64,000 bases of DNA from Nitrospirota bacterium. GTDB taxonomy: Bacteria > Nitrospirota > UBA9217. Of this stretch, positions 1 to 64,000 are shown piece after piece (within the stretch, counting starts at the first letter, position 1; each line of letters begins with the position of its first letter). Both the position numbers and the translations under genes were made by a program. The stretch lies in NCBI GenBank assembly GCA_963751455.1, contig CAVVUN010000012.1, positions 256,001 to 320,000 of the forward strand, written 5' to 3'. The notes under the pieces were generated by a model. The model did not search any database. It worked only from the letters and a program-made list of their open reading frames with translations, and had not been told where the DNA came from.

Positions 1-373
1 TGAATGAAGGGACAAGGGAATTTTATCAATTGCGGATCATTCGACAGGACTTCGGCAAGCTCAGTCGAGGGCGCTCATGATGGTGAGCAACGTCGAACCA
101 TTGCGGATTGTGGAATGTTGGAACATTCTGGAGTGAGCGGTAGCGAGCGAATTCGTTTTTGCATTTCCAGAACCCCCTGCATCCCGTGCAACCGCCTGCA
201 TTCGCGCTATGCACTGCTTAGACTCATTGTCGTACCATCTCAATAGATAAACTCCCCTCACCCCTGCCCTTCTCCCCTGGAGGGAGAGGGAAAAAGGGAG
301 AGGGGGCTTTATTATCTGCGAGACGGGAACCAAGGGTGAAGCATAGACCCGTTATAAACCCGATAAAACCTCC

Positions 374-402
374 TTGACAAAAAAAATGCCTATTTGTATA
401 AT
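374..402 (+). promoter_or_regulatory. sigma70-type promoter upstream of the 590/1000 gene pair
   Basis: Perfect TTGACA (374-379), 17-nt spacer, TATAAT (397-402). Confidence 0.75.
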
Positions 403-589
403 CCTACCTCCACGATAGCAGCCTTCCTAAATCACGATAGCATTCACGGTTTAGCGTTGAATTTTTGTCGATCATGAGTAGTTTCTGCAAAGCTTTACCG
501 AAGCGCATCGTGTCCTTCACGTCATAAATCTTCTGAATACTGACAACGCATATCAAGTGTACTGCTTTAAAAATAAACAGGAGGTCTCT

Positions 590-1003
590 ATGAAGCAGCG
601 GCTTGCGGCATTATTGTTTTTCGTATTTCTCGCACTTTCAAGTGCGGCATGGGCGGACCCGCCTATTTCCGTCACTCACACCATGACGGACTTCAGCACT
701 GGCCTGGATACGGTTGTTGTGAGTTACAGTCTTACGGTCAAGAATTCCGGGACGAGCACCCTCTCCAATCTGGTTTTGTCTCTTGACCCGGTTCCTCTCA
801 TGAGCCGGGACCGGACCGTTCTGAACGTCGCGTCACTGGCGCCGCAGCAGCAAATGCAGCTCCCCGTTACCGTAACCAGTTCCATGGTCCTCGAGCAGAG
901 TGATTTCCGTCAGTTGCATCTTTTCTGGGACTATGAAGGAGAGATTGCTGAGAATGGTCCGGTAAAGGATCTTGCTGTTTCGGTTGAGGGAGGTGCGTTA
1001 TGA
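590..1003 (+). CDS. secreted Ig-like/CARDB-like small protein
   Basis: AGGAGG RBS before ATG 590; signal peptide ending AAWA; YSLTVKNSG beta-strand motif; stop overlaps next ATG (ATGA). Confidence 0.7.
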   Translation: MKQRLAALLFFVFLALSSAAWADPPISVTHTMTDFSTGLDTVVVSYSLTVKNSGTSTLSNLVLSLDPVPLMSRDRTVLNVASLAPQQQMQLPVTVTSSMVLEQSDFRQLHLFWDYEGEIAENGPVKDLAVSVEGGAL

Positions 1004-4000
1004 GACGCTCCCTGCCCGGACTTATTGCGGAGAAGCGCGGCCTGCTTTCAGCAATCTCGCTTTTCATTCTGTTCTTTCTGTCCATCCCGTCCCTTTCTCA
1101 GGCCGTTCCCTGCGCTGAGTCTGCTACCATTGCCGCGGGCGGGGCTATTTCAGTCGGCATTAAAGAGGATGGAACGGTCGCGGCTGTCGGTTATGACGCC
1201 GATGGCCAATTGAAGGTCTTCTCGTGGACGAACATCAAGTCCGTTGCAGCAGCCGACCGTCATGTGGTCGGTCTTAAAGACGATGGAACAGTCGTGGCTG
1301 TCGGTAATAACACCTATGGCCAGCTGAATGTGTCCTCGTGGACGAATATTATCGCGATTGCTGCAGGCCTGTATCACACGGTGGGGGTCAAGGAGGACGG
1401 CACGGTCGTGGCGGTCGGGCGAGACAATTACGGCCAGATAGAGGTGTCGTCGTGGACGAATATCATCGCGATTGCTGCCGACTCGGTTCATACGGTCGGC
1501 CTTAAATCCGACGGCACAGTCGTTGGGGCCGGATTCAATTCCTATGGTCAGCTGAATTTTTCTTCATGGAATCACATAAAGGACATTGCAACAGGCGATT
1601 TTCACACGGTCGGTCTTAAAGAGGACGGGACCGTCGTGGCGGTCGGTGATAACAACCAGGGCCAGATGAATGTGGGCTCGTGGACGAATATTACGGCCAT
1701 TGCAGCCGGCTGGGAGCATACCGTGGGGCTTAAAGCCGACGGCACAGCCGTTGCTGTCGGATCCAACGATTCAGGGACCGGCGAGTCGAATGTGTCCTCG
1801 TGGACGAACCTTACGGCCATTGCGGCGGGCTCGACTCATACGATCGGTCTTAAAGCGGATGGAACGGTTGTGGGCGCCGGAAATAACAGCTATGGCCAGT
1901 TGAATATTCCATGGTTGAACATAACTGCCGTAGCAGCAGGCACCAACCATACGGTCGCGGTTAAAGAGGATGGAACAGTCATAGGTTTCGGACTGAGAGA
2001 GTCGGGCCAGTTGCTGGTCACGTCGTGGACAGGCATCAAGGCCGTTGCAGGAGGCAACTTTCATACAGCCGGCCTGAAAGCGGATGGAACCGTGGTGGCT
2101 ACGGGAAGCAACACGTACGGCCAGTTGAATGTCTCCTCCTGGACGAATATAGCCGCTATTTCCGCAGCCGCACTGCAGACAGTCGGCCTGAGGCAGGATG
2201 GAACAGTCGTGGGCTCCGGAAATTACAATTCAGGCCAGTTGAACTTCTCCTCCTGGGCGAACATCAAAGCAGTTGCGGCAGGCTACTATCACACGGTCGG
2301 ACTTAAACAGGACGGAACAGTTGTGGCTGTCGGAAATAACACGTACGGCCCCGGCCAGTTGAACGTCACCTCGTGGACGAACATCAAGGGGATTGCCGCT
2401 GGCTACGCTCACACCGTGGGACTGAAAGAGGACGGAACAGTCGTGGCCGTCGGAAAAAATGATTATGGACAGTTGAATGTCTCCGGCTGGACGCACATCA
2501 AGGCGATAGCAGCAGGCTACAGCCATACGGTGGGACTGAAAGAGGATGGAACAGTCGTGGCTGTCGGAAAAAATGTTTATGGACAGTTGAATGTCTCCGG
2601 CTGGACGCACATCATTGCCGTTGCCGGAGGCTACAACCACACGGTTGGGCTTAAAGAGGACGCTACAGTCGTGGCAGCGGGCGACAGCAGGTATGATCAG
2701 ACAAATGTGTCCTGGACGATTATCAGGCAGCCTGTCTGCGGGGGCCGGGACGCCACGCCGCCCGTCACAACCGCTATCGTAAGCGGGACAGCGGGCGCGA
2801 ACGGATGGTACGTCTCGGACGTTTCAGTCTCCTTAACTGCAACAGACACGGGCTCGGGAGTTAAGGAGATCCACTACACTCTTGACGGAACCGAGACTGT
2901 CGTGCCGTCGAGCACCGCGTCGTTTACCGTAAGCGGGGACCGCCGGCACACCGCTCCCTATTACGCAAAGGACAACGCCGGCAATAGCGAGGATCCGCCG
3001 CATGATCTCGCAATCAATATTGACACGATGCCGCCCGCCATCTCGGCGTCCACCCTCCCGCTTCCGAATAAGAATGCGTGGAACAACACCGATGTGACCG
3101 TAACGTTCACCTGCAATGATACCGGGTCCGGGATTGCATCCTGCACTGCTCCGGTAACCGCCTCCGCTGAAACGCAGGGCCGGGAAGTGAGCGGAACGGC
3201 TGTCGACAACGCGGGCCTTACAGCAACAACCTCGGTCACGATAAAACTCGACAAGACCCCTCCGGTGATCAAGACGACGATCACACCGGCTCCGAACACG
3301 TACGGGTGGAACAAAACGGATGTTACCGTAGCATTCGAATGTATTGACAACGGGTCAGGCATTGCTTCCTGTCCCGCTTTTGCATTCTTCAACGCCGAAG
3401 CACCCAACCAGACAACTACCGGCACGGCCTATGACCTGGCAGACAACAACACCCCGACGACGGTGACGGTGAATATCGACAAAACACCGCCTTCGATAAC
3501 GGCAACCGTCACGCCGGCTCCGAACTCAAATGGATGGAACAACACCGATGTCATGGTCACGTTCACCTGTGCCGATTCCGGGTCGGGGATCGCATCCTGC
3601 CCTGCTCCGGTAACCGTCCCCTATGAAACGCCGGGGCAGGAGGTGAGTGGAACAGCAGTAGACAAGGCGGGGCTTACTGCAACTGCCTCGGTCACGATAA
3701 AACTCGACAAGACCCCTCCGGCTATCACAATCACCGGGATCAGCAATGGAGGGACCTATCTTCTCGGCGGGGTGCCTGTTGCCGGCTATTCACTAACTGA
3801 CAATCTTTCAGGCGTGGCCGGTCAAAACGCATCATTGGCCGGTGGAGATGCGAACGGGGTAGGAACATATACGTATACCGTCAGCGCGACAGACCGGTCC
3901 GGAAATACGTCGCAGACGAGCGCAACCTATACGGTGACATACGCTTTCGGCGGTTTTCTCACGCCGGTCAGTCTTAACAAACCGTTTAAGCTGGGGAGCA

Positions 4001-4290
4001 CGATACCGGTGAAGTTCCAGTTGATGAATGCAGGCGGAGAATATATTTCCTCGGCCCGCGCCGCGCTTACCCTGCAGAAATACTCCGATGATCAGCCGGC
4101 TGGAGATCCGATAGATGCAACGTCCACCAGCGGGGCGGACACGGGCAACCTTTTCAGATATAATTCCACGGACAACATATATATTTTCAACCTGAGTACA
4201 GCCGGGCTGACAAGCGGCACGTGGCTCGTCAACGCAACGCTGGATGATGGGACGATAAGGACTGCGTTTATTTATCTTAAGACAAATTAA
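1000..4290 (+). CDS. secreted RCC1-repeat (BLIP-II-like) beta-propeller protein with Ig-like repeats and C-terminal PxKF domain
   Basis: Signal peptide; 14 repeats of AAGxxHTVGLKxDGTVVAVGxNxYGQL; DxTPP Ig-like modules; GSTIPVKFQL motif. Confidence 0.88.
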   Translation: MRRSLPGLIAEKRGLLSAISLFILFFLSIPSLSQAVPCAESATIAAGGAISVGIKEDGTVAAVGYDADGQLKVFSWTNIKSVAAADRHVVGLKDDGTVVAVGNNTYGQLNVSSWTNIIAIAAGLYHTVGVKEDGTVVAVGRDNYGQIEVSSWTNIIAIAADSVHTVGLKSDGTVVGAGFNSYGQLNFSSWNHIKDIATGDFHTVGLKEDGTVVAVGDNNQGQMNVGSWTNITAIAAGWEHTVGLKADGTAVAVGSNDSGTGESNVSSWTNLTAIAAGSTHTIGLKADGTVVGAGNNSYGQLNIPWLNITAVAAGTNHTVAVKEDGTVIGFGLRESGQLLVTSWTGIKAVAGGNFHTAGLKADGTVVATGSNTYGQLNVSSWTNIAAISAAALQTVGLRQDGTVVGSGNYNSGQLNFSSWANIKAVAAGYYHTVGLKQDGTVVAVGNNTYGPGQLNVTSWTNIKGIAAGYAHTVGLKEDGTVVAVGKNDYGQLNVSGWTHIKAIAAGYSHTVGLKEDGTVVAVGKNVYGQLNVSGWTHIIAVAGGYNHTVGLKEDATVVAAGDSRYDQTNVSWTIIRQPVCGGRDATPPVTTAIVSGTAGANGWYVSDVSVSLTATDTGSGVKEIHYTLDGTETVVPSSTASFTVSGDRRHTAPYYAKDNAGNSEDPPHDLAINIDTMPPAISASTLPLPNKNAWNNTDVTVTFTCNDTGSGIASCTAPVTASAETQGREVSGTAVDNAGLTATTSVTIKLDKTPPVIKTTITPAPNTYGWNKTDVTVAFECIDNGSGIASCPAFAFFNAEAPNQTTTGTAYDLADNNTPTTVTVNIDKTPPSITATVTPAPNSNGWNNTDVMVTFTCADSGSGIASCPAPVTVPYETPGQEVSGTAVDKAGLTATASVTIKLDKTPPAITITGISNGGTYLLGGVPVAGYSLTDNLSGVAGQNASLAGGDANGVGTYTYTVSATDRSGNTSQTSATYTVTYAFGGFLTPVSLNKPFKLGSTIPVKFQLMNAGGEYISSARAALTLQKYSDDQPAGDPIDATSTSGADTGNLFRYNSTDNIYIFNLSTAGLTSGTWLVNATLDDGTIRTAFIYLKTN

Positions 4291-4378
4291 GACAGGGAAA
4301 TCGGGATAGCCGGAGTCTGATCAGTCAGTAACGAAGGCGGTTTCCGGCCAGGTGCAGGCTATAATTTCAATCTGATTG

Positions 4379-4416
4379 AAGAGAAGGATCGTGAACATTC
4401 ACGATCCTTCTCTTTT
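4379..4416 (+). terminator. intrinsic terminator hairpin after RCC1 gene
   Basis: Perfect 17-bp inverted repeat AAGAGAAGGATCGTGAA/TTCACGATCCTTCTCTT followed by T's. Confidence 0.75.
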
Positions 4417-4417
4417 G

Positions 4418-4499
4418 GTCCGCCCGCAGGGGCACTCACTCGAAGGTGCAAGTCCCCTACGGACATTGATGACGGGAACCGTTAGCCGAACCGCAAGGG
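4418..4499 (+). mobile_element. 5' remnant of a group IIC intron (start of domain I only)
   Basis: GTCCGCCCG..GGG..GGTGCAAGTCCC..AACCGTTAGCCGAACCGCAAGGG resembles the group IIC 5' end as recalled (GTGTGCCCG..GGTGAGAGTCCC..AACAGTTAGCCTAACGCAAGGG); lies directly after a terminator. Confidence 0.65.
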
Positions 4500-4640
4500 C
4501 CTTTATCCCTACATCAAAACTTAAATGATAAAGCTGCCAATAAATACCGTTCGTTAATAAGACCCAAGGAATTCCTGAATTGGCGCATAGTTTTCTGCTT
4601 GTTCTATGTTTTTCTTTCAAAGCTATTCCGGCTTGCTTAA
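4500..4640 (-). pseudogene. fragment of a type I restriction HsdR N-terminal (PD-(D/E)xK) domain gene
   Basis: Reads KQAGIALKEKH..(EQAENY in shifted frame)..ANSGIPWVLLTNGIYWQLY; no start, truncated. Confidence 0.55.
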
Positions 4641-4860
4641 CGGAGACCGTGAATCTGGCGAGAGCCGACATCCTTCCGAACGACATTTATAGGATAGTAG
4701 AATCTGGCGATTTATCGCATCTTCTTTGATCCACGAAAACTTGCCTTTTGATATTAATAATAAAATCTGCGAGGTATATTTATAATATTATCCCGGTTCA
4801 ATTGGAAATTAATATTGATCGTAAGTCAAACGAACGCTCTCGATCAAAAAAGGAAAGGAG

Positions 4861-4937
4861 GCAACTGCTCAGGTCATTTTTCAATCCGCAGATTACAGAG
4901 ATTTCGCAGATGAAAGCAAATGAGTCTGGTTTTAAAA
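4861..4937 (-). mobile_element. degenerate partial copy of the 10192-10358 MITE, inverted
   Basis: gcaactgctcaggtcatttttcaatccgcagattacagagatttcgcagat...ctggttttaaaa aligns to the reverse complement of ~10279-10358. Confidence 0.65.
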
Positions 4938-4968
4938 AGCTGACTAATTACGAAAGGAGAATAAAGCT

Positions 4969-5322
4969 ATGAAATTGATACGGATGGTTTTACTTGTTAC
5001 GTCAGCTCTTGTCGTTATGGTCTCTCTGGTTCTTGCTCAAGGCACTGTGGAAAAAGGAAAGGCCCTCTTCAATGACCCTAAGGCCTTCAGCGCACCGGGC
5101 GAAAAATCATGTAGTTCCTGCCATCCGGATGGAAAAGGATTAGAGAAAGCAGGAGCGCCCGGCAGGAAAGACTGGACGAATCCGGGAGGGAAATGGCTCT
5201 CGCTTGAAGATGCCAACAATGTCTGCATCATGATGGCAAACAAGGGGAAGACTATCGATCCCAGATCGGATGAAATGAAGGATTTAGTCGCCTATATGAA
5301 GTCCTTGGGAAAAAATAAATAA
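4969..5322 (+). CDS. periplasmic monoheme cytochrome c (SoxA/TsdA-like domain)
   Basis: AAGGAG RBS; signal peptide; CSSCH heme motif; distal Cys in SLEDANNVC. Confidence 0.85.
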   Translation: MKLIRMVLLVTSALVVMVSLVLAQGTVEKGKALFNDPKAFSAPGEKSCSSCHPDGKGLEKAGAPGRKDWTNPGGKWLSLEDANNVCIMMANKGKTIDPRSDEMKDLVAYMKSLGKNK

Positions 5323-5354
5323 ACGAAGCCGGTGTTTCCTGGACCGGGATATTA

Positions 5355-5383
5355 AGGGAGGGGCTTAGTCCCTCCCTTCCCCC
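5355..5383 (+). terminator. putative terminator hairpin
   Basis: Imperfect purine/pyrimidine inverted repeat (AAGGGGAGGGG..CCCTCCCTT) after the cytochrome stop. Confidence 0.4.
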
Positions 5384-5503
5384 TGATCCGGGGCTCTATC
5401 TTGTCTGTGTCGGATACAACTCCGGAAAGAACCATTCCGCCGCATGAATGGGGAACCCTAATTTCACTCTCTATTTATAAGCAAAGCTCCTGCCCGGGCT
5501 TGC

Positions 5504-6343
5504 TTACTGAATTGTTGTTTTTGGCTGAAGAATATAACTTTCTCCGGGTTTAAGAACGACAATCTCCACTTCGGGCGCCACTTTTTTGGCCTGCGCTACA
5601 AACTGCTCGGGACTCGACACGAGCATCGGGAAGGTGCCGTAATGCATGGGCATTGCTTTTCCCGGCTTGAGAAGCCTCAGGCTTTCGGCCGCCTGCACGG
5701 CATCCATCGTGAACGCACCGCCGATCGGCAACAAGGCCATATCCATCGGATACAGTGTTCCATAGATCTGCATATCGCTGAAAATTGCGGTATCGCCGGC
5801 ATGGTAAATAGTTGCTCCGCCGGGGAATGTTATAATGTGGCCAACGGCCGCACCGGAGTCCGAGGAGTGGACGGCAGGAGTCATAACGAGAATAATTCCA
5901 TTCACGTTTATTGGTCCGCCGATACCCCTGCCATAGCCGCCGAACAGGACATTCTGCGGTGGCAGGCCCTCAGCTATAAGCTTTTGAGCGGTTTCATATT
6001 CGGCCACGACAATTGCCCCGGTGTTCTTTGCAATCGCTATCGTGTCTCCCGCGTGAATCGTTTTTCCCTCGCTATCATACGTATCTCCCACGTGATCGAA
6101 ATGATCATGGCTGATAAAAATCAGATCTGCAACCTTAATGTCGTTAACCTTAATAATGCCCTGGGCTGCAGGATTGTAGGTGATCCAGGGATCTATCAGG
6201 ACAGTCTTTCCGCCTGATTCCAGCTTAAAAGCGGATTGGCCCCAATACGTCATGGTAACATCGCCTGTTCCGGCATACGCTGCCGAGAACAGAAACATCG
6301 TAAGAACAGCCATTGTTGCGAACACTGACAAAAGTTTTTTCAT
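5504..6343 (-). CDS. exported metallo-beta-lactamase-fold metal-dependent hydrolase (UPF0173-like)
   Basis: Signal peptide; IDPW, SHDHFDH, HAGDT, LPIGG, PMHYGTF motifs. Confidence 0.9.
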   Translation of the reverse strand: MKKLLSVFATMAVLTMFLFSAAYAGTGDVTMTYWGQSAFKLESGGKTVLIDPWITYNPAAQGIIKVNDIKVADLIFISHDHFDHVGDTYDSEGKTIHAGDTIAIAKNTGAIVVAEYETAQKLIAEGLPPQNVLFGGYGRGIGGPINVNGIILVMTPAVHSSDSGAAVGHIITFPGGATIYHAGDTAIFSDMQIYGTLYPMDMALLPIGGAFTMDAVQAAESLRLLKPGKAMPMHYGTFPMLVSSPEQFVAQAKKVAPEVEIVVLKPGESYILQPKTTIQ

Positions 6344-6522
6344 TTTCGTTTTCTTCTTTTTTTTAAAGTAAAAGCCGGGCAGGAGCTGTTAAAAACAGTT
6401 CGCATTTTAAAAAACAATACCCACAGATAGCTTACGGATTTAATTGAGTCGGATAAAAATAGGATCACATTGAAAAGAAAGGAATTTTGCAGATGGGAAT
6501 TTCGATTGTGTGGAGGGGATTA

Positions 6523-9500
6523 TTAAATAGGCCTCAACATCTCAGCTCTCAGCTTTTCTGTTTTTGAAGACGGCTTGATACCGAGCGTTTCATTCATCAC
6601 GAAGCTGCACTGGTTATAAATTCTCAGGACCTCCGACTCCAGCCCGAGCTTGTGATGGCAAATCATGAGATGTTGATAGAATTGCTCGGCCATACTATCT
6701 ATCTCAAGACCCTTCTGGAGAATCTGAACAGCCTTGTTCCACTCCCCGGTGCTCTCAAGGTGTTCGCAATATCTCGTAATAACGAAAATAAATTTATTCC
6801 GGAGGCGCTCCCGTTTGGCACCAGTGCCTAATTTATCGGAATCATGGGACAGAAAATGGCCTCGATAAATCTTCACGGCTTTCTCGGCCTGCGCGGCATT
6901 CGGAGGGGATGCGCTTTTGGCCTTGTCGAAAAGCCGTTCAAAAGCCCAGACATCAACCCAGCATTGTCCGGGATCGAGGCTCAGAAGCCCTTCCTTGAGA
7001 CGGATTGCTTTATCATTCCCTATTAACAGACGCAACCGATGCAGTGTAATGTCAAAAGATTTATGCGCCAGATCACCATCAGCATCGGGCCACAGGATAT
7101 CGGTCAGCTGTTCTTCGTGTACTTCCCGCCCTCCAAGGGCAATCAATACCTTGAGTAAAGCCAAAGGCTTTTGCTGAACTTTTCCGGAAAATATAACGGG
7201 TCCGTTCTCTTTGATGATTTCGAATTTACCGAACACATATATTCTTATTGGCCATGGCCACTCCTCGATCTCCACCAGGCGATCAGAGGGAACCAGGTTG
7301 CGTTTCCGGATAAGTTCACGTACATACTCGACCTCGATCCCGGCCTTGAGCGCCTTTTCGCACATCCAGACCAGAAAATAGGGAGGGAATACGCAAAAAT
7401 TTAAAAATTTCCCTTTGCCCCTCCCAATTGCAAGCCCTTTGCGAAGCAATTCAAAACCGTTTTCATCCGTGCCCTGATCAAAGGCGGATCTGGCCTCGCA
7501 GACCATGCATATGAATTCAATATAGGAGCAGTTCATTGCGATGGCCGAGGTTTTGGCAGCCGTAAGATGTCCGGCAGCTTCCTCGTGTTCATTTTTTTGA
7601 ATCAGTGAAAGCGCAAGCCCGGTTTGAAACATTGTCTCAGCCAGAATATAACCGGACTTCTTGGCCAGCTCCACAGCAACCCGTGCATAGCCCGCAGCCC
7701 GATCGAGGTCTTTGTGGTGTATAGCTTGAATATACAGCAGGTAATTGTAGAGAGCGACATCTATATAACTGGAGCTGTTGACGACGGCAGCGAGTTTATT
7801 CAGGCATTCCGATGCAGCGGGATAATTACACGATGTTAAATGACTGAATGCCGCCTCTGCGAGCAGCCTGAAATCCATCAGATGAATGCCGTTTGTTTCG
7901 GCAACATCCATGCCGTTCTTGACGGCGTTCAGGCAATCATTGTGTAAATTGGTGAACCAGCAATACCTGGCGAGCATTGCATACCAGGTAATCAAAGTGA
8001 GCGGCGGGCTCCCCCCCGAGTCTATAACAGGCTGCAATTCATTAATGATCTCTTCGGCCTTAGCAAAGTCCCCGAACAGCACCGCATAGTTGATGGCGAG
8101 CAGGCTTCCGTCATTTTATAATTCATATCAGGGACCGCCTGCATAAGCTCTCTTACATGGTCCTGCCATTTCGAAAAGTCCGGGTGCTGCGGCCGCCTGA
8201 ACATGAGGGCACTGAGCATCGCGGCTGCTGCTTGCGCTTCAACCTGAAATGAAGGGAATACCGGATAACGTACCAGGAGCTCCTCCATCTCGGAAATCCA
8301 GCGGTCAAGCGGTCTGAAATCTCCCCATGCATAAATATAAGTCGTAACCACCCCCGCCCAGGACAGGTAAAGGCCGGCAGGATCATTCCGGACCTTGAAC
8401 TGCACAAAGGCCCTCTCGAAACAAGAACGACTTTCAAGAATGTTGAAAGAAAGCCGGGAAGCGCCGAGCCAGTAGAGGAGCCAGGGTGAGGTATCAGTCT
8501 GCATTTGCGGAATGAAGCTGATCCATGTTTCCAAAGTCCTGTTCCGGCCCTGGGACAACAGAGAAGCTGCATTGTTCGTTATTAACCGGACAAGATCTTC
8601 ATATCTCCTCAACTCGACAAGAAGCAGCGCGGCATCCTCGACCATGTTCGATCGTTCCAGTATTTCTGCTGCAGCCATCTGTATTTTTTCCAGGTCCTCA
8701 CTGGAAAAAAAGGACTTTGCTTTTGTCGCCAGAAAATCCCTGAATAGGGAATGGTATTGATAAACAGGGAGGGCCAGGGAGCGTCTTTCCGTGAAATAGT
8801 GATTCCTGCTTAAATAGGCCAATTTCCTGCCTGCTTCCCGGTCTCCTGACACGTGTTCCGCCATGTGAGAATCCATTTTCGGAAGGAAGGCGGTCCTGAG
8901 TAAAAAATTTTGTATTTCCTCGTCCGCTTTCTCAAAAATTTCATTTGCAAAATAATCAAATATCTCATTCTCCTTCAATATATCCAGGGATTCGATATTG
9001 AAGCCGGCAGTCTTCCACCGCTCCAACAAGAGAACCAGTCCTGCAGCCCATCCTTCCACTTTTTGATAGAGGCTTTTTATATCCGCAGGGCTGACCTCTT
9101 TACGCTTTTGGCCCCGGATGAGCGTTTTTGTTTCATGGAGGCTGAAGCTGAGTTCGCCAAAACCGAGATATGATATTTTTTTATTGGCCCGGAGGCGTGC
9201 AAACGGTTTTAAAGGTTCAGCCCGGCTTATTATTATTACATTGATATGGTCGGGCAGTATTGACAGGCCTTCCTTGATCAACTCGTGTAACCGGGAATCA
9301 GCGGGAATCTCCTGATAGTTGTCGAATACGAGGACAAAAGGCGGTCTCAGTCTTCCATAAAGGTTTTCGAAAAACTTCCCGGCAAATATACTCAATGCCT
9401 GAAGGTATTCCGGAGATAAGATCGGAAGGGGCTTCCGGTAACGGGGCGCAGCCTTCTTTGCCGCCAGTCCCATATAATAAAAGAAGCCAGCTATATCCGA

Positions 9501-9713
9501 GTCCCCCCCGTCCACTTGATACCAGAGGCAGGGCAGCCTGCGCGCCTCAAGATAACTCGAGATAAGAGTAGTCTTGCCCGAACCGGCGGGACCGGCTACC
9601 CAGATTACCGGCTGTTTCCGGCTTTTATCGAGTTGTCTGAAGAGCCTCTCCCGCCGTAACACACCCGAAATTCCCGGCCGGGTTATTTTGGGTAATTGAA
9701 CATCATTTCTCAT
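6523..9713 (-). pseudogene. MalT-like ATPase-TPR-wHTH/BTAD transcriptional regulator, frameshifted near 8107
   Basis: ORF 8022-9713 has Walker A GPAGSGKT and a MalT-like region; ORF 6523-8082 has TPR and BTAD (LWPD..TLHRLR, CWVDVWAFE); one extra G in acg-g-aagc joins the frames. Confidence 0.8.
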
Positions 9714-9957
9714 GGCTGGGCATCCTTAATTCTCTTTTGAATGGTCTGAAATATCTGCTGCGTCGGGTATTTTTTTCTTCGTATACTTCAATGGTAGCAT
9801 AACTCAAATTATTCACAGGGCAAGCCATGCAAATTCACATAAAGTTTATGGATAATGCAAAAAAGTGGTCCAAGTTTCAATAGCACTTGTACCCATCCAA
9901 GTTCGCCCATCCTGAAAACCTCGTCCAAAAAAATAAGCTGATTAAAATTGCAACTCC

Positions 9958-10170
9958 CCGCAGCAAGCTGCGGTGTCACCTTATGTGCTAAGCCCGAAGC
10001 GTGAAAGAGCGAACGGAAGTAAATAAAGGAAATCATTGCGCGTGGTCGATTCACTATCATATCGTATTTCCTGTGAAGTACCGAAAAGCGCTGCTCGATA
10101 GAGATGTGGTGAAAATAATCAGAGAGACTGCCATAGGAATCCAGGAAAGATTTGAAATAGAAATAGAGCG
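9958..10170 (+). mobile_element. tnpA: IS200/IS605 left-end hairpin and truncated tnpA (Y1 HUH transposase)
   Basis: Hairpin CCGCAGC-AA-GCTGCGG (9958-9973), then HCAWSIHYHIVFPVKYRK; similarity stops before the HUH motif. Confidence 0.8.
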
Positions 10171-10191
10171 TCAAAAGATTGTCGTTATTTT

Positions 10192-10358
10192 GTAACTATT
10201 CAGCTTCTTTTCAGAACGGCATTAAGACAAATCTGAGAAAAAGCCTTCTATCCGCAGATTTCGCAGATGGACGCAGATTTTAAAACCAGAATTCAGGTTT
10301 TGTTTTTATCTGCGAAATCTGCGTGATCTGCGGATAAAAAAATGACCTGAGTAGTTAC
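10192..10358. mobile_element. 167-bp MITE
   Basis: TIRs GTAACTATTCAG / CTGAGTAGTTAC (11/12 match); 8-bp direct repeat GTTATTTT at 10184-10191 and 10359-10366; internal CGCAGAT/ATCTGCG palindromic repeats. Confidence 0.8.
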
Positions 10359-10802
10359 GTTATTTTTTGGGTTTATCTGATGGATCTAGTCGTTTATCGA
10401 ACTCAAAATCTTCAATTTTGGTAATCGTAATGGACTTCATATCTGGGTGGGCAGGGAGTTTTCGGCGAGATGAGAAAACGTCTCAATGGTGTTCTCCCGA
10501 TGAGACGAGAATACTATTTTTAAGCGAATGGGGCAAGGGGAAATGTATCAATTTGCGGAGTTCGGAATGCGGATTGCGGAATGTTGGTGAACAAACGGAT
10601 TTGCGACGAAGCGGCCCACATTAATCCAGCTTAATGCTTCTCAGCTGTTCTGCAGACACGAAAAATGCATTTTTATCGACAGGAGCGACGAGAAACAACG
10701 TAAAAGCGAGGGAATAATAAATCAGACGCGGAGAAATTTCAATTGCGGATTGCTGAATGTTTAAGGCCGATCTATTGAGGCGACCGGACGACTGTTATGC
10801 AA

Positions 10803-12038
10803 TTAAAAAAAGATGTCCTCCGTGAATTCCTCGGGCACGGCATATCGGGGCGTAGTCACGGCAAGATATGACTTTACAAACTGAACGATCTTTTGCTTGG
10901 GCGATGTTTTGGAAAATACCTTTATGAGCTCTTTAAGCCCTGTGATCGCTTGCTGATAGTCTCGCGCCGTTTTCCTGATCTGCTGTATCCCTGAAGACTC
11001 TCGATATGGAGCCAATTCCGATACTTCCCGAAACCGGGGGTTTATGTACAACAGCTCCCGCTCCTGCTCGAGCGCCTCAACCTGTTCCTGAAGCGCTGAA
11101 ATATACAGCTTCAGCTGCTCCTCGGGAAGCGTCTCGAGGCCGCGGCCTTCCGATCTTACCCACTCCATCTCAAGCTTCAGGAGAACCGAAAGGTCCCGGC
11201 AGGAATACGCTGCCGTCACCTTTTTCATCAATTCCTCTTTTCTGCTCTTTTCGGCCGGATCAGTAACGGTGTCCGGGTGCAGGGCCTTGGCGAGGCATAG
11301 ATAGATGCTTCGCATGCTCTTCAGCGTATGCGCTTCCTCCTGTTTCCTCAGTTCCTCGCGCTCAAGCTGTTTTTTGGTCTGTTTCCTGCCCGTACGGCAC
11401 CCCGCCTGTTTTTGCTCGTTTTCTTCGAACTCGTTTTGCAGCCGCCTGGCAAAACGCGCAAACCCGTCGGCTGTGTCCTCGATCTCATCCGGGTCGATTT
11501 CAATCCCGAAGGCAGCCCGCGCATGCTCCGCCATTTCCCGCTTTACCGCGTCAGTCTGGACCTGGGCTTCTTCCCGGTAGCTGGTTTCCGACCATGCATC
11601 GTAAAATGCCTCGGTTTCCTTGTCCGGCTGGATCTCTACAAACGCTTCCTCGCAGAGATCGAGGACCACCGCGCGCACGTTTTCATACTGCCTCTTCCCG
11701 AACTTGATCGTCTTTGTCGAGGAGGCCAGGGCTTTTGCCACGGCGATGCGCTTTTCAGCAAGCACCCGCTTCCGCTCCGGGATTTCCGCAAAATAAACCT
11801 TAAGCAGAGCTTCGAGCTTTAGCGTCTCCGCCTGAATGATGTGCTGAAGCTGCTCGATCCGGTTCGTCAGCCTGTTGAACGTTATCTGGCTTTTCGAAAG
11901 CTTTTGGCTGCGGCCGGCGGCGATTTTCAGACTTTTTCTCTCCGGCTTTATTGCTTCCCGAAGTTCATCCTTATCGAATAAAGAATACGTTTCGTCGTCC
12001 ATCCCGGTCTCGCTTACTTTTGTTTTTCCGTCCGACAT
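10803..12038 (-). CDS. coiled-coil protein with internal J-domain (DnaJ-like)
   Basis: YLCLAKALHPD...MKKVTAAY J-domain motif; start uncertain (12038 or 12002). Confidence 0.78.
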   Translation of the reverse strand: MSDGKTKVSETGMDDETYSLFDKDELREAIKPERKSLKIAAGRSQKLSKSQITFNRLTNRIEQLQHIIQAETLKLEALLKVYFAEIPERKRVLAEKRIAVAKALASSTKTIKFGKRQYENVRAVVLDLCEEAFVEIQPDKETEAFYDAWSETSYREEAQVQTDAVKREMAEHARAAFGIEIDPDEIEDTADGFARFARRLQNEFEENEQKQAGCRTGRKQTKKQLEREELRKQEEAHTLKSMRSIYLCLAKALHPDTVTDPAEKSRKEELMKKVTAAYSCRDLSVLLKLEMEWVRSEGRGLETLPEEQLKLYISALQEQVEALEQERELLYINPRFREVSELAPYRESSGIQQIRKTARDYQQAITGLKELIKVFSKTSPKQKIVQFVKSYLAVTTPRYAVPEEFTEDIFF

Positions 12039-12198
12039 TGGATATCGTAACACGGGATGGAAAAAAGAGTCAATAATAATATCGGGTGGTTCAGATAGGG
12101 GCAAGGGTCAAGTAGCCAGTAGAATGAGAGGGCTGACATAAAAGCGACGAGAACCGAATTGAGGCGACGTGACGCGGTGACGATTCAATTGCGGATTG

Positions 12199-13712
12199 TC
12201 ACACTGCTCGTCTTAATTGTTTCTCTGATGACGTAAATGTTTTCCTGTCTCTCTCGCAGATCGCCTGTATTGCCTTCCGGCCGGATAAGGCGTTCATAAA
12301 CAGAGCTCCGGCCGAGGTGACCCATTGTCCGACCATGTAGAAATCTGAGAGGCCCGGGAGCTTCATCTCCTGTTTTTTCCGGAACAGCGTATTGATCAGC
12401 GACGATTTTTTGTTCGGCATGTTGGCAAACCCGTGCGTTCCGCCCATGAACCGCTCCCACGTGATGATCGTCGGAACATCTATTACTTCAACCTGGCTTT
12501 TGAGCCCGGTGAAATATCGTTGCTCCAGGAGCTCGATGACCTGGCCTGCTATCTTTTGCTTCTCTTCATCATATCGTTGTCGGTCCGCGTACAGTTTCTT
12601 CCAGAAGGAATAGCTGGAAACGAGCTCGACCTTGATGATGCCTTTGCCCGCGGCTGCCATGGTTTTGTCGAACCCGTACATCTGCATCTCGAGGCTGAGA
12701 TGTTCGTGCCCGGCGATCTTGACCGGATTATCAAGCAGCATTACGAGGCTTGAAGGCTCCCGGCCAAGTTCCCGGTTCACGCCGAGGAAGACCTGGACCG
12801 CAAAGTTCGTCTCATCCGCGGGTTCCCCGCAGTAGTGCCTGATATGTTCATCAGTATATTTGTTCTCGAGCATCTGCACGATCGTCTTTCGTCCGTCCGC
12901 GTTCGAAATGACCAGATCGGCCCAATGTTCGGTCCCGTCAGCCAGCTTTATCCCCTTTGCATGATCATGCTGAACGAGTATCTTTTCCACGCGGCTGTTG
13001 TAATGTATCTCCCCGCCCAACTCCCGGTATCTCCGTTCAAGAGAACGGGCAAATTCGCGCGAACCGCCTATGGGCCATTGCAGCGCCCCGGTCAGGCCGT
13101 ACGCGTGCCGTACGAGGTGGATCATAAGAGGTATGTCCGGCATGGAATAGATAAGGAGCGGGAAGGCGCGCTTCAAAAACGGGTCGGAGAATTTCTGTCC
13201 GAACTCTCGCATGGTCGGCTTCACCCACGGAAGCACGGGCAGCATGTTTTTCGCGATCGTAAGGAACCCGCCCCCGCCGCTCATGATCAGTTCGCCCCAG
13301 ATGTCTCTTTTACTGAATGCCTTGATTGCCCTGATGTATTGCTTCGTGACATGCGAATCAAGGGGCGAAAAGGCATTGAGGTGCTCCTCGAGCCTGTTCA
13401 CGTCATAATAATCGTAAAAGATCCGGTCATCAGGAGAAAGAACGCTTGCGCATTCCTCGGTCCGGACCATCTCGCGCGGCATGGCGCCGAGCTCCTCCAG
13501 AGGGTATAAAGCTTCGAGCTGGGATTGCTTCCGAAGAAATGGTGAATACAGGCGTCGAACGTGTAGCCCTTGCGCTGCCAGGACGCGCATTGTCCGCCTG
13601 GCTTGGAATGCATTTCGAAAATACGCGTGTCATAGCCGTTCATCCTGCCGTAGATGCCGGCAGCAAGGCCGCCCATTCCCGCGCCGATGACGATTATGGA
13701 TTTATTCCCCAT
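12199..13712 (-). pseudogene. phytoene dehydrogenase-like FAD-dependent oxidoreductase, frameshifted near 13498
   Basis: N-terminal GAGMGG..EMHSKPGG..W.RKGYTFD in 13398-13712; body in 12199-13590 (WPIGGS, YMVGQW); one extra G (tgg-g-aggag) restores the frame. Confidence 0.82.
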
Positions 13713-13905
13713 GATTTAAGTATAGGTCAAACGAGAAAGGAAGAGAAACACGGACGTAAGACTTTACGCTGCAAGACCGAACTTCAAGATGCATGATCCA
13801 ATGATACACCATACAAGACGCAGGATGAAAAAGGCAGTAGACAGGAGACAGTGAAATAATGGTTCAGGGTAAAAAGTCGGATGAGTAGAACGTGCGGTCA
13901 AGAGG

Positions 13906-14322
13906 CTACACTTCGATTGCAGCAAGAAACTCTTCAGGCGTCATTACCGGAATACGATCGGCCTTGTAGTCCCGCTTGTTTCTCGTAATGACGTAATCAG
14001 CGCGCACCTGCAGCGCCGAATAATACTGTACGGCATCCTCGAAGTCCTTGAAGTCTGATGCAAGCGACAGACCAGCCACTTTTTCGTCGACTGCCGCTAT
14101 CGAAAAAACCATCTGGAGTTTTTCCAGTACCCGCAGAGCTTTCTCCCGTTTCACTTCCTTAGAAAGCAGATAAAACAGAATCGGAAAGCTCTGGGCCGAA
14201 AGAAACCCGAGCAGCTTCTTTTCCTCTATGAGCGCAAACAAACGCGCGGAGGGATTGTAAAAGGGTTCTCGTTTGAGAAATATATCGAGAATGAAGTTGA
14301 TATCACACAAGACTGACTTCAA
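13906..14322 (-). CDS. PIN-domain toxin (VapC-like)
   Basis: LCDINFILD, DFEDAVQ, ITRNKRDY acidic PIN motifs. Confidence 0.88.
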   Translation of the reverse strand: MKSVLCDINFILDIFLKREPFYNPSARLFALIEEKKLLGFLSAQSFPILFYLLSKEVKREKALRVLEKLQMVFSIAAVDEKVAGLSLASDFKDFEDAVQYYSALQVRADYVITRNKRDYKADRIPVMTPEEFLAAIEV

Positions 14323-14567
14323 CGATACTTCTCCGAAAGATGCTTCCGGTATTCAGTCTTCGCTTTTTTCGCTCTGTTTTTGCCGGCAAGCACGCCTGCG
14401 ATTTCGTAAAGAACCGGTGTTTCCCTCACTTCGTGCTGTTCCATTTCTGCAACGGATTTAAAGTAGTCTTCAACCATGCGAGACAGGCTTACCCCTTTGG
14501 TCCGGGCCTTCTTTTTGGCTTTTTTGATGACTGTGTCATCCAATCTCAAAGTAAGCTTGGTACTCAT
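14319..14567 (-). CDS. RHH-type antitoxin (DUF6364-like)
   Basis: MSTKLTLRLD..AK..A..GVSLSRMVEDYF; stop overlaps toxin start. Confidence 0.82.
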   Translation of the reverse strand: MSTKLTLRLDDTVIKKAKKKARTKGVSLSRMVEDYFKSVAEMEQHEVRETPVLYEIAGVLAGKNRAKKAKTEYRKHLSEKYR

Positions 14568-14729
14568 TCTCCAATTCCTCCTGACGTACATATTTTATAA
14601 AATTAGACGTCTTTTGCCAAGTCCGAGGCGACGAAGAAGCGACGCGGGGACGCGGGGACGTTTGAGAGGCGACACGGAAACGCCGAAACCGTGAATCAGA
14701 CGAGAGCCGACACCCTATGAGCGCATGCA

Positions 14730-15554
14730 CTAATTTTTCTCCAAAAAATCGAGCACCCCTGCGTTGAAGGCCTCCGGATTCATCTGGTTCATGGGATGAG
14801 AAGCTTTAGGGATTGTTATGCTCTTATGCCGCTTGAAGCATTGCCGAAGCGACTCCGACATTAATTTATATATGCCGGCACTTTTTTCACCGGTCACAAA
14901 AAGGACGGGGCCTTCGAATTTACCAACCTCCGAACAGGTAAGCGGCTCATCGGCGTCCGCCTGCAGGCTTTTTAGAGACCATGCGTTGTCGCGAAATATT
15001 TCTTTTTGTATATCGGGAACTTTTTCCCATGCCCCGGGGTAATTAACAGCGTCCACGAACTGCTTTAATGCGTTATCCCGGTCGCCGCGCTGAAGGGCTG
15101 CCAGCGCGTCGCCGAATATTATTCTGTATTTCTCCATCCCCGCTCTCGTCTCCCGTGTTTCAGGCAGCATCGCATTTATGGGTGCCGGTTCAGCCAGGAC
15201 GAGCTTGCGCACGAGATCGGGCCGGGCCGCTGCCAGCAGCAAGGCAACATCAGCGCCCCGCGAATGTCCGACAACATGCACCTGGCCCGCATTCAATTGT
15301 TCGATGAACGAAGCCATATCCTCTACATGCTGCCTGAAGGAGCAGCCGCCTCCTTTGCCGTCCCATTGCTCAGGATAGCAATGCCGCAAGCTGACAGAGA
15401 CAGCACGATACTGTTCGCTGAACGGCCTCATCTGGGACGTCCAGTACCGATAGTCGCTGATGGCCCCGTGCACCAGTATCACGGGAACACCGCTGCCGCG
15501 CTCGACGTATGCCATGTCGTAGCCGTTCACCCGCATGGTCTTGTAAGAAAGCAT
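14730..15554 (-). CDS. alpha/beta-fold hydrolase
   Basis: LVHG, GHSRG nucleophile elbow, C-terminal His (KASH). Confidence 0.9.
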   Translation of the reverse strand: MLSYKTMRVNGYDMAYVERGSGVPVILVHGAISDYRYWTSQMRPFSEQYRAVSVSLRHCYPEQWDGKGGGCSFRQHVEDMASFIEQLNAGQVHVVGHSRGADVALLLAAARPDLVRKLVLAEPAPINAMLPETRETRAGMEKYRIIFGDALAALQRGDRDNALKQFVDAVNYPGAWEKVPDIQKEIFRDNAWSLKSLQADADEPLTCSEVGKFEGPVLFVTGEKSAGIYKLMSESLRQCFKRHKSITIPKASHPMNQMNPEAFNAGVLDFLEKN

Positions 15555-15625
15555 GGCACCTCATTCTGAAACGACCCTCTCCGGAATGTATCACTTCTAA
15601 TTCGCAATGCTATCGTGAGTTAAAA

Positions 15626-15664
15626 AAGCCGGTTTAAAATGATAACTTCATTTCAAACCGGCTT
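15626..15664 (-). terminator. terminator hairpin after the 15704-16399 gene
   Basis: AAGCCGGTTT..AAACCGGCTT stem with a U-run on the minus strand. Confidence 0.6.
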
Positions 15665-15703
15665 CATTTGCTCAGGCCCGGCAAGCGGGCTCATTACTTT
15701 GAT

Positions 15704-16399
15704 TTAAAGGGACTTGACGATTTCGTCAAGTGCGCGATTGAATGCGTCTCGCCATTCTCCGATCGTTTCCTCATTCACTGCTTTCACACCGGCGAGACCC
15801 AGCGTTTTATTACCGACCATGTCAACCCGTTTTGTGTTCACCTTGTTTCCGCTGCTGTCCCATACCGTCAAGATGTTCTTGGTAAGCGCCTTGGTCGTAG
15901 GAACAAAGCCGCCGGTTTTTGCGGTCCATTCGGAGAAAATCAGTACCACGGCATCGACCTTCAATGCGGCACAGAGCTCCTTGGCTTTTTCCGCTTCAAT
16001 TATTCCGCCCTTAATTTCCTTGCTCACCTGAGTAAATACCGGCATTTCTTTTCCATTCAGGTTCGGCACGTATACGGTCAATGTTTTTTCCACGCCGGGT
16101 TTTCGGTAGCCGGGGCTATCAATAAAGCTGGATACTTTTTCCATGGTCCACTTGCTTCCCAGTTTTTTCTCGGCATCATCGAGCATGTTGTTAACCGCGC
16201 CAGTGATCAGTTTCGAGACCGGAGTGCTGCCGACACTGCCGGAGTTTACAGAGCCGCCCACGTCACTCACGGTGAGAGAGACGATGGCAACTTTATTAAA
16301 CTTCGGGCTCTCTTTAGCAAGAACGGTTGAGCTTAAAACAAAACAGGACAGGGTTAGCAGTGAACACAGCATTGCCGGTTTCCAAATACATTTTATCAT
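15704..16399 (-). CDS. secreted hypothetical protein
   Basis: AAGGAGGAG RBS, signal peptide, alpha/beta pattern (KELCAALKVDAVVL). Confidence 0.7.
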   Translation of the reverse strand: MIKCIWKPAMLCSLLTLSCFVLSSTVLAKESPKFNKVAIVSLTVSDVGGSVNSGSVGSTPVSKLITGAVNNMLDDAEKKLGSKWTMEKVSSFIDSPGYRKPGVEKTLTVYVPNLNGKEMPVFTQVSKEIKGGIIEAEKAKELCAALKVDAVVLIFSEWTAKTGGFVPTTKALTKNILTVWDSSGNKVNTKRVDMVGNKTLGLAGVKAVNEETIGEWRDAFNRALDEIVKSL

Positions 16400-16626
16400 G
16401 ATTTCTCCTCCTTGTTTTAAATATCATGAATTGTGCTCATGGATGGGTAGCTTGATTATACTTATATGCAATTTGTTGTCAAGAACTCAATGTTGAATGG
16501 TTTAGTGGTTGAGAGGTTGAGTGGGCGGTGAGGCGCAGAGCGCATAGAGCATGGTGAAATGGACGGTGCATCTGAATGTAGAATTGGTACCACCAACTAA
16601 ATATGCCTATTGTTCTTCATTGCTGT

Positions 16627-17307
16627 TCAGTATACAAAGGGAATGAGTCGCCACGATCTGCGAGAATAAGACTCCCAAGCCGGCCCGAATTCCTCATGCA
16701 TGAGAGCTTCTTCATCGTGGATACGCCAAAGGAGAACCAGGGTCATGGCCAGGACGAGAAGCAGCGTCAGCCATGAACGAAAGACCAAAGAGATCCCGAT
16801 GGAAAATAATAGTATGCCGAGATATCTGGGATGGCGCAGATATTGGTAAAGACCGTCCGTGACGAGCTTATGATCAGCTTGAATGGTGACCTCCATGCTG
16901 AACAATTTTCCCAGTTTAGCCTCTGCCCAGGTCGTGAGTATTAATCCAATAGAAAACAAAACAAGACCGGGATATCGGATTATCTGCGCATCATCACTCA
17001 GTACGGCGATACTCCTGTGGTCGGAATAGGGAGCGACTATGACAATCGCCAGGCTGAAGGCCTGCATCAAGAGAACAGCCACTCGCTGCCTGCGCACCGT
17101 CTTTTCGCCGGCGCGACTCCGTCCGACCTCCGGGAATTTGACCACGATGAACAGCTGCACCAGGACTACCAGCACGATGTAGCCAAGCCGCGCAGGGTTA
17201 GTGATAAAACCGCGTATATCATTCACACCCCATCCCAGAAGCGGCAGTCCGGCGAACATCACGACTCCGATCAACAGCATTAGTGAAGAGCGAACAGTGG
17301 TCGACAT
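16627..17307 (-). CDS. isoprenylcysteine carboxyl methyltransferase (ICMT/PEMT) family membrane protein
   Basis: TM helices; HKLVTDGLYQYLRHPRYLG, RIHDEE, RLIPFVY motifs. Confidence 0.9.
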   Translation of the reverse strand: MSTTVRSSLMLLIGVVMFAGLPLLGWGVNDIRGFITNPARLGYIVLVVLVQLFIVVKFPEVGRSRAGEKTVRRQRVAVLLMQAFSLAIVIVAPYSDHRSIAVLSDDAQIIRYPGLVLFSIGLILTTWAEAKLGKLFSMEVTIQADHKLVTDGLYQYLRHPRYLGILLFSIGISLVFRSWLTLLLVLAMTLVLLWRIHDEEALMHEEFGPAWESYSRRSWRLIPFVY

Positions 17308-17481
17308 AAAACAAGACCTCCGAGGGTCCATTTAAAGGATACTGTCAAGGGCAAAACGCAGCCTAATGACGAGAAACGAAACGTTTCTCGTCGAGCTTCT
17401 CAGTCATCCTCATCAGTACCGTTACCTCCCTTGGACCCCGAATGCAGCCCGGGTCCGTTCATAGAACCGTGAACGTATTCT

Positions 17482-17931
17482 CTACTTCTCTTTTCTTTTA
17501 TACACATCCGGATCCAGGATTGCCATCAACCGTTCCATTGCCGGCGTGTCCGCCACTTTTTGGAAACCGTATTTCCGGTACAGGTCATGGGCGTCCTTTG
17601 TCCCGAGGAACCACAAGCGCAGGCCTTCGAGCTCGGGGTGATCGACAATGGTTCTGACCAGCCTTTTTCCCAGTCCCCTGCCCCTGTACGATTCAATGAT
17701 AAAGACATCGCCAACATACGCGGTAGTCGCATAATCGGTGATGACCCGGCCGAAGCCGACCTGCTTTCCCTGATGATACAAACCGAAGCAGAGGGCATTC
17801 TCAATCGATTTTTTCAGGACGTTAAAGGGAATATCCTTTGCCCAGTACGATTGGTTTGCGAGGAAATCGTGAATCAGCGCAAGATCGAGCTTCGTTTTGT
17901 CAGTGCTTATTTCGTATTCGTTTTCGTCCAT
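17482..17931 (-). CDS. GNAT N-acetyltransferase
   Basis: GFGRVITD, DVFI..YRGRGLGK, LYRKYGF. Confidence 0.92.
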   Translation of the reverse strand: MDENEYEISTDKTKLDLALIHDFLANQSYWAKDIPFNVLKKSIENALCFGLYHQGKQVGFGRVITDYATTAYVGDVFIIESYRGRGLGKRLVRTIVDHPELEGLRLWFLGTKDAHDLYRKYGFQKVADTPAMERLMAILDPDVYKRKEK

Positions 17932-17958
17932 AGCACACTGTCTCGAAACGATATTGTT

Positions 17959-18145
17959 GCGGATAACTCAGGCCGTTCGGCTTTGCCTTGATCCTGTCGC
18001 CCGCGGCAACTGCGTGGAAATTTGTATCGGTCACGCCCGGGAGCAGGGCCATGACATACACTCCCCGCTCCTTGTGCTCGTACCACAGCGATTCGGTGAA
18101 GTTTGTCACGAAACCCTTGGTGCCGCTGTATACTGCCCCGCCGGG
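17959..18145 (-). repeat. near-identical 187-bp copy of an internal segment of the SDR gene (20328-20514)
   Basis: Direct alignment with only a handful of substitutions. Confidence 0.9.
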
Positions 18146-18173
18146 GAAAGTTCATTCTGATAACACAATGCTT

Positions 18174-20114
18174 TTACCATGAATCTGCCCGGAATTGTTC
18201 CTCTCTCGCAACGATCTTTGCTTTGCCTGCTTCTAAATCTCCGTTCCCGATTGTCCTAATTTCTAATTCAACTCCCCCAACCATCTCGGCCCTCTCGGTC
18301 TCGGTAAAGTAGGGTTTAACATATTCGCGATAAACTGTTCCATCAGGATTGACATCTGCGCGCAGCGCATTGCTTAGATAATCTCGGCCATAGACCGCAT
18401 ACAGCCAAAGCAAATGGTCCGTCTTATACTTATACGCCAACTGTAATTTAGCTTTTGAAGCATTGTAGCTTATCTGCTGACCCTTGGTGTTGCAGACGGT
18501 TCCTGATGCGATACAATCCAGTACAGGATTTATAAATTTTTCTTCCATCTGGCCGAACGTATAGAACAGTAAACCAGATGGCACAACCGACCCTGACGGT
18601 CTTAAATATCCTCCGTAAGGGTCGTCCCCATGCGGCATGCTTACACTTACAGAAGGAAAAGAGGGTCTGCTATGGATATCCCCGTCAAAAAGAGTATTGT
18701 CCGGCTTAACTGGTATATTGATACCACGCAGTACTGCAGAGAAAAGACCAGTCGTGCACCAGCAACCCCGAACCCGGTGCCCTTTCCGGTTTCGAGGATA
18801 TAAGATCCTGTCTGCGGGAGGCGGGCCTTCGTAATTAAATTGCTCGATGTTCGTCTCACTGTCACCCATATGGCCAAGGTGACCTCTCATCCAGTTTGTA
18901 AGCGAATAGATCGTGTGCATCGGGTCGGCTTTGATCATATTTAAATTGGAAAGAAATTCATAGCTGATTCTCGGATTCCATGCTGAAATATTGCCTATGT
19001 TCCCGATGGTAAAGCCATGTTGCTCGGCATCTCTTACATAAGTAAGCAGTTTTCTGCCGTCCAGTAAATAAGCTATTTGTTCATTGTCGTAATCCGCCAG
19101 GCGCCAGGAAACAGCGTGATGAACTTCTACCCACAAAGACTGCGCAATGTGAGAAATAAAAACATGCCAGGCATCGGCTTCCGAAATCGGGTCGAACTCA
19201 AGAACGGTGTCGTGAGGCAGCAAAGTCGGGACGGTGTCCGGATACTGGGTCTGCATTTTTTCAAGCCTGAGAACAGCGTTGTTCAGTTCATTCTTTTCCC
19301 TTACGCTCCACAAAGAATAATTTCTAACACCGGATCTGTTTTCCCAGATGATATTATCCCTAATTTTAGCGTTTTCCAGAAGTTCACGATACGGCTGCAA
19401 GATCAGATCGTCGCTCAGGAGCCTCTCCCGAAGTTCGTTATTGATATTATCCGCTTCGTCTCGGGAATCGCTTGTGGAAAGAACAACCTTCACTTTGGAC
19501 GAAGGTTCAACCTGGATTGGCGGATTCGGAACAACGATGGTCACCTGATGAGGGAAAAGCGTGGGCAAGAGATATTCGAAATCTGCAGCATTGTTTCCGT
19601 TCACGAATACTTTGATCCTGACCGGGGAAGCCGAGGCCCAGTTCGAGACGCCGATATTCGCGACAACAATGTTCAGCCTGTTGTTTACCTGATATGCATC
19701 GCTAACAATGAGGTCTGGTCGGTTTTTCGTAACATCAAATGTTCGGGTCATGGTATTCTGAAATTCGTTCGACTCCTTAATTTGATTTAAGGAATCCAGA
19801 ACAACCGCTACACGTCTGTGTGGTCCGGATATTCTGATATCCGTAGTCAACGTTGTTTCTCCTCCGGAAGGCCGGAACGACTGATCCGGCAGGTCGGATA
19901 AACGATACTCACGAGATAAAAAACCATCAATAAAGATTTTAAGATCCCCTCTATCATCCGGCACCGGCGCCTCGCCCTGATTCTTGAATATTACTGTCAG
20001 CATGTGATCGCTGTCAAATTGGATTTGTTTTGGCACCAAATCGGCTTTTTTACAGGATACAAATAGAGGCAGCGCTATAACACAAAACAAACAGTTTAAG
20101 GAAAAGTTTTTCAC
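18174..20114 (-). CDS. lipoprotein with two CARDB domains and a transglutaminase-like C-terminal region
   Basis: LFVSC lipobox; ADL/PDL..ESNEFQN CARDB motifs; GCWCTTGLFSAVLRGINIPV. Confidence 0.7.
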   Translation of the reverse strand: MKNFSLNCLFCVIALPLFVSCKKADLVPKQIQFDSDHMLTVIFKNQGEAPVPDDRGDLKIFIDGFLSREYRLSDLPDQSFRPSGGETTLTTDIRISGPHRRVAVVLDSLNQIKESNEFQNTMTRTFDVTKNRPDLIVSDAYQVNNRLNIVVANIGVSNWASASPVRIKVFVNGNNAADFEYLLPTLFPHQVTIVVPNPPIQVEPSSKVKVVLSTSDSRDEADNINNELRERLLSDDLILQPYRELLENAKIRDNIIWENRSGVRNYSLWSVREKNELNNAVLRLEKMQTQYPDTVPTLLPHDTVLEFDPISEADAWHVFISHIAQSLWVEVHHAVSWRLADYDNEQIAYLLDGRKLLTYVRDAEQHGFTIGNIGNISAWNPRISYEFLSNLNMIKADPMHTIYSLTNWMRGHLGHMGDSETNIEQFNYEGPPPADRILYPRNRKGHRVRGCWCTTGLFSAVLRGINIPVKPDNTLFDGDIHSRPSFPSVSVSMPHGDDPYGGYLRPSGSVVPSGLLFYTFGQMEEKFINPVLDCIASGTVCNTKGQQISYNASKAKLQLAYKYKTDHLLWLYAVYGRDYLSNALRADVNPDGTVYREYVKPYFTETERAEMVGGVELEIRTIGNGDLEAGKAKIVAREEQFRADSW

Positions 20115-20160
20115 TCTATCCCTCCCGGATCAAATTGATTCCTGTGTAGCACTATCCGGT

Positions 20161-20931
20161 TTAACTCTTCAACCCGGAACTGCCCTTCCCCATATTAATG
20201 ATCATCATCTTCCTGCTCGCCAATTTCGTACCCAGAAATGTCAAAAGGCGATACATGCGGCCGGAAATGACAGAGGGTTCCTTCCGCATCCTGAGCGCGG
20301 CGAGCGCATCTTTTACGACGATCACGGGCGGATAACTCAGGCCGTTCGGCTTTGCCTTGATCCTGTCGCCCACGGCAACTGCGTGGAAATTTGTATCGGT
20401 CACGCCCGGGAGCAGGGCCATGACATACACTCCCCGCTCCTTGTGCTCGTACCAGAGTGATTCGGTGAAGTTTGTCACGAAACCCTTGGTGCCGCTGTAT
20501 ACGGCCCTGCCGGGATAGGGCAACCGGGAAAGGACTGACGAAACATTGATCAGCGCATCCCCTGCTTCGGAATTTTTCAGGAAAGCGTGGGAAAGCCTGA
20601 CGAGGGCGTTCATGTTCACGAACATCATATGTTCCTGCTGATCGAGCGCCAGCTTCTCAAATCTGCCGTAGATGCCGTAGCCTGCATTGTTCACGAGAAG
20701 CGAGTAGCGCGTGTGCTCCAGATCATCGACCACACGCTGAAGCTGATTGCTGTCGCTCAGGTCGGCAACGAGTATGCGGTGGCCGTTTCCCAGCTCCTTT
20801 ACGAGTTCCTGGAGCTTGTCCCTGGAGCGGGCGACGCACGTGACGCTATACCCGTCTTGTGCAAGTTCGCGCGCAAAAACCGCTCCGATCCCGCTGCTTG
20901 CTCCTGTAACCATTGCAGTTTTTCTTGTCAT
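20161..20931 (-). CDS. short-chain dehydrogenase/reductase (SDR)
   Basis: TGASSGIG, NNAG, YSGTK motifs. Confidence 0.93.
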   Translation of the reverse strand: MTRKTAMVTGASSGIGAVFARELAQDGYSVTCVARSRDKLQELVKELGNGHRILVADLSDSNQLQRVVDDLEHTRYSLLVNNAGYGIYGRFEKLALDQQEHMMFVNMNALVRLSHAFLKNSEAGDALINVSSVLSRLPYPGRAVYSGTKGFVTNFTESLWYEHKERGVYVMALLPGVTDTNFHAVAVGDRIKAKPNGLSYPPVIVVKDALAALRMRKEPSVISGRMYRLLTFLGTKLASRKMMIINMGKGSSGLKS

Positions 20932-21026
20932 GATGCTCCTCTCGCGGATAGTAATTAGTTTTTAGTTTTGAGTTTCAAGTAAAAAACAATAAACTTATAG
21001 GGCTGCTATCAAGTTCAGTCGCCCTT

Positions 21027-22937
21027 TCAGTACTTTACAACTCCGAAATCATAGCTAACTCCTGGTACTGTTGAGGTATCGGCTTGTACCACTACAAACA
21101 TATTCGTGCCGGTGCTATCATAAAAGACGAATTTCCCATGTGCTTGATAATGGCTGCCAGCATTAACGTCAGGAAGGGCAATGAATTTTTGAAGGCCAAA
21201 AAGTTGATCATCAAATATTTGAACTTCGGTATCTTCTACGCTGGACAATTCCGACGGGATCACCGCCAATGAAGCAGCGGCGGATGAATGAACTGCGTGT
21301 TGTAAGCTCATGTAAAGCGACGCTTTCCGAATCATGTCAAACGTACTGCCTTCGGAGGCAGGGAAAATGTTGCCGTACTTGACTACGAAACCTGTACCGT
21401 CCTCCATCATCCAGAGGTCGCCTCCGGCAAGATAAGTCATTCCAGGAAGAGAAGAACTGTACAAGTAAACCGGAGTTCCAGACGAAATATCGAATTTCAA
21501 AATCCTATTAACTGCATCAGCATAGATCGCTTTTCCACTCGGGTGCAGTTTGATCGCCTTCATATATCCAAAAGACGCTGCGTGAGTGGCGACATCGCCG
21601 GTGTCTACATTTACGGAAAGCAATGGCGCCTGTTCCGGGACGGCATATATATAGCCGTTTCCTGCCAATACGATATCCTTAATATTGCCATTGACGGTCC
21701 AGGTAGTTGTAACTGCTTTTGACACGAGCTCAACATACGAAATAGACCCGTTATGCCCCACGGCAGCGTGCAAACCATCGGGACTGACGGAGACACTCGT
21801 GGGGACAGCGGACAAGTAGACAACCTCATCGAGGTTAGCAACCGGATCATAGATATCGACCTGGTTCGATGGGGTGCCCGATACGGCGATGATACGGTCC
21901 ATCTGTCTGCTGTATTCGGCGTCGATGACCTTGAAGACAAGCTGGGCAACGGGTCTATTTGTGATAACAACCACAATAACGGTATCTGCAGCGCTATTCA
22001 CATAGCCATTGTGGAGCAGCTGCAGGCTGAGCTCATATTTACCTTCCAGGTCTGCCGTAAACGTCTGACAGACCGATGAAGGATCCGAAAGCGTTACAGT
22101 ACTGCCCACCGGTTTTCGCTTTAAACTCCAGGAGTAGTGTACAGTTTCACTGGAGGTATCATAACTACCGCTTCCGTCGAGCTTTATTTCTAGCATAGGC
22201 CCGCTTGTACTGTATTGGTCAGGTCCGGCATCGGCGACACCGGTCATGCTCACGTTCACATCAAGTTCATCCCAGTAGTTGGCGTCCCCGTCAGACACAT
22301 AGAGATAGACTGTATAAATACCCGGCATGTCAGGCGTAAAGGTCGGTTTTACTGCATTACTGTTGGAAAGAGCCGCTTGACTGCGGAACGGCTTCTGCAG
22401 CGTCCAATGATAGGTAAGGTCATCACCGTTCGGATCAGAACTGGCGCTGCCGTCGAGCGTTACCAAGTTTCCGACATTTGCATTCTGGTCCGGACCGGCG
22501 TCTGCGACAGGAGGATCATTTTTAGCTGAAACGTCCACAGTGTCGGGATAGCTTGTCAACGTACCATCAGAGACTTCGAGACTCAGGGTAAAGAGACCGG
22601 CGCGGTCGGCTCTAAACGACGGATTCACAGCAGCCGGATCAGAAAGGACTGCGCTGCTGCCTGCAGGCTTTTTCTCGAACTGCCAGGAATACGTCAAGGG
22701 AGTGCCCTCGTCATCAGAGCTCTGGCTTCCCTCGAGTGTGACCGTTACGCCGCTGGATATTGCCTGGTCAGCTCCTGCTTTGGCAACAGGCCTCGTATTT
22801 ATTGGTCCCGATCCTGAACTCAAAGAACCCGGCTCCAGAAAGCCGTCGCCGCCTGAGCCGCACCCGGCGAGCGAAAGAAAAAGAACAACACCCGGGCAGG
22901 TCATAGAGAATATCTTTGTGATGAATTTCATGGGCAA
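21027..22937 (-). CDS. lipoprotein with three PKD-like domains and a C-terminal beta-propeller
   Basis: LAGC lipobox; PVADAGPDQ..LDGS.S.D..LTY.W repeats; SVSPDG propeller motif. Confidence 0.82.
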   Translation of the reverse strand: MPMKFITKIFSMTCPGVVLFLSLAGCGSGGDGFLEPGSLSSGSGPINTRPVAKAGADQAISSGVTVTLEGSQSSDDEGTPLTYSWQFEKKPAGSSAVLSDPAAVNPSFRADRAGLFTLSLEVSDGTLTSYPDTVDVSAKNDPPVADAGPDQNANVGNLVTLDGSASSDPNGDDLTYHWTLQKPFRSQAALSNSNAVKPTFTPDMPGIYTVYLYVSDGDANYWDELDVNVSMTGVADAGPDQYSTSGPMLEIKLDGSGSYDTSSETVHYSWSLKRKPVGSTVTLSDPSSVCQTFTADLEGKYELSLQLLHNGYVNSAADTVIVVVITNRPVAQLVFKVIDAEYSRQMDRIIAVSGTPSNQVDIYDPVANLDEVVYLSAVPTSVSVSPDGLHAAVGHNGSISYVELVSKAVTTTWTVNGNIKDIVLAGNGYIYAVPEQAPLLSVNVDTGDVATHAASFGYMKAIKLHPSGKAIYADAVNRILKFDISSGTPVYLYSSSLPGMTYLAGGDLWMMEDGTGFVVKYGNIFPASEGSTFDMIRKASLYMSLQHAVHSSAAASLAVIPSELSSVEDTEVQIFDDQLFGLQKFIALPDVNAGSHYQAHGKFVFYDSTGTNMFVVVQADTSTVPGVSYDFGVVKY

Positions 22938-22965
22938 CTCGCCGGTCCTGCGGGCCGTCAGACCG

Positions 22966-23613
22966 TTAAAAATGATGGGTCGCGGACAGCATCAAACTGA
23001 GCCCGCTCCCGTCTAGCCCGTCTTCTATTGTTCCGCTTTGCTTGACCCCCTCCGCATTCGTGTAATTTACAACACGGAACATCATGCGCAGGCCCAGAGA
23101 CATGTGTCGACTGAGATATTCATCGATGCCGACTCCCAAATTTAACCCGGACCCGGAAAGTATCGCGTCTCCTGTTTCCCCCGTAGAAAGATTTTGCGAG
23201 CCGTCTCGAATAATAAGGACATTATCACTGCTGCCGAACAAGAGGTATGATTCTGATTCTGTTGTCGAAGCAAAAATATATTTTCCATTGATACTGAAAC
23301 TGAAGTAGTCAACATTCCCGGAGAAGCGCCCCCATTTCCCGCCATGGGTTGAACCAAGGAAATTCAATTCGACTGCCCACTTCTGGCTTATTCCATAGCC
23401 GAAGAAAATGTCGAGACCGAAAGACGGATCAATTCTAGGCACGATAATAACTTCATCGCCCTGCTGCAAATCCGATTTTCCGTTAAAATCGCCATCGATT
23501 GTGTTGTAGGGAACCCCCAGCCCGAGGTAAAAGCCTCGTTTTGCATCAGCATCACAAGTTATACCGAGGATCATGATCAAGACTAAACTCAAAATAAATC
23601 GAGTTTTATGCAT
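22966..23613 (-). CDS. outer-membrane beta-barrel protein
   Basis: Signal peptide, GFYLGLG, alternating beta pattern, terminal Phe. Confidence 0.78.
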   Translation of the reverse strand: MHKTRFILSLVLIMILGITCDADAKRGFYLGLGVPYNTIDGDFNGKSDLQQGDEVIIVPRIDPSFGLDIFFGYGISQKWAVELNFLGSTHGGKWGRFSGNVDYFSFSINGKYIFASTTESESYLLFGSSDNVLIIRDGSQNLSTGETGDAILSGSGLNLGVGIDEYLSRHMSLGLRMMFRVVNYTNAEGVKQSGTIEDGLDGSGLSLMLSATHHF

Positions 23614-24100
23614 TGATTCTCCTGGTGCCACTTTCAATTGCGGAATGACAATCTGAGTGCGATGAAATCTGATATTTACACGAACCTGTCATTGATGGGA
23701 TAAAGCTGAACCAATATTGTAAATTGCAAAATGCAAATTGAAGATAGTCAGACGGGGAAATGCTCTCGTGGATTGGTATCGTAATTATACGGATGCGCGA
23801 TTTGTTGTCAAGGGTAGAAGCAGACGCGATGATTGGGAGACGATGGAAACAGACGCAACAGCAACAGAGCGGCAACGAGGAGCGGCCAAAAAAGACGAAA
23901 ACCAAAGAGTGAAGGTTCAAGCCGCACTAAGCATCAGCTTAACCTTTGGAACTGGTAAAGCATCTTCTGTTCACATAATGATACAATCTGCAATACCCTG
24001 AAAATACCCCGCACATATCAGTTAATTTTAGTTGAATATACGAAATATGCCTGATACCATAGTTTTATCAAATTCGGAACCAGGAAACGGAGGATGTGCC

Positions 24101-24991
24101 ATGAAAAAAAGCCTCATCAGTGTCTTCTACAGTATGGTTGTCTTTTTACTCTGCTTTTACGCAGCAACGGCAGGCGCCAACGAGGAGCAGTACCAGACAG
24201 AGATTTCAGCTTTGTATGGCAACCTGGAAGCCGGCGACGATTTCAAAATGACTACGAAGGCCATTAACGGGGAGGTGTTCTTCGCTCCGGTGAACACGAA
24301 AGGTCATCCCTATGCGGAAGCGGCCTTTCTTGAACGGATCGGCAGCGCTTCTCTGGCAGCCTTTCGTTCAGATATAAAAGCAACAGGCAACAAGGGCGAC
24401 GGAATGACATATATGGTGGGGGTTAATATTGCACAGCCTGGTTTCCCGGTCGCAGTAGAACTGATGTATTCCACTTCAAATTTCGATTATGGACCTCCCA
24501 GCGACTCTACGTTTAAGAGCAAGGGATATGGACTCAGAGTCGGCAACTACTTCACGGACCATCTGCTCGCCGGGGTTGAACTGTCAACCAGCAAGACAGA
24601 TGCTTCGGCTTCCGGTTTCGCCATGACGTTCAAGTCCAAAGATTACGGGTTGTTTGCACGATATGCCGGCGAATTGTCAAAGGGCAAACATGTGAGCTTC
24701 GAAGGAAACGTCTTACAGAGCACGTCTGAAGACGACACCGACAAGGAAAAAAATACCAGTATCGGCTTGAGTGCTGATTACTTTTTTAACCGGGCTTTGA
24801 GTACGGGAATCGGCCTCGAGAAAAGCTCCGGCGATAGTGAATCCGACGAGGGCATGACCTACTCCGCGAACATTCGCTATTTCTTCACGCCCCGTTACTC
24901 CGTTCAGCTCGGATACGACCGGTTCCTGAACAGCAACGAGGGTTCCTGGAGCGACTGGTCCTATAACCTCACGCTTGCGGCACGGTTTTGA
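24101..24991 (+). CDS. putative porin
   Basis: GGAGG RBS, signal peptide, PYAEAAFLER motif, C-terminal ARF. Confidence 0.78.
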   Translation: MKKSLISVFYSMVVFLLCFYAATAGANEEQYQTEISALYGNLEAGDDFKMTTKAINGEVFFAPVNTKGHPYAEAAFLERIGSASLAAFRSDIKATGNKGDGMTYMVGVNIAQPGFPVAVELMYSTSNFDYGPPSDSTFKSKGYGLRVGNYFTDHLLAGVELSTSKTDASASGFAMTFKSKDYGLFARYAGELSKGKHVSFEGNVLQSTSEDDTDKEKNTSIGLSADYFFNRALSTGIGLEKSSGDSESDEGMTYSANIRYFFTPRYSVQLGYDRFLNSNEGSWSDWSYNLTLAARF

Positions 24992-25031
24992 TTAAAACCG
25001 ACGTGAAATGAGAAGCGACAAGGGAAGGTTC

Positions 25032-25149
25032 AACTCTTCAGGCCGGAACTGCCCTTCCCCCTATTGATGATCATCATCTTCCTGCTCGCCAATTTCGTGC
25101 CCGGGAATGTAAGGACTCGATACATTGGGCCGGAAATGACAGATGGTTC
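25032..25149 (-). repeat. diverged copy of the 3' end of the SDR gene (20163-20280)
   Basis: Shared aactcttc..ccggaactgcccttcccc..atgatcatcatcttcctgctcgccaatttcgt..gccggaaatgacaga. Confidence 0.85.
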
Positions 25150-25205
25150 TTTGCGCGCCATCGAGATCAATAAAAATTTCGTTCCGGATAAGCACTACTT
25201 CAATT

Positions 25206-25241
25206 AAAAAAGGACACCGGACGATTCCCGGTGCCCTTTTT
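25206..25241. terminator. bidirectional terminator
   Basis: A-run, GGACACCGG/CCGGTGCCC stem, T-run, between convergent genes. Confidence 0.7.
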
Positions 25242-25324
25242 AATCTGACCGCGATACTTGACGGTTAAAGCCGGACACTGAAACGGCCAGGTGTTGCCGA
25301 AGGCTGTTCCAAACGAAGTCCATG

Positions 25325-25828
25325 TCACGAAACAAGTCGTTCCAGTAAAGACTCTATGAACCTGCCTGCAGGTTGCCCATTTCGTGCAGGTTCACTAAAC
25401 AGCTTTACATCGCCGGTGATCCGTGCATTGCCGAAGAGCAGGGCATTTCCGGCGATTTCCGCTTTTTCGAACACCTCGGTTGCCCCGGTTATGACTGCAT
25501 CGCCGTGCACGCGCGCGCAACCGTAGATCTTTGCATCATCCTGGACCCTGGCATTGCCGTAGACCCTTGCACTGCCGAAGATCTGAGCGCTGCCTGAAAC
25601 TTCCGCCTTGTCCGATATCCAGGCATTCCCGAATACAATCACATCGTCGCTGACTTTGCAATGACCGCAGACCTTTGAGCAGGGACCGACATAGACTGTG
25701 TCCGCTACTTGCGCAGTCTCTGCTACCAGCCCTCCCCCGTTCGGATGATGGTGGTATCTTACTCCATCGATCTCCAAAACCGGACCCTCTGTCAAAACCT
25801 TGATATTTCCGTTCATACCTGCGTTCAT
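25325..25828 (-). CDS. left-handed beta-helix (hexapeptide repeat) protein
   Basis: HPNGGGLVAETA followed by xVxGxA hexapeptide repeats. Confidence 0.8.
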   Translation of the reverse strand: MNAGMNGNIKVLTEGPVLEIDGVRYHHHPNGGGLVAETAQVADTVYVGPCSKVCGHCKVSDDVIVFGNAWISDKAEVSGSAQIFGSARVYGNARVQDDAKIYGCARVHGDAVITGATEVFEKAEIAGNALLFGNARITGDVKLFSEPARNGQPAGRFIESLLERLVS

Positions 25829-26174
25829 ATTTTTTCTCCTTTCCTGAGAAATCGTTCACGACCCGAATTTGTACCCGGTTTTTCCATTCCCTTTCTAAAA
25901 CAAAGGTACTTGATCGTGAATATTGTTTCTCGGCAATCTGTGCTATTTATCTCGGCTTATGCGGTCTGTTTTGATTTGTTTTTCCGAAGCGAATTGTGAA
26001 CCGCGAAATTTTCAGGACAAAACCGAAGTCGATCGCGTTAGTTCGAGACTTTGAATTAATTTAAGACAGCTTTTTGCAGTTTCCATAAACTTTATGCCAT
26101 TTGAAGCAGCACTACCCAATAAGGTAAGCAGTTATGATACTATTAAAGTATGAAGACAAGACTACTGACAGCAG

Positions 26175-27092
26175 ATGCGCCTTAGAGAGGATATGGACAT
26201 TACAAAACAGGTAAACGGGAAGAAGAGTCAGGTACTGATCGTGGAAGACGATCCGGAGATCACCAGCTTTTTGAAGGTGCTGCTTTCAGAGCTCTATTCC
26301 GTTACGGTCGTATCGGAAGGCAGAACTGCGATGGAAAAGATGGAGTCGCCGGAAAACAATACCGATGTCGTCGTTCTCGATTACCGGTTGCCGGACATAT
26401 CAGGCCTGGAGGTGTTGCGAAAAATAAAAAGATTGAAGCCTCATATTCCCGTGATATTCATTACTGCATATGGAGATGAGGAAGTTGCAGTGAAGGCGTT
26501 CAGGTGCGGAGTGAGAGATTACCTGAAGAAACCGTTTAATTATAATGAATTTTTACATTCCCTGAAAGCATGTCTGGCGCTTTCTCTCCTGGATAAGCGC
26601 GGGCCAAGAAGAGTTTTAACAGATGACGTAGACAGGATCACGTCCGACTTTATCAACGGGATTAACAATGCGGCAACGAAATATAATTTACAGAAAGCCG
26701 TCATCTATATAAATAACAACTACATGACCAGGATCACCCGCGATAAAGTGGCAAAAGAAGCATGCAGTTCCAAAAATCACTTTTCCCGCGAATTCAAAAA
26801 AATATTCGGCTGTACGTTTAAGGATTATATCAATAAGCTCAGAATTGAAAAAGCAAGAGAGCTCTTGAAAAATACCAGGATATCGATAACTGAAGCTGCT
26901 TTTTCCGTGGGCTATCCCGATCTCACCAATTTCGAAAGAGTTTTTAAAAAGATCGTGGGCTGCACTCCCAGGGAATTCAAAAACCGCCATAAGCCCGGAG
27001 AAAATGCGGCAAGCAGCTTGAATAGCATGGACCAGGATATATGCTGTGATTCAATAGCGGATTTCGGTTTGCCGATTGTGCCTAAAGAATAG
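26175..27092 (+). CDS. response regulator (REC + AraC-type HTH)
   Basis: VEDD, LDYRLPD, ITAYG, KKPF; C-terminal AraC helices (FSREFKK, VGY..F.RVFKK..G.TP); start may be 26193. Confidence 0.9.
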   Translation: MRLREDMDITKQVNGKKSQVLIVEDDPEITSFLKVLLSELYSVTVVSEGRTAMEKMESPENNTDVVVLDYRLPDISGLEVLRKIKRLKPHIPVIFITAYGDEEVAVKAFRCGVRDYLKKPFNYNEFLHSLKACLALSLLDKRGPRRVLTDDVDRITSDFINGINNAATKYNLQKAVIYINNNYMTRITRDKVAKEACSSKNHFSREFKKIFGCTFKDYINKLRIEKARELLKNTRISITEAAFSVGYPDLTNFERVFKKIVGCTPREFKNRHKPGENAASSLNSMDQDICCDSIADFGLPIVPKE

Positions 27093-27231
27093 ACTTTAGA
27101 GGGACTGATTGTAAATCGGACCCTGAGACAGAAGCGACGGGGAGAACCAGACCGGGTGATCGAGAATCGAAGGGGTGACTCGGGACAGGTCCCAGATAAA
27201 GGTTAGCCGCGAATACGAATTTATCCCTGAC

Positions 27232-27285
27232 ATGCAATACCCAGGGCCACAGTGACTCTTCAATCACTGTGGCCCTGGCTTGCAT
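27232..27285 (-). terminator. strong hairpin after the S8 protease gene
   Basis: CCAGGGCCACAGTGA / TCACTGTGGCCCTGG perfect 15-bp stem. Confidence 0.65.
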
Positions 27286-27292
27286 TGCTGTA

Positions 27293-30200
27293 TTATAAAG
27301 GTGTACTGAAGCTGAAGCTGTACTGGACGTTCGGGTTAGCGTCCTTGTCCATGACTGCGCCGGCAGGCACGGTCACACTATACGTTTTGCCCATTTCAAG
27401 ATTTGCGACCGGATCGATTACGATAAGCGCGGTATTTACGATCTCGGCCCATTCCCAGTCGTCCCAGTATCTGTCGTAGTCAATGCTGGCGTTCACAATA
27501 TTGCCTGCTTCGTCTTTCAGAACAATGCCGCCAAAGTTGGCCCCTGCTGACGTCTCCTCGGTAAGATTCACATTGATGGTCGTGCCCACTGCTACGTTCA
27601 CCGCGTTATTTGCAGGAGTACTGCCGGTTATCGCGGGCGCTATGATGTCCAGTGTCCTGAAGTTGAAGCTGTAGGCGTCCAAGGCCACACCCTCGGCGTT
27701 CCTGATGGAATCAGCCGGGATCGTGACCGTATATACGGTGTCGTTCGCGAGGTTCGCCACCGGGTCGATCGTCAGCACGTTTGCGTTCAGGCTGATCGTG
27801 CTCTCGATTGTCGTCGCTCCCGCCTTGAGCGTGATGCTGCCGAACGCGGGACCCTGGACTCCGTTCTCGCTCAGGTTTACGGTGATCGTCTGGTCCGTGG
27901 GGAACCGGATCACGTTGTGCGCGGGGTTGGTTATCGTTACCCTGGACCGCGTAGTGAAGCCGAAGTTGTACTGACCGTTCGGGTGGCCTTGCTCGTCACG
28001 GATCGCGTCGTGCGGGATCGTTACCGTGTACGTGACGTCATTGTCGAGGTACGACGCGGGAAGTATCGTGAGCACGTTTCCGTTTATGCTGACCGCGCTC
28101 TGGACGGGCATCGACCCTTTCTTGACCATGATGCCGTTGAAGTTGGGGCCCTGCACTCCGTTGTGGGCCAGGGTTACGGTGATCGCCTGGTCCACCGGGA
28201 CTCCGGTCGCGCCGTTCGCGGGGTTGGTTGACATTACCATGAACGGCGTGCTGAAGCTGAAGCTGTACTGGCTGTTCGGGTTGCCGTCCTTGTCCCGGAC
28301 CGCGTCCGCCGGAACGGTGACAGTGTAGATTTTGCCCATTTCAAGATTTGCACCCGGGTCGATTACGATGATCCTGGTATCAACAATCTCGGCCCATTCC
28401 CAGTCATCCCAATACCGGTTGTAGTCGATCGCTGTGGCAACCGTATTGCCGGCACTGTCTTTCAGAGTGATGCCGCTCCAGTTAGGTCCAGTTGCAGTGT
28501 CTTCGCTCAGATTCACATTGATGGTCGTGCCGACTGCGATGCTGGTCGTGCCATCAGCGGGACTGGTGCTGCTCACCGCGGGAGCCAGGACGTCCAGGGT
28601 CCTGAAGTTGAAACTGAACGCATTCACAGCCACGCCCGCGGCGTTCCTGATCGCATCGGCCGGGATGGTCACTGTATATACCGTGTCGTTAATGAGGTTT
28701 GCCACCGGGTCGATCGTGAGCACATTTCCGCTCAGGCTGACGCCAGCCTCAATAGTTGTTGCTCCGGCCTTCAGGGTGATGCTGTTGAAGGCGGGGCACT
28801 GCACCCCGGCGTCGCTCAGTGTTACGGTGATCGTCTGGTCCACCGGGACCATGGTCGCGTTGTTTGCGGGGCTGGTTGCCGTTACCAGGAACGACGTGCT
28901 GAAGCTGAAGCTGTACTGGCTGTTCGGGTTGCCGTCCTTGTCCCTGACAGCGTCCGCGGGGACGGTGACATTATAGGTTTTGCCCATTTCAAGATTCGCA
29001 GCCGGGTCGATCACGATGATTCTGGTGTTGACTCTCTCTTCCCATTCCTCTTCACCTACTTCTTCCCAGTACCGGTAGTAGTCGATGGCCGCATTCACCG
29101 GATTCGCGGCTGCGTCTTTAAGGGTGATTGCGCCGAAATTGGGCCCTGTTGACGTCTCTTCCGTAAGATTCACCGTGACGGTCGTGCCCACCGCTACGCT
29201 GGTCGCGCCGTTCGCGGGTTCGGTGCTGCTTACTGCCGGTGAACTGATGTCCACGGTCCTGAAGCTGAAGCTGTACGCGTTCACGGGCACGCCTCCGGCA
29301 TTCCTGATCGCATCAGCCGGGATGTTCACCGTGTAGGTGGTGTCGTTGCTGAGGTTTGCAGCCGGGTCGATCGTGAGCACGTTTGCGTTCAGGCTGATCG
29401 CGCTCTCGATCGTCGTCGCCCCGGCCTTGAGCGTGATGTTGCTGAAGGCGGGGCACTGCACCCCGTCGCCGCTCAGGGTTACGGTGATCGTCTGGCCGAC
29501 CGGGACCATGGTCGCGTTGTTGGCGGGGCTGGTTGCCGTTACTATGAACGGCGTGCTGAAGCTGAAGCTGTACTGGCTGTTCGGGTTGCCGTCCTTGTCC
29601 CTGACCGCGTCCGCGGGGACGGTGACGTTATAAGTTTTGCCCATTTCAAGATTTGCGACCGGGTCGATCACGATGATTCTGGTGTTGACTCTCTCTTCCC
29701 ATTCCTCTTCACCTACTTCTTCCCAGTACCGGTAGTAGTCGATGGCCGCGTTCACCGGATTCGCGGTTGCGTCTTTAAGGGTGATTGCGCCGAAATTGGG
29801 CCCTGTTGACGTCTCTTCCGTAAGATTCACCGTGACGGTCGTGCCCACCGCTACGCTGGTCGCGCCGTTCGCGGGCGTGCTGCCGGTTATTGCGGGCGCT
29901 ACGATGTCCAGCGTCCTGAAGCTGAAGCTGTACGCGTTCACGGGCACGCCTCCGGCATTCCTGATCGCATCAGCCGGGATGTTCACCGTGTAGGTGGTGT
30001 CGTTGCTGAGGTTTGCAGCCGGGTCGATCGTGAGCACGTTTGCGTTCAGGCTGATCGCGCTCTCGATCGTCGTTGCCCCGGCCTTGAGCGTGATGTTGCT
30101 GAAGGCGGGGCACTGCACCCCGTCGCCGCTCAGGGTTACGGTGATCGTCTGGCCGACCGGGACCATGGTCGCGTTGTTGGCGGGGCTGGTTGCCGTTACT

Positions 30201-33200
30201 ATGAACGGCGTGCTGAAGCTGAAGCTGTACTGGCTGTTCGGGTTGCCGTCCTTGTCCCTGACCGCGTCCGCGGGGACGGTGACGTTATAAGTTTTGCCCA
30301 TTTCAAGATTTGCGACCGGGTCGATCACGATGATTCTGGTGTTGACTCTCTCTTCCCATTCCTCTTCACCTACTTCTTCCCAGTACCGGTAGTAGTCGAT
30401 GGCCGCGTTCACCGGATTCGCGGTTGCGTCTTTAAGGATGATTGCGCCGAAATTGGGCCCTGTTGACGTCTCTTCCGTAAGATTCACCGTGACGGTCGTG
30501 CCCACCGCTACGCTGGTCGCGCCGTTCGCGGGCGTGCTGCCGGTTATTGCGGGCGCTACGATGTCCAGCGTCCTGAAGCTGAAGCTGTACGCGTTTGTTG
30601 AGACACCGCCGGCATTCCTGATCGCATCAGCAGGAATATTAACGGTGTATGTGGTGTCGTTGGTGAGGTTCGCGGCCGGGTCAATCGTGAGTACGTTTGC
30701 GTTTATGCTGATCGCGCTCTGGACGGTCGTCGCCCCGGCCTTGAGCGTGATACTGTTGAACGCGGGACCCTGCACTCCGTTGTCGCTCAAGGTTACGGTG
30801 ATCGTCTGGTCCACCGGGACCCGGGTCGCATTGTTCGCGGGGCTGGTAGCCGTTACTATGAACGGCGTCTTGAAGCTGAAGTTGTACTGGCTGTTCGGGT
30901 TTCCGTCCTTGTCCCTGACTGCGTCAGCCGGAACGGTCACAACATAGGTTTTGCCCATTTCAAGATTTGCGACCGGATCGATTACGATAAGCGCGGTATT
31001 AACGTACCATTCCCATTCCTCATCGTCAAAAGACCGGTAGTAATCGATCGCTGCATTCACAATATTGCCGGCTGCGTCTTTAAGAACGATGCCGCCAAAG
31101 TTGGCCCCTTGTGACGTCTCCTCAGTAAGGTTCACGGTGATGGTCGTGCCCACAGCTACGTTGGTCGCGTTGTTAGCGGGAGTGCTGCCGCTTACCGCAG
31201 GCGGCACGATGTCCAAGGTCCTGAAGCTGAAGCTACACGCGTTTACGGGCACGCTCGCGGCATCCCTGATGGAATCGGCCGGGATCGTGACCGTGTACGT
31301 GGTGTCATTGCTAAGGTTCGCCGCCGGGTCGATCGTGAGCACGTTTGCGTTTATGCTGATCGCGCTCTGGATCGTCGTTGCCCCGGCCTTGAGCGTGATA
31401 TTGCTGAACGCGGGACCCTGCACCCCATTCTCGCTAAACGTAACAGTAATTGTTTTACCTACGGGGACCATCGTCGCGTTATTTGCCGGGTCTGTGGAAG
31501 TTACGGAAAAAGGCGTCCGGAAGCTGAAGAGATACGCCTCGTTTCCGAGACCTCCGAGGTCCTTGACCGCGTTCGCCGGGATGGTTACAATATACATTTT
31601 GCCCAGTTGAAGATCCGCAATGGGATTGATTACAATAACCCTCGTGTCATAATACCAATCTTCCCATTCGTCCTGGTATCGGAGGTAATCAATGCCGGCG
31701 CTCACAATATTGCCGCTTTCGTCTTTGAGAAAGATGCCGGTAAAGCTGGTTCCTTTCGTCGTCTCTTCAGTGAGATTCACGGTGATGGTGGTGGATAGAG
31801 GTACGTCGATCGCGCCGTTTGAGGGATTGGTGCTGCTGACCGCGGGCGGTATGATATCAGCGGTTTTGAAGTTGAACGTATATCCGGATTGCAGCATATT
31901 GCCCTGTGGCGTGTCTTTTACCGACTCCGCAGGAATGGTGACGGTATAGTCGGTCTCGCTGCTCAGATTCGATGCCGGATCAATGCTCACGATGTTTCCA
32001 CCTATGCTCACGGTGGCCTGCACAGTCGTTGATCCGCTCTTGAGCGTGATCAGGCTGAAGTTTGTCGCCTCCTGTATGCTCTCGCTGAACGTGACCGTGA
32101 TCGTTTTATCAACAGGGACTTTTGTGGCGTTGTTTACCGGGTCGCTGCCGGACACCGTAGGCGGCAGCGCATCCGGCAGTGTGCTGAAACCGAATGTATA
32201 AGCGGCCAGGCTGTTGCCCGATGGGTCGGTTATGGCGTTGTCAGGGATCGTGACGGTGTAGGTCGTATTGTTCCCCAGATTTAAAACCGGGTCGATGCTT
32301 AAAACATTGCCGGTTATGTTTATCGCTGACTGCACAACGGACGTGCCCGATTTTAACGCTATCTGGCTGAAATTGCTTCCTTTGATCACTTTTTCGCTGA
32401 TAGTTATTGTCACGGTTTGCATTGCGAGTACGGTTGTGGATCCGTCAGCCGGATCAGTGCCGGTTATAACGGGGAATATGGTATCCGGTGTTTTAAAGCT
32501 GAAGGTGTATGATGCCAGGGGTGTTCCGTCTATCTTCTGTACGGCGCCTGCCGGGATGGTTACGGTATATGCCTTGTTCAACTCAAGATCAGCCACCGGG
32601 TCTATTGTCAGCACGCTGCCGCTTATGTGGGAAACGATTGCAACCGTTGTTTCCCCGGTCTTCAGGCTGACGGCCCCGAATTCGGTTCCCGCCTGCACCT
32701 CCATATTATATGTCACGGTTATGGTCTTATCGACCGGAACTTCGATCGCCCCGTTTGCCGGGTCGGTAAACCGCACGTCCAGTTTCATCAATGCGCTGCC
32801 GGCCTTGGCCATCCCGCCCGACACTGTTATCCCCTGAAGAGACGCCAAAGGCGCTGCTGATTCCATGAGCAAATCGCGGACGACTTCCGGCGTGCTGGCA
32901 GGGGCCCGGCTCAGGATCAGCGCAACAATACCCGCCACATGCGGGGTCGCCATCGAGGTCCCGCTGAGATAACCGTATGCATTTCCGGGCATACTACTGA
33001 GAACATCTAGCCCCGGCGCGCCGACATCCACGGTTGTTGCGCCGTAGTTGGAGAAGTACGCCAATTCTCCCTGGTTATTGATCGCGGCGACCGAGATTAT
33101 ATTGCTGCAATCGTAGGCCGCAGGATACATGGGTGAGATATCGGCATTTTGCGAACTGTTTCCGGCCGCTGCCACAAAGACTCCGCCCCAAGTCGCGATG

Positions 33201-34117
33201 GCGTCGTGTAAAGCCTGGGAATAGCCGCCTCCGCCCCATGAGTTGTTGGTAATTTTGACTCCCATTAATGCGGCGTACCCTATGGCATCGATAGCATCGT
33301 CGGTATAACCATATCCTCCCGGACCCAAAAATTGCAGGGCCATTATTTTTACCCTGGGCGCGACTCCCGCGACGCCGATGCCGTTGTTCGCAATACCGGC
33401 GATCGTGCCCGCAACGTGCGTGGCGTGGAAGTGGTCGCCGGCTTCAAATACGCTGGCGTGGTTGCTAAAAAAATCCCAGCCGTGAACATCGTCTATAAAA
33501 CCGTTGCCGTCATTATCGATGCCGTCACCCGCGATTTCTCCGGGATTGGTCCAGATGTTGTCCACAAGATCGGGATGGCTGATGTCCAATCCCGTGTCGA
33601 TGATACCCACAACAACCTCCGGCGACCCCAGTTCATTATCCCATGCCTCCGGACCATCGATGTCGACATCCGCGACTCCCTCGACTCCGTTTATAGCCTG
33701 GCCGGTGTTATGGATGCCCCATAACTCGCCGAATCTTGGATCGTCAACTGCGATCTGGGCTCGTACAATATAGTTCGGCTCGGCATAAATGACCTTTGGA
33801 TTTTTTTTCAGCTTTATGATGACATCTTCGACTTTGTTCTTGTCCTTATTTTTAATCTTTACCAATTCACTTCCGGTCAGGGCATGCTTTTTTACGGTGA
33901 ACACGCCCTCCTTGTCCTTTAATGCTTGCTTTTCAGCCTCATCCATATCCGGTCTGAACTTGACGATGACCTCATCCGGTGCATATTCGATTTGGCCTTC
34001 AGGCAATTTCTTATCATCCTTATCCTTCATCACTGCAAGACCGGGTGAAACACCAATCATGATGAGAGCGGCAAACAGAATGCTTAACGTAATCAAACCA
34101 GTCCAGTTTTTTCTCAT
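27293..34117 (-). CDS. secreted S8 subtilisin-like serine protease with 17 bacterial Ig-like (Big_5-type) repeats
   Basis: GGAGG RBS before ATG 34117; signal and propeptide; triad GIIDTG, HATHVAG, GTSMATPH; repeated P.NGA..V..TITVT.SE..IDP...L...YTVTIP..F.F.T domains. Confidence 0.92.
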   Translation of the reverse strand: MRKNWTGLITLSILFAALIMIGVSPGLAVMKDKDDKKLPEGQIEYAPDEVIVKFRPDMDEAEKQALKDKEGVFTVKKHALTGSELVKIKNKDKNKVEDVIIKLKKNPKVIYAEPNYIVRAQIAVDDPRFGELWGIHNTGQAINGVEGVADVDIDGPEAWDNELGSPEVVVGIIDTGLDISHPDLVDNIWTNPGEIAGDGIDNDGNGFIDDVHGWDFFSNHASVFEAGDHFHATHVAGTIAGIANNGIGVAGVAPRVKIMALQFLGPGGYGYTDDAIDAIGYAALMGVKITNNSWGGGGYSQALHDAIATWGGVFVAAAGNSSQNADISPMYPAAYDCSNIISVAAINNQGELAYFSNYGATTVDVGAPGLDVLSSMPGNAYGYLSGTSMATPHVAGIVALILSRAPASTPEVVRDLLMESAAPLASLQGITVSGGMAKAGSALMKLDVRFTDPANGAIEVPVDKTITVTYNMEVQAGTEFGAVSLKTGETTVAIVSHISGSVLTIDPVADLELNKAYTVTIPAGAVQKIDGTPLASYTFSFKTPDTIFPVITGTDPADGSTTVLAMQTVTITISEKVIKGSNFSQIALKSGTSVVQSAINITGNVLSIDPVLNLGNNTTYTVTIPDNAITDPSGNSLAAYTFGFSTLPDALPPTVSGSDPVNNATKVPVDKTITVTFSESIQEATNFSLITLKSGSTTVQATVSIGGNIVSIDPASNLSSETDYTVTIPAESVKDTPQGNMLQSGYTFNFKTADIIPPAVSSTNPSNGAIDVPLSTTITVNLTEETTKGTSFTGIFLKDESGNIVSAGIDYLRYQDEWEDWYYDTRVIVINPIADLQLGKMYIVTIPANAVKDLGGLGNEAYLFSFRTPFSVTSTDPANNATMVPVGKTITVTFSENGVQGPAFSNITLKAGATTIQSAISINANVLTIDPAANLSNDTTYTVTIPADSIRDAASVPVNACSFSFRTLDIVPPAVSGSTPANNATNVAVGTTITVNLTEETSQGANFGGIVLKDAAGNIVNAAIDYYRSFDDEEWEWYVNTALIVIDPVANLEMGKTYVVTVPADAVRDKDGNPNSQYNFSFKTPFIVTATSPANNATRVPVDQTITVTLSDNGVQGPAFNSITLKAGATTVQSAISINANVLTIDPAANLTNDTTYTVNIPADAIRNAGGVSTNAYSFSFRTLDIVAPAITGSTPANGATSVAVGTTVTVNLTEETSTGPNFGAIILKDATANPVNAAIDYYRYWEEVGEEEWEERVNTRIIVIDPVANLEMGKTYNVTVPADAVRDKDGNPNSQYSFSFSTPFIVTATSPANNATMVPVGQTITVTLSGDGVQCPAFSNITLKAGATTIESAISLNANVLTIDPAANLSNDTTYTVNIPADAIRNAGGVPVNAYSFSFRTLDIVAPAITGSTPANGATSVAVGTTVTVNLTEETSTGPNFGAITLKDATANPVNAAIDYYRYWEEVGEEEWEERVNTRIIVIDPVANLEMGKTYNVTVPADAVRDKDGNPNSQYSFSFSTPFIVTATSPANNATMVPVGQTITVTLSGDGVQCPAFSNITLKAGATTIESAISLNANVLTIDPAANLSNDTTYTVNIPADAIRNAGGVPVNAYSFSFRTVDISSPAVSSTEPANGATSVAVGTTVTVNLTEETSTGPNFGAITLKDAAANPVNAAIDYYRYWEEVGEEEWEERVNTRIIVIDPAANLEMGKTYNVTVPADAVRDKDGNPNSQYSFSFSTSFLVTATSPANNATMVPVDQTITVTLSDAGVQCPAFNSITLKAGATTIEAGVSLSGNVLTIDPVANLINDTVYTVTIPADAIRNAAGVAVNAFSFNFRTLDVLAPAVSSTSPADGTTSIAVGTTINVNLSEDTATGPNWSGITLKDSAGNTVATAIDYNRYWDDWEWAEIVDTRIIVIDPGANLEMGKIYTVTVPADAVRDKDGNPNSQYSFSFSTPFMVMSTNPANGATGVPVDQAITVTLAHNGVQGPNFNGIMVKKGSMPVQSAVSINGNVLTILPASYLDNDVTYTVTIPHDAIRDEQGHPNGQYNFGFTTRSRVTITNPAHNVIRFPTDQTITVNLSENGVQGPAFGSITLKAGATTIESTISLNANVLTIDPVANLANDTVYTVTIPADSIRNAEGVALDAYSFNFRTLDIIAPAITGSTPANNAVNVAVGTTINVNLTEETSAGANFGGIVLKDEAGNIVNASIDYDRYWDDWEWAEIVNTALIVIDPVANLEMGKTYSVTVPAGAVMDKDANPNVQYSFSFSTPL
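28700..30660 (-). repeat. tandem near-identical 657-bp intragenic repeats (about three copies, two Ig domains each)
   Basis: Matching antisense ORFs start at 29085, 29742 and 30399 (657-bp period); boundaries approximate. Confidence 0.85.
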
Positions 34118-34587
34118 ACATCGCCTCCGTTTGAGTATTTTTTTAAAATAAATATTTTCAATTAATGCTGCGACAAGACTCAGAAGGATCGAAAGATTTA
34201 AACGATAATGCGAGCTGTTCAAAAGAAATGTAGTACAGACCGGCTAGCCGGTGCGAACCAAACAGATAGAGTGAGGAGCAGGAATAAAATTATTCAGGAA
34301 GTAATATATAATTGCTACAAAGTTGCATTCAGCAGGCTAAAACTTTTGACTACACTAATAAAGTATCTCTTTTTTTTGAAATGTCAAGCGTTGGTATGAC
34401 TAAAAGATAGCACTCTGCAATAATTTGAAACTCAAAGCATTAAAAAGATAAATAATGACGATGAAAACTGATAAAGAAAGGTTATAAGGACAAATTGGCA
34501 ATGAAAGGAGCGGGAGTGCAGAGCGTGGCGAGGCCTCACAAAAGATCACGAAAATTATACGCGGTCAACTGGAACACAAAAAAATTT

Positions 34588-35352
34588 CTAGAAAACCGAT
34601 TTTACTCCCCTCATGAAGTTGATCATCTTTAGCGCAGTCGGGCTCGGCGCGCCCTTGGTTATGAGCCCAAGACTTCGGGAAATAGGATCTGTGGATACCC
34701 CTTTCACGTTTTCGGAATACATCAAAAGAAAAGTGTAACTTACGGCGCCGATGGCCGCAGGGTCTTTCGAAACCTTGACGATCTCATCCTGCGTGTTGGC
34801 CACGGTTTGAGCGGTACTCACATAGGGTTCGTTGTTCATTACCGTCTTCTGAAAGAACATCCTCGTGGCGCTGCCTTCGTGGCTCGTGATGATCCTGATC
34901 GGCAGGTCCGGTCCGCCGACGTCCTTCCAGTTCGTGATTTTTCCGGCATGCATGTCCTTGAGCTGTTTCCAGGTCAGTTTGGAAACCGGATTCTTCTCGT
35001 TCACAATAACGACGATCCGATCGGTTGTTATCTTGTGGTAGATAAGATTTTTCGGAATGATGATGTTTTTTCTGACCTTTTCCGCCGATTTAATTGCGAG
35101 ATCAAGATCTTCGGAAGCAGCGCTCACGTCTGCCTTGCCGTCTATGAGGGCTACCAGGCCTTCGCCCGTCCCGACACCATTGACCTTCAGCGATATTCCC
35201 GTCGCTTTTTTCAGCGCATCGGCATTGGGCTCGAGAAACCGCTTCTGGCACGTCGTAGACCCCCAAACGTTCAACTTCTCGGCATATCCGGCGGAGGCTG
35301 AAAACAGGTGGGCAACAAACAACGCAAAAACAATGACGGTGTTCTTTTTCAC
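34588..35352 (-). CDS. PstS-like periplasmic substrate-binding protein
   Basis: GSTT, VGTGEG, IVN..NPV..LT, ITNWKDVGG.D.PI, GSATR. Confidence 0.85.
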   Translation of the reverse strand: MKKNTVIVFALFVAHLFSASAGYAEKLNVWGSTTCQKRFLEPNADALKKATGISLKVNGVGTGEGLVALIDGKADVSAASEDLDLAIKSAEKVRKNIIIPKNLIYHKITTDRIVVIVNEKNPVSKLTWKQLKDMHAGKITNWKDVGGPDLPIRIITSHEGSATRMFFQKTVMNNEPYVSTAQTVANTQDEIVKVSKDPAAIGAVSYTFLLMYSENVKGVSTDPISRSLGLITKGAPSPTALKMINFMRGVKSVF

Positions 35353-35738
35353 GACCAGTTCTCCTTACAGGTTTTTTGAAATCAGTGAACTCACGCCATA
35401 TCAGGAACTTTTTTATTCGGAATGCCTTTTCTGAATAGCAGCGAAAGCTTCGTGGCGACGATGCATACCGTGAAATCAAATCTTAAGCATATGTTGGAGT
35501 AAATAATATTAGAAACTATGTGATTGAGGAGCAGTATTATCCTTGATTGTTTTTGATTATATGGATATGCGACATATTGTCAAGGTGACAATTAGACTAA
35601 CCAATTGGACACCGACAGGCAGATGTGAAACTGACCTGTGTGACAGGGTGGGTTCAGACCGGAGTTTTGAGTTGGGAGTTCCGCGTTGTAAGGGCAGATT
35701 ATAGAGACTTAGCAAGCTATTGAAAAAACCCTTGTAGA

Positions 35739-35860
35739 CCCTTCGACTGGCTCAGGGCGAACGGAGGGAACATTGAAACCATGAGACCCTATCCGTTCGT
35801 GGTGAACCTTTATCCGTTCTTGGTGAATCTCTATCCGTTCGTGGTGAGCCTGTCGAACCA
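35739..35860. repeat. REP-like palindromic element with three internal 21-bp tandem units
   Basis: CCCTTCGACTGGCTCAGGGCGAACGG ... CCGTTCGTGGTGAGCCTGTCGAAC; TATCCGTTCgTGGTGA units at 35790, 35811, 35832; a related sequence lies at 40-100. Confidence 0.7.
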
Positions 35861-35989
35861 CTCTAAACACTAATTACGTGATTCCTTGTTACATTGCTTT
35901 AAGACATAACGAACCGGAAAAGCGGGGTCACTTCTCAGACCCGGGCAATGCCGCCATGGTAAGGAAGTGACCCATTCAATGCGCCTCTC

Positions 35990-36559
35990 TTACGCCGCCT
36001 TGGGCGCCCTCATCCCGGACTCGTATTCCGAGATCAATTTCAGCATTTCCCGATTGAACGCGGGAAGGTCGCTGGGTTGACGGCTGGTTACCCAGTTGCG
36101 ATCGACGACCACTTCTTTATCCACCCAGTTGCCTCCTGCGTTTTTGATGTCATCCTGGATGGTTTTGTAACTGGTCAGGGTGCGGCCTTCAACAAGGCCC
36201 GCTGAAACAAGTATCCACGGGGCATGGCAGATCACAGCGATCGGTTTTCCTGCCTTATCAAAGGAACGGACAAATTTCTGGACCTTGGGCATGCACCGGC
36301 AAACGTCCGCATTCAGCGCGCCGCCGGGAAGCATAAGGACATCGTAGTTGTCAGGGGTAACCTGGTCCAGGGTCCGGTCCACACTTACCTGGATCGATTT
36401 GTCATGGTGCTTGAAAGCCTGTATTTTCCCCGGCTTGTTCGATATGATGTCTACTTGAACACCGGCATCCAGAAGAGCTTTGACGGGCTCGGTTAATTCC
36501 GATTCCTCAAAGCCGTCTGTTGCGAGAACAGCCGCGCGTATATTGTTGAATTGAGCCAT
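35990..36559 (-). CDS. PfpI/DJ-1 family protein (YhbO-like)
   Basis: DGFEESEL, LPGG, AVICHAP, VTSRQP.DL; GGAGGA RBS. Confidence 0.92.
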   Translation of the reverse strand: MAQFNNIRAAVLATDGFEESELTEPVKALLDAGVQVDIISNKPGKIQAFKHHDKSIQVSVDRTLDQVTPDNYDVLMLPGGALNADVCRCMPKVQKFVRSFDKAGKPIAVICHAPWILVSAGLVEGRTLTSYKTIQDDIKNAGGNWVDKEVVVDRNWVTSRQPSDLPAFNREMLKLISEYESGMRAPKAA

Positions 36560-36736
36560 AAGGTCCTCCTTCATTTTTCTATTTCGTTCCATGTCGCTCT
36601 CACAAATCCCGAGAGCAACAACTCTATTCTCATAATTTTAGTATAACTCCGTCGTGGGGGGAAGCAGTTCGGGAAAAAGGAGTAGAGATTGGAATAGGAG
36701 ATGAGAGTTTCGAATCACTCTGGAGTTGAGATGGAC

Positions 36737-37372
36737 CTATTTGTGCCGGGACCCGGAAAACGCGGTTGCAACACCAAGTCCGATATATGCGCTGCCCGCA
36801 AAGTATCGCTGCCTTCGTGAAAAGTGCTTGCATCCTTTCAGCCAGTTTCGGAGGCGGCTTGCAAGCAGAACATAAATCACTTCTATGGCTGTCGCAAGAA
36901 GAACGAGGATCAGCCCGAAGGTCAGGATCTGAACCGGCACTGAGCCGTTTTCCGCATTCACGAACTGAGGCAGGAAAGCCAGGAAAAAGAGCGACGTCTT
37001 CGGGTTCAGAAGGTTCACGAGAAACCCCTGGACAAAAACCTGCTTCAGTTCCGTCTCGGGTTCGATCTCCCTCCTGGCATCATCGTCCCGAATGACCAGC
37101 TTTCGGATTCCGAGGTACACAAGATAAGCGGCCCCAAGGTACTTGACCACGTTAAAAGCCATCGCCGATGACAGGAGAACCGAGGTCAGGCCGAGCGTGG
37201 CCGCGGAAATATGGATTAGCGTCGCAGCTTCTATTCCAAGCACGGATGCAAGTCCCGCCATGCGTCCCTGGTGAATGCTCCTTGCAATCAGGTAAAGAAT
37301 GTTCGGGCCCGGAATGACAACGATGATAATGCTGCCCGTGATAAAAAGGGCCAATTGGCTTAAGTGCGGCAT
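36737..37372 (-). CDS. LysE/RhtB family translocator
   Basis: IPGPN, GAAYLVYLG, NLLNPK..FFLAFLPQF. Confidence 0.92.
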   Translation of the reverse strand: MPHLSQLALFITGSIIIVVIPGPNILYLIARSIHQGRMAGLASVLGIEAATLIHISAATLGLTSVLLSSAMAFNVVKYLGAAYLVYLGIRKLVIRDDDARREIEPETELKQVFVQGFLVNLLNPKTSLFFLAFLPQFVNAENGSVPVQILTFGLILVLLATAIEVIYVLLASRLRNWLKGCKHFSRRQRYFAGSAYIGLGVATAFSGSRHK

Positions 37373-37471
37373 TACTTCTCCTTTATGGTCTCAGTGCTTC
37401 AGGAGTCTATTCTTTTCTGAATTTGTTGTCAACCGGAAGAGACACAACGCACACACAGACCGGAGCAGAAC

Positions 37472-38629
37472 TCAGGGCGCCGAGGACCTTCGCGACAGCG
37501 TCAAATCCTTATTCTCACTGGATACTATTTCCGTTCCGAATCTTTTGCTTTCTCTACTCAGTATACCGGCAAGTAACCGGGCCTCTTCTTTTGAGGCGCG
37601 GTTCAGCTTGAAGCGTTTGATCCGCATGGGAACCAGCTTTACGTGAACAAGCCTTCCTGTTTGCGGGTCCAGGCCTGCAAAATACATAAGACCCAGATCC
37701 TTCCGAAAATTCTCATAGCCGGTGATGCCTTCGTAGTCGTTCAGAAAATCGCCGCAGCCGTACAGGATGAGCCGGTCATGATAAAACTCAATCCCCTTGA
37801 CATGGTGTGATGAATGGCCGTGAACAACGTCAGCCCCTGCATCGATCACCCGGTGCGCAAAGTGAACTTCCTCGCCGGCGATATCATACTCCCAGTTTGC
37901 TCCCCAGTGAATGGAGAAAACAACAATGTCGCCGGCGCGCTTTACTTCGCGGATCCTGGCCCGGATCCGCCGCACAGTCTCTTCCGAGAAATCGGGAAGG
38001 AGATTGACGCCAGGCCTTTCTTCTGTCGCAGCCCAATCAGGGCGAACACCGCTCGTTGCTGAGCCGCAGGCGAAGATAATAACCCTGCCCTTGCCTTCGA
38101 TCTCCAGGATTGCCGGGGTTGCGGCCTGCTTCTGATTGAGCCCTGCGCCGGCGCTTTTTATGTTTGCTTTTTCGAGCGCTGCAAGGGTCTCCTGGAGACC
38201 TTCATAGCCCCAGTCGAGCACATGATTATTGGCTAAAGTGCAGACATCGATCCCTGCAGCGGTAATAGCATCCATGTTTCCAGGATGCATCCTGTAATGG
38301 ACCTGCTTTCCTTTCCAGTACGCGTGGCTCGCCGTTACGCTTGTCTCGAGGTTGACGATTCTGACGTCCGGCGCTTCTCTTTTCAGCTCATCGAGCGCGT
38401 CTCCCCATATGTACGAAGGCCCGGAAGAACGAGGGATGGGACCGCTTGCCTGCTCTGCCAGCGTAATGTAGCCCCTCGCGTCTTTTATATATTCTTCGTA
38501 AAGCGTGGGGTCACCCGGATGCGACAGAATCTGATCGATGCCCCTGCCGGTCATGACGTCGCCGGCCAGGAATAACCTTATCAAGCGGTCGTTTCTCGGC
38601 GGGCCGGATTTGAGCTCGGTCCTCTTCAT
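37472..38629 (-). CDS. CapA family metallophosphoesterase
   Basis: AGDVM, VNLE, LANNH, SIHWG, HGHSSHH motifs. Confidence 0.9.
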   Translation of the reverse strand: MKRTELKSGPPRNDRLIRLFLAGDVMTGRGIDQILSHPGDPTLYEEYIKDARGYITLAEQASGPIPRSSGPSYIWGDALDELKREAPDVRIVNLETSVTASHAYWKGKQVHYRMHPGNMDAITAAGIDVCTLANNHVLDWGYEGLQETLAALEKANIKSAGAGLNQKQAATPAILEIEGKGRVIIFACGSATSGVRPDWAATEERPGVNLLPDFSEETVRRIRARIREVKRAGDIVVFSIHWGANWEYDIAGEEVHFAHRVIDAGADVVHGHSSHHVKGIEFYHDRLILYGCGDFLNDYEGITGYENFRKDLGLMYFAGLDPQTGRLVHVKLVPMRIKRFKLNRASKEEARLLAGILSRESKRFGTEIVSSENKDLTLSRRSSAP

Positions 38630-38675
38630 TTCTGACCTGCACCGCCTTTTTGTTTTGTTGAAGAATACAACTATC

Positions 38676-39200
38676 TCATTTGATCACGCCGCACGCCATT
38701 CTCGCGCCTCCGCCGCCCAGCTCCGGGACATCGGTGTAGTTATCTCCGCCGGCATGGACCATGAGTGAACGGCCTTTTATGTCGGACAATTTGAGGCGCG
38801 GCGCTATTACAGGAGTGGAGGACTTTCCGTCCTGGCCGACGGTCAAAGCAGGCAAATCTCCCAGATGTCCTTTCCCCTGAGGACCCTCATGTTTGCCTGT
38901 TCCGGCAGGATCATAGTGTCCGCCTGCCGCTATTCCCGCTTGCTTTTTCCCGTCCTTTATTCCGGGAGCGCAATTTGGTTTTTCGTGTACGTGAAATCCA
39001 TGAAATCCAGGGGTCAGGCCGCTGAGTGCAGGCGTGAGTTTAAGTCCCTGCGGGGTTTGCGAAAGGGTAACTGTTCCGATTGATTTACCGATTCCCTGTT
39101 CATCAATAAGATTCATCTGAACTGCCGCTTCATTCGCTGATACTGCCGCTGTAAAGGCCAGAACCGCGACAAGTATCGTTGCCTGAATAAACCCTTTCAT
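38676..39200 (-). CDS. sodC: periplasmic Cu/Zn superoxide dismutase
   Basis: [43 protein letters not shown]. Confidence 0.95.
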
Positions 39201-39420
39201 AGCCGGTTTCTCCTTAAATGGTTTGTGTTACTGTCGGGTCTTGATTCAAGTATAGCGCACGGTCGAGCATTGACAAAACAGGGACAGCGGTAAGAGTGTT
39301 GTACAGGCAAGAAAAGGGGGCCGCTTTCGGAACGCATGCAGGCCAATCGGCAGTTTGGAACTCGGCAAGGGCTTCGCCAGCCGGAGTCAGTGCCGGCTGA
39401 GCCGGCATTGCCCAGACCGC

Positions 39421-40014
39421 TTATTTCACGACAAAAGCGAGTTTTTTTACGATATCGCCGCTTTTTACTCCCGGGAGCTTCATCTTGCCGGCTTCCCGGA
39501 CAGCATTGTCATATTCATCTCGCACTGAAACCGACATCATCCGCGTTCCGTCATGATGATAAACAATGGTGCCTATATAAACGATTTTTGCCTTCCGGGG
39601 TATATCCAGCTTTATGTTTTTATTCATTCTCAGGACTTCGTAAATCGGCCTTCCACCCGCGACATTGTGGCCAACTACCTTCATCACCTGCCCGACTCTT
39701 ATATACCGTTTGCCCGGAGGCAGGGGGAAGAAAAAGGTTTCGTTGATATCAGGGTCTATGCCCTCGCCCTGATTTATCTTGTCATTGAGCTCGAATGTAA
39801 GGCCCAGCAGCATATTGAGAGGCTCATCATCAATCTTCTTTTTTCCTACTGTTTCAAAAGGAGGGTCAAGCAGGACTTTGCCGACTATGACAACTTTGCC
39901 TGCCGGTATATCTTCCCCCTTCTTCATTGCTTCCGTAAAGGATGGCCCGCACCCGGCAACAACGGACACCAGGAAACATGCAATAACGATTGCTTTCAAG
40001 CGTCTCATCGCCAT
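39421..40014 (-). CDS. lipoprotein of unknown function
   Basis: GGAGG RBS, VAGC lipobox. Confidence 0.7.
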   Translation of the reverse strand: MAMRRLKAIVIACFLVSVVAGCGPSFTEAMKKGEDIPAGKVVIVGKVLLDPPFETVGKKKIDDEPLNMLLGLTFELNDKINQGEGIDPDINETFFFPLPPGKRYIRVGQVMKVVGHNVAGGRPIYEVLRMNKNIKLDIPRKAKIVYIGTIVYHHDGTRMMSVSVRDEYDNAVREAGKMKLPGVKSGDIVKKLAFVVK

Positions 40015-40046
40015 ACCTCCAGCTCAATTTTGGAATGATCCGATCC

Positions 40047-40658
40047 TCAATCGAGGAGCCTGAATTTCTTCTTCTTTGCGATCATCTGCGCGGCCTTGCC
40101 GCCGTCCCTCTTGAGCCAGAACAGGCAGAAGACAGCCGACGCAATGACCACGGACGCCAGGGCACGGTCTCCCCGCCGGATCATCATGACCGCGCCGCTG
40201 ACCAGCAGTATCGTGAACCCCAGGGGTATGATTATTCTCGACAGCACTTCCCGAAGCAGTTCCATTTTCCTGAAGCATTTTCCCGCATCGCCGGTTCTGC
40301 CCATCTTTTCATAAAGGTTGCCGAGATTGAACCAGAGCAGATTGTTGTGCGCATCGTTTTTGCCCACTCGTTCATAGTAGTCCAGCGCGCGCCGCGGGTC
40401 TACAGTCTCAAGCTGTGCTGCAAGCCGGAACCAGAGTGTGAAGCGGTTCCCGGACTTTGCATAATGCTGCTCGGCCTGGCCCGCCTTCCCGTTTTCTTCC
40501 AGGATCACCGCCTTCAGAAACTGACCGCGCTGAAAATCAGGATAGCGCTGAAGCAGTTCATCTACGGCTTTTTCGGCTGCGGCATACTCTTTCTTTTCGT
40601 AATGCGCGATGGTCGTCTCGAACAACTGTTTGATGGACTGCATGCCGGCCCCTTGCAT
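40047..40658 (-). CDS. TPR-repeat membrane protein
   Basis: TPR motifs (WFNLGNLYEKMG..A..CF) and two C-terminal TM helices. Confidence 0.75.
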   Translation of the reverse strand: MQGAGMQSIKQLFETTIAHYEKKEYAAAEKAVDELLQRYPDFQRGQFLKAVILEENGKAGQAEQHYAKSGNRFTLWFRLAAQLETVDPRRALDYYERVGKNDAHNNLLWFNLGNLYEKMGRTGDAGKCFRKMELLREVLSRIIIPLGFTILLVSGAVMMIRRGDRALASVVIASAVFCLFWLKRDGGKAAQMIAKKKKFRLLD

Positions 40659-40827
40659 AATTAGAATAATAAAGCTTTATTATTATATCTCAATTAATAT
40701 TCCAAACAAGGAGAAACAGAGAAGTAGCGGTTTGTGTGTATTATTGACAAAATGATAATTAGTGCAAGAATAAGTATGCGGGGTTGCCTGATAGCAGAGA
40801 GTAGATCTTGACCCTGATGATCGTCTC

Positions 40828-41955
40828 CTATTTATTCCTTCCGGGCTTGCCTGCGACTCTATCCAGCATGGCTTTTACAGCGGCTATCTGGCGTCCTGAC
40901 TTTACGGCATAGTCAGGGTCCTTGTCGTAGCCCCACCAGTTCCAGCAGCCCTGGGGATTGGTGTTATTCCTATCGGTGAGAACACCGGTGAATCCGAAGA
41001 TCTTTTTCGGGATGACCTGCGGATACAGAACAATGATGTCGTTCGTATCTGCCCACTCGTTGTACCCCGCATGCTCGATAAATGTCATGCCCACGTCCTC
41101 GTGTCCCTGCTTGCACCCGTGAAAGGCCACATGGACTCTGCATTTTTTGCCGTCGCTGCAGGAGCCGGGAACATAAGCCCAGCCGGACTTATCCATGCTG
41201 TGGGAACCGGGTTTTTCGATGAATTCCCCCTGGTCGAATTCAATGAACGCTCCGCTTAGTTTTCCCGTATTTCTCGGTTTGAGGCCGCCGTAGATCTGTT
41301 GCAGCAATTCGCCCGCAGCGTCATAGCCGCAATTATTAATGAAGGGCTCGCCGAGATGGCCGCATGCTTCACCGAATGAGTCGGTCGGTACGGAGTGCTC
41401 GGCCTGAATATCTTTCTTGTATCGGATATTCTCAGCCTTCAAAAAAATCCGGTAATAGGCCTCGAGGTCGTCCATCACGGTTGGGGGTACAAGGCTGTCT
41501 TTGGCGCCGGAAAACAAGTAGATTTTGTGCTCCGACAAATGCGACAACGGATCGATCCTGTTTTTGCGTGCATCATCTCTGGTTTTTTCCGCCAAGGTGA
41601 ACAAATCAGTGCCGCCGGGCGAAACTTTGCAGGGCGTCGCGATCGCCGTGCAGGTGCAGGTTGTGGTGGCCCTCTTAATGTCGTTCTGCGCGCAATAATA
41701 GGGGCCACCGGCAATGACGCCGGCCCCTTTAATGATTGATGAATGGGCTACTTCGAACTGCACGGCCATGAATGCGCCCGATGACAAGCCGGAAACCGAG
41801 GTCTCTTCGAGCTCGACGTTAAAGGCAGGGAGTGACCTTGATTTTGCAAATGAATATTCGGCAAAAAGAATAAGCGCAAAAAGAAGAAGCGTTGAGAGCG
41901 CAATAACAGCAAAAGCTCGGCAAGTGTATCCCTTTCTATTGAAAGACGTATACAT
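40828..41955 (-). CDS. secreted poly(3-hydroxybutyrate) depolymerase-like esterase
   Basis: VSGLSSGA lipase box, AGGPYYC, HVAFHGC.Q, GYNEWADTN.IIVLYPQ, NPQGCWNWWGY. Confidence 0.87.
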   Translation of the reverse strand: MYTSFNRKGYTCRAFAVIALSTLLLFALILFAEYSFAKSRSLPAFNVELEETSVSGLSSGAFMAVQFEVAHSSIIKGAGVIAGGPYYCAQNDIKRATTTCTCTAIATPCKVSPGGTDLFTLAEKTRDDARKNRIDPLSHLSEHKIYLFSGAKDSLVPPTVMDDLEAYYRIFLKAENIRYKKDIQAEHSVPTDSFGEACGHLGEPFINNCGYDAAGELLQQIYGGLKPRNTGKLSGAFIEFDQGEFIEKPGSHSMDKSGWAYVPGSCSDGKKCRVHVAFHGCKQGHEDVGMTFIEHAGYNEWADTNDIIVLYPQVIPKKIFGFTGVLTDRNNTNPQGCWNWWGYDKDPDYAVKSGRQIAAVKAMLDRVAGKPGRNK

Positions 41956-42338
41956 GTTGACCTCCGCTCCGTCGAAATTCTTGAATTACCAAACGCAGAA
42001 TGTCTATCGGAAAAAAGTAGCCGCGAAATGGTCTCCGCAGCAGCACTTGCTTAGACCATAACGGTCTGCTTAGGGTTTGTCAAACGGCAGCGGCTGGAAT
42101 AAAGGGAACGGACTGTACATCTGAACGATATATCGACTGGATAAAACAAATCGCGGGCTGTTCAGCCTGCCGGACGCCAATAATGAAAAAACTGGAAAAG
42201 AAGTAAATAGGGGCGGGTAAGTCGATGCGGTCTGAGAACCCGATAGGAAAGCTGAGTGCACTAATCCTGAAAACAGCACCCAAGTCTCTCTACCTAAAAA
42301 GGTGGCTTTACTCTCGATCAGGATGTCACTCTTTGGCT

Positions 42339-43649
42339 TCATGCTGCTTTTTCGGCTTTTTTTATTCTGGATACCAGCACCTTGTCCACACGCCTGCCGT
42401 CCATGTCCACCACTTCAAACTTTAACCCTTTCCAGACGAAATGCTGGCCTTCGGAAGGCACCGCGCCGATCCTGGCCATCACAAAACCTCCGAGTGTGTT
42501 CATCCCCGCTCTTTCTTCTTCTTTTATATCTCCTGTCTCCAGAAAATCCGTTAATTCGTCCAGCGGCAGACTCCCGACCATGAGCCAGGACCCGTCTTCC
42601 CGGGTGATAATGTCTTTTCCTCCCTCTGCCGCCTCTTCGACGTCTTCAAATACCGAGCGCAGGATGTCTTCGACCGTTACAAGCCCCAGAATTCCGCCAT
42701 ATTCATCCACGACGAAGGCAATACGCGTTCCTGATTTCTTAAACAGCTCAAGGACCTTGATGGCGAGAGTGGTTTCCGAAACGAACAGCGGCTTCCTGCT
42801 GATTTCCTTCACATTGATGGGCTTTGCCTCCATGGTCAGGGAGAGCAGGTCTTTGCCGCTGACAACACCCAGAATATTATCGAGCGTATCCGCTGCTACG
42901 GGGAAAAATGAATATCTGTGGCGCGCAATAGTGTGCTTTGTCACTTCCTCGCTTTCGTTGACGTCGAGCCATACAATGTCGGTTCTCGGCGTCATCAAGA
43001 CCGCCACCCGGCGGTCGGCCAGTCGAAAGACCCGTTCGATCATGTCCTGCTCGAATTCGTGAAACGTCCCGGCCTGAGTCCCCTGGTCGATCAGCAATTT
43101 TATTTCCTCTTCGGTTACGGACGGTTCCGCAGGCCGCTTCATGCGAAAAATGCGGAGCAGGAGATTTGTAGATCCGCTCAGCAGTATCACAAGCGGATTC
43201 ACGGCCCGTGAAAAACGCCTTATGGGCGGAGCGATCAAGCGGGCAATCCTTTCAGGATTGTTCAGGGCAACGCGTTTCGGCACCAGTTCGCCGATGATCA
43301 GGGACAAGTAGGTGATGGAAACGACCACGATTCCTACACTGATCGCCTGGCTGTACGGCGAAAGAATGGGGATAGCCGATACATACCGGTCCAGAATATG
43401 CGCGAGCGTGGCGCCTCCGAAAGCGCCCGCCGCAATGCCTATGAAGGTGATGCCGACCTGGATGGTGGACAGAAAGCTGTCGGGCGAATTGGCAAGCTCC
43501 AATGCGACACGCGCCCTGGCGTCTCCCTGCCTGGCCCATTGCTCCAGCCGGGCTTTGCGGGAGGATACGATTGCGAATTCGGACAGCGCGAACACGCCGT
43601 TTAAAAAAAGCATGAACACAATGATGGAAATTTCGAGTCCCAGAGACAT
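42339..43649 (-). CDS. CNNM-CBS-CorC (HlyC/CorC) membrane protein
   Basis: SEFAIVSSR, FLSTIQVGIT, GELVPK, MTPR, VVDEYG, VVDMDG.RVDKV. Confidence 0.92.
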   Translation of the reverse strand: MSLGLEISIIVFMLFLNGVFALSEFAIVSSRKARLEQWARQGDARARVALELANSPDSFLSTIQVGITFIGIAAGAFGGATLAHILDRYVSAIPILSPYSQAISVGIVVVSITYLSLIIGELVPKRVALNNPERIARLIAPPIRRFSRAVNPLVILLSGSTNLLLRIFRMKRPAEPSVTEEEIKLLIDQGTQAGTFHEFEQDMIERVFRLADRRVAVLMTPRTDIVWLDVNESEEVTKHTIARHRYSFFPVAADTLDNILGVVSGKDLLSLTMEAKPINVKEISRKPLFVSETTLAIKVLELFKKSGTRIAFVVDEYGGILGLVTVEDILRSVFEDVEEAAEGGKDIITREDGSWLMVGSLPLDELTDFLETGDIKEEERAGMNTLGGFVMARIGAVPSEGQHFVWKGLKFEVVDMDGRRVDKVLVSRIKKAEKAA

Positions 43650-43875
43650 CTGACCTGTTCCCTTCTGTCTACAAATTACTTCCAACAGGAAAGCCTTGTC
43701 AATAATTCTAAAGATATTGATGAGCGGGATATCCGTTTTCGCAACCCTCAATTACGAATTGATACTTTTTATTGCGGAGCGCTTTTCCTCATACCCGGGT
43801 TAAATTTCACTTCTTTGAAAAGAGTTATAATTTATATAGTGTTGCCAGAATATAACGGATAAACACTCTTTCGAG

Positions 43876-46593
43876 GTGAATATAATGCCGGTTGTTATTG
43901 CGGAAAAACCAGAAGTGATACGGGTGGTGCTGAAAGACGGCCACACATTCAAAATGAGGCCGATGACCCGGGACGACCGTGAGAAGATGCGGAATCTGTT
44001 TTATCGGTTGAGCCCTCAGACCCGCTATCTTCGGTTCGGCCATGTGAAGGAGCATATCAGCGAGCAAGAGCTTGACTATTTTACGAACATACATCTCCCG
44101 GAGACATGTGCGTACGTAGGTTTGAGCGGCGAGGGCGAAAACGAGCAAATCCGGGCTGTAGGCAGGTGGCACCTGGCGCCGGACAAAAGCACGGCAGAGA
44201 TAGCCTTTACGGTTGAGGACAACATTCAGGCCAGGGGCATTGGTACGGCTCTGCTCGAAAAGCTCGCGGAAACGGCGCTCAAGTACCGCATTAAAAAGCT
44301 CGTCGCCCACGTCCTGCCCGAAAACAAGCGCATGCTCGGCGTTTTTGAAGAAAGCGGGTTCAGCATGAGCAGAAGGATGCACGAAGGCTACGTTGAGCTG
44401 ACCTTCGACCTCGAGCGCCAGGAGGAGTTCTCGAAGCGGCAGGCGGTCCGCGAACACCTTGCAGGCTCGCTCGGCATGCGCAGGATGATGTACCCCCGGA
44501 CGGTCGCGGTCATCGGCGCGTCCCGTGACCCGGACAGCGTCGGCGGAAAGATATTCCGCAACCTGCTGTACTGTAATTTCCAGGGCGCGGCATTTCCCGT
44601 CAACCCGAACGCATCATCCGTGAACGGGGTCCTCAGTTACCCTGCAGTCTCCAATATTCCCGGCGACCTCGATCTCGCCGTGATCGTGCTGCCCGCGGCA
44701 AAGGTCCTTGATGCCGTGGATGAATGCGGCAGAAGGGGAATCTCGAGCATCATCGTCATTTCCGCGGGCTTCCGGGAAAGCGGTCCCGAGGGCAGGGAGC
44801 GGCAGCGCCTGCTCCGGGAGAAAGTGCTCTCCTACGGCATGCGGTGCATCGGACCGAACTGCCTTGGGATCATGAACACGGACCCGACGGTCAACCTGAA
44901 CGCGACCTTCGCGCGGACGTGGCCGCCCCGCGGCAATCTGAGCATCAGCTCTCACAGCGGGGCGCTCGGCCTGGCGCTGCTCGATTACGTTAAAAGCAAT
45001 AACCTGGGCATCGCCCATTTCGCAAGCATCGGGAACCGGATGGATGTATCCTCGAACGATGTGCTCGAGTTCTGGGAGGACGATGATAACACCGGAGTCA
45101 TCCTGCTGTATCTCGAAAGCTTCGGCAATCCGCGCCGGTTCAGCCGCATCGCCCGCCGCGTCTCGAGAAAAAAGCCTATAGTCGCGGTAAAGGCGGGCCG
45201 CAGCGAGGTCGGAGGCAGGGCGGCCAGTTCCCATACGGGAGCGCTTGCGGCTGCTGATGTTGCGGTCGACGCGCTCTTCAAGCAGGCTGGTGTTATCAGA
45301 GTGACTACGATCGAAGAGATGTTCAATGTTTCAAAACTGCTGGCGAACCAGCCCCTGCTCCAGGGCAGGAATATCGGAATTCTATCGAATGCGGGCGGGC
45401 CGGGCGTTCTCGCGGCGGATGCCGTCATCAACTCAGGACTGGCTGTTCCGGCGCTGTCAGCGGAGACCAGGGCGAAGCTTGCAGCGTTTCTGCCGAAAGA
45501 AGCTGCCCTGGCGAACCCGGTAGATATTATCGCTTCGGCAACCGGCGAGCAGTTCGAGAAGGCGCTCGGGATCATGCTCGAGGACAGTTCTTTGGATGCG
45601 GTCCTCGTCATTAATATACCGCTCAGGGAACCGGAAGAAATAGCGGCAGCCGTAAGAAAGAGCATGAACGCATACCAGGGGGAAAAACCGGTCATCGCGA
45701 GCTTCATGATGTCGGACACTGCGGGCATCGATTTGCGCTATGCCGAAAGTTCCGTCGTTCCCGTTTATATGTTCCCGGAGGATGGCGTCCAGGCCCTGGC
45801 GCTTGCGTGGCATTATGCTCTCTTCCGGCAGCGTGAAGAAGGCCGGATCCCCGAATTGCCGGATATCAACGAGGATAACGCCAGGCACTATCTGAGTTCT
45901 CACGGAGCGCTGCCGACCGAGGGAGGATGGCTCGCGCCCGAGGTTGCCCTCGGACTTCTCGAGATGTACGGGATTCCGGTTGCGAATACGAAGACGGCCG
46001 CCGAGCCTGATGCCGCTGCAGGGCTTGCCCGTGAGCTCGGGTTCCCGGTCGCGATGAAACTGCGCTCCACAACCTTGACGCATAAAACGGATGTCGGCGG
46101 GATCGAGCTCAACCTGCAGAACGCGGAGGAGGTGCGGACGGCGTTTATGAAGATGCGGGACCGCCTGGCTGCTGCCGGGCAGGAGAAGGCCATGGAAGGC
46201 GTGATCATCCAGCCGATGCTGAAGGGCGGCCAGGAGGTGATCATCGGGATGTCCCAGGACCCGCTTTTCGGGCCGCTGATCATGGTTGGAATCGGCGGCG
46301 TGCATGTCGAGCTGATCAAGGACATTGCCTTCTCTCTTCACCCGCTTACCGACAAAGATCCGGACTATATGCTGGCGCAGTTGAAAGGCCTTCCGCTGCT
46401 CACCGGCTGGCGAGGAAGCAAACCGAAGGACGTCAACGCGCTGAAAGAAGTGCTGCTGCGCTTCTCCGCGTTGATCGACGATTTTCCTGAAACCGTCGAA
46501 ATGGAAATCAACCCGGTTATGGTCTTCGATGAGGGGCGGGGATGCTCAGCAGTCGATACCCGCATTTTCATGAGGGGGGAAAAGAGGCGGTAG
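43876..46593 (+). CDS. GNAT plus NDP-forming acyl-CoA synthetase-like fusion (Pat/PatA-type protein acetyltransferase)
   Basis: N-terminal GNAT (QARGIGT); VIGAS, GPNCLG, YLESFGNP, SHTG, NAGGPG, HKTDVGG, EINP. Confidence 0.9.
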   Translation: MNIMPVVIAEKPEVIRVVLKDGHTFKMRPMTRDDREKMRNLFYRLSPQTRYLRFGHVKEHISEQELDYFTNIHLPETCAYVGLSGEGENEQIRAVGRWHLAPDKSTAEIAFTVEDNIQARGIGTALLEKLAETALKYRIKKLVAHVLPENKRMLGVFEESGFSMSRRMHEGYVELTFDLERQEEFSKRQAVREHLAGSLGMRRMMYPRTVAVIGASRDPDSVGGKIFRNLLYCNFQGAAFPVNPNASSVNGVLSYPAVSNIPGDLDLAVIVLPAAKVLDAVDECGRRGISSIIVISAGFRESGPEGRERQRLLREKVLSYGMRCIGPNCLGIMNTDPTVNLNATFARTWPPRGNLSISSHSGALGLALLDYVKSNNLGIAHFASIGNRMDVSSNDVLEFWEDDDNTGVILLYLESFGNPRRFSRIARRVSRKKPIVAVKAGRSEVGGRAASSHTGALAAADVAVDALFKQAGVIRVTTIEEMFNVSKLLANQPLLQGRNIGILSNAGGPGVLAADAVINSGLAVPALSAETRAKLAAFLPKEAALANPVDIIASATGEQFEKALGIMLEDSSLDAVLVINIPLREPEEIAAAVRKSMNAYQGEKPVIASFMMSDTAGIDLRYAESSVVPVYMFPEDGVQALALAWHYALFRQREEGRIPELPDINEDNARHYLSSHGALPTEGGWLAPEVALGLLEMYGIPVANTKTAAEPDAAAGLARELGFPVAMKLRSTTLTHKTDVGGIELNLQNAEEVRTAFMKMRDRLAAAGQEKAMEGVIIQPMLKGGQEVIIGMSQDPLFGPLIMVGIGGVHVELIKDIAFSLHPLTDKDPDYMLAQLKGLPLLTGWRGSKPKDVNALKEVLLRFSALIDDFPETVEMEINPVMVFDEGRGCSAVDTRIFMRGEKRR

Positions 46594-46595
46594 CT

Positions 46596-47117
46596 TTATT
46601 TCAGAATCCCATTCAATATGCCCTGCAGGTCTTCCGCCTCATAGGGCTTCTTGAGGAAGGCCTGGAACCCCTGCGTGCGATAATTCGAAAAAGCCGCATC
46701 ATCCGAGTAGCCGCTCGATACGACCGCTTTTACGCCGGGATCGATTTCCAGGAGCTTTCGGAGCGTCTCAATACCGCCCATCCCGCCCCGGATGGTGAGG
46801 TCCAGGATGACTGCATCGAACGGCGCGCCTGCATCACGTGCGGCCCGATAGGCCTCCAGCGCTTCTTTGCCCGCTTCTGCAAAAGCCACCTCATGCCCTA
46901 AGGCGGTCAGCAATTCTCCTGTAACCAACCGGACTATCTCCTCGTCATCCATTACCAGTATCCTGGCCTGCCCGGTCGCGGCCTGCTGTTCTGAACTGCC
47001 CGACGGACGAGCGGTCCTGCTTCGGCCCGCGCCGCCTCCTGCACCGGTCCGTTTGGCGCCTGTCGGTCCCTTGGCGTCAGTGCTTTTCTTTTGTTCGATC
47101 TTGCCCGTATCTTTCAT
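46596..47117 (-). CDS. single-domain response regulator
   Basis: LVMDDE, ILDLT..GGMGG, VSSGYS, KKPY. Confidence 0.85.
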   Translation of the reverse strand: MKDTGKIEQKKSTDAKGPTGAKRTGAGGGAGRSRTARPSGSSEQQAATGQARILVMDDEEIVRLVTGELLTALGHEVAFAEAGKEALEAYRAARDAGAPFDAVILDLTIRGGMGGIETLRKLLEIDPGVKAVVSSGYSDDAAFSNYRTQGFQAFLKKPYEAEDLQGILNGILK

Positions 47118-47303
47118 GTATCCTCACTGTTACCGCGAAGCCTGGAAATTCCAGGAGAAAGAAGATAATGCCAGTGCGACTATATCATAAAGAACGGATT
47201 CGGTAGAAGAAGAAAGACCTGGCCCTTTCGGACGCAACCATATGGCGGATCTCTCTCCGAAGAGAGGGATTAGAGGAAAAGGATAAATTCTATCGGTGAG
47301 ATT

Positions 47304-48405
47304 TTATGATTTGCTCATTTTACCGCCGAATATCTCCACAATTTTATTTACCAAAGCCGGCAGCGAGGGGTCGCGCGCGCCCATGATAAGAATACAGTCT
47401 TCAGGTTTTGCATCGAGTTTTAATCTGGTCAATAAGTCATCGCGGCTGGTGAGCGCTTGTGCATTGAATGCCGCGGGACCAAGGCCGTTTATGATATCTT
47501 CCGAGGAAATATTTTTTTGCGCCGTGCCTCCCGCATAATCCTAAAAACGGCATTTGAACACGGATGAACACGGTAACAGCGGATCAAAACAATGTGATAG
47601 AGCAAAAAGCCATCTCGCCTTTTGGGTGAATCCATTACTGTTCGTAACTTCCTATAAATCCGTGTTGATCAGATTTTATCCGTGTCCAACTGCTTTTTTC
47701 AGGATAATAGATCGGGAGGAGATAGAGTGAATCATTTGGCCGGAACGCGGTTCGAAAAGTTTCGATGTATTCGTCTTTCAAAAACCGTGTAGGGCCGAAG
47801 CCATGCGGCTGATATACGGCCAGGATGCGTCCGGAAAGGCCTCGGGCTGCCCGAACAACAGCCGCTATTTTTGCCGGATTATGGGCAAAGTCATCAACCA
47901 CATGCACGTTCGCTTTTGTTGCGGTGACGGAAAATCGCCGGGCCACACCCTCATAATTTTTTACCGCATGCGCAAGGGCAGACGGCTCACAAGCGAAATA
48001 CTCGCATACGCAGAGCGCAGCGCACAGGTTTTCAAGATTGTGCTCTCCGGGAAGCGGCAGATGATACTCAGTGCCGCTCCTGAATAATTTGACCAAAGTC
48101 GGGAGGAGTTGCTCCCGGTCCGGCCGCCACGAACCCGAACCGTTTCGGCCGAAGCGCACGGTTGCAGGAAGCGAAGCAAGGACCGGATCGTCGGCGTTGG
48201 AGGCCGTCCAGGAAGATTGCGAAGCCAGCGTTTTGAAGAGTTTCGCGATGTCCTCAATGCTTTTGTGGTCCTTGGAAACATTCAGGATGACGGCCGCTTG
48301 CGGACGATATTTGACCACGGTTCCATCGCTTTCGTCCGCCTCCACCACCAGGAGGTCGGACCCGCCGCTATAAGCGTTTCCGATAAGGCCCTCTTTTTCG
48401 AGCCG
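47304..48405 (-). pseudogene. murC: MurC-like (UDP-MurNAc-Ala ligase family) gene, 5'-truncated and MITE-interrupted
   Basis: GLIGNA..LVVEADESDG, DH, VARRF, DDFAHNP, YQPHG, LPIY|YAGGT..MGARDP; N-terminal half absent; frame is restored when 47540-47708 is removed. Confidence 0.85.
47540..47703. mobile_element. 164-bp MITE inside murC
   Basis: 26-bp imperfect TIRs (21/26); 5-bp TSD ATAAT at 47535-47539 and 47704-47708. Confidence 0.88.
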
Positions 48406-48428
48406 TCGATTGCGCTGATATTAATATT

Positions 48429-50564
48429 TCAACCGATTCCTGGAATCCGCAAGGCTCGGTAAACCCAGAGCGCTTCATGAACGAGTACGGCGCTTAACGT
48501 ATGTGAATCAGGTTTCACATCCTTTGGAACGGTGAAAGAGTACTCCATCAATTGATCCTTGCACGGACCGATTTGTTTAAAAACAATGCGATGACTTACT
48601 TTTTCAGTTAGGCGAATCGCAACAACCGGTGAGCTTTTTGTGGACCAGACAGTATCGTTACAATCATTCACTCGCAGACAAACAACTACTTTTGCCCCTG
48701 CTCGGAGTTCGGATGGCCCCTCAAGCGATAGACGATACGCATTTTCAACCCAAAATTCGATCGGTCCGCAGACCTCGCACTCTCGCTGGATAAGGAGATT
48801 GCCGAGAGACAAGAGATGAGTAGCGGTTTCCCTAACAGTATGACCTGGCAAACATTGTGCCTCTGCCAGACAGGAATGTGAATGTAAGCCGGCATCAGCG
48901 ATAGATCGCCATAAAGCACCCCGACCTTCCCCAATAAACAGCATTTCGCAAAACAGAGTAGCCGCCAGTTCGTCCCACTGCCGAAATCCGAACTGAAGCG
49001 GATTGAGAAGTCGGCCGAGCTCGGGGTGCCACAAAAGCGAACGTTGGCAGCTTCGCACTAAATTCAGTCCTGCTTGCGCTGTTTCACTTATTTCACGGCT
49101 GATCTCTGCCATTCCGGCAAGTAACTCCTGACCGCTATTCGAGCCACTCAATTCCTTAGCGTAATGACGACGAACTGCTCGCTCCACTATGTTTGCATAT
49201 CCCGTTCGATCCAAATAGTGTAGCAACATGCTTGCTAATTTCTCCAACTCGTGACCACAGTTTCTTAGTTTAATTTCTCCGGGCTCGGCACTCTCCGTTA
49301 TAATAACGGCGCCGGTCGAGCCTCCTTGAATTACCGTTTGATCTTTAAGGCCTATTGTAGCAGCTAGGGGAGTTCCGGCTAGTTCAGATGGAAGAGCGAA
49401 TAGCTTAACCTTGGTCGATTGTGAATGCCACTTAGCTTCTTTATTGCCTAAGAGTTGTATTGATGGAGCAGGTCCGCAAGCATCGCCGAAAAGGACGTAT
49501 GGTCTTCTGCCTGTTGCACTCTCCTGAAAATCGTTCAGAAGGCATGCTATCTGTCCAAGTCCGACATTGTCCATTGAAAGAGAGTGACCAAGGGTAAGAT
49601 AATATTCGCTCAGTTCTGAGTTGCACCTGGTGGCAAGAAACGCTGCGGGAAAACCTTCGGCTATTGCAATTACGCTGTTTAGATCCGATGGGTAGAGTTC
49701 TCCGCCGAGCGCAAATCCACCGCATGAATGCAGCAGCAGGTTTCGGGCACTTAAATCCCCGAAGCCAATCGAAGTACGCGTACCAGCCGGTGCGCGCTTG
49801 CATTTACGAGTACCCAAGCCACTACAACCGTTAATAGGCCGATTATCAAGTAATCTTTCCGAGCTTATGCCGGCCCCGCAGAGGACAAGATTGCCTAGCT
49901 TAGCATGCCCGAATGTGCCGTGCGCGAAGACACTTAAGACATTCCAACTAGATTCCCGAATCCAGCGTCGAGCCTCATCCTCCATCCAGAGTATTTCATT
50001 GCAGCCGCTGGAAGTCCATCGTGACATTTTTTCTCGATCGAAATCTATCTCAGCTGAGTCAGGCCAATGAGCGTATTTAGCCAAATAGATCTTGGCCAAT
50101 GAAAAACTTAGACCCTCACTGTCAATTGCAGTAATTATACTCCAGGGACGCCGAAAGTGGACTGCCAATTGTTCAACTTGTGCAAAAGGGAAGTCATCGC
50201 GTAAACCTACGAGAACTGCTGAATCCCACACCGCAGCTTCAACTGAAAGCCAATTTTGTACTTTGGCAACGGGACGCTCCAACAACTGGGCATAGAACCT
50301 GACGATGCCGCTTAGTGCATCGTTTATGAAAAAAATCGGATTTCTATCATTTGTTCTCTTTCTTGGAGCGTCTATTTCACCCTTTTCCACCTGTTCTGAA
50401 GCAATATACCATTTTAAAATAGACTCCCAACGTGCAGATCGACCATCTTTCGGTCGCAGCACCATGGGTCCTCTCGCCGTGCCCTTCTTGAGCTGCTCTT
50501 CGAACGCAGTATGTCTTTCAGTCCAAGTAACCTTGTTGCTCATAACTTTGTCTTTAGTCATCAC
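48429..50564 (-). CDS. putative clan CD (caspase/gingipain C25-like) cysteine peptidase-domain protein
   Basis: VLSVFAHG (His), LLLHSC (Cys), YVLFGD resembling gingipain Y.LLGDP; C-terminal CEVC. Confidence 0.6.
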   Translation of the reverse strand: MMTKDKVMSNKVTWTERHTAFEEQLKKGTARGPMVLRPKDGRSARWESILKWYIASEQVEKGEIDAPRKRTNDRNPIFFINDALSGIVRFYAQLLERPVAKVQNWLSVEAAVWDSAVLVGLRDDFPFAQVEQLAVHFRRPWSIITAIDSEGLSFSLAKIYLAKYAHWPDSAEIDFDREKMSRWTSSGCNEILWMEDEARRWIRESSWNVLSVFAHGTFGHAKLGNLVLCGAGISSERLLDNRPINGCSGLGTRKCKRAPAGTRTSIGFGDLSARNLLLHSCGGFALGGELYPSDLNSVIAIAEGFPAAFLATRCNSELSEYYLTLGHSLSMDNVGLGQIACLLNDFQESATGRRPYVLFGDACGPAPSIQLLGNKEAKWHSQSTKVKLFALPSELAGTPLAATIGLKDQTVIQGGSTGAVIITESAEPGEIKLRNCGHELEKLASMLLHYLDRTGYANIVERAVRRHYAKELSGSNSGQELLAGMAEISREISETAQAGLNLVRSCQRSLLWHPELGRLLNPLQFGFRQWDELAATLFCEMLFIGEGRGALWRSIADAGLHSHSCLAEAQCLPGHTVRETATHLLSLGNLLIQRECEVCGPIEFWVENAYRLSLEGPSELRAGAKVVVCLRVNDCNDTVWSTKSSPVVAIRLTEKVSHRIVFKQIGPCKDQLMEYSFTVPKDVKPDSHTLSAVLVHEALWVYRALRIPGIG

Positions 50565-51492
50565 CCATCTCTCTATTTTTTACCAGATCGTTCCTTAACT
50601 CCAAAAGGTTTTCAACTTGCTTTTGGTCTTCGCGAGATAAGATAGGGATACGGGTCAGTTTCTCCAACTCTTCCTCTCGATCAAGCAGCCCGAAGCGTAT
50701 CCGCTCGGCTATGTAATCGATCAATATCCGGGGGGCGTGACCGCCGTTCCGCAGCAAAATGTTATAGATACCATAACTGGCCATCAAACAATCAGAATCA
50801 TAGGGTCCGACACCAGGGTCCTCCCAGGGCAGTTCAGCGATTGCACGCTCTATATCCCTCTTTGTAAGAGAATATGCCGCGACTACTCGAATGAAAGTCG
50901 GATCTTTCTGATCTATACAACTCCAGTTCTTGGGAGTATCACCTCCCGTAAAGATGGCTTTGGCGCCATAGCGTTGAGCAACAGTTCTGAAAACTGGAAG
51001 CTTCCACGCAGTCTTGCACGTTTGGCCACAGACTGAACTGCCTTGAATAATCATCTCCCGGAAGGCCTTGTAGGGATAGGAATGGATAAGCAGCCAATCA
51101 ACTTTTAGAAAATCGATAATAGAATTAATATTGGCTCTTGTCTTCACGTTTTTCATGCCTTGGTCCACGGTGAACGCCAGAACTTTGAGCCCTCTCTCAA
51201 CAAGCAGCTTCAGCGCTACCGCACTATCCTTACCGCCTGAAAACGCCAAAATAGCATCGTACTCCGCAGTCTTTGCCTCTTTTAGTGCCTCCTCGAATTC
51301 GCTCATGAGCACTTGAGGATCGATAGGCCTCTCGACGAGAGCAGCACACTGCAAACAGAGAAAGCGTCCCTTCGTTTCAACGAACTTTAATTTATTGTCC
51401 ATTCCCTCCCGGTAGATACAGATTTCACACATTCGACCGCCAGGCAGTGTTGCAGAAATAGTTCCGTTCAGCATTTTTGATTTAGACTCCAT
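50554..51492 (-). CDS. PP-loop N-type ATP pyrophosphatase (N-acetyl sugar amidotransferase/QueC-like)
   Basis: AILAFSGGKDS; N-terminal CEIC/CLQC; CGQTCK; RIRFGLLDREE. Confidence 0.8.
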   Translation of the reverse strand: MESKSKMLNGTISATLPGGRMCEICIYREGMDNKLKFVETKGRFLCLQCAALVERPIDPQVLMSEFEEALKEAKTAEYDAILAFSGGKDSAVALKLLVERGLKVLAFTVDQGMKNVKTRANINSIIDFLKVDWLLIHSYPYKAFREMIIQGSSVCGQTCKTAWKLPVFRTVAQRYGAKAIFTGGDTPKNWSCIDQKDPTFIRVVAAYSLTKRDIERAIAELPWEDPGVGPYDSDCLMASYGIYNILLRNGGHAPRILIDYIAERIRFGLLDREEELEKLTRIPILSREDQKQVENLLELRNDLVKNREMGDD

Positions 51493-51520
51493 GACTTTTC
51501 AAGTTCAGAATTTGACTTCA

Positions 51521-53032
51521 TTAAATGCAGTAGGTTCTTAGTTCATCGAGAGCACGACGAGCTTCAATCCGATCATCGAAAGCGAAACGCCGGCCGCTCA
51601 CGAGCTGATAAGTTTCATGTCCCTTGCCGGCAATTAAAACCACCCCTTTTGATCCGGCCCGCATGATTCCCATCCGAATAGCAGCAGCGCGGTCAGTCTC
51701 AACTTCATACTTAAGATTGAGTTGAGACGTTGCTGATAGGTTTGCTTCACTCACTCCGGATAAAATTTCCTCTATTATTGCCCGGGGATCCTCGCACCTT
51801 GGATTATCAGATGTAATAATTACGTGATCGCTAAGATTACATGCGATTGCACCCATCAACGGTCGCTTACTGCGATCGCAGTCGCCTCCGCACCCAAAGA
51901 CGGTCACTAGTTTGCTATTTCCGGATAATGCCCGCAAGGAACCGCATACGTTTTCAAGTGCATCAGGCGTATGGGCATAATCAATAAAAACTCGCGGACC
52001 ATTGACTCCCTGCACCAGTACTCGTTCGAGCCTGCCTGGCACACCATGAAAAGTCGCTATGGCCTCCGCGGACGAATTTAGATCAACACCGAGAGCAAGT
52101 GTTGCGCTGACAGCTGCCATAATATTGTAAACGTTGTAAATGCCGGTCATAGGCGAGACGATGTGAACACTATTAAACCCTTCCGCATCAAGCTGGAACT
52201 TCAACTGCTCTAACGTCATCCCAAGTTTTGACGCCCTTATTGTGGCCCGCCTCTCAATTCCGTACGTCATGAAACGCGAGCTGACCCGCTCAACTAAATG
52301 CCGGCCCCAGAGATCATCTATGTTAATCACCGCCAAAGCTTTAGTCGGAAGCATTTGGAACAACCGTGCCTTTGCCTCGAAATAGGCATCCATGGTGCCG
52401 TGATAATTCAAGTGATCTCGAGTTAAATTTGTAAAAATACCGATTCCGAAGTGAAGGCCATCCACACGATGCTGGCAAAGTGAGTGGGAGGATACTTCAA
52501 TTGCCGCCGTGTTTTGTCCCGTAACACGCATAGCCTCCAGGCATGCATGAATCTCTATGGCTTCGGGAGTAGTGATGCCGCCGTAGAAGGTTTGATTTCC
52601 GACAACCCAATCAACGCTGCCGATCATGCCGCAGCCACGATTGACATGGTTGAGAATATGCCGAATAAGATAACCCGTTGTAGTTTTGCCATTAGTTCCG
52701 GTAATGCCGACAATATCCATCATTAAACTGGGATGGTTATAATAGGCTGAACAGAGGTGTCCAAGTGCTTGACGTGGATTGTTAGCGATAATATGGGGGA
52801 GTTTTGGAGAAAATCGTTTTTTCGCTAAAATTGCGACAGCTCCGTTCCTCACCGCTTGGGATATGGCTGCTAAATAATTTTTATTGTTTTCGTCAGTCGC
52901 AGTGAAAATGAAACCCGGTTCCACGCTACGGGAGTCCAGAGCTATACCGAGAATATCAACATTTGCCGAATTAGTGATGGTAATGTCTGGATAGGACGCG
53001 CTTAGGCGATTAATGAGCGTGTTGAAATTCAT
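51521..53032 (-). CDS. murE: MurE-family amino acid ligase (cluster-borne paralog)
   Basis: GITGTNGKTT, TTPE, EVSSH, FTNLTRDHL, DYAHTPD, GCGGD, SDNPR, IAGKGHE. Confidence 0.88.
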   Translation of the reverse strand: MNFNTLINRLSASYPDITITNSANVDILGIALDSRSVEPGFIFTATDENNKNYLAAISQAVRNGAVAILAKKRFSPKLPHIIANNPRQALGHLCSAYYNHPSLMMDIVGITGTNGKTTTGYLIRHILNHVNRGCGMIGSVDWVVGNQTFYGGITTPEAIEIHACLEAMRVTGQNTAAIEVSSHSLCQHRVDGLHFGIGIFTNLTRDHLNYHGTMDAYFEAKARLFQMLPTKALAVINIDDLWGRHLVERVSSRFMTYGIERRATIRASKLGMTLEQLKFQLDAEGFNSVHIVSPMTGIYNVYNIMAAVSATLALGVDLNSSAEAIATFHGVPGRLERVLVQGVNGPRVFIDYAHTPDALENVCGSLRALSGNSKLVTVFGCGGDCDRSKRPLMGAIACNLSDHVIITSDNPRCEDPRAIIEEILSGVSEANLSATSQLNLKYEVETDRAAAIRMGIMRAGSKGVVLIAGKGHETYQLVSGRRFAFDDRIEARRALDELRTYCI

Positions 53033-53292
53033 GGTATCTGTGTTTTTCTATGCCGCCATTATTGTCGAAAGTTTAATTCAACATTTATCTACCACGCTGC
53101 CCTTCTGTTGACGAGTGCCGCGAAGAGTCTGAGCCAGGCTGAAAGGCTGCCCCTCGCCGGCATTTCTCTCCGCAAAGCTGTAGAATCTTCAACCAACCCA
53201 AAGCACTGGTTGAGGAGCCATAGCTGAGCAAAGTTCTGCCGAGAAAACCATGCTAATGAAGCGAGGGGCCAAAGTTGTTTTTTGCCGATGGA

Positions 53293-53505
53293 CTACCAGT
53301 TCATGATACCGCCACCCCGCACGAAACCTGCACGAGCCAAATCAGCACGAATATTCGCCAGTTTGGCTTTTGCTTCTTGAACTTTCGCCTTAGCTTCATG
53401 GAACTGAGCCAAGGCCTGAAAGTCCTTGGAAACTAAATTTTTGTGCTCCGTTCGGAGGCGGAGCTCCACAATACCACTGGTACTCACTTTCTTCTTTTCT
53501 GCCAT
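53293..53505 (-). CDS. putative RiPP precursor/scaffold peptide 2 (70 aa, ends GIMNW)
   Basis: AAGGAGG RBS; paralog of 53607-53810. Confidence 0.75.
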   Translation of the reverse strand: MAEKKKVSTSGIVELRLRTEHKNLVSKDFQALAQFHEAKAKVQEAKAKLANIRADLARAGFVRGGGIMNW

Positions 53506-53606
53506 CTTCCTGTCCTCCTTTTTTAATTAAGATTCTCCAATAGACACTTCGCACCGTTTGCTGTCCAAATGTTCATTAAGCCATTAATGGCACTGGGCTT
53601 GGTGAT

Positions 53607-53810
53607 TTACCAGTTATCCGATACGTCGCCAAGCACTAAACCCGCACGAGCCAAGTCAGCACGAATATGCGCCAATTTGGCTTTTGCTTCTTGAACTTTC
53701 ACTTTAGCTTCATGGAACTGAGCCAAAGCCTGAAAGTCCTTGGAAACTAATTTTCTGTGCTCCGTACGAAGCTCCTCGATACCGCGAATACCTAATTTCT
53801 TTTCAGCCAT
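53607..53810 (-). CDS. putative RiPP precursor/scaffold peptide 1 (67 aa, ends VSDNW)
   Basis: AAGGAGG RBS; shares RTEH..LVSKDFQALAQFHEAK.KVQEAKAKLA.IRADLARAG with its paralog. Confidence 0.75.
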   Translation of the reverse strand: MAEKKLGIRGIEELRTEHRKLVSKDFQALAQFHEAKVKVQEAKAKLAHIRADLARAGLVLGDVSDNW

Positions 53811-53869
53811 TTTTTTCTCCTCCTTTCTTGAATTAAATTAAACACAAGAGATTTTGATCTCAGCAATCC

Positions 53870-55390
53870 CTATATATGATTACTAAATCGATTTGAATCG
53901 TTCAAAACAAAGTTCTTATGACCAACAGCCGCAGCTGAGGCGCCTGCCATCCTCCCAAAAAAAGCGCCAGATAACAGACCAGTTCCGGCTAAATAGTTAT
54001 GATTGAAAAGGCCTCCCACCATTTCTCCGCAAGCGAAAAGGCCGGAGATAGGTTTCTGATTTGAATCAAGCACCTGAGCCATCTCATTTATTTTTACACC
54101 TCCATAAGTAAAAGTGATACCACCAGTAACGGGATATGCAAAAAAAGGCGGATCCTCAAGCCGGCGCGCCCAATTAGATTTAGGTGGTTGAATACCCGCA
54201 GCCGTCAAACCATCCAATTGGGTCGGGTCGAACTCACCTTGGCGCTGAGCCCCGTTATATTGCTTAAGCACTTCACATGCCCTAGCTTGATTTATTGGCA
54301 ACATCTTAACGAGGGATCCCAAGGAATCAGCGAGGATTGGTTTCCCGGTCTTATAGCGTTTCTCCAGCAGCGGCACGGCATTCGCGTCAAATATCTGGTA
54401 GGCTATGCCATTGGGCTGGCTTAGGATGATTCGACCCATCTTTGCATACGTGAAAAACTGAAAGTCTTCTCCTTCGTCACAAAAGCGCTGGCCGAGGCGA
54501 TTCAGCATCACTCCAAAAGGATAGGAAAGCCGGTTGGACTTATCAGTCAATGAACGGGAGCCGAAAAATGAAGTGCCCGCGTCAATGGGTGTAGAATGAC
54601 AGTGCGTGAAATTACCGTATCGAAGCGCGTTTAAGTCAAAAGCCATGCGCAAACCATCTCCGGTATTATAGGCAGTGCCTCGAACTCTCGCTTGAGCCCA
54701 TTGCCTACCCAAATAGTGCGCACGCCAAGCAGCATTAGACTCAAACCCCCCACAGGCCAGTATAATAGCTTTAGCGGTTAATTGAGAATATCCTTTCGGG
54801 CTCCGGGCAAGAACACCCGTAACCCTCGACCGATTATCCCGGGTTAGCGATACTGCAGCTGTTTGATATAGCACCTCTATTCCTCGTTCAGCAGCAATGT
54901 TGAACCACATTCGTGATAGTCCTACGCCTCCATCGCGTACCTGAACCAAAGCTCCAGGCGACCATCCCACCTTATTTTTGTGGCAAATAGCGCTCAAGGA
55001 TACGGCCAATTCCATAGCTATGCCTTGGTTTACCAACCAGCGGACTGTGTCATAAGAGTGATTGACCAACAGCATGCTCAAATGTAAATCGATTTGACGA
55101 TGAGTAAGGCGCTGTAGATCCTCCCAAAATTGTTGAGCTGTATAAGATGTTATCTCCTCGAAAAAGCCAGGAACTTGACGTTCGGCATCAGGTAACAGTG
55201 GCCGTAGATCGTTTCTCGAATCGAAGGCGAAACGCAATAGCCCTCCGCTGAAGTAAGTATTTCCACCACGAAAATGTTCAGGTGCTTTCTCGAGAACAAT
55301 AACTCGCTTCGCGCCATTTTCGTGGGCGGATACGGCGGCAGCCATAGCGGCGTTCCCAGCGCCAACGATTATTACGTCAAAATCAGACAT
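53870..55390 (-). CDS. FAD-dependent oxidoreductase, TcuA/CobZ-like
   Basis: VGAGNAA, EKAP..RGGN, ACGGFE, NTGDG, GITFTYGGV, CGEMVGG. Confidence 0.85.
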   Translation of the reverse strand: MSDFDVIIVGAGNAAMAAAVSAHENGAKRVIVLEKAPEHFRGGNTYFSGGLLRFAFDSRNDLRPLLPDAERQVPGFFEEITSYTAQQFWEDLQRLTHRQIDLHLSMLLVNHSYDTVRWLVNQGIAMELAVSLSAICHKNKVGWSPGALVQVRDGGVGLSRMWFNIAAERGIEVLYQTAAVSLTRDNRSRVTGVLARSPKGYSQLTAKAIILACGGFESNAAWRAHYLGRQWAQARVRGTAYNTGDGLRMAFDLNALRYGNFTHCHSTPIDAGTSFFGSRSLTDKSNRLSYPFGVMLNRLGQRFCDEGEDFQFFTYAKMGRIILSQPNGIAYQIFDANAVPLLEKRYKTGKPILADSLGSLVKMLPINQARACEVLKQYNGAQRQGEFDPTQLDGLTAAGIQPPKSNWARRLEDPPFFAYPVTGGITFTYGGVKINEMAQVLDSNQKPISGLFACGEMVGGLFNHNYLAGTGLLSGAFFGRMAGASAAAVGHKNFVLNDSNRFSNHI

Positions 55391-55469
55391 AAAACCTCTG
55401 TTAAAAACATCAAAGAACTATGAATAACAGCTAGTTGTCAATCAACTTCAACGGTTGCTAAAAATAAAT

Positions 55470-57164
55470 TTAGTCCCGCATCTTTCTAGGTTGAACGGTT
55501 GTATGGCCAGAAAATAACCATATTTCGCGTTCACGGGGCAGATTGTTGACATCAACATTAGCAGGAGTGTCTATAAATTTTTTTACATTTTCCCCTAAAT
55601 GCAAGGCGATCAATGAAGCCATATCCTCTTTCGACGGAACTGGTATCAGGATTTGTGCACCGAGAAGCTTCATCATGTCCATCGTTTTCGCATTGTTAAA
55701 GGCACAGGTATGTGCATCGTCATAGAGGCAGAGTAATACATCTACCGGCATAAGTGCAGAAATCTCATCGTGAGATAATGAACGTGTCAATCCGCCAATA
55801 TAACAAAACCGGAAGCCATCGAACTCGATGACTGCTATCGGAGATTGATAGACTCCTCCCGAAATCAAACTCTCGTCCCGGTTAATTAGCTGTATTGAGC
55901 AAAAGTCATAATTTATGATGTCGACGGCTCTCTTCCTGTTTACGTTAGAAGCGCCCAAGGGTGTTTGTAACTGATGTTTTTTCGACCAAATACCATCTCT
56001 GTCAAGCACTACCACATCTTCTTGCTGTTCAATTAGTCGAGAGCTTTTTCTGCGGGGGTCCAGAATGACCAGGCCTGGCTTCGATGCCGATTGAAGTTCA
56101 ATAAACCCATCACGACATCTAATACTGTACTTGCCGGCTGATCCTGAAACATAAGGCTTACGCGCCGATGAAACTGATAGCGGGCAGTACAAATCCGCCT
56201 CATCAGATCGTAGCCCCCAACCGACTGCACATGCTCTACAGCCTCCGAGACAATTAGAAAGGTGACCGCAGCTAGAGCAGGTATCAGGCACATTGAGAGT
56301 ACGCAATGCATTCATCCGCGCGCCATAAAACACTTCAGTAAGTCGATGAGTGACGAGATTGCCTAATGGCAATTTAATATAACCGCAAGGGACAAGGTTC
56401 CCCAGGGCATCAACGTGCAAATGCTTACTGAAGCAGCCTGGCTGAGTCGAAGGTGTCGTCCCCTGCAAAAACTCAAAACAGGATGAGCCAAAAGTGATCT
56501 GTCTGTATTTTGACATCGCAATGGCGCTCTTCACGACCTCGGCAACCTGCTCCGCCGAGGGACAAAGCTCATGACTTGCACGGCCCGACGGCACTACGGG
56601 GCGGATTTTAAATATCGCAGCGCCTGCATTGTGGGCGGAATCAGCGACCTGCTTCATTTCTGCGATATTGACTCGTGTAAGCGTCATGCGTACGAGGACC
56701 TGGAATCCCATACTTGAAGCCGTCTCAATATTGGCCAGCGTACGTGCAAATGCTCCCGGTGTGTTCCGATGCCAATCATGAGTAGGTCCAAATCCGTCTA
56801 GGCTCACGTGCATCGTAAAAATGCCTGCATCGAGCATACGGTCCAATTCTTCAGAATTCAAATTATAGGCGTTCGTGAAAAGTATTGATGCGATGCCGGC
56901 GTCAATCAGATGCCTTCCAATAGCGCATACAAGATTTAATTCTAAGGTAGGTTCTCCGCCGGTGATGGCCACTTCTTTCGTATCGAGCTGATGAAGATCC
57001 TCAATAAGCTTTGACCTAAAGCGGGAGAAGTTAAAAACAGCACCTTTTTTCGGCGCCGGGCGCGCACAATGCCGGCATTTCATGTTGCACTGGTCGTTTA
57101 TGCGAATGCGGAGACTCTGGAGTCGCGCATATGGAACGGTCGGAAGCATGTTAGGTTTCAACAC
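55470..57164 (-). CDS. radical SAM/SPASM enzyme fused to a degenerate MBL-fold C-terminal domain
   Basis: CNMKCRHC, TGGEP, SLDG; SPASM CSSC..C.GGCRA..C; C-terminal IEFDGFRFCYIGGL..VDVLL..ILIP. Confidence 0.85.
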   Translation of the reverse strand: MLKPNMLPTVPYARLQSLRIRINDQCNMKCRHCARPAPKKGAVFNFSRFRSKLIEDLHQLDTKEVAITGGEPTLELNLVCAIGRHLIDAGIASILFTNAYNLNSEELDRMLDAGIFTMHVSLDGFGPTHDWHRNTPGAFARTLANIETASSMGFQVLVRMTLTRVNIAEMKQVADSAHNAGAAIFKIRPVVPSGRASHELCPSAEQVAEVVKSAIAMSKYRQITFGSSCFEFLQGTTPSTQPGCFSKHLHVDALGNLVPCGYIKLPLGNLVTHRLTEVFYGARMNALRTLNVPDTCSSCGHLSNCLGGCRACAVGWGLRSDEADLYCPLSVSSARKPYVSGSAGKYSIRCRDGFIELQSASKPGLVILDPRRKSSRLIEQQEDVVVLDRDGIWSKKHQLQTPLGASNVNRKRAVDIINYDFCSIQLINRDESLISGGVYQSPIAVIEFDGFRFCYIGGLTRSLSHDEISALMPVDVLLCLYDDAHTCAFNNAKTMDMMKLLGAQILIPVPSKEDMASLIALHLGENVKKFIDTPANVDVNNLPREREIWLFSGHTTVQPRKMRD

Positions 57165-57292
57165 TGATTGCTCCTTTTGATCTTGTCATCACTAGTTGCA
57201 ATATCTCCGCGGCTGGTCACTGTGTATTCGCGCAAAAATTTTAAGCTTTTAATTGGTCTCGCCTAAGATTCTGCAATTCGCCCGCGTCATAA

Positions 57293-58318
57293 TCAAAATT
57301 CCAGAGAGTTTGGCTTAATATTCTGACAAGATGGTACGCTTACCGTGAGGTCATTGAAAAAATTGAAACCCAGCGCCCTGCATGCCGAACAAAAATATTG
57401 ATCGTCACAATTTCCACATTTTCCTTGATATTTTCCAGGCGTTTGTTTTCGTAGAAGTGCCAAAAGTTCAGATGACCAAATTTTTTTCAAATCGTCATTA
57501 ACAAGATTTCCCAAGGCGGATGCCAAAACAGGTTTAAAATGCTCGCAAGGTCGAACTGTGCCATCAGGGGATATTGATAATTTGAACCTACCCGCAGAAC
57601 AAAGCTTCAGATGATCATTTTCCGGACTGCGACTGCAACTGCTGTATCGTAATGGTAACTTGCTAACTGTTGTCTTCGCGCGTTGCCACAAAGCGAATGC
57701 CGCCGACTCATCTTGTGCAAATATATGCTGTCCAAATTTAAACGGTACATAATATTGCATGATAACTCCGCGCAGTCGGTCTGGCAAAGCAGATATAAAC
57801 TCGGCTGGTTCAGGGCATCCTGCTAAAAGTGACCAGACAACCATCACATTAAGACCAGCATCCATTGCATGTATCATAGCCGAGCAAGTCTCATCGAAGC
57901 TGCCTGCCCGCGTTTGCTTGTCGTGGTAAACGCGGTTGCCAAATAATTCAAATATAATATTTCCAACGCCGGTTTTTCCCAATTTAAACCAAAAATCCGC
58001 TTCAGGCATTGGGCCACCTGTAATAAGGTCGCAATCGAGGTCATCTTTAGTTGACTCCTCCAGTATCTCTGGGAGCCACGGGAAAGCATTACAGCCCGGT
58101 GCGATAAATAACACATGCCGAATATTGTGCTCCGACAGAACCAGTAAAACCTTTCGTATGATTCTTTGCTGTTCTTTTGGCTCATAACCTTGGAAAAAGT
58201 AGGGGCAATGTTTGCATTCAAACGCACATTTCCAAGCGAGCTGGATATGGGCCTCAATTGCAACGCTCGGTAGTATGGATAAAAAATCTTTAATCCTCTG
58301 ATCGACTTGTTGATTCAT
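57293..58318 (-). CDS. radical SAM/SPASM protein (divergent)
   Basis: CAFECKHC; CSAG..PDG.V.PC; CGNC..CSACRA; ATGA overlap with the upstream gene. Confidence 0.85.
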   Translation of the reverse strand: MNQQVDQRIKDFLSILPSVAIEAHIQLAWKCAFECKHCPYFFQGYEPKEQQRIIRKVLLVLSEHNIRHVLFIAPGCNAFPWLPEILEESTKDDLDCDLITGGPMPEADFWFKLGKTGVGNIIFELFGNRVYHDKQTRAGSFDETCSAMIHAMDAGLNVMVVWSLLAGCPEPAEFISALPDRLRGVIMQYYVPFKFGQHIFAQDESAAFALWQRAKTTVSKLPLRYSSCSRSPENDHLKLCSAGRFKLSISPDGTVRPCEHFKPVLASALGNLVNDDLKKIWSSELLALLRKQTPGKYQGKCGNCDDQYFCSACRALGFNFFNDLTVSVPSCQNIKPNSLEF

Positions 58319-59304
58319 TTTATCAACCAGCAATAAGGGTCGGGCGCGTATAAATCTCCTGAACTAATGTAAGCCATGGCACGACATCCGCCACCGCATT
58401 GCATAAAGCTGCTGCAATTGCAGCAACGTGGATCGATTCCATCTCTAGCCCTCAGAGCATCCATAACTGGATGCCGCGACAAGATATCATCTATATGGTT
58501 AGATGCCAGTGTACCCAGCGTCAAGGGGAAAACCGGGCATGGATAAGCATGTCCTTGAGCTGTATAATGCAACATATAACCTGCTCCGCACTGAGCTCGT
58601 TCGTCGATGGATCTTTCTGCGAAAAGAGCTGCACAGTGTGGCAGCTCCAAGTGAATACCTATATGAAAAGTAGAAATCTTTTTGATATCTAAAATAAAAC
58701 GCTTTAATGATTCTCCGGACAAAATAGGACCAGACAGGCCGGCTTGTCTGCCCAGAGGCATAAGTGGGAATAGGATTAAGGTGTTGACACCCAGTTCATC
58801 TAGCATGTGAATCATTTGCTGGATATCACTTTGATTATGGCGAGAAACGGCTGTTTGAACAGCCACTCTGACGCCTTTTCTAACAAGGCGCTCGATCGCA
58901 GACCAGGCTTTAATGAACGTGCCCGGGCCTCTCACAGCCTCATGAGCCTTGGATAGCCCGTCCAACGAGACCTTAATACCATAAATATTCATAGAAATGA
59001 GTTGCTCGATTCGTTCATCTGAAAGGAGAATTCCATTGGTTGTTAAACCCCAGAACATTTGCTTACGAGTTGCATAAGTGCCGAACGACTTGACTATATT
59101 CCACTCAAGTAGCGGCTCTCCACCGGTCAAGTCGAGAATAGGTGTGCGTTCACCCATCTGGTTAAAAAGTTCTGCTACCATCAATTCTGACCAAGAGGAA
59201 GTCGAACTCGCAGAGCTGTCGACGGCGCAATGGGTACACGAAAGATTGCATCGTGCAGTTATTTGAACGCTAATGGAAGTAAGGGGCGCTGATTCGAATG
59301 CCAT
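58315..59304 (-). CDS. radical SAM/SPASM enzyme
   Basis: AGGAG RBS before MAFESA; CNLSCTHC, TGGEP, TTNG, SLDG; CGAG..PC; CCNC..CGGGCRA..DPYC. Confidence 0.9.
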   Translation of the reverse strand: MAFESAPLTSISVQITARCNLSCTHCAVDSSASSTSSWSELMVAELFNQMGERTPILDLTGGEPLLEWNIVKSFGTYATRKQMFWGLTTNGILLSDERIEQLISMNIYGIKVSLDGLSKAHEAVRGPGTFIKAWSAIERLVRKGVRVAVQTAVSRHNQSDIQQMIHMLDELGVNTLILFPLMPLGRQAGLSGPILSGESLKRFILDIKKISTFHIGIHLELPHCAALFAERSIDERAQCGAGYMLHYTAQGHAYPCPVFPLTLGTLASNHIDDILSRHPVMDALRARDGIDPRCCNCSSFMQCGGGCRAMAYISSGDLYAPDPYCWLIK

Positions 59305-59389
59305 TGTCGGAGAACTCCTGTAATGCTGCGATGAATTTGGGGGATAACCAACTATTGGGTATCCCCCATGTGGTAATGCAGCTAGCGTT

Positions 59390-59464
59390 TTAGAGACAAT
59401 GGGCAATGTTGACCATACAACCCGCAAATCGAACTTTTTTCAACTTAAGCTTAAATTTGCGCAT
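59390..59464 (-). CDS. putative 24-aa RiPP precursor MRKFKLKLKKVRFAGCMVNIAHCL (not in ORF track)
   Basis: AAAGGAGG RBS just upstream of ATG 59464; TAA at 59390-59392; followed by hairpin 59339-59367; flanked by rSAM genes. Confidence 0.7.
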   Translation of the reverse strand: MRKFKLKLKKVRFAGCMVNIAHCL

Positions 59465-59494
59465 ATAGCACCTCCTTTCTCCGTTTGAGTTCTC

Positions 59495-60319
59495 CTAAAG
59501 AGGCCCTGGGCATAATTTATCCCTGCCTGTGCGTCTTCTGCGGGCTCGGCATCCCCCGCCACAATCCTTAATAGCACACTTTAAACATTCATCGGGAACC
59601 CGAGACCAGGTGAGAAGCCTCTCATCATTCCAAATTTCGCTCAAGCTTTTGTTGTCTAAGGAGCCCAGGCAAAGGCGTGAGCGTCGACATGGACGAACTT
59701 CAGCCTGCTCCGAAACAAACAGGGCAAATCGACCAGCTGGGCATTTACTTCCGACATTTACAAAATCAGGGAAAAAACGCTGCATTAATACCAGATCTGA
59801 TATGACAGGTATCGAGCAATTGTCGGAAAATTCAGATACTGCATAAAGAAATTGTCGGTAAGTATCAACCGAAGCGTGTGGAAGCTCCTCGATGTTCACG
59901 GCTGCCACAGATCTTGCTGACAGCCATTCGATCCAAACCTCTTGATTCGCCTTAGGAGGCAAGTAACCAACAATGACAATACTAAAGCCAAAATCCAGGA
60001 GCATGGCGATTTTTTCCTTGAGACTTTTATCGGGCGAAAGACTTGTATCAACGCTGACTCGCAATGTACATGGAGCAAGCCGGCGCCAGGATGGACGAGG
60101 TTGCAAATCCTCGTATGCGAGGGTCAACACAAGTTCATAACCATGTATTACACTTAAATCCAAAGCCGTTTCAATTGGACCCTTGCATACCATGTTAATA
60201 ATGGAAATTCCTCCAGCAAGTATCATTGACAAGCGTTCGGTCCACAGCGTGTGGTCGGGCTGCAAAGGCAAATCTACCTCGGCAATCATAGGCGCTATCA
60301 GGCGTTCGCTTTCGGACAT
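59495..60319 (-). CDS. SPASM-domain protein lacking the radical SAM CxxxCxxC motif
   Basis: CPAG..VRPC..LGS..SLSEIW..CLKC..CGGGCRA..C present; no N-terminal Cys triad. Confidence 0.78.
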   Translation of the reverse strand: MSESERLIAPMIAEVDLPLQPDHTLWTERLSMILAGGISIINMVCKGPIETALDLSVIHGYELVLTLAYEDLQPRPSWRRLAPCTLRVSVDTSLSPDKSLKEKIAMLLDFGFSIVIVGYLPPKANQEVWIEWLSARSVAAVNIEELPHASVDTYRQFLYAVSEFSDNCSIPVISDLVLMQRFFPDFVNVGSKCPAGRFALFVSEQAEVRPCRRSRLCLGSLDNKSLSEIWNDERLLTWSRVPDECLKCAIKDCGGGCRARRRRTGRDKLCPGPL

Positions 60320-61269
60320 AAAGGATCGTTACCCCAAATTTCCTTTGTGGCGCTGTAGGCTGCTGCTCGGCAACCTCTGCATATCGTGCAAAAATCGCAA
60401 GTATAGCACTTGGCTTCAGATGGAACGGTGCGCAGCGATGCCATTAATTCAGAAGTTTGCCATGCGGCGGTAAATCCTACATCGAAAACATTACGATCAG
60501 AAATACGCAGTTTCGCACAGGGTAGCATAGAGCCATCACTGGAGATTACAACCGCCCATCTGCCGGCGGAACAGCCACTCCAGATATCGTTGGGAATATC
60601 TTTGATATATTTTTTTGGAGTTAATAAATTAAGCAAAGGTTCTTCACAAGATAAATTCTCATGCGATTGCATCCATCCCGAGATCGTCTTCAAGACATGA
60701 TCATACTCGACTACTCCGAGAGAAAAATCATAATCAAGCTTGCCGGGTAAGGCGCAAATTCTCTGGAAACCTGCAGGAACTCCAAGACGAACGAACAGAT
60801 TTAAGAATTTGTCTATTTTAGCGATATTTCGCGACGAAAGTGTCACGAGAAAAGTAATTGGAAGGCCTGCATCTCGCAAGCGCAAGACTTGTTCACACAC
60901 TGCTTGCGCCCTTTCATCCTCTGTTGGAAGAGCATGAAGACTGAGTTGAATAAAAGAAATTTTGTTGTGAAGACGGCTAAAGAAATTTTCAGGAATTCGG
61001 AGTCCATTTGTCAAAAGACCTGGTCGCCAGCCAAACTGATTAGCTTTCCCGACCAGTTCCTCAATATGCGGATATTGCAAACACTCGCCCCCTGTAAAAA
61101 CGATTCGCTCTACTCCCGCCTTTTTAGCCTCAGCCAGAAGTTGAGTGCCTTCAAACAGCGGCATATCTGTAATATGGCGTTCAGAGCCTAAATAACAAAA
61201 GGGGCAATCCAAGTCACATCGTGTAGTTACCTCCAGCTCGAGTAAACTTGGCGCTTGCAAATTCAGCAT
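60298..61269 (-). CDS. radical SAM/SPASM enzyme (PqqE/MftC-like architecture)
   Basis: CDLDCPFC, FTGGE, LTNG; CSAG..PC; CYTC..C..CRGCRA..DPLC. Confidence 0.9.
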   Translation of the reverse strand: MLNLQAPSLLELEVTTRCDLDCPFCYLGSERHITDMPLFEGTQLLAEAKKAGVERIVFTGGECLQYPHIEELVGKANQFGWRPGLLTNGLRIPENFFSRLHNKISFIQLSLHALPTEDERAQAVCEQVLRLRDAGLPITFLVTLSSRNIAKIDKFLNLFVRLGVPAGFQRICALPGKLDYDFSLGVVEYDHVLKTISGWMQSHENLSCEEPLLNLLTPKKYIKDIPNDIWSGCSAGRWAVVISSDGSMLPCAKLRISDRNVFDVGFTAAWQTSELMASLRTVPSEAKCYTCDFCTICRGCRAAAYSATKEIWGNDPLCPKANA

Positions 61270-61270
61270 T

Positions 61271-61594
61271 TTACAATCCCTTTTCGATCCGGATTAGTTT
61301 GTTATCATTCATTTCCTGGAGAAAACCAGATAACTCTTCTATTAACTCCTTTCTTTCTGGAATTTCAACGTTACCGATTTTTTCTAAATTATAAGTAATA
61401 TCGTCGCAAATTTTGCCGAACGTTGTCGGTTTATCCAATAGACGCCATACCATTGCTTCGAACTCGCCAAATTCGTAGAAGCCGTGAAAATCCGGTCGTT
61501 CTCCTTTGTATCTTGGGAAAACCAGTATCCTCCCATCCTCAGTATCTCGCCACTGATGGCTCTCTAGTCTATACACTAACGTTGAGTCATCCAT
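61271..61594 (-). CDS. PqqD-like RiPP recognition element (RRE)
   Basis: 107 aa; beta strands then helices (AMVWRLLD..TFGKIC..FLQEM...LI); AGGAGG RBS; coupled to the rSAM gene. Confidence 0.78.
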   Translation of the reverse strand: MDDSTLVYRLESHQWRDTEDGRILVFPRYKGERPDFHGFYEFGEFEAMVWRLLDKPTTFGKICDDITYNLEKIGNVEIPERKELIEELSGFLQEMNDNKLIRIEKGL

Positions 61595-61671
61595 TTTACC
61601 TCCTGCTGAACCTAGTGAATTAGCCCAAAGTTCGGAATCACCTCGATAATAAAGTTTAAAAAGGGAGACTA

Positions 61672-63999
61672 TTACTTACTAAATATAATATTCGAAACAT
61701 CGATAACATCTTCCTTCAACGCAGTGTTAGATAGCAGCTCCCATGATGTGCTCCTTATGGCTGCCTTCAAATCACTCGCAATTGGCTCTATAATGTTTAT
61801 TATATTTGGGTTGGCATGGATGACTATACTCTCAATGCTTCGCCAACTTGGGAGCTGATGAGCCGCCTTCGCCTTATTGACCGCAGAATACACGGCCTGA
61901 GCTACATCAAAACTACTGTTCTTGTCAGGCGGAGAAATCCCCTTGAAATCCGTGTCGTTGGGCCAAGGTGCAATTGAAATACTCTTAATTCCAGTTTCCC
62001 CTGCAAATTCCCAAGACCAAACTTCCTCGCAGATATAGGGAATAAACGGTGCAAACATCTTGATTAATGTTTTAAGACCGAGACGCTGAGCGGCTATAGA
62101 CGACCCTTGATCTTCTGATTTAATACCATCTCCGCCCCATGTTCTCTTTTTGCTTAACTCAAGATAACTATCTGTGAAAGAATGCCAGAAGAAACTTTCA
62201 AGGGTGGAAAGGGCACTGCAGAAATTATATTCGTTTAATTGTTCAGTTACCGTTCGTACAGCTTTTCTGAGATGATCAATGAATGCCCGGTCTAATTCAC
62301 AAGATATGCTGTTTCCAGGTCCCTTTTGTGAAAGCACGAATTTTGAGGCATTATATATTTTTACAACAAGTCGGTTGCCTATTTTTACGATATTCTCATC
62401 ATATGCAGTATCAACTCCAAGTCGCGCATTCCCTGCCCAATAACGGAGGGCATCGGAGGAATACTTTTCAAGAAGATCGGTCGGCACAATAACATTACCT
62501 TTACTCTTGGACATTTTTTTTCTGTCTGGATCAAGAACCCATCCTGAAATGTTAATATTTTTCCAAGGTATTATATTTTCATGCAGCAGAGATTTCACTA
62601 TTGTGTAAAAAGCCCACGTTCTTATAATTTCATGACTTTGTGGCCGCAAATCCATAGGAAATAACTTACTGTGCCGATCTTCGTCTACTAACCATCGAGA
62701 TGCGATTTGAGGAGTCAATGAACTCGTGAACCAGGTATCAAAAACATCGGCTTCTGCAACAAACCCATTTGCTATTCCTCTCTGCCCTTCAGAATAGCCA
62801 GAGGGACAGGTTACTGCCGGGTCAACTGGAAGTTGATCTTCAGCGGCAATTATTGGCTTTGCGTAGTCTGGAATTCCATTATTATCGATAGGATACCATA
62901 CCGGGAAAGGGACGCCGAAATATCTTTGACGGCTGATGCACCAGTCCATATTTAAATTTTGGGTCCAATCCCTATATCTATTAAGCATAAAACTCGGATA
63001 CCAGTTGATTTCCTCCCCCTTTTCCAAAAGTTGTGCTTTCTTATCAAGTAGACGTACGAACCATTGACGTGTTGTTATGTATTCAAGAGGATGATCCCCT
63101 TTCTCGTAGTACCTGACAAAGTGTTTTAATGATCTCTTCGCGATTAAGGGGGGGGCATTTCCGACTGCAGCGCCATTTGGCCGTCTTAACATTTCAGCAA
63201 TTATTTCTCGAGCTTTCCGCACTGGCTTGCCGGCAAGTTCTGAATAAAAAGTATTTGCTAAACTCGGATTTTGACTATGCCAACCCTCATGGCCAAAGCT
63301 GATGTTTGCGAATCTCCCATCTCCTGAAATAATCTGCCTTAAAGGCAGATTTTCTTCACGCCACCATTGAACATCGTTTTGATCTCCGAATGTACAGACC
63401 ATAAGGATGCCGGTGCCTTTTTCAGGATTCACCATTTTACTAGGAAAGCATCGAACTTCTGAAAAAAATAAGGGAGTAATGGCTTTTTCCCCGACTAGGT
63501 GCTTATACCTTGGGTCGTCCGGATGAAATGTAACTCCAACGCAGGCCGGTAGAAGCTCGGGGCGGGTAGTCGATATGGTGAAACCAGCATCTGATTCGGC
63601 TAGACCAAAACGAATATCGTGAAAAACGCCTTCAACTTCTCGATCTTCAACTTCTGCTTGAGCAATTGCAGTTTGAAAGTCAATATCCCACATGGTGGGC
63701 CCTTCCGAACTATACAGGTGGCCCTTTCTCAGTAGGTCCAAAAAACTTACTTGCGCAATAGTTCTACAAAGCTTATCAATGGTTGAGTATTCCTGATGCC
63801 AATCCACAGACAATCCGATTCTTTGCCACAAACTTTTGAATACTTCTTCATCTTCTTTTGTCAGTTTAACGCAAAGATCTAAAAAATTAGATCGTGATAT
63901 AATCTGCGGTTTTTTCTTCCTATCTTCCGAGTCCGCCTGTTTTATGTTCAAATGCTCTTTATACGGCTCATTAGGATCGCATCGGACATGAAAATAATT
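61672..63999 (-). CDS. valS: valyl-tRNA synthetase, type 2 (actinobacterial/archaeal-like); 5' end outside window
   Basis: NYFHVRCDP, TTRPELL, GTGILM.CTFGD, DWCISRQR, DTWFTS, RPQSHEIIRTW, KMSKS; frame open to the window edge. Confidence 0.92.
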   Translation of the reverse strand, partial: NYFHVRCDPNEPYKEHLNIKQADSEDRKKKPQIISRSNFLDLCVKLTKEDEEVFKSLWQRIGLSVDWHQEYSTIDKLCRTIAQVSFLDLLRKGHLYSSEGPTMWDIDFQTAIAQAEVEDREVEGVFHDIRFGLAESDAGFTISTTRPELLPACVGVTFHPDDPRYKHLVGEKAITPLFFSEVRCFPSKMVNPEKGTGILMVCTFGDQNDVQWWREENLPLRQIISGDGRFANISFGHEGWHSQNPSLANTFYSELAGKPVRKAREIIAEMLRRPNGAAVGNAPPLIAKRSLKHFVRYYEKGDHPLEYITTRQWFVRLLDKKAQLLEKGEEINWYPSFMLNRYRDWTQNLNMDWCISRQRYFGVPFPVWYPIDNNGIPDYAKPIIAAEDQLPVDPAVTCPSGYSEGQRGIANGFVAEADVFDTWFTSSLTPQIASRWLVDEDRHSKLFPMDLRPQSHEIIRTWAFYTIVKSLLHENIIPWKNINISGWVLDPDRKKMSKSKGNVIVPTDLLEKYSSDALRYWAGNARLGVDTAYDENIVKIGNRLVVKIYNASKFVLSQKGPGNSISCELDRAFIDHLRKAVRTVTEQLNEYNFCSALSTLESFFWHSFTDSYLELSKKRTWGGDGIKSEDQGSSIAAQRLGLKTLIKMFAPFIPYICEEVWSWEFAGETGIKSISIAPWPNDTDFKGISPPDKNSSFDVAQAVYSAVNKAKAAHQLPSWRSIESIVIHANPNIINIIEPIASDLKAAIRSTSWELLSNTALKEDVIDVSNIIFSK

Positions 64000-64000
64000 T

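Follow-up and report, generated by a model that had tools for sequence, protein, structure and literature searches.

The window (64,000 nucleotides of a Nitrospirota contig) contains a complete 16.5-kb island of 14 genes, all on the minus strand and in the order given by a first-pass annotation, with the overlapping stops and starts it had described (Table 1). Adjacent genes are separated by -22 to +260 nt; rSAM323 overlaps SPASM274, rSAM329 overlaps rSAM346, and the PP-loop gene overlaps the peptidase gene. All 14 reading frames are intact, and a 12/12 promoter match (TTGACA-18-TATAAT) lies upstream of valS. Retrieval of the DNA beyond position 64000 yielded only the rest of valS, which starts at window-equivalent position 64317, and then no cluster gene, so that further cluster genes upstream are ruled out and valS is the island's first gene. 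Neither transporter nor nucleoside genes were found in the window island.

Table 1. Genes of the island, from valS onwards, and the flanking duplicate (window coordinates).
Feature	Position	Strand	Remarks
Alternative-type valyl-tRNA synthetase, 881 aa	61672..64000, start beyond window at C12:320317	-	NF000540
Stand-alone RRE (PqqD-like), 107 aa	61271..61594	-	Weak HMM matches, fold matches, AGGAGG
Radical SAM/SPASM enzyme rSAM323, 323 aa	60298..61269	-	CX3CX2C and GGE intact
SPASM-only protein SPASM274, 274 aa	59495..60319	-	Without CX3CX2C; overlaps rSAM323
24-aa peptide	59390..59464	-	AGGAGG at 59476, in 30-nt gap
Radical SAM/SPASM enzyme rSAM329, 329 aa	58315..59304	-	CX3CX2C and GGE intact
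Degenerate radical SAM/SPASM protein rSAM346, 346 aa	57293..58333	-	CX3CX2C present, GGE absent
Radical SAM/SPASM fused to metallo-beta-lactamase-like (MBL) tail	55470..57164	-	Tail without HxHxDH
TcuA-family FAD oxidoreductase, 506 aa	53870..55390	-	PRK08274
Trp-ended peptide 1, 67 aa, ends DNW	53607..53810	-	AGGAGG; paralogue of peptide 2
Trp-ended peptide 2, 70 aa, ends MNW	53293..53505	-	AGGAGG
MurE-like ligase	51521..53032	-	ATP loop, DNPR, KGHE present; R385C; N-terminal G..DG absent
PP-loop (N-type) ATP pyrophosphatase	50554..51492	-	SGGKDS motif
Gingipain-fold (clan CD) cysteine enzyme, 711 aa	48429..50564	-	His215/Cys281; helical insert, Zn ribbon, Ig-like tail
Diverged 3' duplicate of L,D-transpeptidase-MurC fusion gene	47304..48404	-	Original flanks island's other end

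The GC content of the island is 45.7% versus 53.7% in its flanks, and the GC3 of its genes is 0.39-0.51, compared with a genome median of 0.63. The flanking duplicate matches C12:320952-321883 at 97.7% over 701 bp and 89% over 236 bp, is split by a 170-bp multicopy host element, and marks the insertion site. Full-length relatives of the peptidase were absent from 300 genomes of the phylum, 7 of which gave weak partial matches. Given the low GC and GC3, the flanking duplication, and the absence of peptidase relatives from the phylum genomes, the island is, judged by its sequence, horizontally acquired. Searches for recurrence found no second copy of the full 14-gene cluster; it is the pair of peptidase and Trp-ended peptide that recurs elsewhere, instead of the whole gene set. 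This pairing, absent from the first-pass annotation, suggests a role other than trimming leaders.

The RRE reported previously is present, matching PqqD profiles weakly (PF05402, E 0.003; NF033536, E 0.002); its model, of low confidence (pLDDT 49.5), has three strands and three helices and in a Foldseek search returned RREs in all of the top five rows (E 0.08-0.27). All five SPASM proteins announced earlier are likewise present, including the rSAM-MBL fusion, but at most four, and probably three, would be catalytic, and the MBL tail lacks the metal motif; four carry CX3CX2C, with GGE missing from one of these, and both motifs are absent from the fifth. SPASM274 is likely a partner subunit, and rSAM346 scores below the Radical_SAM cut-off. 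The most likely start of rSAM329 is ATG 59304, in favor of which a 370-aa alternative was rejected, and this start leaves the 24-mer intergenic. The best plasmid relatives of rSAM329 (32%) sit in rSAM-PqqD-rSAM-rSAM operons. The island shares a stand-alone RRE and SPASM enzymes with GeoRSP, SynChlorMet, PQQ, mycofactocin, and TvgB/TigE systems, and a SPASM-only partner protein with GeoRSP. However, maturase models for PQQ, mycofactocin, SCIFF, GeoRSP, and SynChlorMet all scored far below their family cut-offs; the top HMM rows were AhbD, NirJ2, and TIGR04053, ahead of the mycofactocin and PqqE models, and the best score was 138 bits against a cut-off of 500. The GYW motif that marks the cyclopropyl synthases TvgB/TigE (PMC10878394) occurs in 0/5 SPASM proteins, and that identity was rejected.

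The two precursor types proposed for the cluster correspond to three short ORFs in the operon, each with AGGAGG, a motif that occurs six times on the island coding strand, four of them just 5' of the RRE, the 24-mer, and the two peptides ending in Asn-Trp (NW peptides). With AGGAGG placed directly before them, the three peptides stand out from chance ORFs. The two NW peptides are 74% identical; of 43 aligned codons, 6 differ synonymously and 4 non-synonymously. The 24-mer, Lys-rich at its N-terminus and with Cys/Val/His at its C-terminus, is likely the substrate of the RRE and radical SAM enzymes; a plasmid search gave no homologue. For the NW peptides, a search of 5.8 billion clusters returned just the two in the window.

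The identities assigned earlier to valS, MurE, and the TcuA-like flavoenzyme hold, all three lying above family cut-offs: valS scores 1062 bits against NF000540 alt_ValS (cut-off 900), the FAD oxidoreductase 516 bits against PRK08274 TcuA (cut-off 369), and the MurE-like protein passes PRK00139.1-4 and TIGR01085. No other copy of the oxidoreductase was found in the host genome, and the PP-loop protein is nearest WbuX, far under the cut-off (54.7 versus 203). The MurE-like protein shares its profile score, ATP loop, DNPR, and KGHE with housekeeping MurE (encoded in the host at C15:90546) and matches 116 of 152 positions conserved across 30 such proteins. It differs in having Cys at position 385, where 30/30 have the Arg of GGDRD, and E48, N52, and Y53 where 29-30 of 30 conserve the G..DG motif, positions that we take to have substrate-binding roles; this ligase is likely repurposed. 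Plasmid matches to MurE and TcuA were uninformative.

The island ValRS is full-length and canonical, with HIGH, editing, and KMSKS motifs intact, and among 201 genomes of the phylum only the host itself has an alt_ValS above the cut-off. A second copy, the housekeeping valS (C3:167566-170067), is spread over three frames in the assembly, in which other synthetase genes are frameshifted too; the island gene may thus serve as its replacement. Profile searches annotated nothing of the Fem, PEARL, or CDPS type that would consume Val-tRNA. Because the ValRS is canonical and intact, a second genomic copy exists, and no Val-tRNA consumer is annotated, self-resistance fits better than ligation and is the likely role, which weakens the proposal that three ATP-dependent carboxylate activators serve amino acid ligation. 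Alt-ValS also occurs on plasmids, outside obvious clusters.

The 711-aa enzyme was correctly placed among clan CD peptidases: its AF2 model (pLDDT 90) has a gingipain fold, aligning with Kgp at Z 17.3 (rmsd 3.3-3.4, 255 residues aligned, 10-11% identity) and with a Csx29-containing entry at Z 10.8, and the catalytic His and Cys are conserved (His215 in 60/60 and Cys281 in 59/60 aligned relatives). Three divergent relatives lack the catalytic His. An Arg lies at Cys+32 to +34, counted by sequence spacing, in 41 of 59 relatives, and at +32 in both the window protein and PorU. The family of 237 relatives lies outside Pfam; the island enzyme matched nothing in Pfam/NCBIfam, none of 60 members matched the C25 profile PF01364 at E 0.05, and a PDB sequence search returned coiled-coil noise only. 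Its Atlas neighbors include a cluster automatically named C25. According to the available part of PMC4560394, the C25 enzyme PorU cleaves off a C-terminal signal, and an amine is the proposed acceptor of the remaining chain. The island enzyme resembles PorU and gingipains in catalytic-domain fold and in its His-Gly and Cys motifs but, besides its low identity to Kgp and missing Pfam C25 match, has no secretion context, carries extra helical, Zn-ribbon, and Ig parts, and is partnered by small peptides in biosynthetic clusters. By analogy, amine transfer is predicted here as well, and the modelled enzyme is likely a transpeptidase. In the family tree, it groups with P0004 and P0007, the long branches giving no further placement. 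The peptidase profile found no relative among viral contigs. Genome samples of Acidobacteriota (250), Pirellulaceae (140), Pseudoalteromonas (110), and Vulcanimicrobiaceae (130) added no new genome, and a sample from the order of L019 (146) gave only L020's already known genome.

Relatives of this enzyme in seven phyla adjoin mutually unrelated peptides whose sole common feature is a C-terminal Trp. Such peptides were picked by eye, mostly post hoc, beside 10 of 16 relatives; a later test set had them at 2 of 11 loci (2 of the 4 scoring >100 bits), both in Pseudonocardiaceae (L116, L118). Under one fixed rule, Trp is the last residue in 7/55 small ORFs that have a ribosome-binding site versus 41/2014 in the host genome (Fisher p 2e-4), or 5/55 (p 0.007) after removal of one ribosomal protein and one spurious ORF. 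Gene context thus establishes that the family and Trp-ended peptides are recurrently linked. The leaders are unrelated (GG-type, NHLP/LigA-like, lanthipeptide-like), and the residue preceding the Trp varies (S, A, C, E, N). One locus, L013, encodes a C39 exporter of its own, which already accounts for leader removal there.

All eight loci with a NikO-type enolpyruvyl transferase, whose best PDB match is NikO (214 bits versus 143 for MurA), have a Trp-ended peptide. Two of the eight carry an ATP-grasp ligase; four of the other six end at contig ends, and L014 and L018, with complete flanks and a Trp peptide, have no detected ATP-grasp or adenylation domain. At L017 and L116 there are ATP-grasp ligases, one of them fused to the peptidase. 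The nucleoside sister loci also encode rSAM, PLP aminotransferase, 2OG oxygenases, phosphatase, kinase, and sometimes TruD. They share with nikkomycin, polyoxin, and malayamycin clusters the transferase and its accompanying enzymes, but add the peptidase and Trp peptide, often without an ATP-grasp ligase of the NikS/PolG type used in nikkomycin/polyoxin clusters; the window island differs in having none of these nucleoside genes. L022 has full flanks and no Trp peptide. In most of the loci without the peptide, NRPS adenylation domains or ATP-grasp ligases are present. An NRPS adenylation domain is encoded at all five of the Streptomyces plasmid loci retrieved, none of which has a credible Trp peptide, as expected if thioesters stand in for the peptide as acyl donor.

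The RRE, the peptides with strong ribosome-binding sites, and the clan CD enzyme agree with the RiPP-type cluster first proposed, and literature searches likewise matched no described class to this enzyme set; overall, the earlier interpretation is partly supported. With a little less than even confidence, we read the island as a two-module RiPP-type cluster making a peptide-carried (Trojan-horse) inhibitor, in which the clan CD enzyme would swap a terminal Trp for an amine warhead. The RRE would hand the 24-mer to the rSAM-MBL fusion and two radical SAM/SPASM pairs, each with one active and one degenerate member, for cross-linking or remodelling of the residues at the 24-mer's C-terminal end; an intermediate would be oxidized by the FAD enzyme, and the PP-loop ATPase and altered MurE would add further amide bonds. 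The clan CD enzyme would then cut the NW peptides just before Trp, forming a thioester at Asn and releasing Trp, and the warhead amine would resolve the thioester, as proposed for PorU with A-LPS, thus joining peptide chain to amine. The extra ValRS would shield the producer, in which case the warhead probably mimics valine or valyl-adenylate. Against transfer, the ATP-grasp enzymes at L017/L116 suit ligation to the Trp carboxylate instead. Also counting against this reading are the 2 of 11 test loci with a Trp peptide, L022, the relatives without the catalytic His, the absence of nucleoside and transporter genes from the island, the plasmid-borne alt-ValS, and the possible replacement role of the island valS.

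Several known systems offer partial parallels. Pearlins are defined by a LanB-like peptide aminoacyl-tRNA ligase (PEARL), an enzyme that profile searches found absent from the island proteins. The available part of PMC10885120 describes a scaffold peptide whose C-terminal amino acid is released by a dedicated protease, TglG/TmoG; the long helical peptide, important last residue, and dedicated protease recur here, but the island Trp is gene-encoded and the protease is clan CD, not M50. In late fosfazinomycin assembly, as covered by the accessible portion of PMC13622209, an asparagine-synthetase-like ligase, together with an RRE, carries out conjugation at the C-terminal end of the 22-aa peptide FzmZ. 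The short peptide, RRE, ATP-dependent C-terminal amide chemistry, Trojan-horse logic, and valine link are common to both; unlike fosfazinomycin, for which no dedicated peptidase gene is recorded, the island encodes one. It also lacks phosphonate genes and has five SPASM proteins and a short PP-loop protein resembling WbuX. For tiarins, a duplicated cluster aaRS indicated the target and was read as immunity (available part of bioRxiv 2025.12.02.691738). Like tiarins and trifolitoxin with their RRE-dependent peptides, the island has an RRE and a cluster aaRS duplicated in the genome (the housekeeping copy frameshifted in the assembly), but the TfxB/TfxC FMN dehydrogenase pair was absent from the 14 island proteins in profile searches. 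Similarly, the NW peptides minus Trp would end in Asn, as microcin C precursors do, but profile searches found no ThiF-like MccB adenylase. ValRS is unmentioned in the available portions of the tiarin and microcin C texts searched.

As the main alternative, the same genes can be read in a pearlin- or fosfazinomycin-like way, which we consider possible but doubtful: the NW peptides would be substrates, radical SAM enzymes would alter Trp or Asn-Trp, the PP-loop enzyme and MurE would extend the C-terminal carboxylate, and the clan CD enzyme would hydrolyze off a small molecule. The invariant Trp, the two ATP-dependent ligases encoded between peptide and peptidase genes, the ATP-grasp enzymes fused to or beside the peptidase at L017 and L116, and the fosfazinomycin precedent all suit this scheme; L014 and L018 do not, no Trp-modifying enzyme set is common to the sister clusters, and the variable residue before Trp would suit Trp as a leaving group, without proving it. 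An ordinary leader-removal RiPP, with SPASM enzymes cross-linking all three peptides, the clan CD enzyme trimming leaders, and ValRS and MurE as tRNA-supply or resistance passengers, is improbable. It would explain the standard kit of RRE, SPASM enzymes, and peptides, the PqqD-rSAM operons of rSAM329's plasmid relatives, and a MurE above equivalog cut-offs, but neither a terminal Trp common to unrelated leaders, nor the C39 exporter of L013, nor MurE R385C; moreover, the enzyme also occurs in nucleoside and NRPS clusters, where no RRE was noted.

We give very little weight to a mosaic of unrelated genes or a contaminant contig piece. The host contamination estimate is 5.37%, a second full copy was not found, and other synthetase genes of the assembly are frameshifted; yet the single promoter and strand, overlapping genes, uniformly low GC3, and 14 intact frames speak for one unit, and the flanking repeat is diverged and carries a host multicopy element, unlike a mis-join. 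Least probable is that the 24-mer is cut to yield a redox cofactor or tetrapyrrole-type product, along PQQ-, mycofactocin-, or AhbC/D-like lines, for use by the FAD enzyme: the ranking of AhbD, NirJ2, and TIGR04053 and the active-plus-degenerate SPASM pairs, which we take to resemble those of GeoRSP and NirJ1/J2, point to it, but scores are far below cut-off, the island is strain-sporadic, and ValRS, MurE, and the Trp peptides are left unexplained.

Beyond the island, the Trojan-horse reading suggests a wider, speculative picture: a portable Trp-tag module in many phyla, in which the transpeptidase, with C-terminal Trp as universal leaving group, would join peptides or NRPS thioesters to nucleoside or other amine warheads, and which here might combine a warhead built by radical SAM enzymes with a carrier peptide, each from a ribosomal pathway of its own, into the first ValRS-directed Trojan-horse antibiotic. 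No description of such a peptide-enzyme cluster was found in the literature searched, and the available part of a 2023 review of RiPP proteases does not mention gingipain, C25, clan CD, or caspase. If true, such ATP-free conjugation of peptides to small molecules would be a new RiPP logic, would account for orphan nikkomycin-like clusters without their own ligase, and would offer a one-residue-tag ligase for protein labelling; if the enzyme merely releases the Trp end, the peptides would still form a new class. The ValRS copy points to a testable antibacterial target.

Synthetase genes also occur near two sister loci. The IleRS next to L123, considered as a resistance copy, was rejected as the sole copy in that genome. 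In line with a cluster synthetase marking the target, an additional HisRS is present at L124, along with an S66 peptidase.

All 14 genes listed in the first-pass annotation were found, all on one strand, and retrieval beyond the end of the window, which it had called for, places valS (881 aa, start at C12:320317) first, behind a perfect sigma-70 promoter match, so that no cluster gene precedes it. The island lies between an intact gene fusing an L,D-transpeptidase to MurC and, starting 25 bp past the stop of the 711-aa gingipain-fold (clan CD) peptidase, a diverged copy of the 3' end of that fusion gene. GC content is 45.7% in the island versus 53.7% in its flanks, and its genes have a GC3 of 0.39-0.51 versus a genome median of 0.63. 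None of 60 relatives carries the peptidase, no full-length match to it occurs in 300 genomes of the phylum, and none of 200 phylum genomes has an alternative ValS (alt-ValS) over the family cut-off. Given valS in first position, the flanking duplication, the low GC and GC3, and the absence from phylum genomes, the island is complete, foreign and sporadic.

Three radical SAM proteins retain both CX3CX2C and GGE, whereas rSAM346 is without GGE and SPASM274 without either motif. Each of these degenerate SPASM genes overlaps an intact one, which suggests two radical SAM/SPASM heterodimers. The SPASM proteins contain no GYW motif, and the metallo-beta-lactamase-like tail of the radical SAM fusion lacks HxHxDH. 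The island MurE retains its ATP loop, DNPR and KGHE. Compared over the 152 positions that 30 housekeeping MurE of the host phylum conserve, it deviates at 36; the same 30, each left out in turn, show 0-20 differences. The changes include an Arg present in 30/30 of the housekeeping set and the N-terminal G..DG motif; the Arg of GGDRD and G..DG have substrate-binding roles in MurE. Foreign origin accounts for part of the deviation, but a PDB match from another phylum retains both the Arg and the motif. The island ValRS is canonical. The housekeeping valS reads in three frames and another class I synthetase is likewise split, probably through indel errors in the assembly.

AGGAGG occurs six times on the coding strand, four of them ahead of the RRE, the 24-aa peptide and both NW peptides (67 and 70 aa); the latter are paralogues (74% identity), and homologue searches found no relative outside the window. 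The 107-aa PqqD-like protein is identified as an RRE by weak profile matches and by the five best fold matches of its model (pLDDT 49.5), all RREs. The cluster is real and complete and could not be assigned to a described class; its annotation as a RiPP system stands in outline. No radical SAM protein reaches the cut-off of a named maturase family. Pearlin enzymes include a LanB-like peptide aminoacyl-tRNA ligase. Searches of the main texts of papers, few of them from subscription journals and parts of PMC10885120, PMC8323819 and PMC10878394 among them, found neither the island cluster nor an enzyme of the gingipain fold that takes part in making RiPPs or nucleosides.

Among 1.84 billion representatives, the peptidase has 237 relatives at E 0.001. 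Of the 149 relatives listed, 59 were aligned together with the window protein: His215 is present in 60/60 of these sequences and Cys281 in 59/60, and PF01364 matches no member. The model (pLDDT 90) aligns with gingipain K over 255 residues at an rmsd of 3.3-3.4; its Z of 17.3 is far higher than that of unrelated entries in the same comparison (near 9).

The most transferable discovery is the module of Trp-ended peptide and clan CD enzyme. Scans of genomes and metagenomes yielded a first set of 16 loci; by eye, a Trp-ended small ORF was picked inside or heading the cluster at ten (L013, L014, L015, L017-L021, L025, L028), spanning seven named phyla and two metagenome contigs. Of the other six, four are contigs shorter than 5.5 kb and L023 is cut off; L022 is a true negative. 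Under a fixed rule, Trp-ended ORFs number 7/55, versus 41/2014 in the host genome and 1/66 at control loci, an enrichment inflated by kinship among nucleoside loci. The peptides share the terminal Trp only; some weakly match RiPP leaders or LigA-like families. A later set of 300 Pseudonocardiaceae added 10 genomes and 11 loci: two (L116, L118) have a peptide ending in SW, seven, L116 among them, have NRPS adenylation domains, two have ATP-grasp ligases only, and one is cut. At the five neighbourhoods examined of seven Streptomyces plasmid matches, the enzyme always lies beside an adenylation domain, with no credible Trp peptide. Three Streptomyces plasmid loci (L029, L031, L032) share a conserved deazapurine cluster (queD, queE, folE, queC), in which an NRPS, a HAD protein and some 15 other enzymes accompany the relative of the peptidase.

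Eight loci (L014, L017/L126, L018, L019, L020, L021, L025, L116) encode a NikO-type transferase, all with a Trp-ended peptide and two with an ATP-grasp enzyme, the type to which NikS/PolG of nikkomycin/polyoxin clusters belong. These orphan nikkomycin/malayamycin-like nucleoside clusters (NikO-like transferase, radical SAM, aminotransferase, often TruD), from five named phyla and one metagenome contig, are the most tractable test systems for the module.

The simplest common role of the gingipain-fold enzyme may be acyl transfer, a reading to which we give somewhat less than even weight. It draws on Trp peptides and NRPS domains being largely alternative neighbours of the family, on leaders being free to vary, on one locus that encodes its own leader-cleaving exporter, and on two complete nucleoside clusters in which no ligase was detected. 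All of the chemistry is what we infer: the peptidase would cut the peptide ahead of the terminal Trp, keep the cut chain as a thioester and pass it to an amine. PorU is a precedent within the gingipain family (part of PMC4560394). In the rival reading, the Trp end is ligated or modified in an ATP-dependent step and then released by hydrolysis; fosfazinomycin is its precedent (part of PMC13622209), and L017 and L116 suit it. For the window island, gene order would assign a predicted warhead to the RRE/SPASM/24-aa peptide module, and the duplicated-aaRS rule used for tiarins (part of bioRxiv 2025.12.02.691738) would make ValRS its target. Within the peptidase family, support for this rule is mixed: L124, a candidate HisRS inhibitor pathway that encodes additional copies of HisRS along with an S66 peptidase, speaks for it, and L123, with a sole IleRS, against.

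Coordinates of the island and of features at other loci
Feature	Location	Remarks
Island block	C12:304405-320951	
L,D-transpeptidase-like + MurC-like ligase fusion	G000:C12:320952-322871	island boundary; domains named from motifs
170-bp inverted-repeat element	window 47535-47707	repeated dozens of times, nearly identical, across most contigs
Housekeeping valS	G000:C3:167566-170067	
Other class I synthetase	C2:141180-143579	
Putative second tRNA-SeC	G000:C13:3947-4041	ARAGORN
Putative tRNA, anticodon ACT	C2:525275-525348	ARAGORN
L118 insert	7851-13526	lower GC, in actinomycete; 23-aa SW peptide, DUF1152, peptidase relative, HisG-like phosphoribosyltransferase, nucleotidyltransferase, MFS-like transporter
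L124	25-11822	two HisRS-like genes, Asp/Asn/Lys-type class II synthetase-like, ATP-grasp, methyltransferase, S66 peptidase, His-less peptidase relative
L131, L132 plasmid operon	11385-16060; 8586-13205	NTF2-like, rSAM, PqqD, rSAM, rSAM, tautomerase

Plasmid-borne alt-ValS genes, which also bear on the duplicated-aaRS rule, had a cluster-like setting in two of five regions inspected, both candidate valine-analogue pathways: L043, with aminotransferases and an amidohydrolase, and L046, with radical SAM, amidinotransferase-like and TauD genes. No common precursor was identified in the conserved operons of L131 and L132, whose hosts are Microbulbifer and Indioceanicola.

Follow-up and report, generated by a model that had tools for sequence, protein, structure and literature searches.

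Paired peptide genes ending in tryptophan beside a distant BlsK relative of predicted gingipain fold: an apparently undescribed family of RiPP-type precursors in a Nitrospirota bacterium

The window analysed here, a stretch of 64,000 nucleotides of a Nitrospirota genome (G000:C12:256001-320000), carries a 16.5-kb island in which two tandem peptide genes, pepA and pepB, are found (Table 1). All genes of the island lie on one strand, and its GC content is 45.7%, against 51.4% for the genome. The five radical-SAM/SPASM proteins, four with the CxxxCxxC motif and one with the SPASM part only, belong to the same operon as pepA and pepB, and their scores for named maturase families all stay below the cut-offs. 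The host genome has its own murE and valS elsewhere. The host valS is read in three frames in the assembly, and it and another class I synthetase gene (G000:C3:167566-170067; C2:141180-143579) are probably multi-frame through assembly errors; if the broken host valS is real, the island ValRS would be the sole intact copy. No transporter is annotated among the 13 island proteins. No Rfam family was found in the window or in locus L001, and no tRNA in L001. A promoter and terminator scan was not informative (found versus expected, 32 versus 22 and 7 versus 16), and none of 25 candidate viral contigs was confirmed.

The other copy of the 701-bp repeat that bounds the island lies beyond the window, at 65183-65883. 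More widely, the island is flanked by two copies of the 3' part, about 930 bp, of a YkuD-like/MurC-like fusion gene (window 47304-48404; G000:C12:320952-321883). The downstream copy is interrupted by an element of about 170 bp (window 47536-47709), MITE- or REP-like, of which dozens of 98-100% identical copies occur on most contigs. Away from the island, the minus strand at window 27293-34222 holds an ORF of 2309 aa whose composition is strongly skewed and which looks like a repetitive surface protein.

Table 1. Features of the island and its boundary; positions are those of the window.
Feature	Position	Strand	Remarks
Direct repeat, 701 bp, downstream copy	47704..48404	.	97.7% identical; 3' part of MurC-like gene; bounds the island
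U711, 711-aa orphan	48429..50564	-	predicted gingipain/clan CD fold; distant BlsK relative; proposed Trp-recognising transpeptidase
PP-loop ATPase (SGGKDS)	50554..51492	-	WbuX/QueC-like, below curated cut-offs
MurE-family ligase, second copy	51521..53032	-	39% to host MurE; DNPR motif present
pepA	53293..53505	-	70-aa precursor peptide: helical leader, core FVRGGGIM, Asn-Trp
RBS AGGAGG of pepA	53514..53519	-	
pepB	53607..53810	-	67-aa precursor peptide: helical leader (8-55), core LVLGDVSD, Asn-Trp
RBS AGGAGG of pepB	53819..53824	-	
TcuA-like FAD dehydrogenase	53870..55390	-	NF006130 516 bits, cut-off 369
Radical SAM/SPASM protein with C-terminal metallo-beta-lactamase-like domain	55470..57164	-	
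Divergent radical SAM/SPASM protein	57293..58333	-	CxxxCxxC present
Radical SAM/SPASM protein	58315..59427	-	
SPASM protein without CxxxCxxC motif	59495..60319	-	
Radical SAM/SPASM protein	60298..61269	-	
PqqD-like RiPP recognition element	61271..61594	-	weak: PF05402 E 0.003, NF033536 E 0.002, below cut-offs
Alternative-type ValRS, second copy, 881 aa	61672..64000	-	start beyond the window (64317)

An earlier note on this DNA had described tandem paralogs with a conserved helical leader, variable tails, a common Asn-Trp end and strong ribosome-binding sites. Both ORFs are indeed present with the C-termini FVRGGGIMNW (pepA) and LVLGDVSDNW (pepB), and AGGAGG stands 8 nt 5' of each ATG. In the leader (TEH...RAG), 38 of 42 residues are identical. 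The codon changes there, five synonymous and four non-synonymous, amount to an excess of synonymous change (pS 0.18, pN 0.04, Fisher p 0.025), and the leader is under purifying selection. Only 11 of 24 nucleotides match in the eight core codons and 8 of 30 in the stretch 3' of the stop, and between these two stretches the codons for Asn-Trp and the first two bases of the stop codon are the same in both genes. An AlphaFold2 model from the two-sequence alignment gave a single helix for residues 8-55 of pepB and a flexible tail of low confidence. The note had called the conserved part of about 45 aa a core; the conservation holds and the term does not, since this part is the leader and the variable part is the core. 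A search for homologs recovered only the two copies themselves and nothing in 60 related genomes.

Short ORFs with ribosome-binding sites, a conserved leader and a variable core are the marks of RiPP precursors, and this reading, already given in the note, agrees with the RRE-like and radical-SAM/SPASM neighbors. Several known classes were tried and rejected. A lasso peptide would need partners that Pfam and NCBIfam did not find among the 13 island proteins, namely an asparagine-synthetase-like cyclase or a transglutaminase-like B peptidase. For a microcin C-like peptide, ThiF/MccB is absent from the island, and Asn is neither terminal nor conserved. For darobactin/dynobactin, the best DynA score was 71 of 450 bits, and for GeoRSP the radical SAM and SPASM scores were 101 of 400 and 24 of 300 bits.

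The 711-aa orphan U711 matches no Pfam family at E 0.01, and PF01364 is absent at E 0.1 in 16 of its homologs. A word-indexed search missed its family, which a full HMMER scan recovered with 237 representatives at E up to 0.001. In 100 aligned homologs, H214, H219, C228, C246 and C254 (P0003 numbering) are invariant and C280 nearly so; His219, Cys228, Cys246 and Cys254 are candidates for a metal site. PDB sequence searches gave nothing useful. The AlphaFold2 model (pLDDT 89.9) matched best the gingipains RgpB (Z 17.8) and Kgp (Z 17.4), with an rmsd of 3.4 over 251 residues, and separase and CHAT proteases were lower matches; Foldseek placed a gingipain only at rank 15, among Ig-like matches. 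The Atlas put U711 among large unnamed clusters, one of them auto-named as a C25 cysteine peptidase, and the nearest named clusters are C25 peptidases. Judging from the model, U711 is predicted to have a caspase-like clan CD fold with a conserved H214/C280 pair.

In the family tree, whose deeper nodes are weakly supported, U711 groups with P0004/5/7 (support 0.999) inside the radiation associated with Trp-ended peptides, apart from the BlsK-like branch. Several distant homologs lack the catalytic His and keep the Cys, and distant homologs often adjoin tRNA synthetases or NRPS parts. Homologs without the catalytic His occur, for example, at L041:9257-16302 and L042, where an A-T didomain and a synthetase gene of class I (IleRS-like) are their neighbors. 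At L036:5303-10945 a homolog lies between two class II synthetase-like genes and an S66 peptidase gene, presumably MccF-like, a setting that suggests a product of aminoacyl-nucleotide type. At L019:2007-3684 the homolog is followed by an M29 aminopeptidase gene and a ThiF-family gene.

One branch of the family leads to an enzyme of assigned activity. A homolog in a Streptomyces plasmid blsD/E/F cluster (L047) aligned with the U711 profile at an hhalign probability of 98.7 (E 3e-16). It sits between ATP-grasp/transporter genes and methyltransferase genes, which we take to be the position of blsK. Annotations at L047:8554-22724 include blsE, blsF, cytosylglucuronate synthase, DegT aminotransferase, MFS, ATP-grasp and methyltransferases, as in a blasticidin/arginomycin-type cluster, and L037 and L038 (Streptoalloteichus) look similar. 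This cluster came from a plasmid match; a search for the blsE family in 201 actinomycete genomes had given none. A protein of S. griseochromogenes matched the U711 profile at E 3e-37, and its Cys 236/253/259/282 align with C228/C246/C254/C280. From the organism, the synteny of relatives and the cysteine numbers, we assume that this protein is BlsK and that Cys 236/253/259 are its Fe-S ligands. The likeness to BlsK consists of homology together with the aligned His, Cys and Cys triad, and the match is one-directional. A profile of the BlsK clade, used in the reverse search, did not bring up U711, so the relation is a distant one. No bls-type gene was found in the island, which is thus not a blasticidin/arginomycin cluster. 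The available text on BlsK describes a tRNA-dependent aminoacyltransferase with a [3Fe-4S] cluster that forms an amide from Leu-tRNA (PMC12710036).

Close relatives of U711 are spread across many phyla, and peptides ending in Trp are found beside them. Of 21 loci retrieved with a sub-alignment of 16 homologs, 13 have a hand-picked intergenic short ORF with a ribosome-binding site that ends in Trp; among the other eight, seven are contigs of at most 4 kb and the eighth ends inside its cluster. For S. gallinarum, whose U711-homolog contig had no such peptide, it was predicted beforehand that one would exist, and a Trp-ended peptide with AGGAGG was found on a second contig. In Staphylococcus gallinarum DSM 20610 (L059, L010), nikkomycin-like nucleoside genes, the peptide and the U711 homolog lie on two small contigs. 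No Trp-ended peptide was found on the two small contigs of Sulfobacillus. Whole-genome searches added 16 loci, four at 200 bits or more and 12 distant. In the former group, L031 and L033 have Trp-ended peptides, L030 has a peptide with the end Trp-Glu directly upstream of the enzyme, and L044, a close homolog, has none over about 46 kb; the 12 distant loci gave no convincing case. The L044 locus (11079-16573) combines the homolog with a DegT aminotransferase, a radical SAM protein, a carrier-protein-like ORF and a class II synthetase-like fragment. Five of seven plasmid matches were fetched. In all five A-T NRPS plasmid loci the Trp-ended peptide is missing, and the homolog is paired with a stand-alone adenylation-carrier didomain.

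The enrichment was counted in a small-ORF scan of the loci other than L048 and plasmid hits H4, H5, H8, H9, H11, H15 and H16. Among RBS-bearing, intergenic small ORFs of protein-like composition, the share ending in Trp is 14 of 44 for 25 close-homolog loci and 5 of 355 for 87 windows of the own genome (p 4e-11), where the composition filter and the separation of A-T loci were chosen post hoc. The same filter, which misses the peptide of L014, gave 0 of 27 for the 19 loci of A-T or distant type. Unfiltered, the contrast is weaker: 33 of 570 small ORFs end in Trp in 30 higher-scoring loci, and 35 of 1900 do so in the own genome. The L014 peptide (12878-13117) contains three CGPDNC repeats and has a radical SAM enzyme and a 2OG oxygenase as neighbors.

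The note had proposed a role for the terminal Trp or Asn. The importance of Trp reaches well beyond the two copies, since unrelated peptides beside U711 relatives also end in it; Asn is local to pepA and pepB. In 18 hand-picked peptides, the residue before Trp is Ser in 8, Ala in 6, Asn in 2, Glu in 1 and Pro in 1, and the Asn-Trp end is confined to pepA and pepB. The precursors span 23-79 aa, their leaders are mostly unrelated, and the peptides are unrelated to one another and to pepA and pepB except for L009/L013/L031 and two weak pairs. Homologs from mainly non-biosynthetic settings, against which the note had warned, were not seen: no true peptide homolog was found outside the own contig, and the analogous Trp-ended peptides sit in biosynthetic clusters. 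Every Trp-peptide cluster examined has a U711 homolog, and no other component occurs in all of them; because of this, the homolog very probably reads the terminal Trp. As most leaders are unrelated and the cluster types differ, it is the shared partner. pepA and pepB are likely RiPP precursors whose terminal Trp would tag them for U711.

Many of the related clusters point to nucleosides. Many contain an enolpyruvyl transferase (NikO, E 3e-98 for L008), and many contain radical SAM, tyrosine phosphatase, aminotransferase, 2OG oxygenase, kinase and HAD genes, sometimes with TruD. This gene set is that of the polyoxin/nikkomycin nucleoside builders, for which the available parts of one source give the roles of PolA, PolH and PolJ; its supplement makes no mention of a precursor peptide (PMC5365060). 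L005 and L008, which look complete, have nucleoside genes and no ATP-grasp or other ligase among the scanned ORFs, and in L009 an ATP-grasp domain is fused to one of two U711 homologs. Other Trp-peptide loci have different partners (peptidase-ABC transporter, radical SAM, HisG), and Trp-peptide loci mostly have no synthetase among the scanned ORFs. On the Streptomyces plasmids L025, L026 and L029, a U711 homolog accompanies 7-deazapurine genes (queD/queE/folE/queC) and a stand-alone A-T didomain, with no condensation domain.

What U711 does with the Trp can be proposed only tentatively. With a probability just short of even, Trp would be both recognition tag and leaving group, and U711 would cut the Xaa-Trp bond and move the peptide to an amine. 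Following RiPP logic, the PqqD-like protein would bind the helical leader, and the radical-SAM/SPASM enzymes and the FAD dehydrogenase would modify the eight-residue core. Cys280 of U711 may then attack the Xaa-Trp carbonyl so that Trp leaves, and the acyl-enzyme would be resolved by an amine and not by water, the old peptide bond paying for the new amide without ATP. A free terminal carboxylate is not an acyl donor without activation. Since an activator is missing among the scanned ORFs of some clusters, the simplest chemistry is one in which the Xaa-Trp bond itself is attacked. In nikkomycin-type clusters, the acceptor could be the 5'-amino group of an aminohexuronic-acid nucleoside, giving Ser- or Ala-linked peptidyl nucleosides. 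In the own island, the MurE paralog could install a diamino acid, which is the candidate acceptor, and the ValRS may serve self-protection or side supply. No second cluster of the island's type was found, and 0 of 300 other genomes of the phylum have a U711 homolog; because of this, the argument from nucleoside clusters is carried over by homology at about 25-34% identity.

Clostripain-like enzymes presumably belong to clan CD as well, and one of them offers a precedent for the tag-and-leaving-group model. GelP is described, in the available text, as a clostripain-like RiPP transpeptidase that releases a terminal Gly (PMC13178200). Against the model, the selectivity of clan CD enzymes usually concerns the residue that precedes the cut (P1), a habit that would place the invariant Trp at P1; the model leaves a variable S, A, N, E or P there. 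Other observations also stand against it: MurE and the PP-loop ATPase could extend Trp, the ValRS fits a BlsK-style use of tRNA, the A-T NRPS loci and L044 lack a Trp-ended peptide, L030 ends in Trp-Glu, and L009 has the ATP-grasp fusion. Over the wider family, three acyl donors may be interchangeable, namely aminoacyl-tRNA (BlsK), the aminoacyl-carrier thioester (A-T NRPS loci) and the Trp-ended ribosomal peptide. A little more tentatively again, the family may define a widespread pathway class in which an enzyme of BlsK/gingipain fold uses the Xaa-Trp bond of a peptide as an ATP-free acyl donor for peptide-nucleoside and other hybrids. The indole would take the place of the terminal adenosine of aminoacyl-tRNA, and the own island would be a radical-SAM-rich RiPP branch of the class.

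The note had regarded the terminal Trp as the site of modification or extension, and a place for this exists as second choice. Trp might be the loading point of a reusable scaffold, whose carboxylate is activated by MurE or the PP-loop ATPase to append cargo for the radical-SAM enzymes, and U711 would cut after Trp to release or transfer the product. This is rather unlikely, although it would satisfy the P1 selectivity of clan CD, give work to the two ATP-dependent carboxylate-activating enzymes of the island and explain the Trp-Glu end of L030 as an encoded extension. C-terminal chemistry on short precursors is also documented in the available texts on FzmZ (PMC13622209) and PesA (PMC13060819). 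However, L005 and L008 keep a Trp-ended peptide with no carboxylate-activating ligase among their scanned ORFs, and the variable cores before Trp argue that the core, and not cargo only, becomes the product.

Somewhat less probable is that U711 acts as BlsK does and transfers Val from Val-tRNA, supplied by the island ValRS, to an amine of the modified peptide or product for tailoring or self-protection, with Trp serving only for docking. The BlsK homology with its aligned Cys triad and the presence of ValRS fit this idea, as do the synthetase genes beside distant homologs in L036, L039, L041, L045 and L046. The scarcity of synthetases in the Trp-peptide loci does not, nor does the position of the BlsK clade as a separate branch whose profile did not report U711. 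A tRNA donor would also leave the need of the nucleoside clusters for a peptide unexplained.

It is improbable that U711 is a plain maturation peptidase, which would release a modified Trp, or else the trimmed core, by hydrolysing Xaa-Trp. Such a role would suit the gingipain-like fold with its His-Cys pair and the C25 peptidases as nearest named Atlas clusters, and no peptidase besides U711 is annotated in the island. Against it, the one characterised relative, BlsK, is a transferase, the nucleoside clusters have no evident spare Trp-modifying enzymes and some have no ligase, and the stand-alone A-T didomains that partner homologs without a condensation domain fit acyl transfer. Finally, it is very hard to credit that a small coiled-coil gene of structural or regulatory function was recently duplicated and that the two copies share Asn-Trp by chance. 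No homologs of the peptides were found outside their contig, and Trp-ended small ORFs do occur by chance in 5 of 87 control windows; against this reading stand the purifying selection on the leader, the diverged sequence that flanks the Asn-Trp codons on either side and the family-wide enrichment of Trp.

pepA and pepB are likely RiPP-type precursors of an apparently undescribed family, set by the terminal Trp and by a partner of BlsK/gingipain fold. No paper that links Trp-ended precursors to a gingipain- or BlsK-like enzyme came up in the literature search, in which subscription journals are thinly covered. The words gingipain, caspase, C25 and clostripain never occur in a review of RiPP proteases (PMC10885120). 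The enzyme, for which Pfam and NCBIfam have no model, and the one-residue signature would together define a class of clusters that annotation misses. The comparison also suggests that BlsK, whose chemistry has so far been ascribed to an unexplained Fe-S cluster, likely has a clan CD fold and works through a Cys acyl-enzyme. RiPP-nucleoside hybrids are predicted as products of the nikkomycin-like clusters of Pseudoalteromonas sp. S16_S37 and Staphylococcus gallinarum DSM 20610, and because these strains are cultured, the idea is directly testable. A peptide ligase that needs a one-residue tag and no ATP would serve protein engineering.

The system resembles several known ones in part. Loci related to U711 share with nikkomycin/polyoxin clusters the NikO-like, radical SAM, tyrosine-phosphatase, aminotransferase and 2OG-oxygenase genes, which are absent from the own island; they differ in that the ATP-grasp ligase, which we take to be NikS/PolG, is often replaced by a U711 homolog and a peptide. 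Pearlins (TglA/PEARL) are likewise short peptides with C-terminal chemistry, and tgl clusters hold an aminoacyl-tRNA synthetase as the pepA/pepB island does. In pepA and pepB, however, Trp is gene-encoded, and there is no PEARL in the island (a LanB-like peptide aminoacyl-tRNA ligase in 0 of 13 proteins), so that a pearlin assignment was rejected. In fosfazinomycin biosynthesis, according to the available text, a small overlooked ribosomal peptide (FzmZ) also lends its C-terminal residue to a non-peptide antibiotic, whereas FzmA activates the terminal Arg by ATP-dependent, asparagine-synthetase-like chemistry and Arg is kept (PMC13622209); the pepA/pepB system has a terminal Trp and a predicted protease fold that would work without ATP. 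GelP of gelatinamin, a class V lasso peptide, compared here by its description in the available text, is also a His-Cys enzyme that acts on a RiPP C-terminus by transpeptidation with loss of the terminal residue, but it is C11-like, membrane-anchored and of about 48 kDa, and it cyclises a lasso peptide with release of Gly (PMC13178200). U711, in contrast, has 711 aa, a gingipain-like predicted fold and putative metal-site inserts, and the island has no lasso cyclase. With the gingipains (peptidase C25, clan CD), U711 shares the predicted fold of residues ~67-365 and the His-Cys arrangement; it differs in its identity of 8-12%, the lack of a PF01364 match, an extra helical bundle and cysteine-rich domains, and its biosynthetic context. 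With BlsK of blasticidin S, about 485 columns align, including the His, the Cys at the catalytic position and the Cys triad; BlsK forms an amide in a secondary-metabolite cluster, and the island of U711 also has a synthetase gene nearby. Identity is only about 15% and the clades are separate, and that of U711, unlike BlsK, has the extra invariant His219 and is paired with Trp-ended peptides.

Follow-up and report, generated by a model that had tools for sequence, protein, structure and literature searches.

A 24-residue peptide gene without annotation is nearly unchanged in three distant microbes, beside an RRE protein, five radical SAM/SPASM proteins and a tRNA synthetase

A short gene with its own signals

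The window analysed here is the whole stretch of 64,000 nucleotides from a Nitrospirota bacterium. Its minus strand carries a 24-aa ORF (59464-59390) that reads MRKFKLKLKKVRFAGCMVNIAHCL and then a stop codon. This candidate precursor peptide gene (59390..59464) encodes a basic/hydrophobic N-terminal half and an invariant FAGCM-x-NIAHC core, in which C16 and C23 are spaced as C-x6-C and H22 adjoins C23. A Shine-Dalgarno site, AAGGAGGT, lies on the same strand at 59470..59477, 5 nt upstream of the peptide ATG, and AAGGAGGT with an ATG occurs at only 99 such sites in the whole 5.7-Mb genome. Folding predicted a 13-bp hairpin 3' of the gene (59338..59368, minus strand). The 71-nt stretch containing it reached -26.1 kcal/mol (z = -4.97), a stability equalled in 0 of 200 shuffles; the hairpin (59368-59338) has no U-tract and was not among the listed terminators. 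No second copy of the peptide was found in the host's own genome.

The longest ORF of the radical SAM gene 3' of the peptide begins at a TTG (59427) and overlaps the peptide gene. Because orthologs of this 329-aa protein align from ATG 59304 and not from TTG 59427, ATG 59304 is taken as the true start and the longer ORF as over-extended. An earlier note on this DNA had described a near-perfect ribosome-binding site, an own stop with a downstream hairpin, masking by an over-extended radical SAM ORF and a C-x6-C tail with His beside Cys, and all of these readings hold. Its placement of the gene between radical SAM genes is right for the downstream neighbour (radical SAM/SPASM, 329 aa) and wrong for the upstream one, a SPASM-only protein without CxxxCxxC.

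An RRE protein and five radical SAM/SPASM proteins surround the gene

In minus-strand order, the genes are valS, RRE, radical SAM (323 aa), SPASM-only (274 aa), the peptide, radical SAM (329 aa), radical SAM-like (346 aa) and a radical SAM-metallo-beta-lactamase-like gene (564 aa). They continue downstream with a TcuA-like flavoprotein, ORFs of 67 and 70 aa and a second murE, followed by an N-type ATP pyrophosphatase and an unknown protein of 711 aa. Three clusters are compared below, from the window, a metagenome contig and an archaeon; each has an RRE, the same set of five radical SAM/SPASM orthologs and a full-length synthetase for a branched-chain amino acid.

The stand-alone RRE/PqqD-like protein (107 aa; 61271..61594, minus strand) scored 18.3 bits against PF05402, under the cut-off. 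Its model, built from an 8-row alignment, reached a pLDDT of 88.6, and the best PDB matches were TbiB1 with leader peptide, lasso B1 and PqqD (probability 0.99-1.00; best E 1.4e-3, none reaching E<=0.001). The archaeal cluster has two RRE genes, one of them above the Pfam cut-off. The model thus confirms the RRE fold of the 107-aa protein, and a PqqD-like winged-helix RRE, which counts as a RiPP criterion, is present in the cluster by fold.

The five radical SAM/SPASM proteins, all on the minus strand, differ in how well the CxxxCxxC motif is kept. The 323-aa radical SAM/SPASM protein (60298..61269), which also bears an invariant PCAKLRISD motif, has CxxxCxxC in 3/3 clusters, and the 274-aa SPASM-only, degenerate radical SAM protein (59495..60319) in 0/3. 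The 329-aa radical SAM/SPASM protein (58315..59304) is encoded directly 3' of the peptide gene in 3/3 clusters. The radical SAM/SPASM-like protein of about 346 aa (57293..58333) keeps the motif in two clusters and has lost it in the archaeal ortholog, and the fusion of a radical SAM/SPASM protein to a metallo-beta-lactamase-like part (55470..57164) occurs in the window cluster only. When 39 proteins were placed in a tree (15 from the clusters, 8 of 150 representative matches and 16 of GeoRSP type from fetched loci), the five paralogs formed five supported ortholog groups with one member per cluster. Radical SAM proteins with CxxxCxxC and SPASM cysteines, a further RiPP criterion, are therefore present, three orthologs keeping the motif everywhere. 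Since one protein is without the motif everywhere and a second is without it in the archaeon, the three motif-bearing enzymes are the likely catalysts.

None of the cluster proteins reached the cut-off of an NCBIfam maturase model. No ortholog of the SPASM-only protein turned up in 60 relatives, its best matches being GeoRSP proteins or SPASM domains, and a viral scan with the radical SAM alignment gave 27 loci and no ortholog (best E 1e-10). No peptidase or exporter is common to the three clusters; a transporter was seen neither in the window island nor in the archaeal locus, and the metagenome locus has one MFS gene upstream on the opposite strand.

The cluster lies in an acquired island

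The run that holds these genes has a GC content of mostly 42-47%, compared with about 51% genome-wide. Direct repeats of the 3' part of murC flank it (97.7% identical over 701 bases and 89% over 236). From the low GC and the bounding repeats, we conclude that the peptide cluster sits in an acquired island. The left repeat (47304..48404) is interrupted by a repeat of about 170 bp found genome-wide, and the right copy lies beyond the window on the same contig, at about 64952-65883. The duplicated murC 3' segment is about 940 bases long, and the intact copy is by sequence a YkuD-like-murC fusion. The interrupting element (window 47535-47708) is MITE-like, about 170 bases long and present in dozens of near-identical genome copies. 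No integrase was seen inside the island.

The accessory genes, also on the minus strand, vary between loci. Found in the window alone were the TcuA-like flavoprotein (53870..55390), the second MurE-like ligase (51521..53032), the 67-aa and 70-aa ORFs and the 711-aa protein; the flavoprotein and the 67-aa ORF were not seen in the other two loci. The N-type ATP pyrophosphatase (WbuX-like; 50554..51492) has a 34% identical ortholog in the metagenome cluster, and none was found in the archaeal genome. The 711-aa protein (48429..50564) belongs to no known family: it gave no Pfam, NCBIfam or PDB sequence match, and a partial single-sequence model had a pLDDT of 32. Its His-Gly and Ser-Cys motifs, picked out by eye, presumably recall clan CD (gingipain-like) proteases. 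The 67-aa (53607..53810) and 70-aa (53293..53505) ORFs are 74% identical paralogs with strong ribosome-binding sites, helical-looking bodies, variable 10-residue tails and Asn-Trp ends. They matched no family (best Atlas score 0.77) and may be precursors of a second pathway with the MurE-like ligase, the ATP pyrophosphatase or the 711-aa protein.

A GNAT and a radical SAM protein of RaSEA-like type were found in the metagenome cluster only (L043:14346-16129); this cluster is flanked by a transposase-like ORF on one side and integrase-like ORFs on the other. Separately, two marine proteobacterial plasmids (L136:7385-11736 and L137:4586-9020) share a different cassette, which encodes an NTF2-like protein, a radical SAM protein, a PqqD and two further radical SAM proteins; an annotated precursor was not identified there.

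The peptide is conserved in three distant microbes

Conservation was assessed in the three clusters with readable DNA: the window's own, that of metagenome contig Ga0326727_10001624 (L043) and that of a Candidatus Iainarchaeum (DPANN) genome (L095). The peptide gene, which is without annotation, was nearly unchanged in these distant microbes, one of them archaeal. A query with the SPASM-only protein against 1.84 billion representatives returned three full-length homologs (35-42%), together with a few that were partial. The metagenome cluster was found with an alignment of the closest five rows, as the one confirmed case among 127 candidates. The archaeal cluster was the one genuine hit among 60 matches to a degenerate peptide pattern in a species-genome collection.

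In the metagenome cluster, the peptide gene directly follows the SPASM-only gene and its product shares 21 of 24 residues with the window peptide, the changes being K7T, V18L and L24M. Of 25 codons, 6 were identical, 16 synonymous and 3 non-synonymous, and 16 of the 21 base changes fell in third positions; the flanks of the gene were unconserved (10 and 7 of 30 bases). The archaeal peptide is encoded by an ORF of 25 aa preceded by GGAGG, and it matches the window peptide at 16 of the last 21 residues. Sixteen positions were invariant across the three peptides, including F13-A-G-C-M17 and N19-I-A-H-C23, and thus C16, M17, N19, H22 and C23. When equal numbers of base changes were placed at random, none of 200,000 placements equalled the observed number of preserved residues in either pairwise comparison. 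The neighbouring proteins were 31-50% identical to their counterparts in the metagenome cluster and 28-36% to those in the archaeon. A hairpin of unrelated sequence occupies the same place 3' of the gene in the metagenome cluster (z -3.2), and no hairpin was found 3' of the archaeal gene (z 0.4).

By this codon pattern, the peptide is under purifying selection in 3/3 readable clusters, and a short precursor conserved in related clusters, the third RiPP criterion, is found in all of them. Such codon-level selection on the 24-mer implies translation, and the ORF is almost certainly a real translated gene.

The remaining 59 pattern matches were dismissed as chance, none being a short Met-started ORF beside cluster orthologs; one of those dropped (L073) had an unrelated radical SAM match nearby. 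Eight viral matches to the pattern were likewise put down to chance. Plasmid searches returned neither the peptide nor an ortholog cluster, and species genomes scanned by protein alignment returned nothing. A profile of the peptide gave no credible match in 400 other genomes from the host's own phylum (five weak partial matches, best E 1.9e-4, with internal stops) or in 214 other Iainarchaeota genomes (eight weak partial matches, E 0.01-0.04). The peptide had no Pfam or NCBIfam match, and none of the three short peptides was present in the protein collection by exact look-up. The family is rare, with one further genome found by exact pattern among 185,579 species, a collection from which the records nearest the host's own genome are possibly absent. 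No description of the family was found in the literature searched, most subscription journals lying outside that search.

Three different tRNA synthetases adjoin an RRE gene

A class Ia synthetase gene adjoins an RRE gene in 3/3 clusters, and its type differs each time: an alternative ValRS in the window, a bacterial LeuRS in the metagenome cluster and an archaeal LeuRS in the archaeon. The synthetase gene lies 77 bases upstream of the RRE gene in the window and 76 in the metagenome cluster, and is divergent at 40 bases in the archaeon; there it also has a 4-base overlap with the 346-type gene. HIGH, KMSKS-like and editing motifs are present in all three synthetases, and no resistance mark was found in them.

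In the window, the gene (61672..64000, minus strand; its start lies about 320 bases past the window end) encodes a second, foreign-type valyl-tRNA synthetase of 881 aa. This ValRS is of the alternative type (NF000540, 1062 bits against a cut-off of 900), has intact HIGH, KMSKS and editing motifs, and is an extra copy besides the host ValRS; none of 40 relatives gave a match at E<=1e-100. We rejected the idea that the host's native valS (G000:C3:167500-170100) is decaying: the sole leuS (G000:C2:141100-143650) is likewise frameshifted, so both frameshifts are most likely assembly errors.

In the archaeon, the archaeal-type LeuRS of the cluster is the sole LeuRS found in the genome. Three close kin have 74-80% identical ValRS, and the two checked carry a bacterial-type LeuRS that is about 30% identical, in part, to the cluster LeuRS. 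Long-stretch matches to the cluster LeuRS (32-52%) occurred in 6 of 30 relatives, and the two of these that were checked are distant (ValRS 34-38%). The 329-type enzyme had no ortholog in five close archaeal kin (best 25-31%). At loci L145 and L147, from kin of the Iainarchaeum genome G301, the LeuRS is bacterial-type, and more distant members of the phylum have the archaeal type. By these comparisons, the cluster synthetase is foreign in two of the three hosts, both of the testable ones: an extra or foreign synthetase is present as a second copy in the window and as a foreign-type sole copy in the archaeon. That the archaeon has lost its native leuS is compatible with resistance and also with simple redundancy. 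argS and alaS also flank the archaeal cluster, which may therefore merely sit among translation genes.

Peptide residue 18 is Val in the cluster with ValRS and Leu in both clusters with LeuRS. This tracking of the synthetase type is suggestive only, at n=3: V18L is a conservative single-base change, the chance of the Val falling on the ValRS cluster is 1/3, and residue 24 (L, M, L) has no correlation with synthetase type.

The cluster resembles known systems and belongs to none of them

Maturation of RiPPs by radical SAM/SPASM enzymes with a stand-alone RRE is known from PqqA/D/E, mycofactocin, sactipeptides and ranthipeptides. The window cluster shares with these a short precursor, a PqqD-like RRE, radical SAM/SPASM enzymes and a Cys core, and differs in its five paralogs, one or two of them degenerate, and in the absence of a shared peptidase or exporter. 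Compared with sactipeptides and ranthipeptides, the window peptide has two invariant Cys only. By its genes, the cluster resembles an RRE-dependent radical SAM RiPP system while matching no curated maturase family.

The closest named system by gene layout is GeoRSP, which has a stand-alone RRE, a compact radical SAM/SPASM protein and a SPASM-only protein in the same order. At 3 of 12 GeoRSP-like regions there was a short, basic peptide that contains Gly and His and has a Cys close to its end. These GeoRSP peptides have a YxxP leader and an HPC end, unlike the window peptide; beyond the 3 of 12 regions there was one possible fragment at a region end, and a profile of the window peptide matched 0 of 5 genomes with GeoRSP peptides at E<=1. 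The window proteins fall under the TIGR04303 (radical SAM/SPASM; best 101.9 of 400) and TIGR04304 (SPASM-only; best 23.7 of 300) cut-offs and lie outside both GeoRSP clades, the SPASM-only groups being sisters at 84/93 only. The window cluster also has five paralogs against two in GeoRSP and is accompanied by a tRNA synthetase. GeoRSP membership was therefore rejected: both cut-offs are missed, the clades are separate and the precursor differs. True GeoRSP members occur in the host family, with 3 of 301 genomes above the TIGR04304 cut-off. In one same-family genome, a 15-base stretch around the ribosome-binding site of the GeoRSP peptide gene (L031:4286-4367) is identical to one in window 59465-59483; the peptides themselves are not detectably related.

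Synthetase genes also occur in clusters for synthetase inhibitors. The resistant synthetases AbmK (SerRS; albomycin) and AgnB2 (LeuRS; agrocin 84) lie in inhibitor clusters, asnS is found in some microcin C clusters, and AbmK supplies substrate besides giving resistance (PMC8323819). Microcin C, whose product derives from a peptide (PMC8323819), is named as a synthetase-targeting RiPP in a further source (PMC8183687). The window cluster shares the extra synthetase with albomycin, agrocin 84 and microcin C (PMC8323819). It differs in that its shared genes include no ThiF/MccB-type enzyme, nucleoside pathway or exporter, and in that radical chemistry would take their place. No shared nucleotide-transfer enzyme of the kind in known synthetase inhibitors was found in the three clusters.

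Fosfazinomycin offers a further parallel. In that pathway, a 22-aa RRE-associated scaffold peptide had been missed by annotation, a dedicated peptidase was not found, and Val is transferred from Val-tRNA to fosfazinomycin A once this has been assembled on the short peptide (PMC13622209). The window is like it in having a precursor so short that it was overlooked, together with RREs, and in that a dedicated peptidase was not found; in fosfazinomycin, a Val-tRNA-dependent step is added (PMC13622209). The window differs in having no asparagine-synthetase-like ligase, phosphonate genes or YxxP leader, and in the dominance of radical SAM proteins.

Discussion

The conserved peptide is very probably the substrate of its cluster. 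The earlier note had proposed it as the precursor of the RRE and radical SAM set and had named conservation in related clusters as a check. Conservation was found in 3/3 readable clusters (21/24 residues in the metagenome contig, 16 of the last 21 in the archaeon), and with the RRE fold it strongly supports a precursor role, in which RRE binding and modification are the predicted steps. The accompanying idea of very dense modification by the whole set was overstated, the motif being missing in one protein everywhere and in another in the archaeon. The tRNA synthetase that goes with the cluster in 3/3 cases has no place in the note.

From general RRE biology and the PDB matches of the 107-aa protein, we infer that the N-terminal half (F4-K-L-x-L-K-x-V-R-F13), with its alternating hydrophobic residues, would bind the RRE as a strand. 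The RRE would then present residues 14-24 to the three intact enzymes, which may modify the GCM-x-NIAHC core, probably including thioether chemistry at Cys16/Cys23. Bond chemistry is unreadable from sequence; thioethers from these cysteines, for example to Asn19, would be plausible. The degenerate paralogs are likely non-catalytic partners.

A functional link between the peptide cluster and the synthetase is, in our judgement, probable. The reading we prefer, tentatively and with the balance tipping slightly against it, is that a product made on the peptide as scaffold acts on ValRS or LeuRS and that the cluster's own synthetase would protect the producer. The most speculative step is that residue 18 (Val/Leu) would become, or mark, an amino-acid mimic freed by host peptidases. 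In its fullest form, the proposal is of a peptide-derived synthetase poison: the five radical-SAM-family proteins would carve a Val/Leu mimic at position 18, the residue there would set the target, a matching resistant synthetase would be recruited, and the host leuS would be displaced in the DPANN archaeon. This full form is speculative and, as it stands, unlikely.

The peptide could instead be a precursor whose product stays in the cell, either a cross-linked Cys/His peptide or a cofactor or metal ligand of the PQQ or mycofactocin kind, with the synthetases as passengers or only indirectly involved. The invariance of C16, M17, N19, H22 and C23 suits such a product, as do the absence of an exporter common to the clusters and the order RRE, radical SAM, SPASM-only shared with GeoRSP, whose SPASM-only group is the sister (84/93). 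Hitch-hiking is hard to reconcile with the synthetases, because three types share the same RRE junction and are foreign in both testable hosts; we regard this alternative as possible, if on the doubtful side.

A rather poor prospect is that the synthetase serves as donor, with Val/Leu-tRNA or aminoacyl-AMP being appended to the product of the precursor. The precedents are AbmK, which gives substrate besides resistance (PMC8323819), and the late Val transfer in fosfazinomycin A (PMC13622209). The GNAT of the metagenome cluster and the N-type ATP pyrophosphatase of two clusters would suit such a step. Against this, no transferase is common to all three loci, and the archaeal locus, in the stretch read, has neither the GNAT nor an ortholog of the ATPase.

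Improbable, too, is a translated peptide that is no substrate at all and acts as a small subunit, a metal carrier or a regulatory leader, while the substrate of the enzymes is tRNA, the synthetase or some small molecule. A near-invariant N-terminal half is indeed unusual for a leader that is discarded, both bacterial clusters have a hairpin 3' of the gene, and the metagenome cluster adds a RaSEA-like radical SAM protein. Stand-alone RREs in 3/3 clusters, two of them in the archaeon, speak for a substrate instead; a run of control codons is absent, and the archaeal copy has no hairpin.

That the 24-codon ORF arose by chance, with the downstream ORFs of 67 and 70 aa as the real precursors, as their strong ribosome-binding sites, variable C-terminal tails and the failed exact look-ups might suggest, is scarcely credible and already largely refuted, since codon-level selection acts on the 24-mer and the longer ORFs are unmatched in the other two loci.

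With the peptide, the five orphan radical SAM/SPASM proteins would have a defined substrate of 24 residues, making new radical chemistry testable, and its family spans the divide between bacteria and archaea with a core that is nearly fixed. If the synthetase link is true, the product would be a peptide-derived inhibitor or mimic directed against ValRS or LeuRS, with a single precursor residue revealing the target, and the link would explain why a DPANN archaeon has exchanged an essential synthetase gene.

Follow-up and report, generated by a model that had tools for sequence, protein, structure and literature searches.

A foreign type-2 valyl-tRNA synthetase gene heads a radical-SAM gene cluster and may act in its self-protection

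We found that a complete valyl-tRNA synthetase (ValRS) gene of foreign origin, valS2, lies in a genomic island as the first of a run of genes on the same strand, and that a related cluster, L133, carries a leucyl-tRNA synthetase (LeuRS) in the same slot. Our best reading, a tentative one, is that valS2 is a foreign second copy that may well serve as the self-protection gene of the cluster. Extra synthetases are known from other biosynthetic clusters, such as those of mupirocin (IleRS) and valanimycin (SerRS). When a cluster carries an extra synthetase, the target of its product can be predicted from it. The natural swap seen here sharpens that prediction, as the same seven-gene core goes with ValRS in one host and with LeuRS in another. 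The window is the whole stretch of DNA that was analysed, 64,000 nucleotides of contig C12, and coordinates without the prefix C12 count from its first position.

The product of valS2 belongs to the type-2 (alt_ValS) family, scoring 1062 bits against NCBIfam NF000540 (cut-off 900) and 1012 bits against PRK13208 (cut-off 738), and 478 bits against the type-1 model PRK05729, which is under the cut-off of 704. The gene starts at C12:320317, 317 bp past the window edge, and its last 775 codons are visible in the window. Two signatures named in an earlier sequence-only reading, NYFHVRCDP (63973-63999) and PQSHEIIRTW (62614-62643), were both located on the minus strand, and the enzyme also has PPPT, SLHIGH, DWCISRQR and KMSKS and keeps the editing motifs STTRPE and GTG..TFGD. 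It was likewise correct that a long C-terminal coiled coil is missing: 281 residues follow KMSKS, compared with a median of 276 in 69 type-2 relatives and with 368-374 in four type-1 ValRS of relatives. The description of the enzyme as atypical did not survive the comparison, given this ordinary C-terminus and only 5 departures at the 225 columns conserved among 73 relatives, which is mid-range for the 74 rows (0-22); no resistance-type substitution stood out at these columns. Judged by its sequence, the cluster ValRS is an intact and canonical member of the type-2 family, and the differences between type 1 and type 2 could themselves be the source of resistance.

The island is 16.5 kb long and AT-rich, with all genes on the same strand, and lies between two copies of a segment of a host gene (Table 1). 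The left copy, into which a 169-bp multicopy repeat (47535-47703) is inserted, is identical at 890 of 932 bases to the other copy (C12:320952-321883), and the intact YkuD-MurC-like gene lies outside the window at C12:320952-322871. The length of the duplicated segment suggests that the island came in by recombination from a related donor; no integrase was recognised in the island. When the loci of nine relatives were compared as empty sites, one of them had a response regulator, on the gene's other side. As had been read from the letters, valS2 heads the cluster, 635 bp from the bounding host gene, and we measured the same gap of 77 bp between its end at 61672 and the RRE gene. A possible IS256-like remnant upstream of valS2 was set aside, as a Pfam search gave no match.

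Table 1. Features of the island, with positions in the window and identity of the L133 orthologues
Feature	Position	Strand	L133 orthologue
Type-2 (alt_ValS) valyl-tRNA synthetase (valS2), 881 aa	61672..64000 (window share of C12:317672-320317)	minus	
Stand-alone RRE / PqqD-like protein, 107 aa	61271..61594	minus	44%
Radical SAM/SPASM enzyme 1, 323 aa, CxxxCxxC present	60298..61269	minus	38%
SPASM-domain protein without CxxxCxxC, 274 aa	59495..60319	minus	32%, likewise without CxxxCxxC
Radical SAM/SPASM enzyme 3, 370 aa as the longest ORF and 329 aa in the database	58315..59427	minus	50%
Radical SAM/SPASM enzyme 4, 346 aa	57293..58333	minus	36%
Radical SAM/SPASM enzyme 5 fused to metallo-beta-lactamase-fold domain, 564 aa	55470..57164	minus	31% to radical SAM part; unfused, 337 aa
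TcuA-like FAD oxidoreductase, 506 aa, NF006130 516 bits (cut-off 369)	53870..55390	minus	
Candidate precursor peptide A1 of 67 aa with C-terminal NW, AGGAGG-type ribosome site	53607..53810	minus	
Candidate precursor peptide A2, 70 aa, variable tail ending NW	53293..53505	minus	
Second MurE-family ligase, 503 aa, NF001126 509 bits (cut-off 373)	51521..53032	minus	
PP-loop (N-type ATP pyrophosphatase) protein, 312 aa	50554..51492	minus	34%
Predicted C25/caspase-like cysteine peptidase, 711 aa	48429..50564	minus	
Left boundary, copy of last 932 bp of host YkuD-MurC-like gene	47304..48404 (C12:303304-304404)	minus	

Downstream of valS2, the 107-aa protein matched PF05402 at E 0.003, below the cut-off; its AlphaFold model has a pLDDT of 81, and the top rows in Foldseek were the lasso RREs TbiB1 and 6jx3 at E 0.004-0.03, none reaching E<=0.001. 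The modelled fold and the weak PqqD matches of both orthologues point to an RRE. Five radical-SAM/SPASM genes follow, four with CxxxCxxC and one SPASM-only. The nearest families of the SPASM enzymes are peptide and protein maturases. Scores against the named full-length radical-SAM families are all far below the cut-offs (at best 138 bits against 500). The peptides A1 and A2 are 78% identical and differ mainly at their ends, a pattern like that of precursor peptides, and a protein search gave no relative of either outside the source genome. The host murE lies on contig C15. The PP-loop protein scored 55 bits against TIGR03573, under the cut-off of 203; its weak nearest matches are WbuX and GMP synthase, AsnB gave no match, and its cysteines are conserved in the L133 orthologue. 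The 711-aa protein has an Atlas score of 0.96 to a cluster auto-named C25 family cysteine peptidase and 302 representatives at E<=0.001, with H214 (His-Gly) and C280 conserved. It has relatives at 26-28% on Streptomyces plasmids, of which two of six were inspected and lie in unrelated NRPS-type clusters, and a metagenome scan with the C25-like alignment gave no match.

The gene valS2 is foreign and not vertically inherited. The source genome alone among 401 genomes of the phylum passed the alt_ValS cut-off, the next score being 378 bits, and the best match to the cluster ValRS among 40 relatives reached at most 34% identity. The nearest full-length relatives, among the matches listed, are 52-59% identical. 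In a FastTree of 78 rows, which left out seven of the 80 GTDB loci as shorter than 700 aa, the enzyme sits on an end branch of 0.64 within a group of 21 rows (support 99) made up of enzymes from Myxococcota, Acidobacteriota and Spirochaetota and two labelled Pseudomonadota, and the tree points to no single donor. The AT-richness that the sequence-only reading had noticed was confirmed: valS2 has a GC of 0.416 and a GC3 of 0.362, whereas the median GC3 of 1324 long host ORFs is 0.639 and 2.5% of these have a GC3 of 0.40 or less.

Related clusters were sought with the core radical SAM enzymes. The central one, enzyme 3, has seven close relatives at 50-69% identity, and a metagenome scan gave 19 loci, two of them with close relatives; one of these (L133) had sufficient flank and the other lay on a 1.2-kb contig. 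The 21 kb of L133 that we examined carry orthologues of seven core genes at 31-50% identity, at a GC of 60% compared with 40-49% in the island. In place of ValRS, L133 has a full-length LeuRS on the same strand, ending 76 bp before the RRE gene, with 1023 bits against TIGR00396 (cut-off 548) and with editing motifs and KMSKS present. This LeuRS scored 584 bits to 5AH5, which we take to be AgnB2, and 744 bits to 1H3N, so 5AH5 is not its nearest. Homologues of TcuA, MurE, the C25-like protein and A1/A2 were not found in the 21 kb; L133 has in addition a GNAT-fold protein, a radical SAM enzyme resembling RaSEA (193 bits against TIGR01210, cut-off 212) and a divergent MFS transporter, separated from the rest by an IS element.

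In these two clusters, the synthetase slot is conserved and the amino acid is swapped, Val in the island and Leu in L133. ValRS and LeuRS are ancient paralogues, and therefore at least one separate recruitment into the slot is needed. By a rough estimate from some 20 synthetase genes in a total of several thousand, chance would put a synthetase in that slot in less than 1% of cases. The conserved slot, seen in two clusters, is our main evidence for a place of the synthetase in the pathway. The product link drawn by the sequence-only reading stands as a tie between synthetase and cluster, but not as a valine-specific one, since the slot holds LeuRS in L133 and the tie is to class Ia synthetases. 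Of a synthetase together with the radical-SAM set there is one example besides the island, the LeuRS in L133, and none with a second ValRS: in GTDB, the best 80 of at least 598 confirmed stretches with a related ValRS, many with short flanks, had no homologue of the RRE, SPASM, PP-loop, C25 or precursor genes. The core radical-SAM profile found no orthologue in 63 other genomes of the class, in three other phylum-level samples (401, 124 and 401 genomes, a search with no positive control), in viral contigs or in plasmids, where four distant matches were inspected and none had a synthetase. A further locus, in which a distantly related radical SAM gene has a synthetase close by, was set aside, as it looks like an ordinary ileS-lspA operon.

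In the mechanism that we propose, the valS2 enzyme would charge tRNA-Val while the predicted product, either the modified peptide itself or an end piece released from it, would block the ordinary synthetase of the host or be mis-activated by it. The RRE would bind the precursor, likely A1/A2, and hand it to the four radical-SAM enzymes and their SPASM-only partner. The PP-loop ATPase would adenylate a carboxyl group, probably at the peptide end, and then swap AMP for a nucleophile, and the C25-like protein would remove the leader. The product may mimic a branched-chain amino acid or the adenylate of one, resembling Val in the island and Leu in L133, and the cluster synthetase, being of a divergent lineage, would be insensitive to it or edit it out.

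We prefer self-protection because both synthetases look like complete charging enzymes, because no tRNA-dependent transferase was recognised in the island, and because agrocin-84-like clusters offer a precedent for the swap. Both proteins are full length, with editing motifs and KMSKS, which any functional charging enzyme would need, and the GNAT-fold protein and MFS transporter of L133 resemble, by analogy, the immunity and export genes of microcin C clusters, for which PMC8323819 describes an acetyltransferase for immunity and an export pump. The same source describes agrocin-84-like clusters whose synthetase gene, proposed to give immunity, encodes LeuRS in Rhizobiales and MetRS in actinobacteria. 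Several observations weigh against self-protection. No resistance signature was seen: KMSKS is kept in both enzymes and the cluster ValRS is mid-range at the conserved columns; according to PMC5059758, the immunity LeuRS AgnB2 is changed at the Pro before HIGH and has KQSKS, whereas the L133 LeuRS keeps both the Pro and KMSKS. Two clusters have been seen, with context for two of the seven close radical-SAM relatives; no exporter gene was recognised in the island; and the precursor call is provisional because L133 has no A1/A2 homologue in its 21 kb. The ValRS family also travels without such clusters, the island contains other near-housekeeping cargo (the second MurE and the TcuA-like gene), and the host valS may be dead.

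The sequence-only reading had left two branches side by side, inhibition of ValRS by the product or incorporation of valine through its tRNA, and of these the putative self-resistance is the better supported. For the synthetase to be biosynthetic, Val-tRNA or Val-AMP (Leu in L133) would be joined to the modified peptide and the residue would end up in the product, which we consider unlikely. Its position as the first gene of the operon and its tight linkage to the RRE gene in both clusters agree with such a role, as do the Val/Leu swap, which would yield two product variants, the GNAT-fold protein in L133, and the precedent of fosfazinomycin, in which a Val-tRNA-dependent ligation follows modification of the peptide end by an asparagine-synthetase-like enzyme (PMC13622209). 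What incorporation lacks is an acceptor enzyme: LanB/PEARL, FemAB and GNAT families gave no match among the island proteins, and inspection by eye of the ORFs upstream, where the sequence-only reading had proposed searching for such an enzyme, revealed no recognisable tRNA-dependent transferase. Across the genome, Lant_dehydr_N gave no match, with the control silent too, and FemAB gave one weak match on another contig. The PP-loop protein is the sole ligase-like gene common to both clusters, and the full length and editing motifs of both synthetases also speak against a biosynthetic function.

The sequence-only reading had proposed looking for a second, housekeeping valS, and we located a type-1 valS at C3:167.5-170.1 kb, at the ancestral locus, in the same neighbourhood as in a relative (G016), although broken in the assembly. 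Its reading frame switches three times and a deletion of 81 bp (27 codons) covers D-W-C of the DWCISRQ motif, and it is alone among 109 orthologues at >=75% identity in having a deletion of at least 20 residues. If the host gene were dead, the island ValRS would now be the housekeeping enzyme and the island essential, and the link to the cluster would be secondary in this genome; we give this reading a small chance, somewhat below that of a biosynthetic role. It would agree with type-2 enzymes elsewhere, which are the sole ValRS in three of five genomes checked (a second copy in the other two) and in Terracidiphilus precede nadC, the position of the host type-1 valS in the source genome. It would also agree with a perfect sigma-70 consensus (12/12, a pattern match only) at C12:320530-320559, about 210 bp upstream of the valS2 start and the single 12/12 match among 36 sigma-70-like sites in 17 kb; Rfam gave no match at the gathering score, and with it no T-box. 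However, 17 of 261 control orthologues of the assembly have frame switches (a few may be false; another count gave 2 of 123), including valS itself, the sole leuS and cheA, which adjoins valS. We favour an assembly error because patches of indels also hit control genes, among them the essential leuS, and the lesions of the host valS are probably of that kind. Its three long remaining parts share 72-89% identity with their counterparts in L009 and L013, the closest relatives, and the LeuRS in L133 would be left unexplained. One DNA run contained a few 151-base pieces that match the island exactly and no piece at >=95% on the host valS region, which it did not cover. In our judgement true decay of the host gene is doubtful, and replacement and self-protection may both hold. 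As for the refuting case named in the sequence-only reading, valS2 is not a sole, vertically inherited valS, and a synthetase is present in the same slot of the related cluster.

Less probable again is that the synthetases are cargo, the clusters having settled behind a donor housekeeping synthetase with a strong promoter and carried the gene along. The canonical sequence of the cluster ValRS would fit this, as would the further near-housekeeping genes in the island and the fact that there are two examples only. Mobile copies of the family exist on plasmids, where seven records had a related ValRS; of five inspected, three stand alone and two are in enzyme operons, one on a Streptomyces plasmid (radical SAM, arginine-deiminase family, hypothetical, valS, hydrolase, methyltransferase) and one on a Variovorax plasmid (aminotransferases, amidohydrolase, valS). 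This ValRS family is mobile and occurs in further cluster-like operons, as would be expected of an immunity gene and equally of cargo. Cargo would, however, require two independent captures of class Ia synthetases in the same slot, on the same strand and at the same spacing, and each synthetase comes close to its own cluster in codon bias (GC3 of 0.36 for ValRS against 0.39-0.51, and of 0.69 for the L133 LeuRS against 0.63-0.72).

It is improbable that the core modifies the translation system itself, a tRNA or a synthetase, with no small molecule made and A1/A2 not substrates: the missing precursor homologue and the RaSEA-like enzyme in L133 would agree with this, as would the sulfur transferase TtuA ranking first for a low-confidence PP-loop model, but that model is unusable (pLDDT 44, TM about 0.26) and its ranking uninformative, neither the island nor L133 has a tRNA gene, and the stand-alone RRE, the maturase-like SPASM enzymes, the tandem peptides with conserved leaders and the predicted peptidase point to a peptide product.

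Returning to self-protection, a wider form of it is possible but doubtful: an undescribed family of RiPP clusters, built of an RRE, four radical-SAM enzymes, a SPASM-only protein and a PP-loop ATPase, would make synthetase inhibitors with an interchangeable target, each recruiting the matching class Ia synthetase for immunity, and the imported ValRS may have replaced the native valS. If this were true, the cluster would encode a natural ValRS-directed compound. The pair of ValRS and LeuRS clusters can be tested directly for inhibition of Val- versus Leu-tRNA charging.

Several known systems resemble the island in part. Among type-2 or archaeal-type ValRS, the cluster enzyme is ordinary in its scores, motifs and short C-terminus, and it differs from the others in being alone in the phylum sample, on a long branch and at the head of a radical-SAM cluster, a position seen at none of the 80 loci of relatives. 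The self-resistance model is matched by its foreign origin and in-cluster location; the one related cluster with sufficient flank has a synthetase too, a LeuRS and not a second ValRS. Agrocin 84 (AgnB2 LeuRS) and the agn-like MetRS clusters likewise have an extra class I synthetase whose identity varies among related clusters (PMC8323819), but the island annotation holds no Agn-type enzyme set and has an RRE, SPASM enzymes and peptides instead. With microcin C-like systems, some of which have a synthetase or an acetyltransferase for immunity according to the same paper, the island would share the RRE-guided, ATP-dependent activation of a peptide end that we propose; however, it has a PP-loop fold in place of ThiF/MccB (ThiF gave seven matches genome-wide, none in the island), the microcin C-like precursors end in N whereas A1 and A2 end in NW, and five radical-SAM/SPASM genes are present. 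Pearlins share a peptide scaffold, an RRE, radical SAM chemistry and an amino-acid-like product (PMC9303977), but the PEARL ligase is absent from the island and was not found genome-wide, where the control was silent; a synthetase in the tmo (3-thiahomoleucine) cluster, considered as a further parallel, does not appear in the gene list of that paper. By their sequences, then, the island genes fail the defining tests for pearlins (PEARL) and for microcin C (ThiF-family MccB). In the fosfazinomycin pathway, a short ribosomal peptide has its C-terminus modified by FzmA, an ATP-using enzyme, before the Val-tRNA-dependent step (PMC13622209), whereas the PP-loop protein has no AsnB match and the island no phosphonate genes.

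The island also resembles radical-SAM RiPP systems in having an RRE and radical SAM/SPASM maturases; A1/A2 fit the precursor pattern, though with no L133 homologue. PQQ, mycofactocin, GeoRSP and SynChlorMet share the stand-alone RRE and the SPASM enzymes, with a SPASM-only gene as in GeoRSP (weak matches), but the full-length scores are far below the cut-offs and the precursors are unrelated. No description of this gene set was found in the literature searched, which was mostly without subscription journals, and 'ValRS' is absent from the main text of a review of Trojan-horse synthetase inhibitors (PMC8323819). The island carries an ordinary ValRS in an apparently undescribed type of cluster, and the strategy of an extra synthetase is itself already known.

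Single-base indel patches break cheA, valS and the sole leuS of the source genome, and frame switches were found in 17 of its 261 control genes, so that a gene called as a pseudogene here cannot safely be taken for one. The 169-bp repeat in the window gave 52 BLAST matches genome-wide (at least 95% over 150 bp) and looks like a MITE. A YkuD-MurC-like fusion gene, matched in 34 of 38 family relatives, has a duplicated 3′ end; identity between the copies is 97.7% over 701 bp but drops to 88.7% in the final 231 bp, as would fit two ends of different strain origin. Upstream of valS2, the type-2 ValRS gene heading the island, lies a stop-riddled frame that we take to resemble an IS256 transposase end, a likeness unconfirmed by Pfam search.

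Inside the island, the C25-like protein of 711 aa falls into a family that has no name and counts at least 302 representatives. Its relatives on Streptomyces plasmids lie in unrelated clusters, next to NRPS-like and HAD genes, and one Streptomyces plasmid cluster with a family member also carries queuosine-pathway genes. The island MurE, which scores above the family cut-off, is a second copy, the host murE being on another contig (C15), and could be a biosynthetic ligase or a further protective duplicate.

Features of the source genome and of related loci
Feature	Location	Description
Frame-broken genes	G000 C3:162100-170100; C2:141144-143648	cheA, valS, leuS
169-bp repeat	window 47535-47703	ends inverted
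YkuD-MurC-like fusion gene	window 47304-48404; C12:320952-321883	duplicated 3′ end
C25-like protein	window 48429-50564	
Second MurE	window 51521-53032	
Stop-riddled frame	C12:320500-320900	beyond window
RaSEA-like radical SAM gene	L133:13524-14645	193 bits
Terracidiphilus type-2 valS and nadC	L019:3108-8522; L021:9989-13603	
Variovorax sp. SRS16 plasmid operon	L173:7084-15258	aminotransferases, amidohydrolase, type-2 valS, VOC protein
Streptomyces sp. NBC_01724 plasmid operon	L176:5943-14310	radical SAM, arginine-deiminase-family protein, hypothetical, type-2 valS, hydrolase, methyltransferase

The related bacterial cluster with a LeuRS in the ValRS slot (L133) is closed by a RaSEA-like gene, of an archaeosine pathway family, which scores below the cut-off of 212 bits. 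Separately, plasmid clusters in Microbulbifer and Indioceanicola records (L152, L153) combine an NTF2-family gene, three radical SAM genes and a PqqD protein; both lack a synthetase, and they have no relation to the ValRS-island finding.

In Terracidiphilus, type-2 valS precedes nadC, followed in L019 by birA and type III pantothenate kinase, and in the lineage of the window this slot belongs to type-1 valS; an in-place replacement is likely. Type-2 valS also occurs in plasmid operons, of which that of Variovorax adjoins a branched-chain amino acid ABC transporter, and that of Streptomyces is a candidate for a further ValRS-linked cluster.
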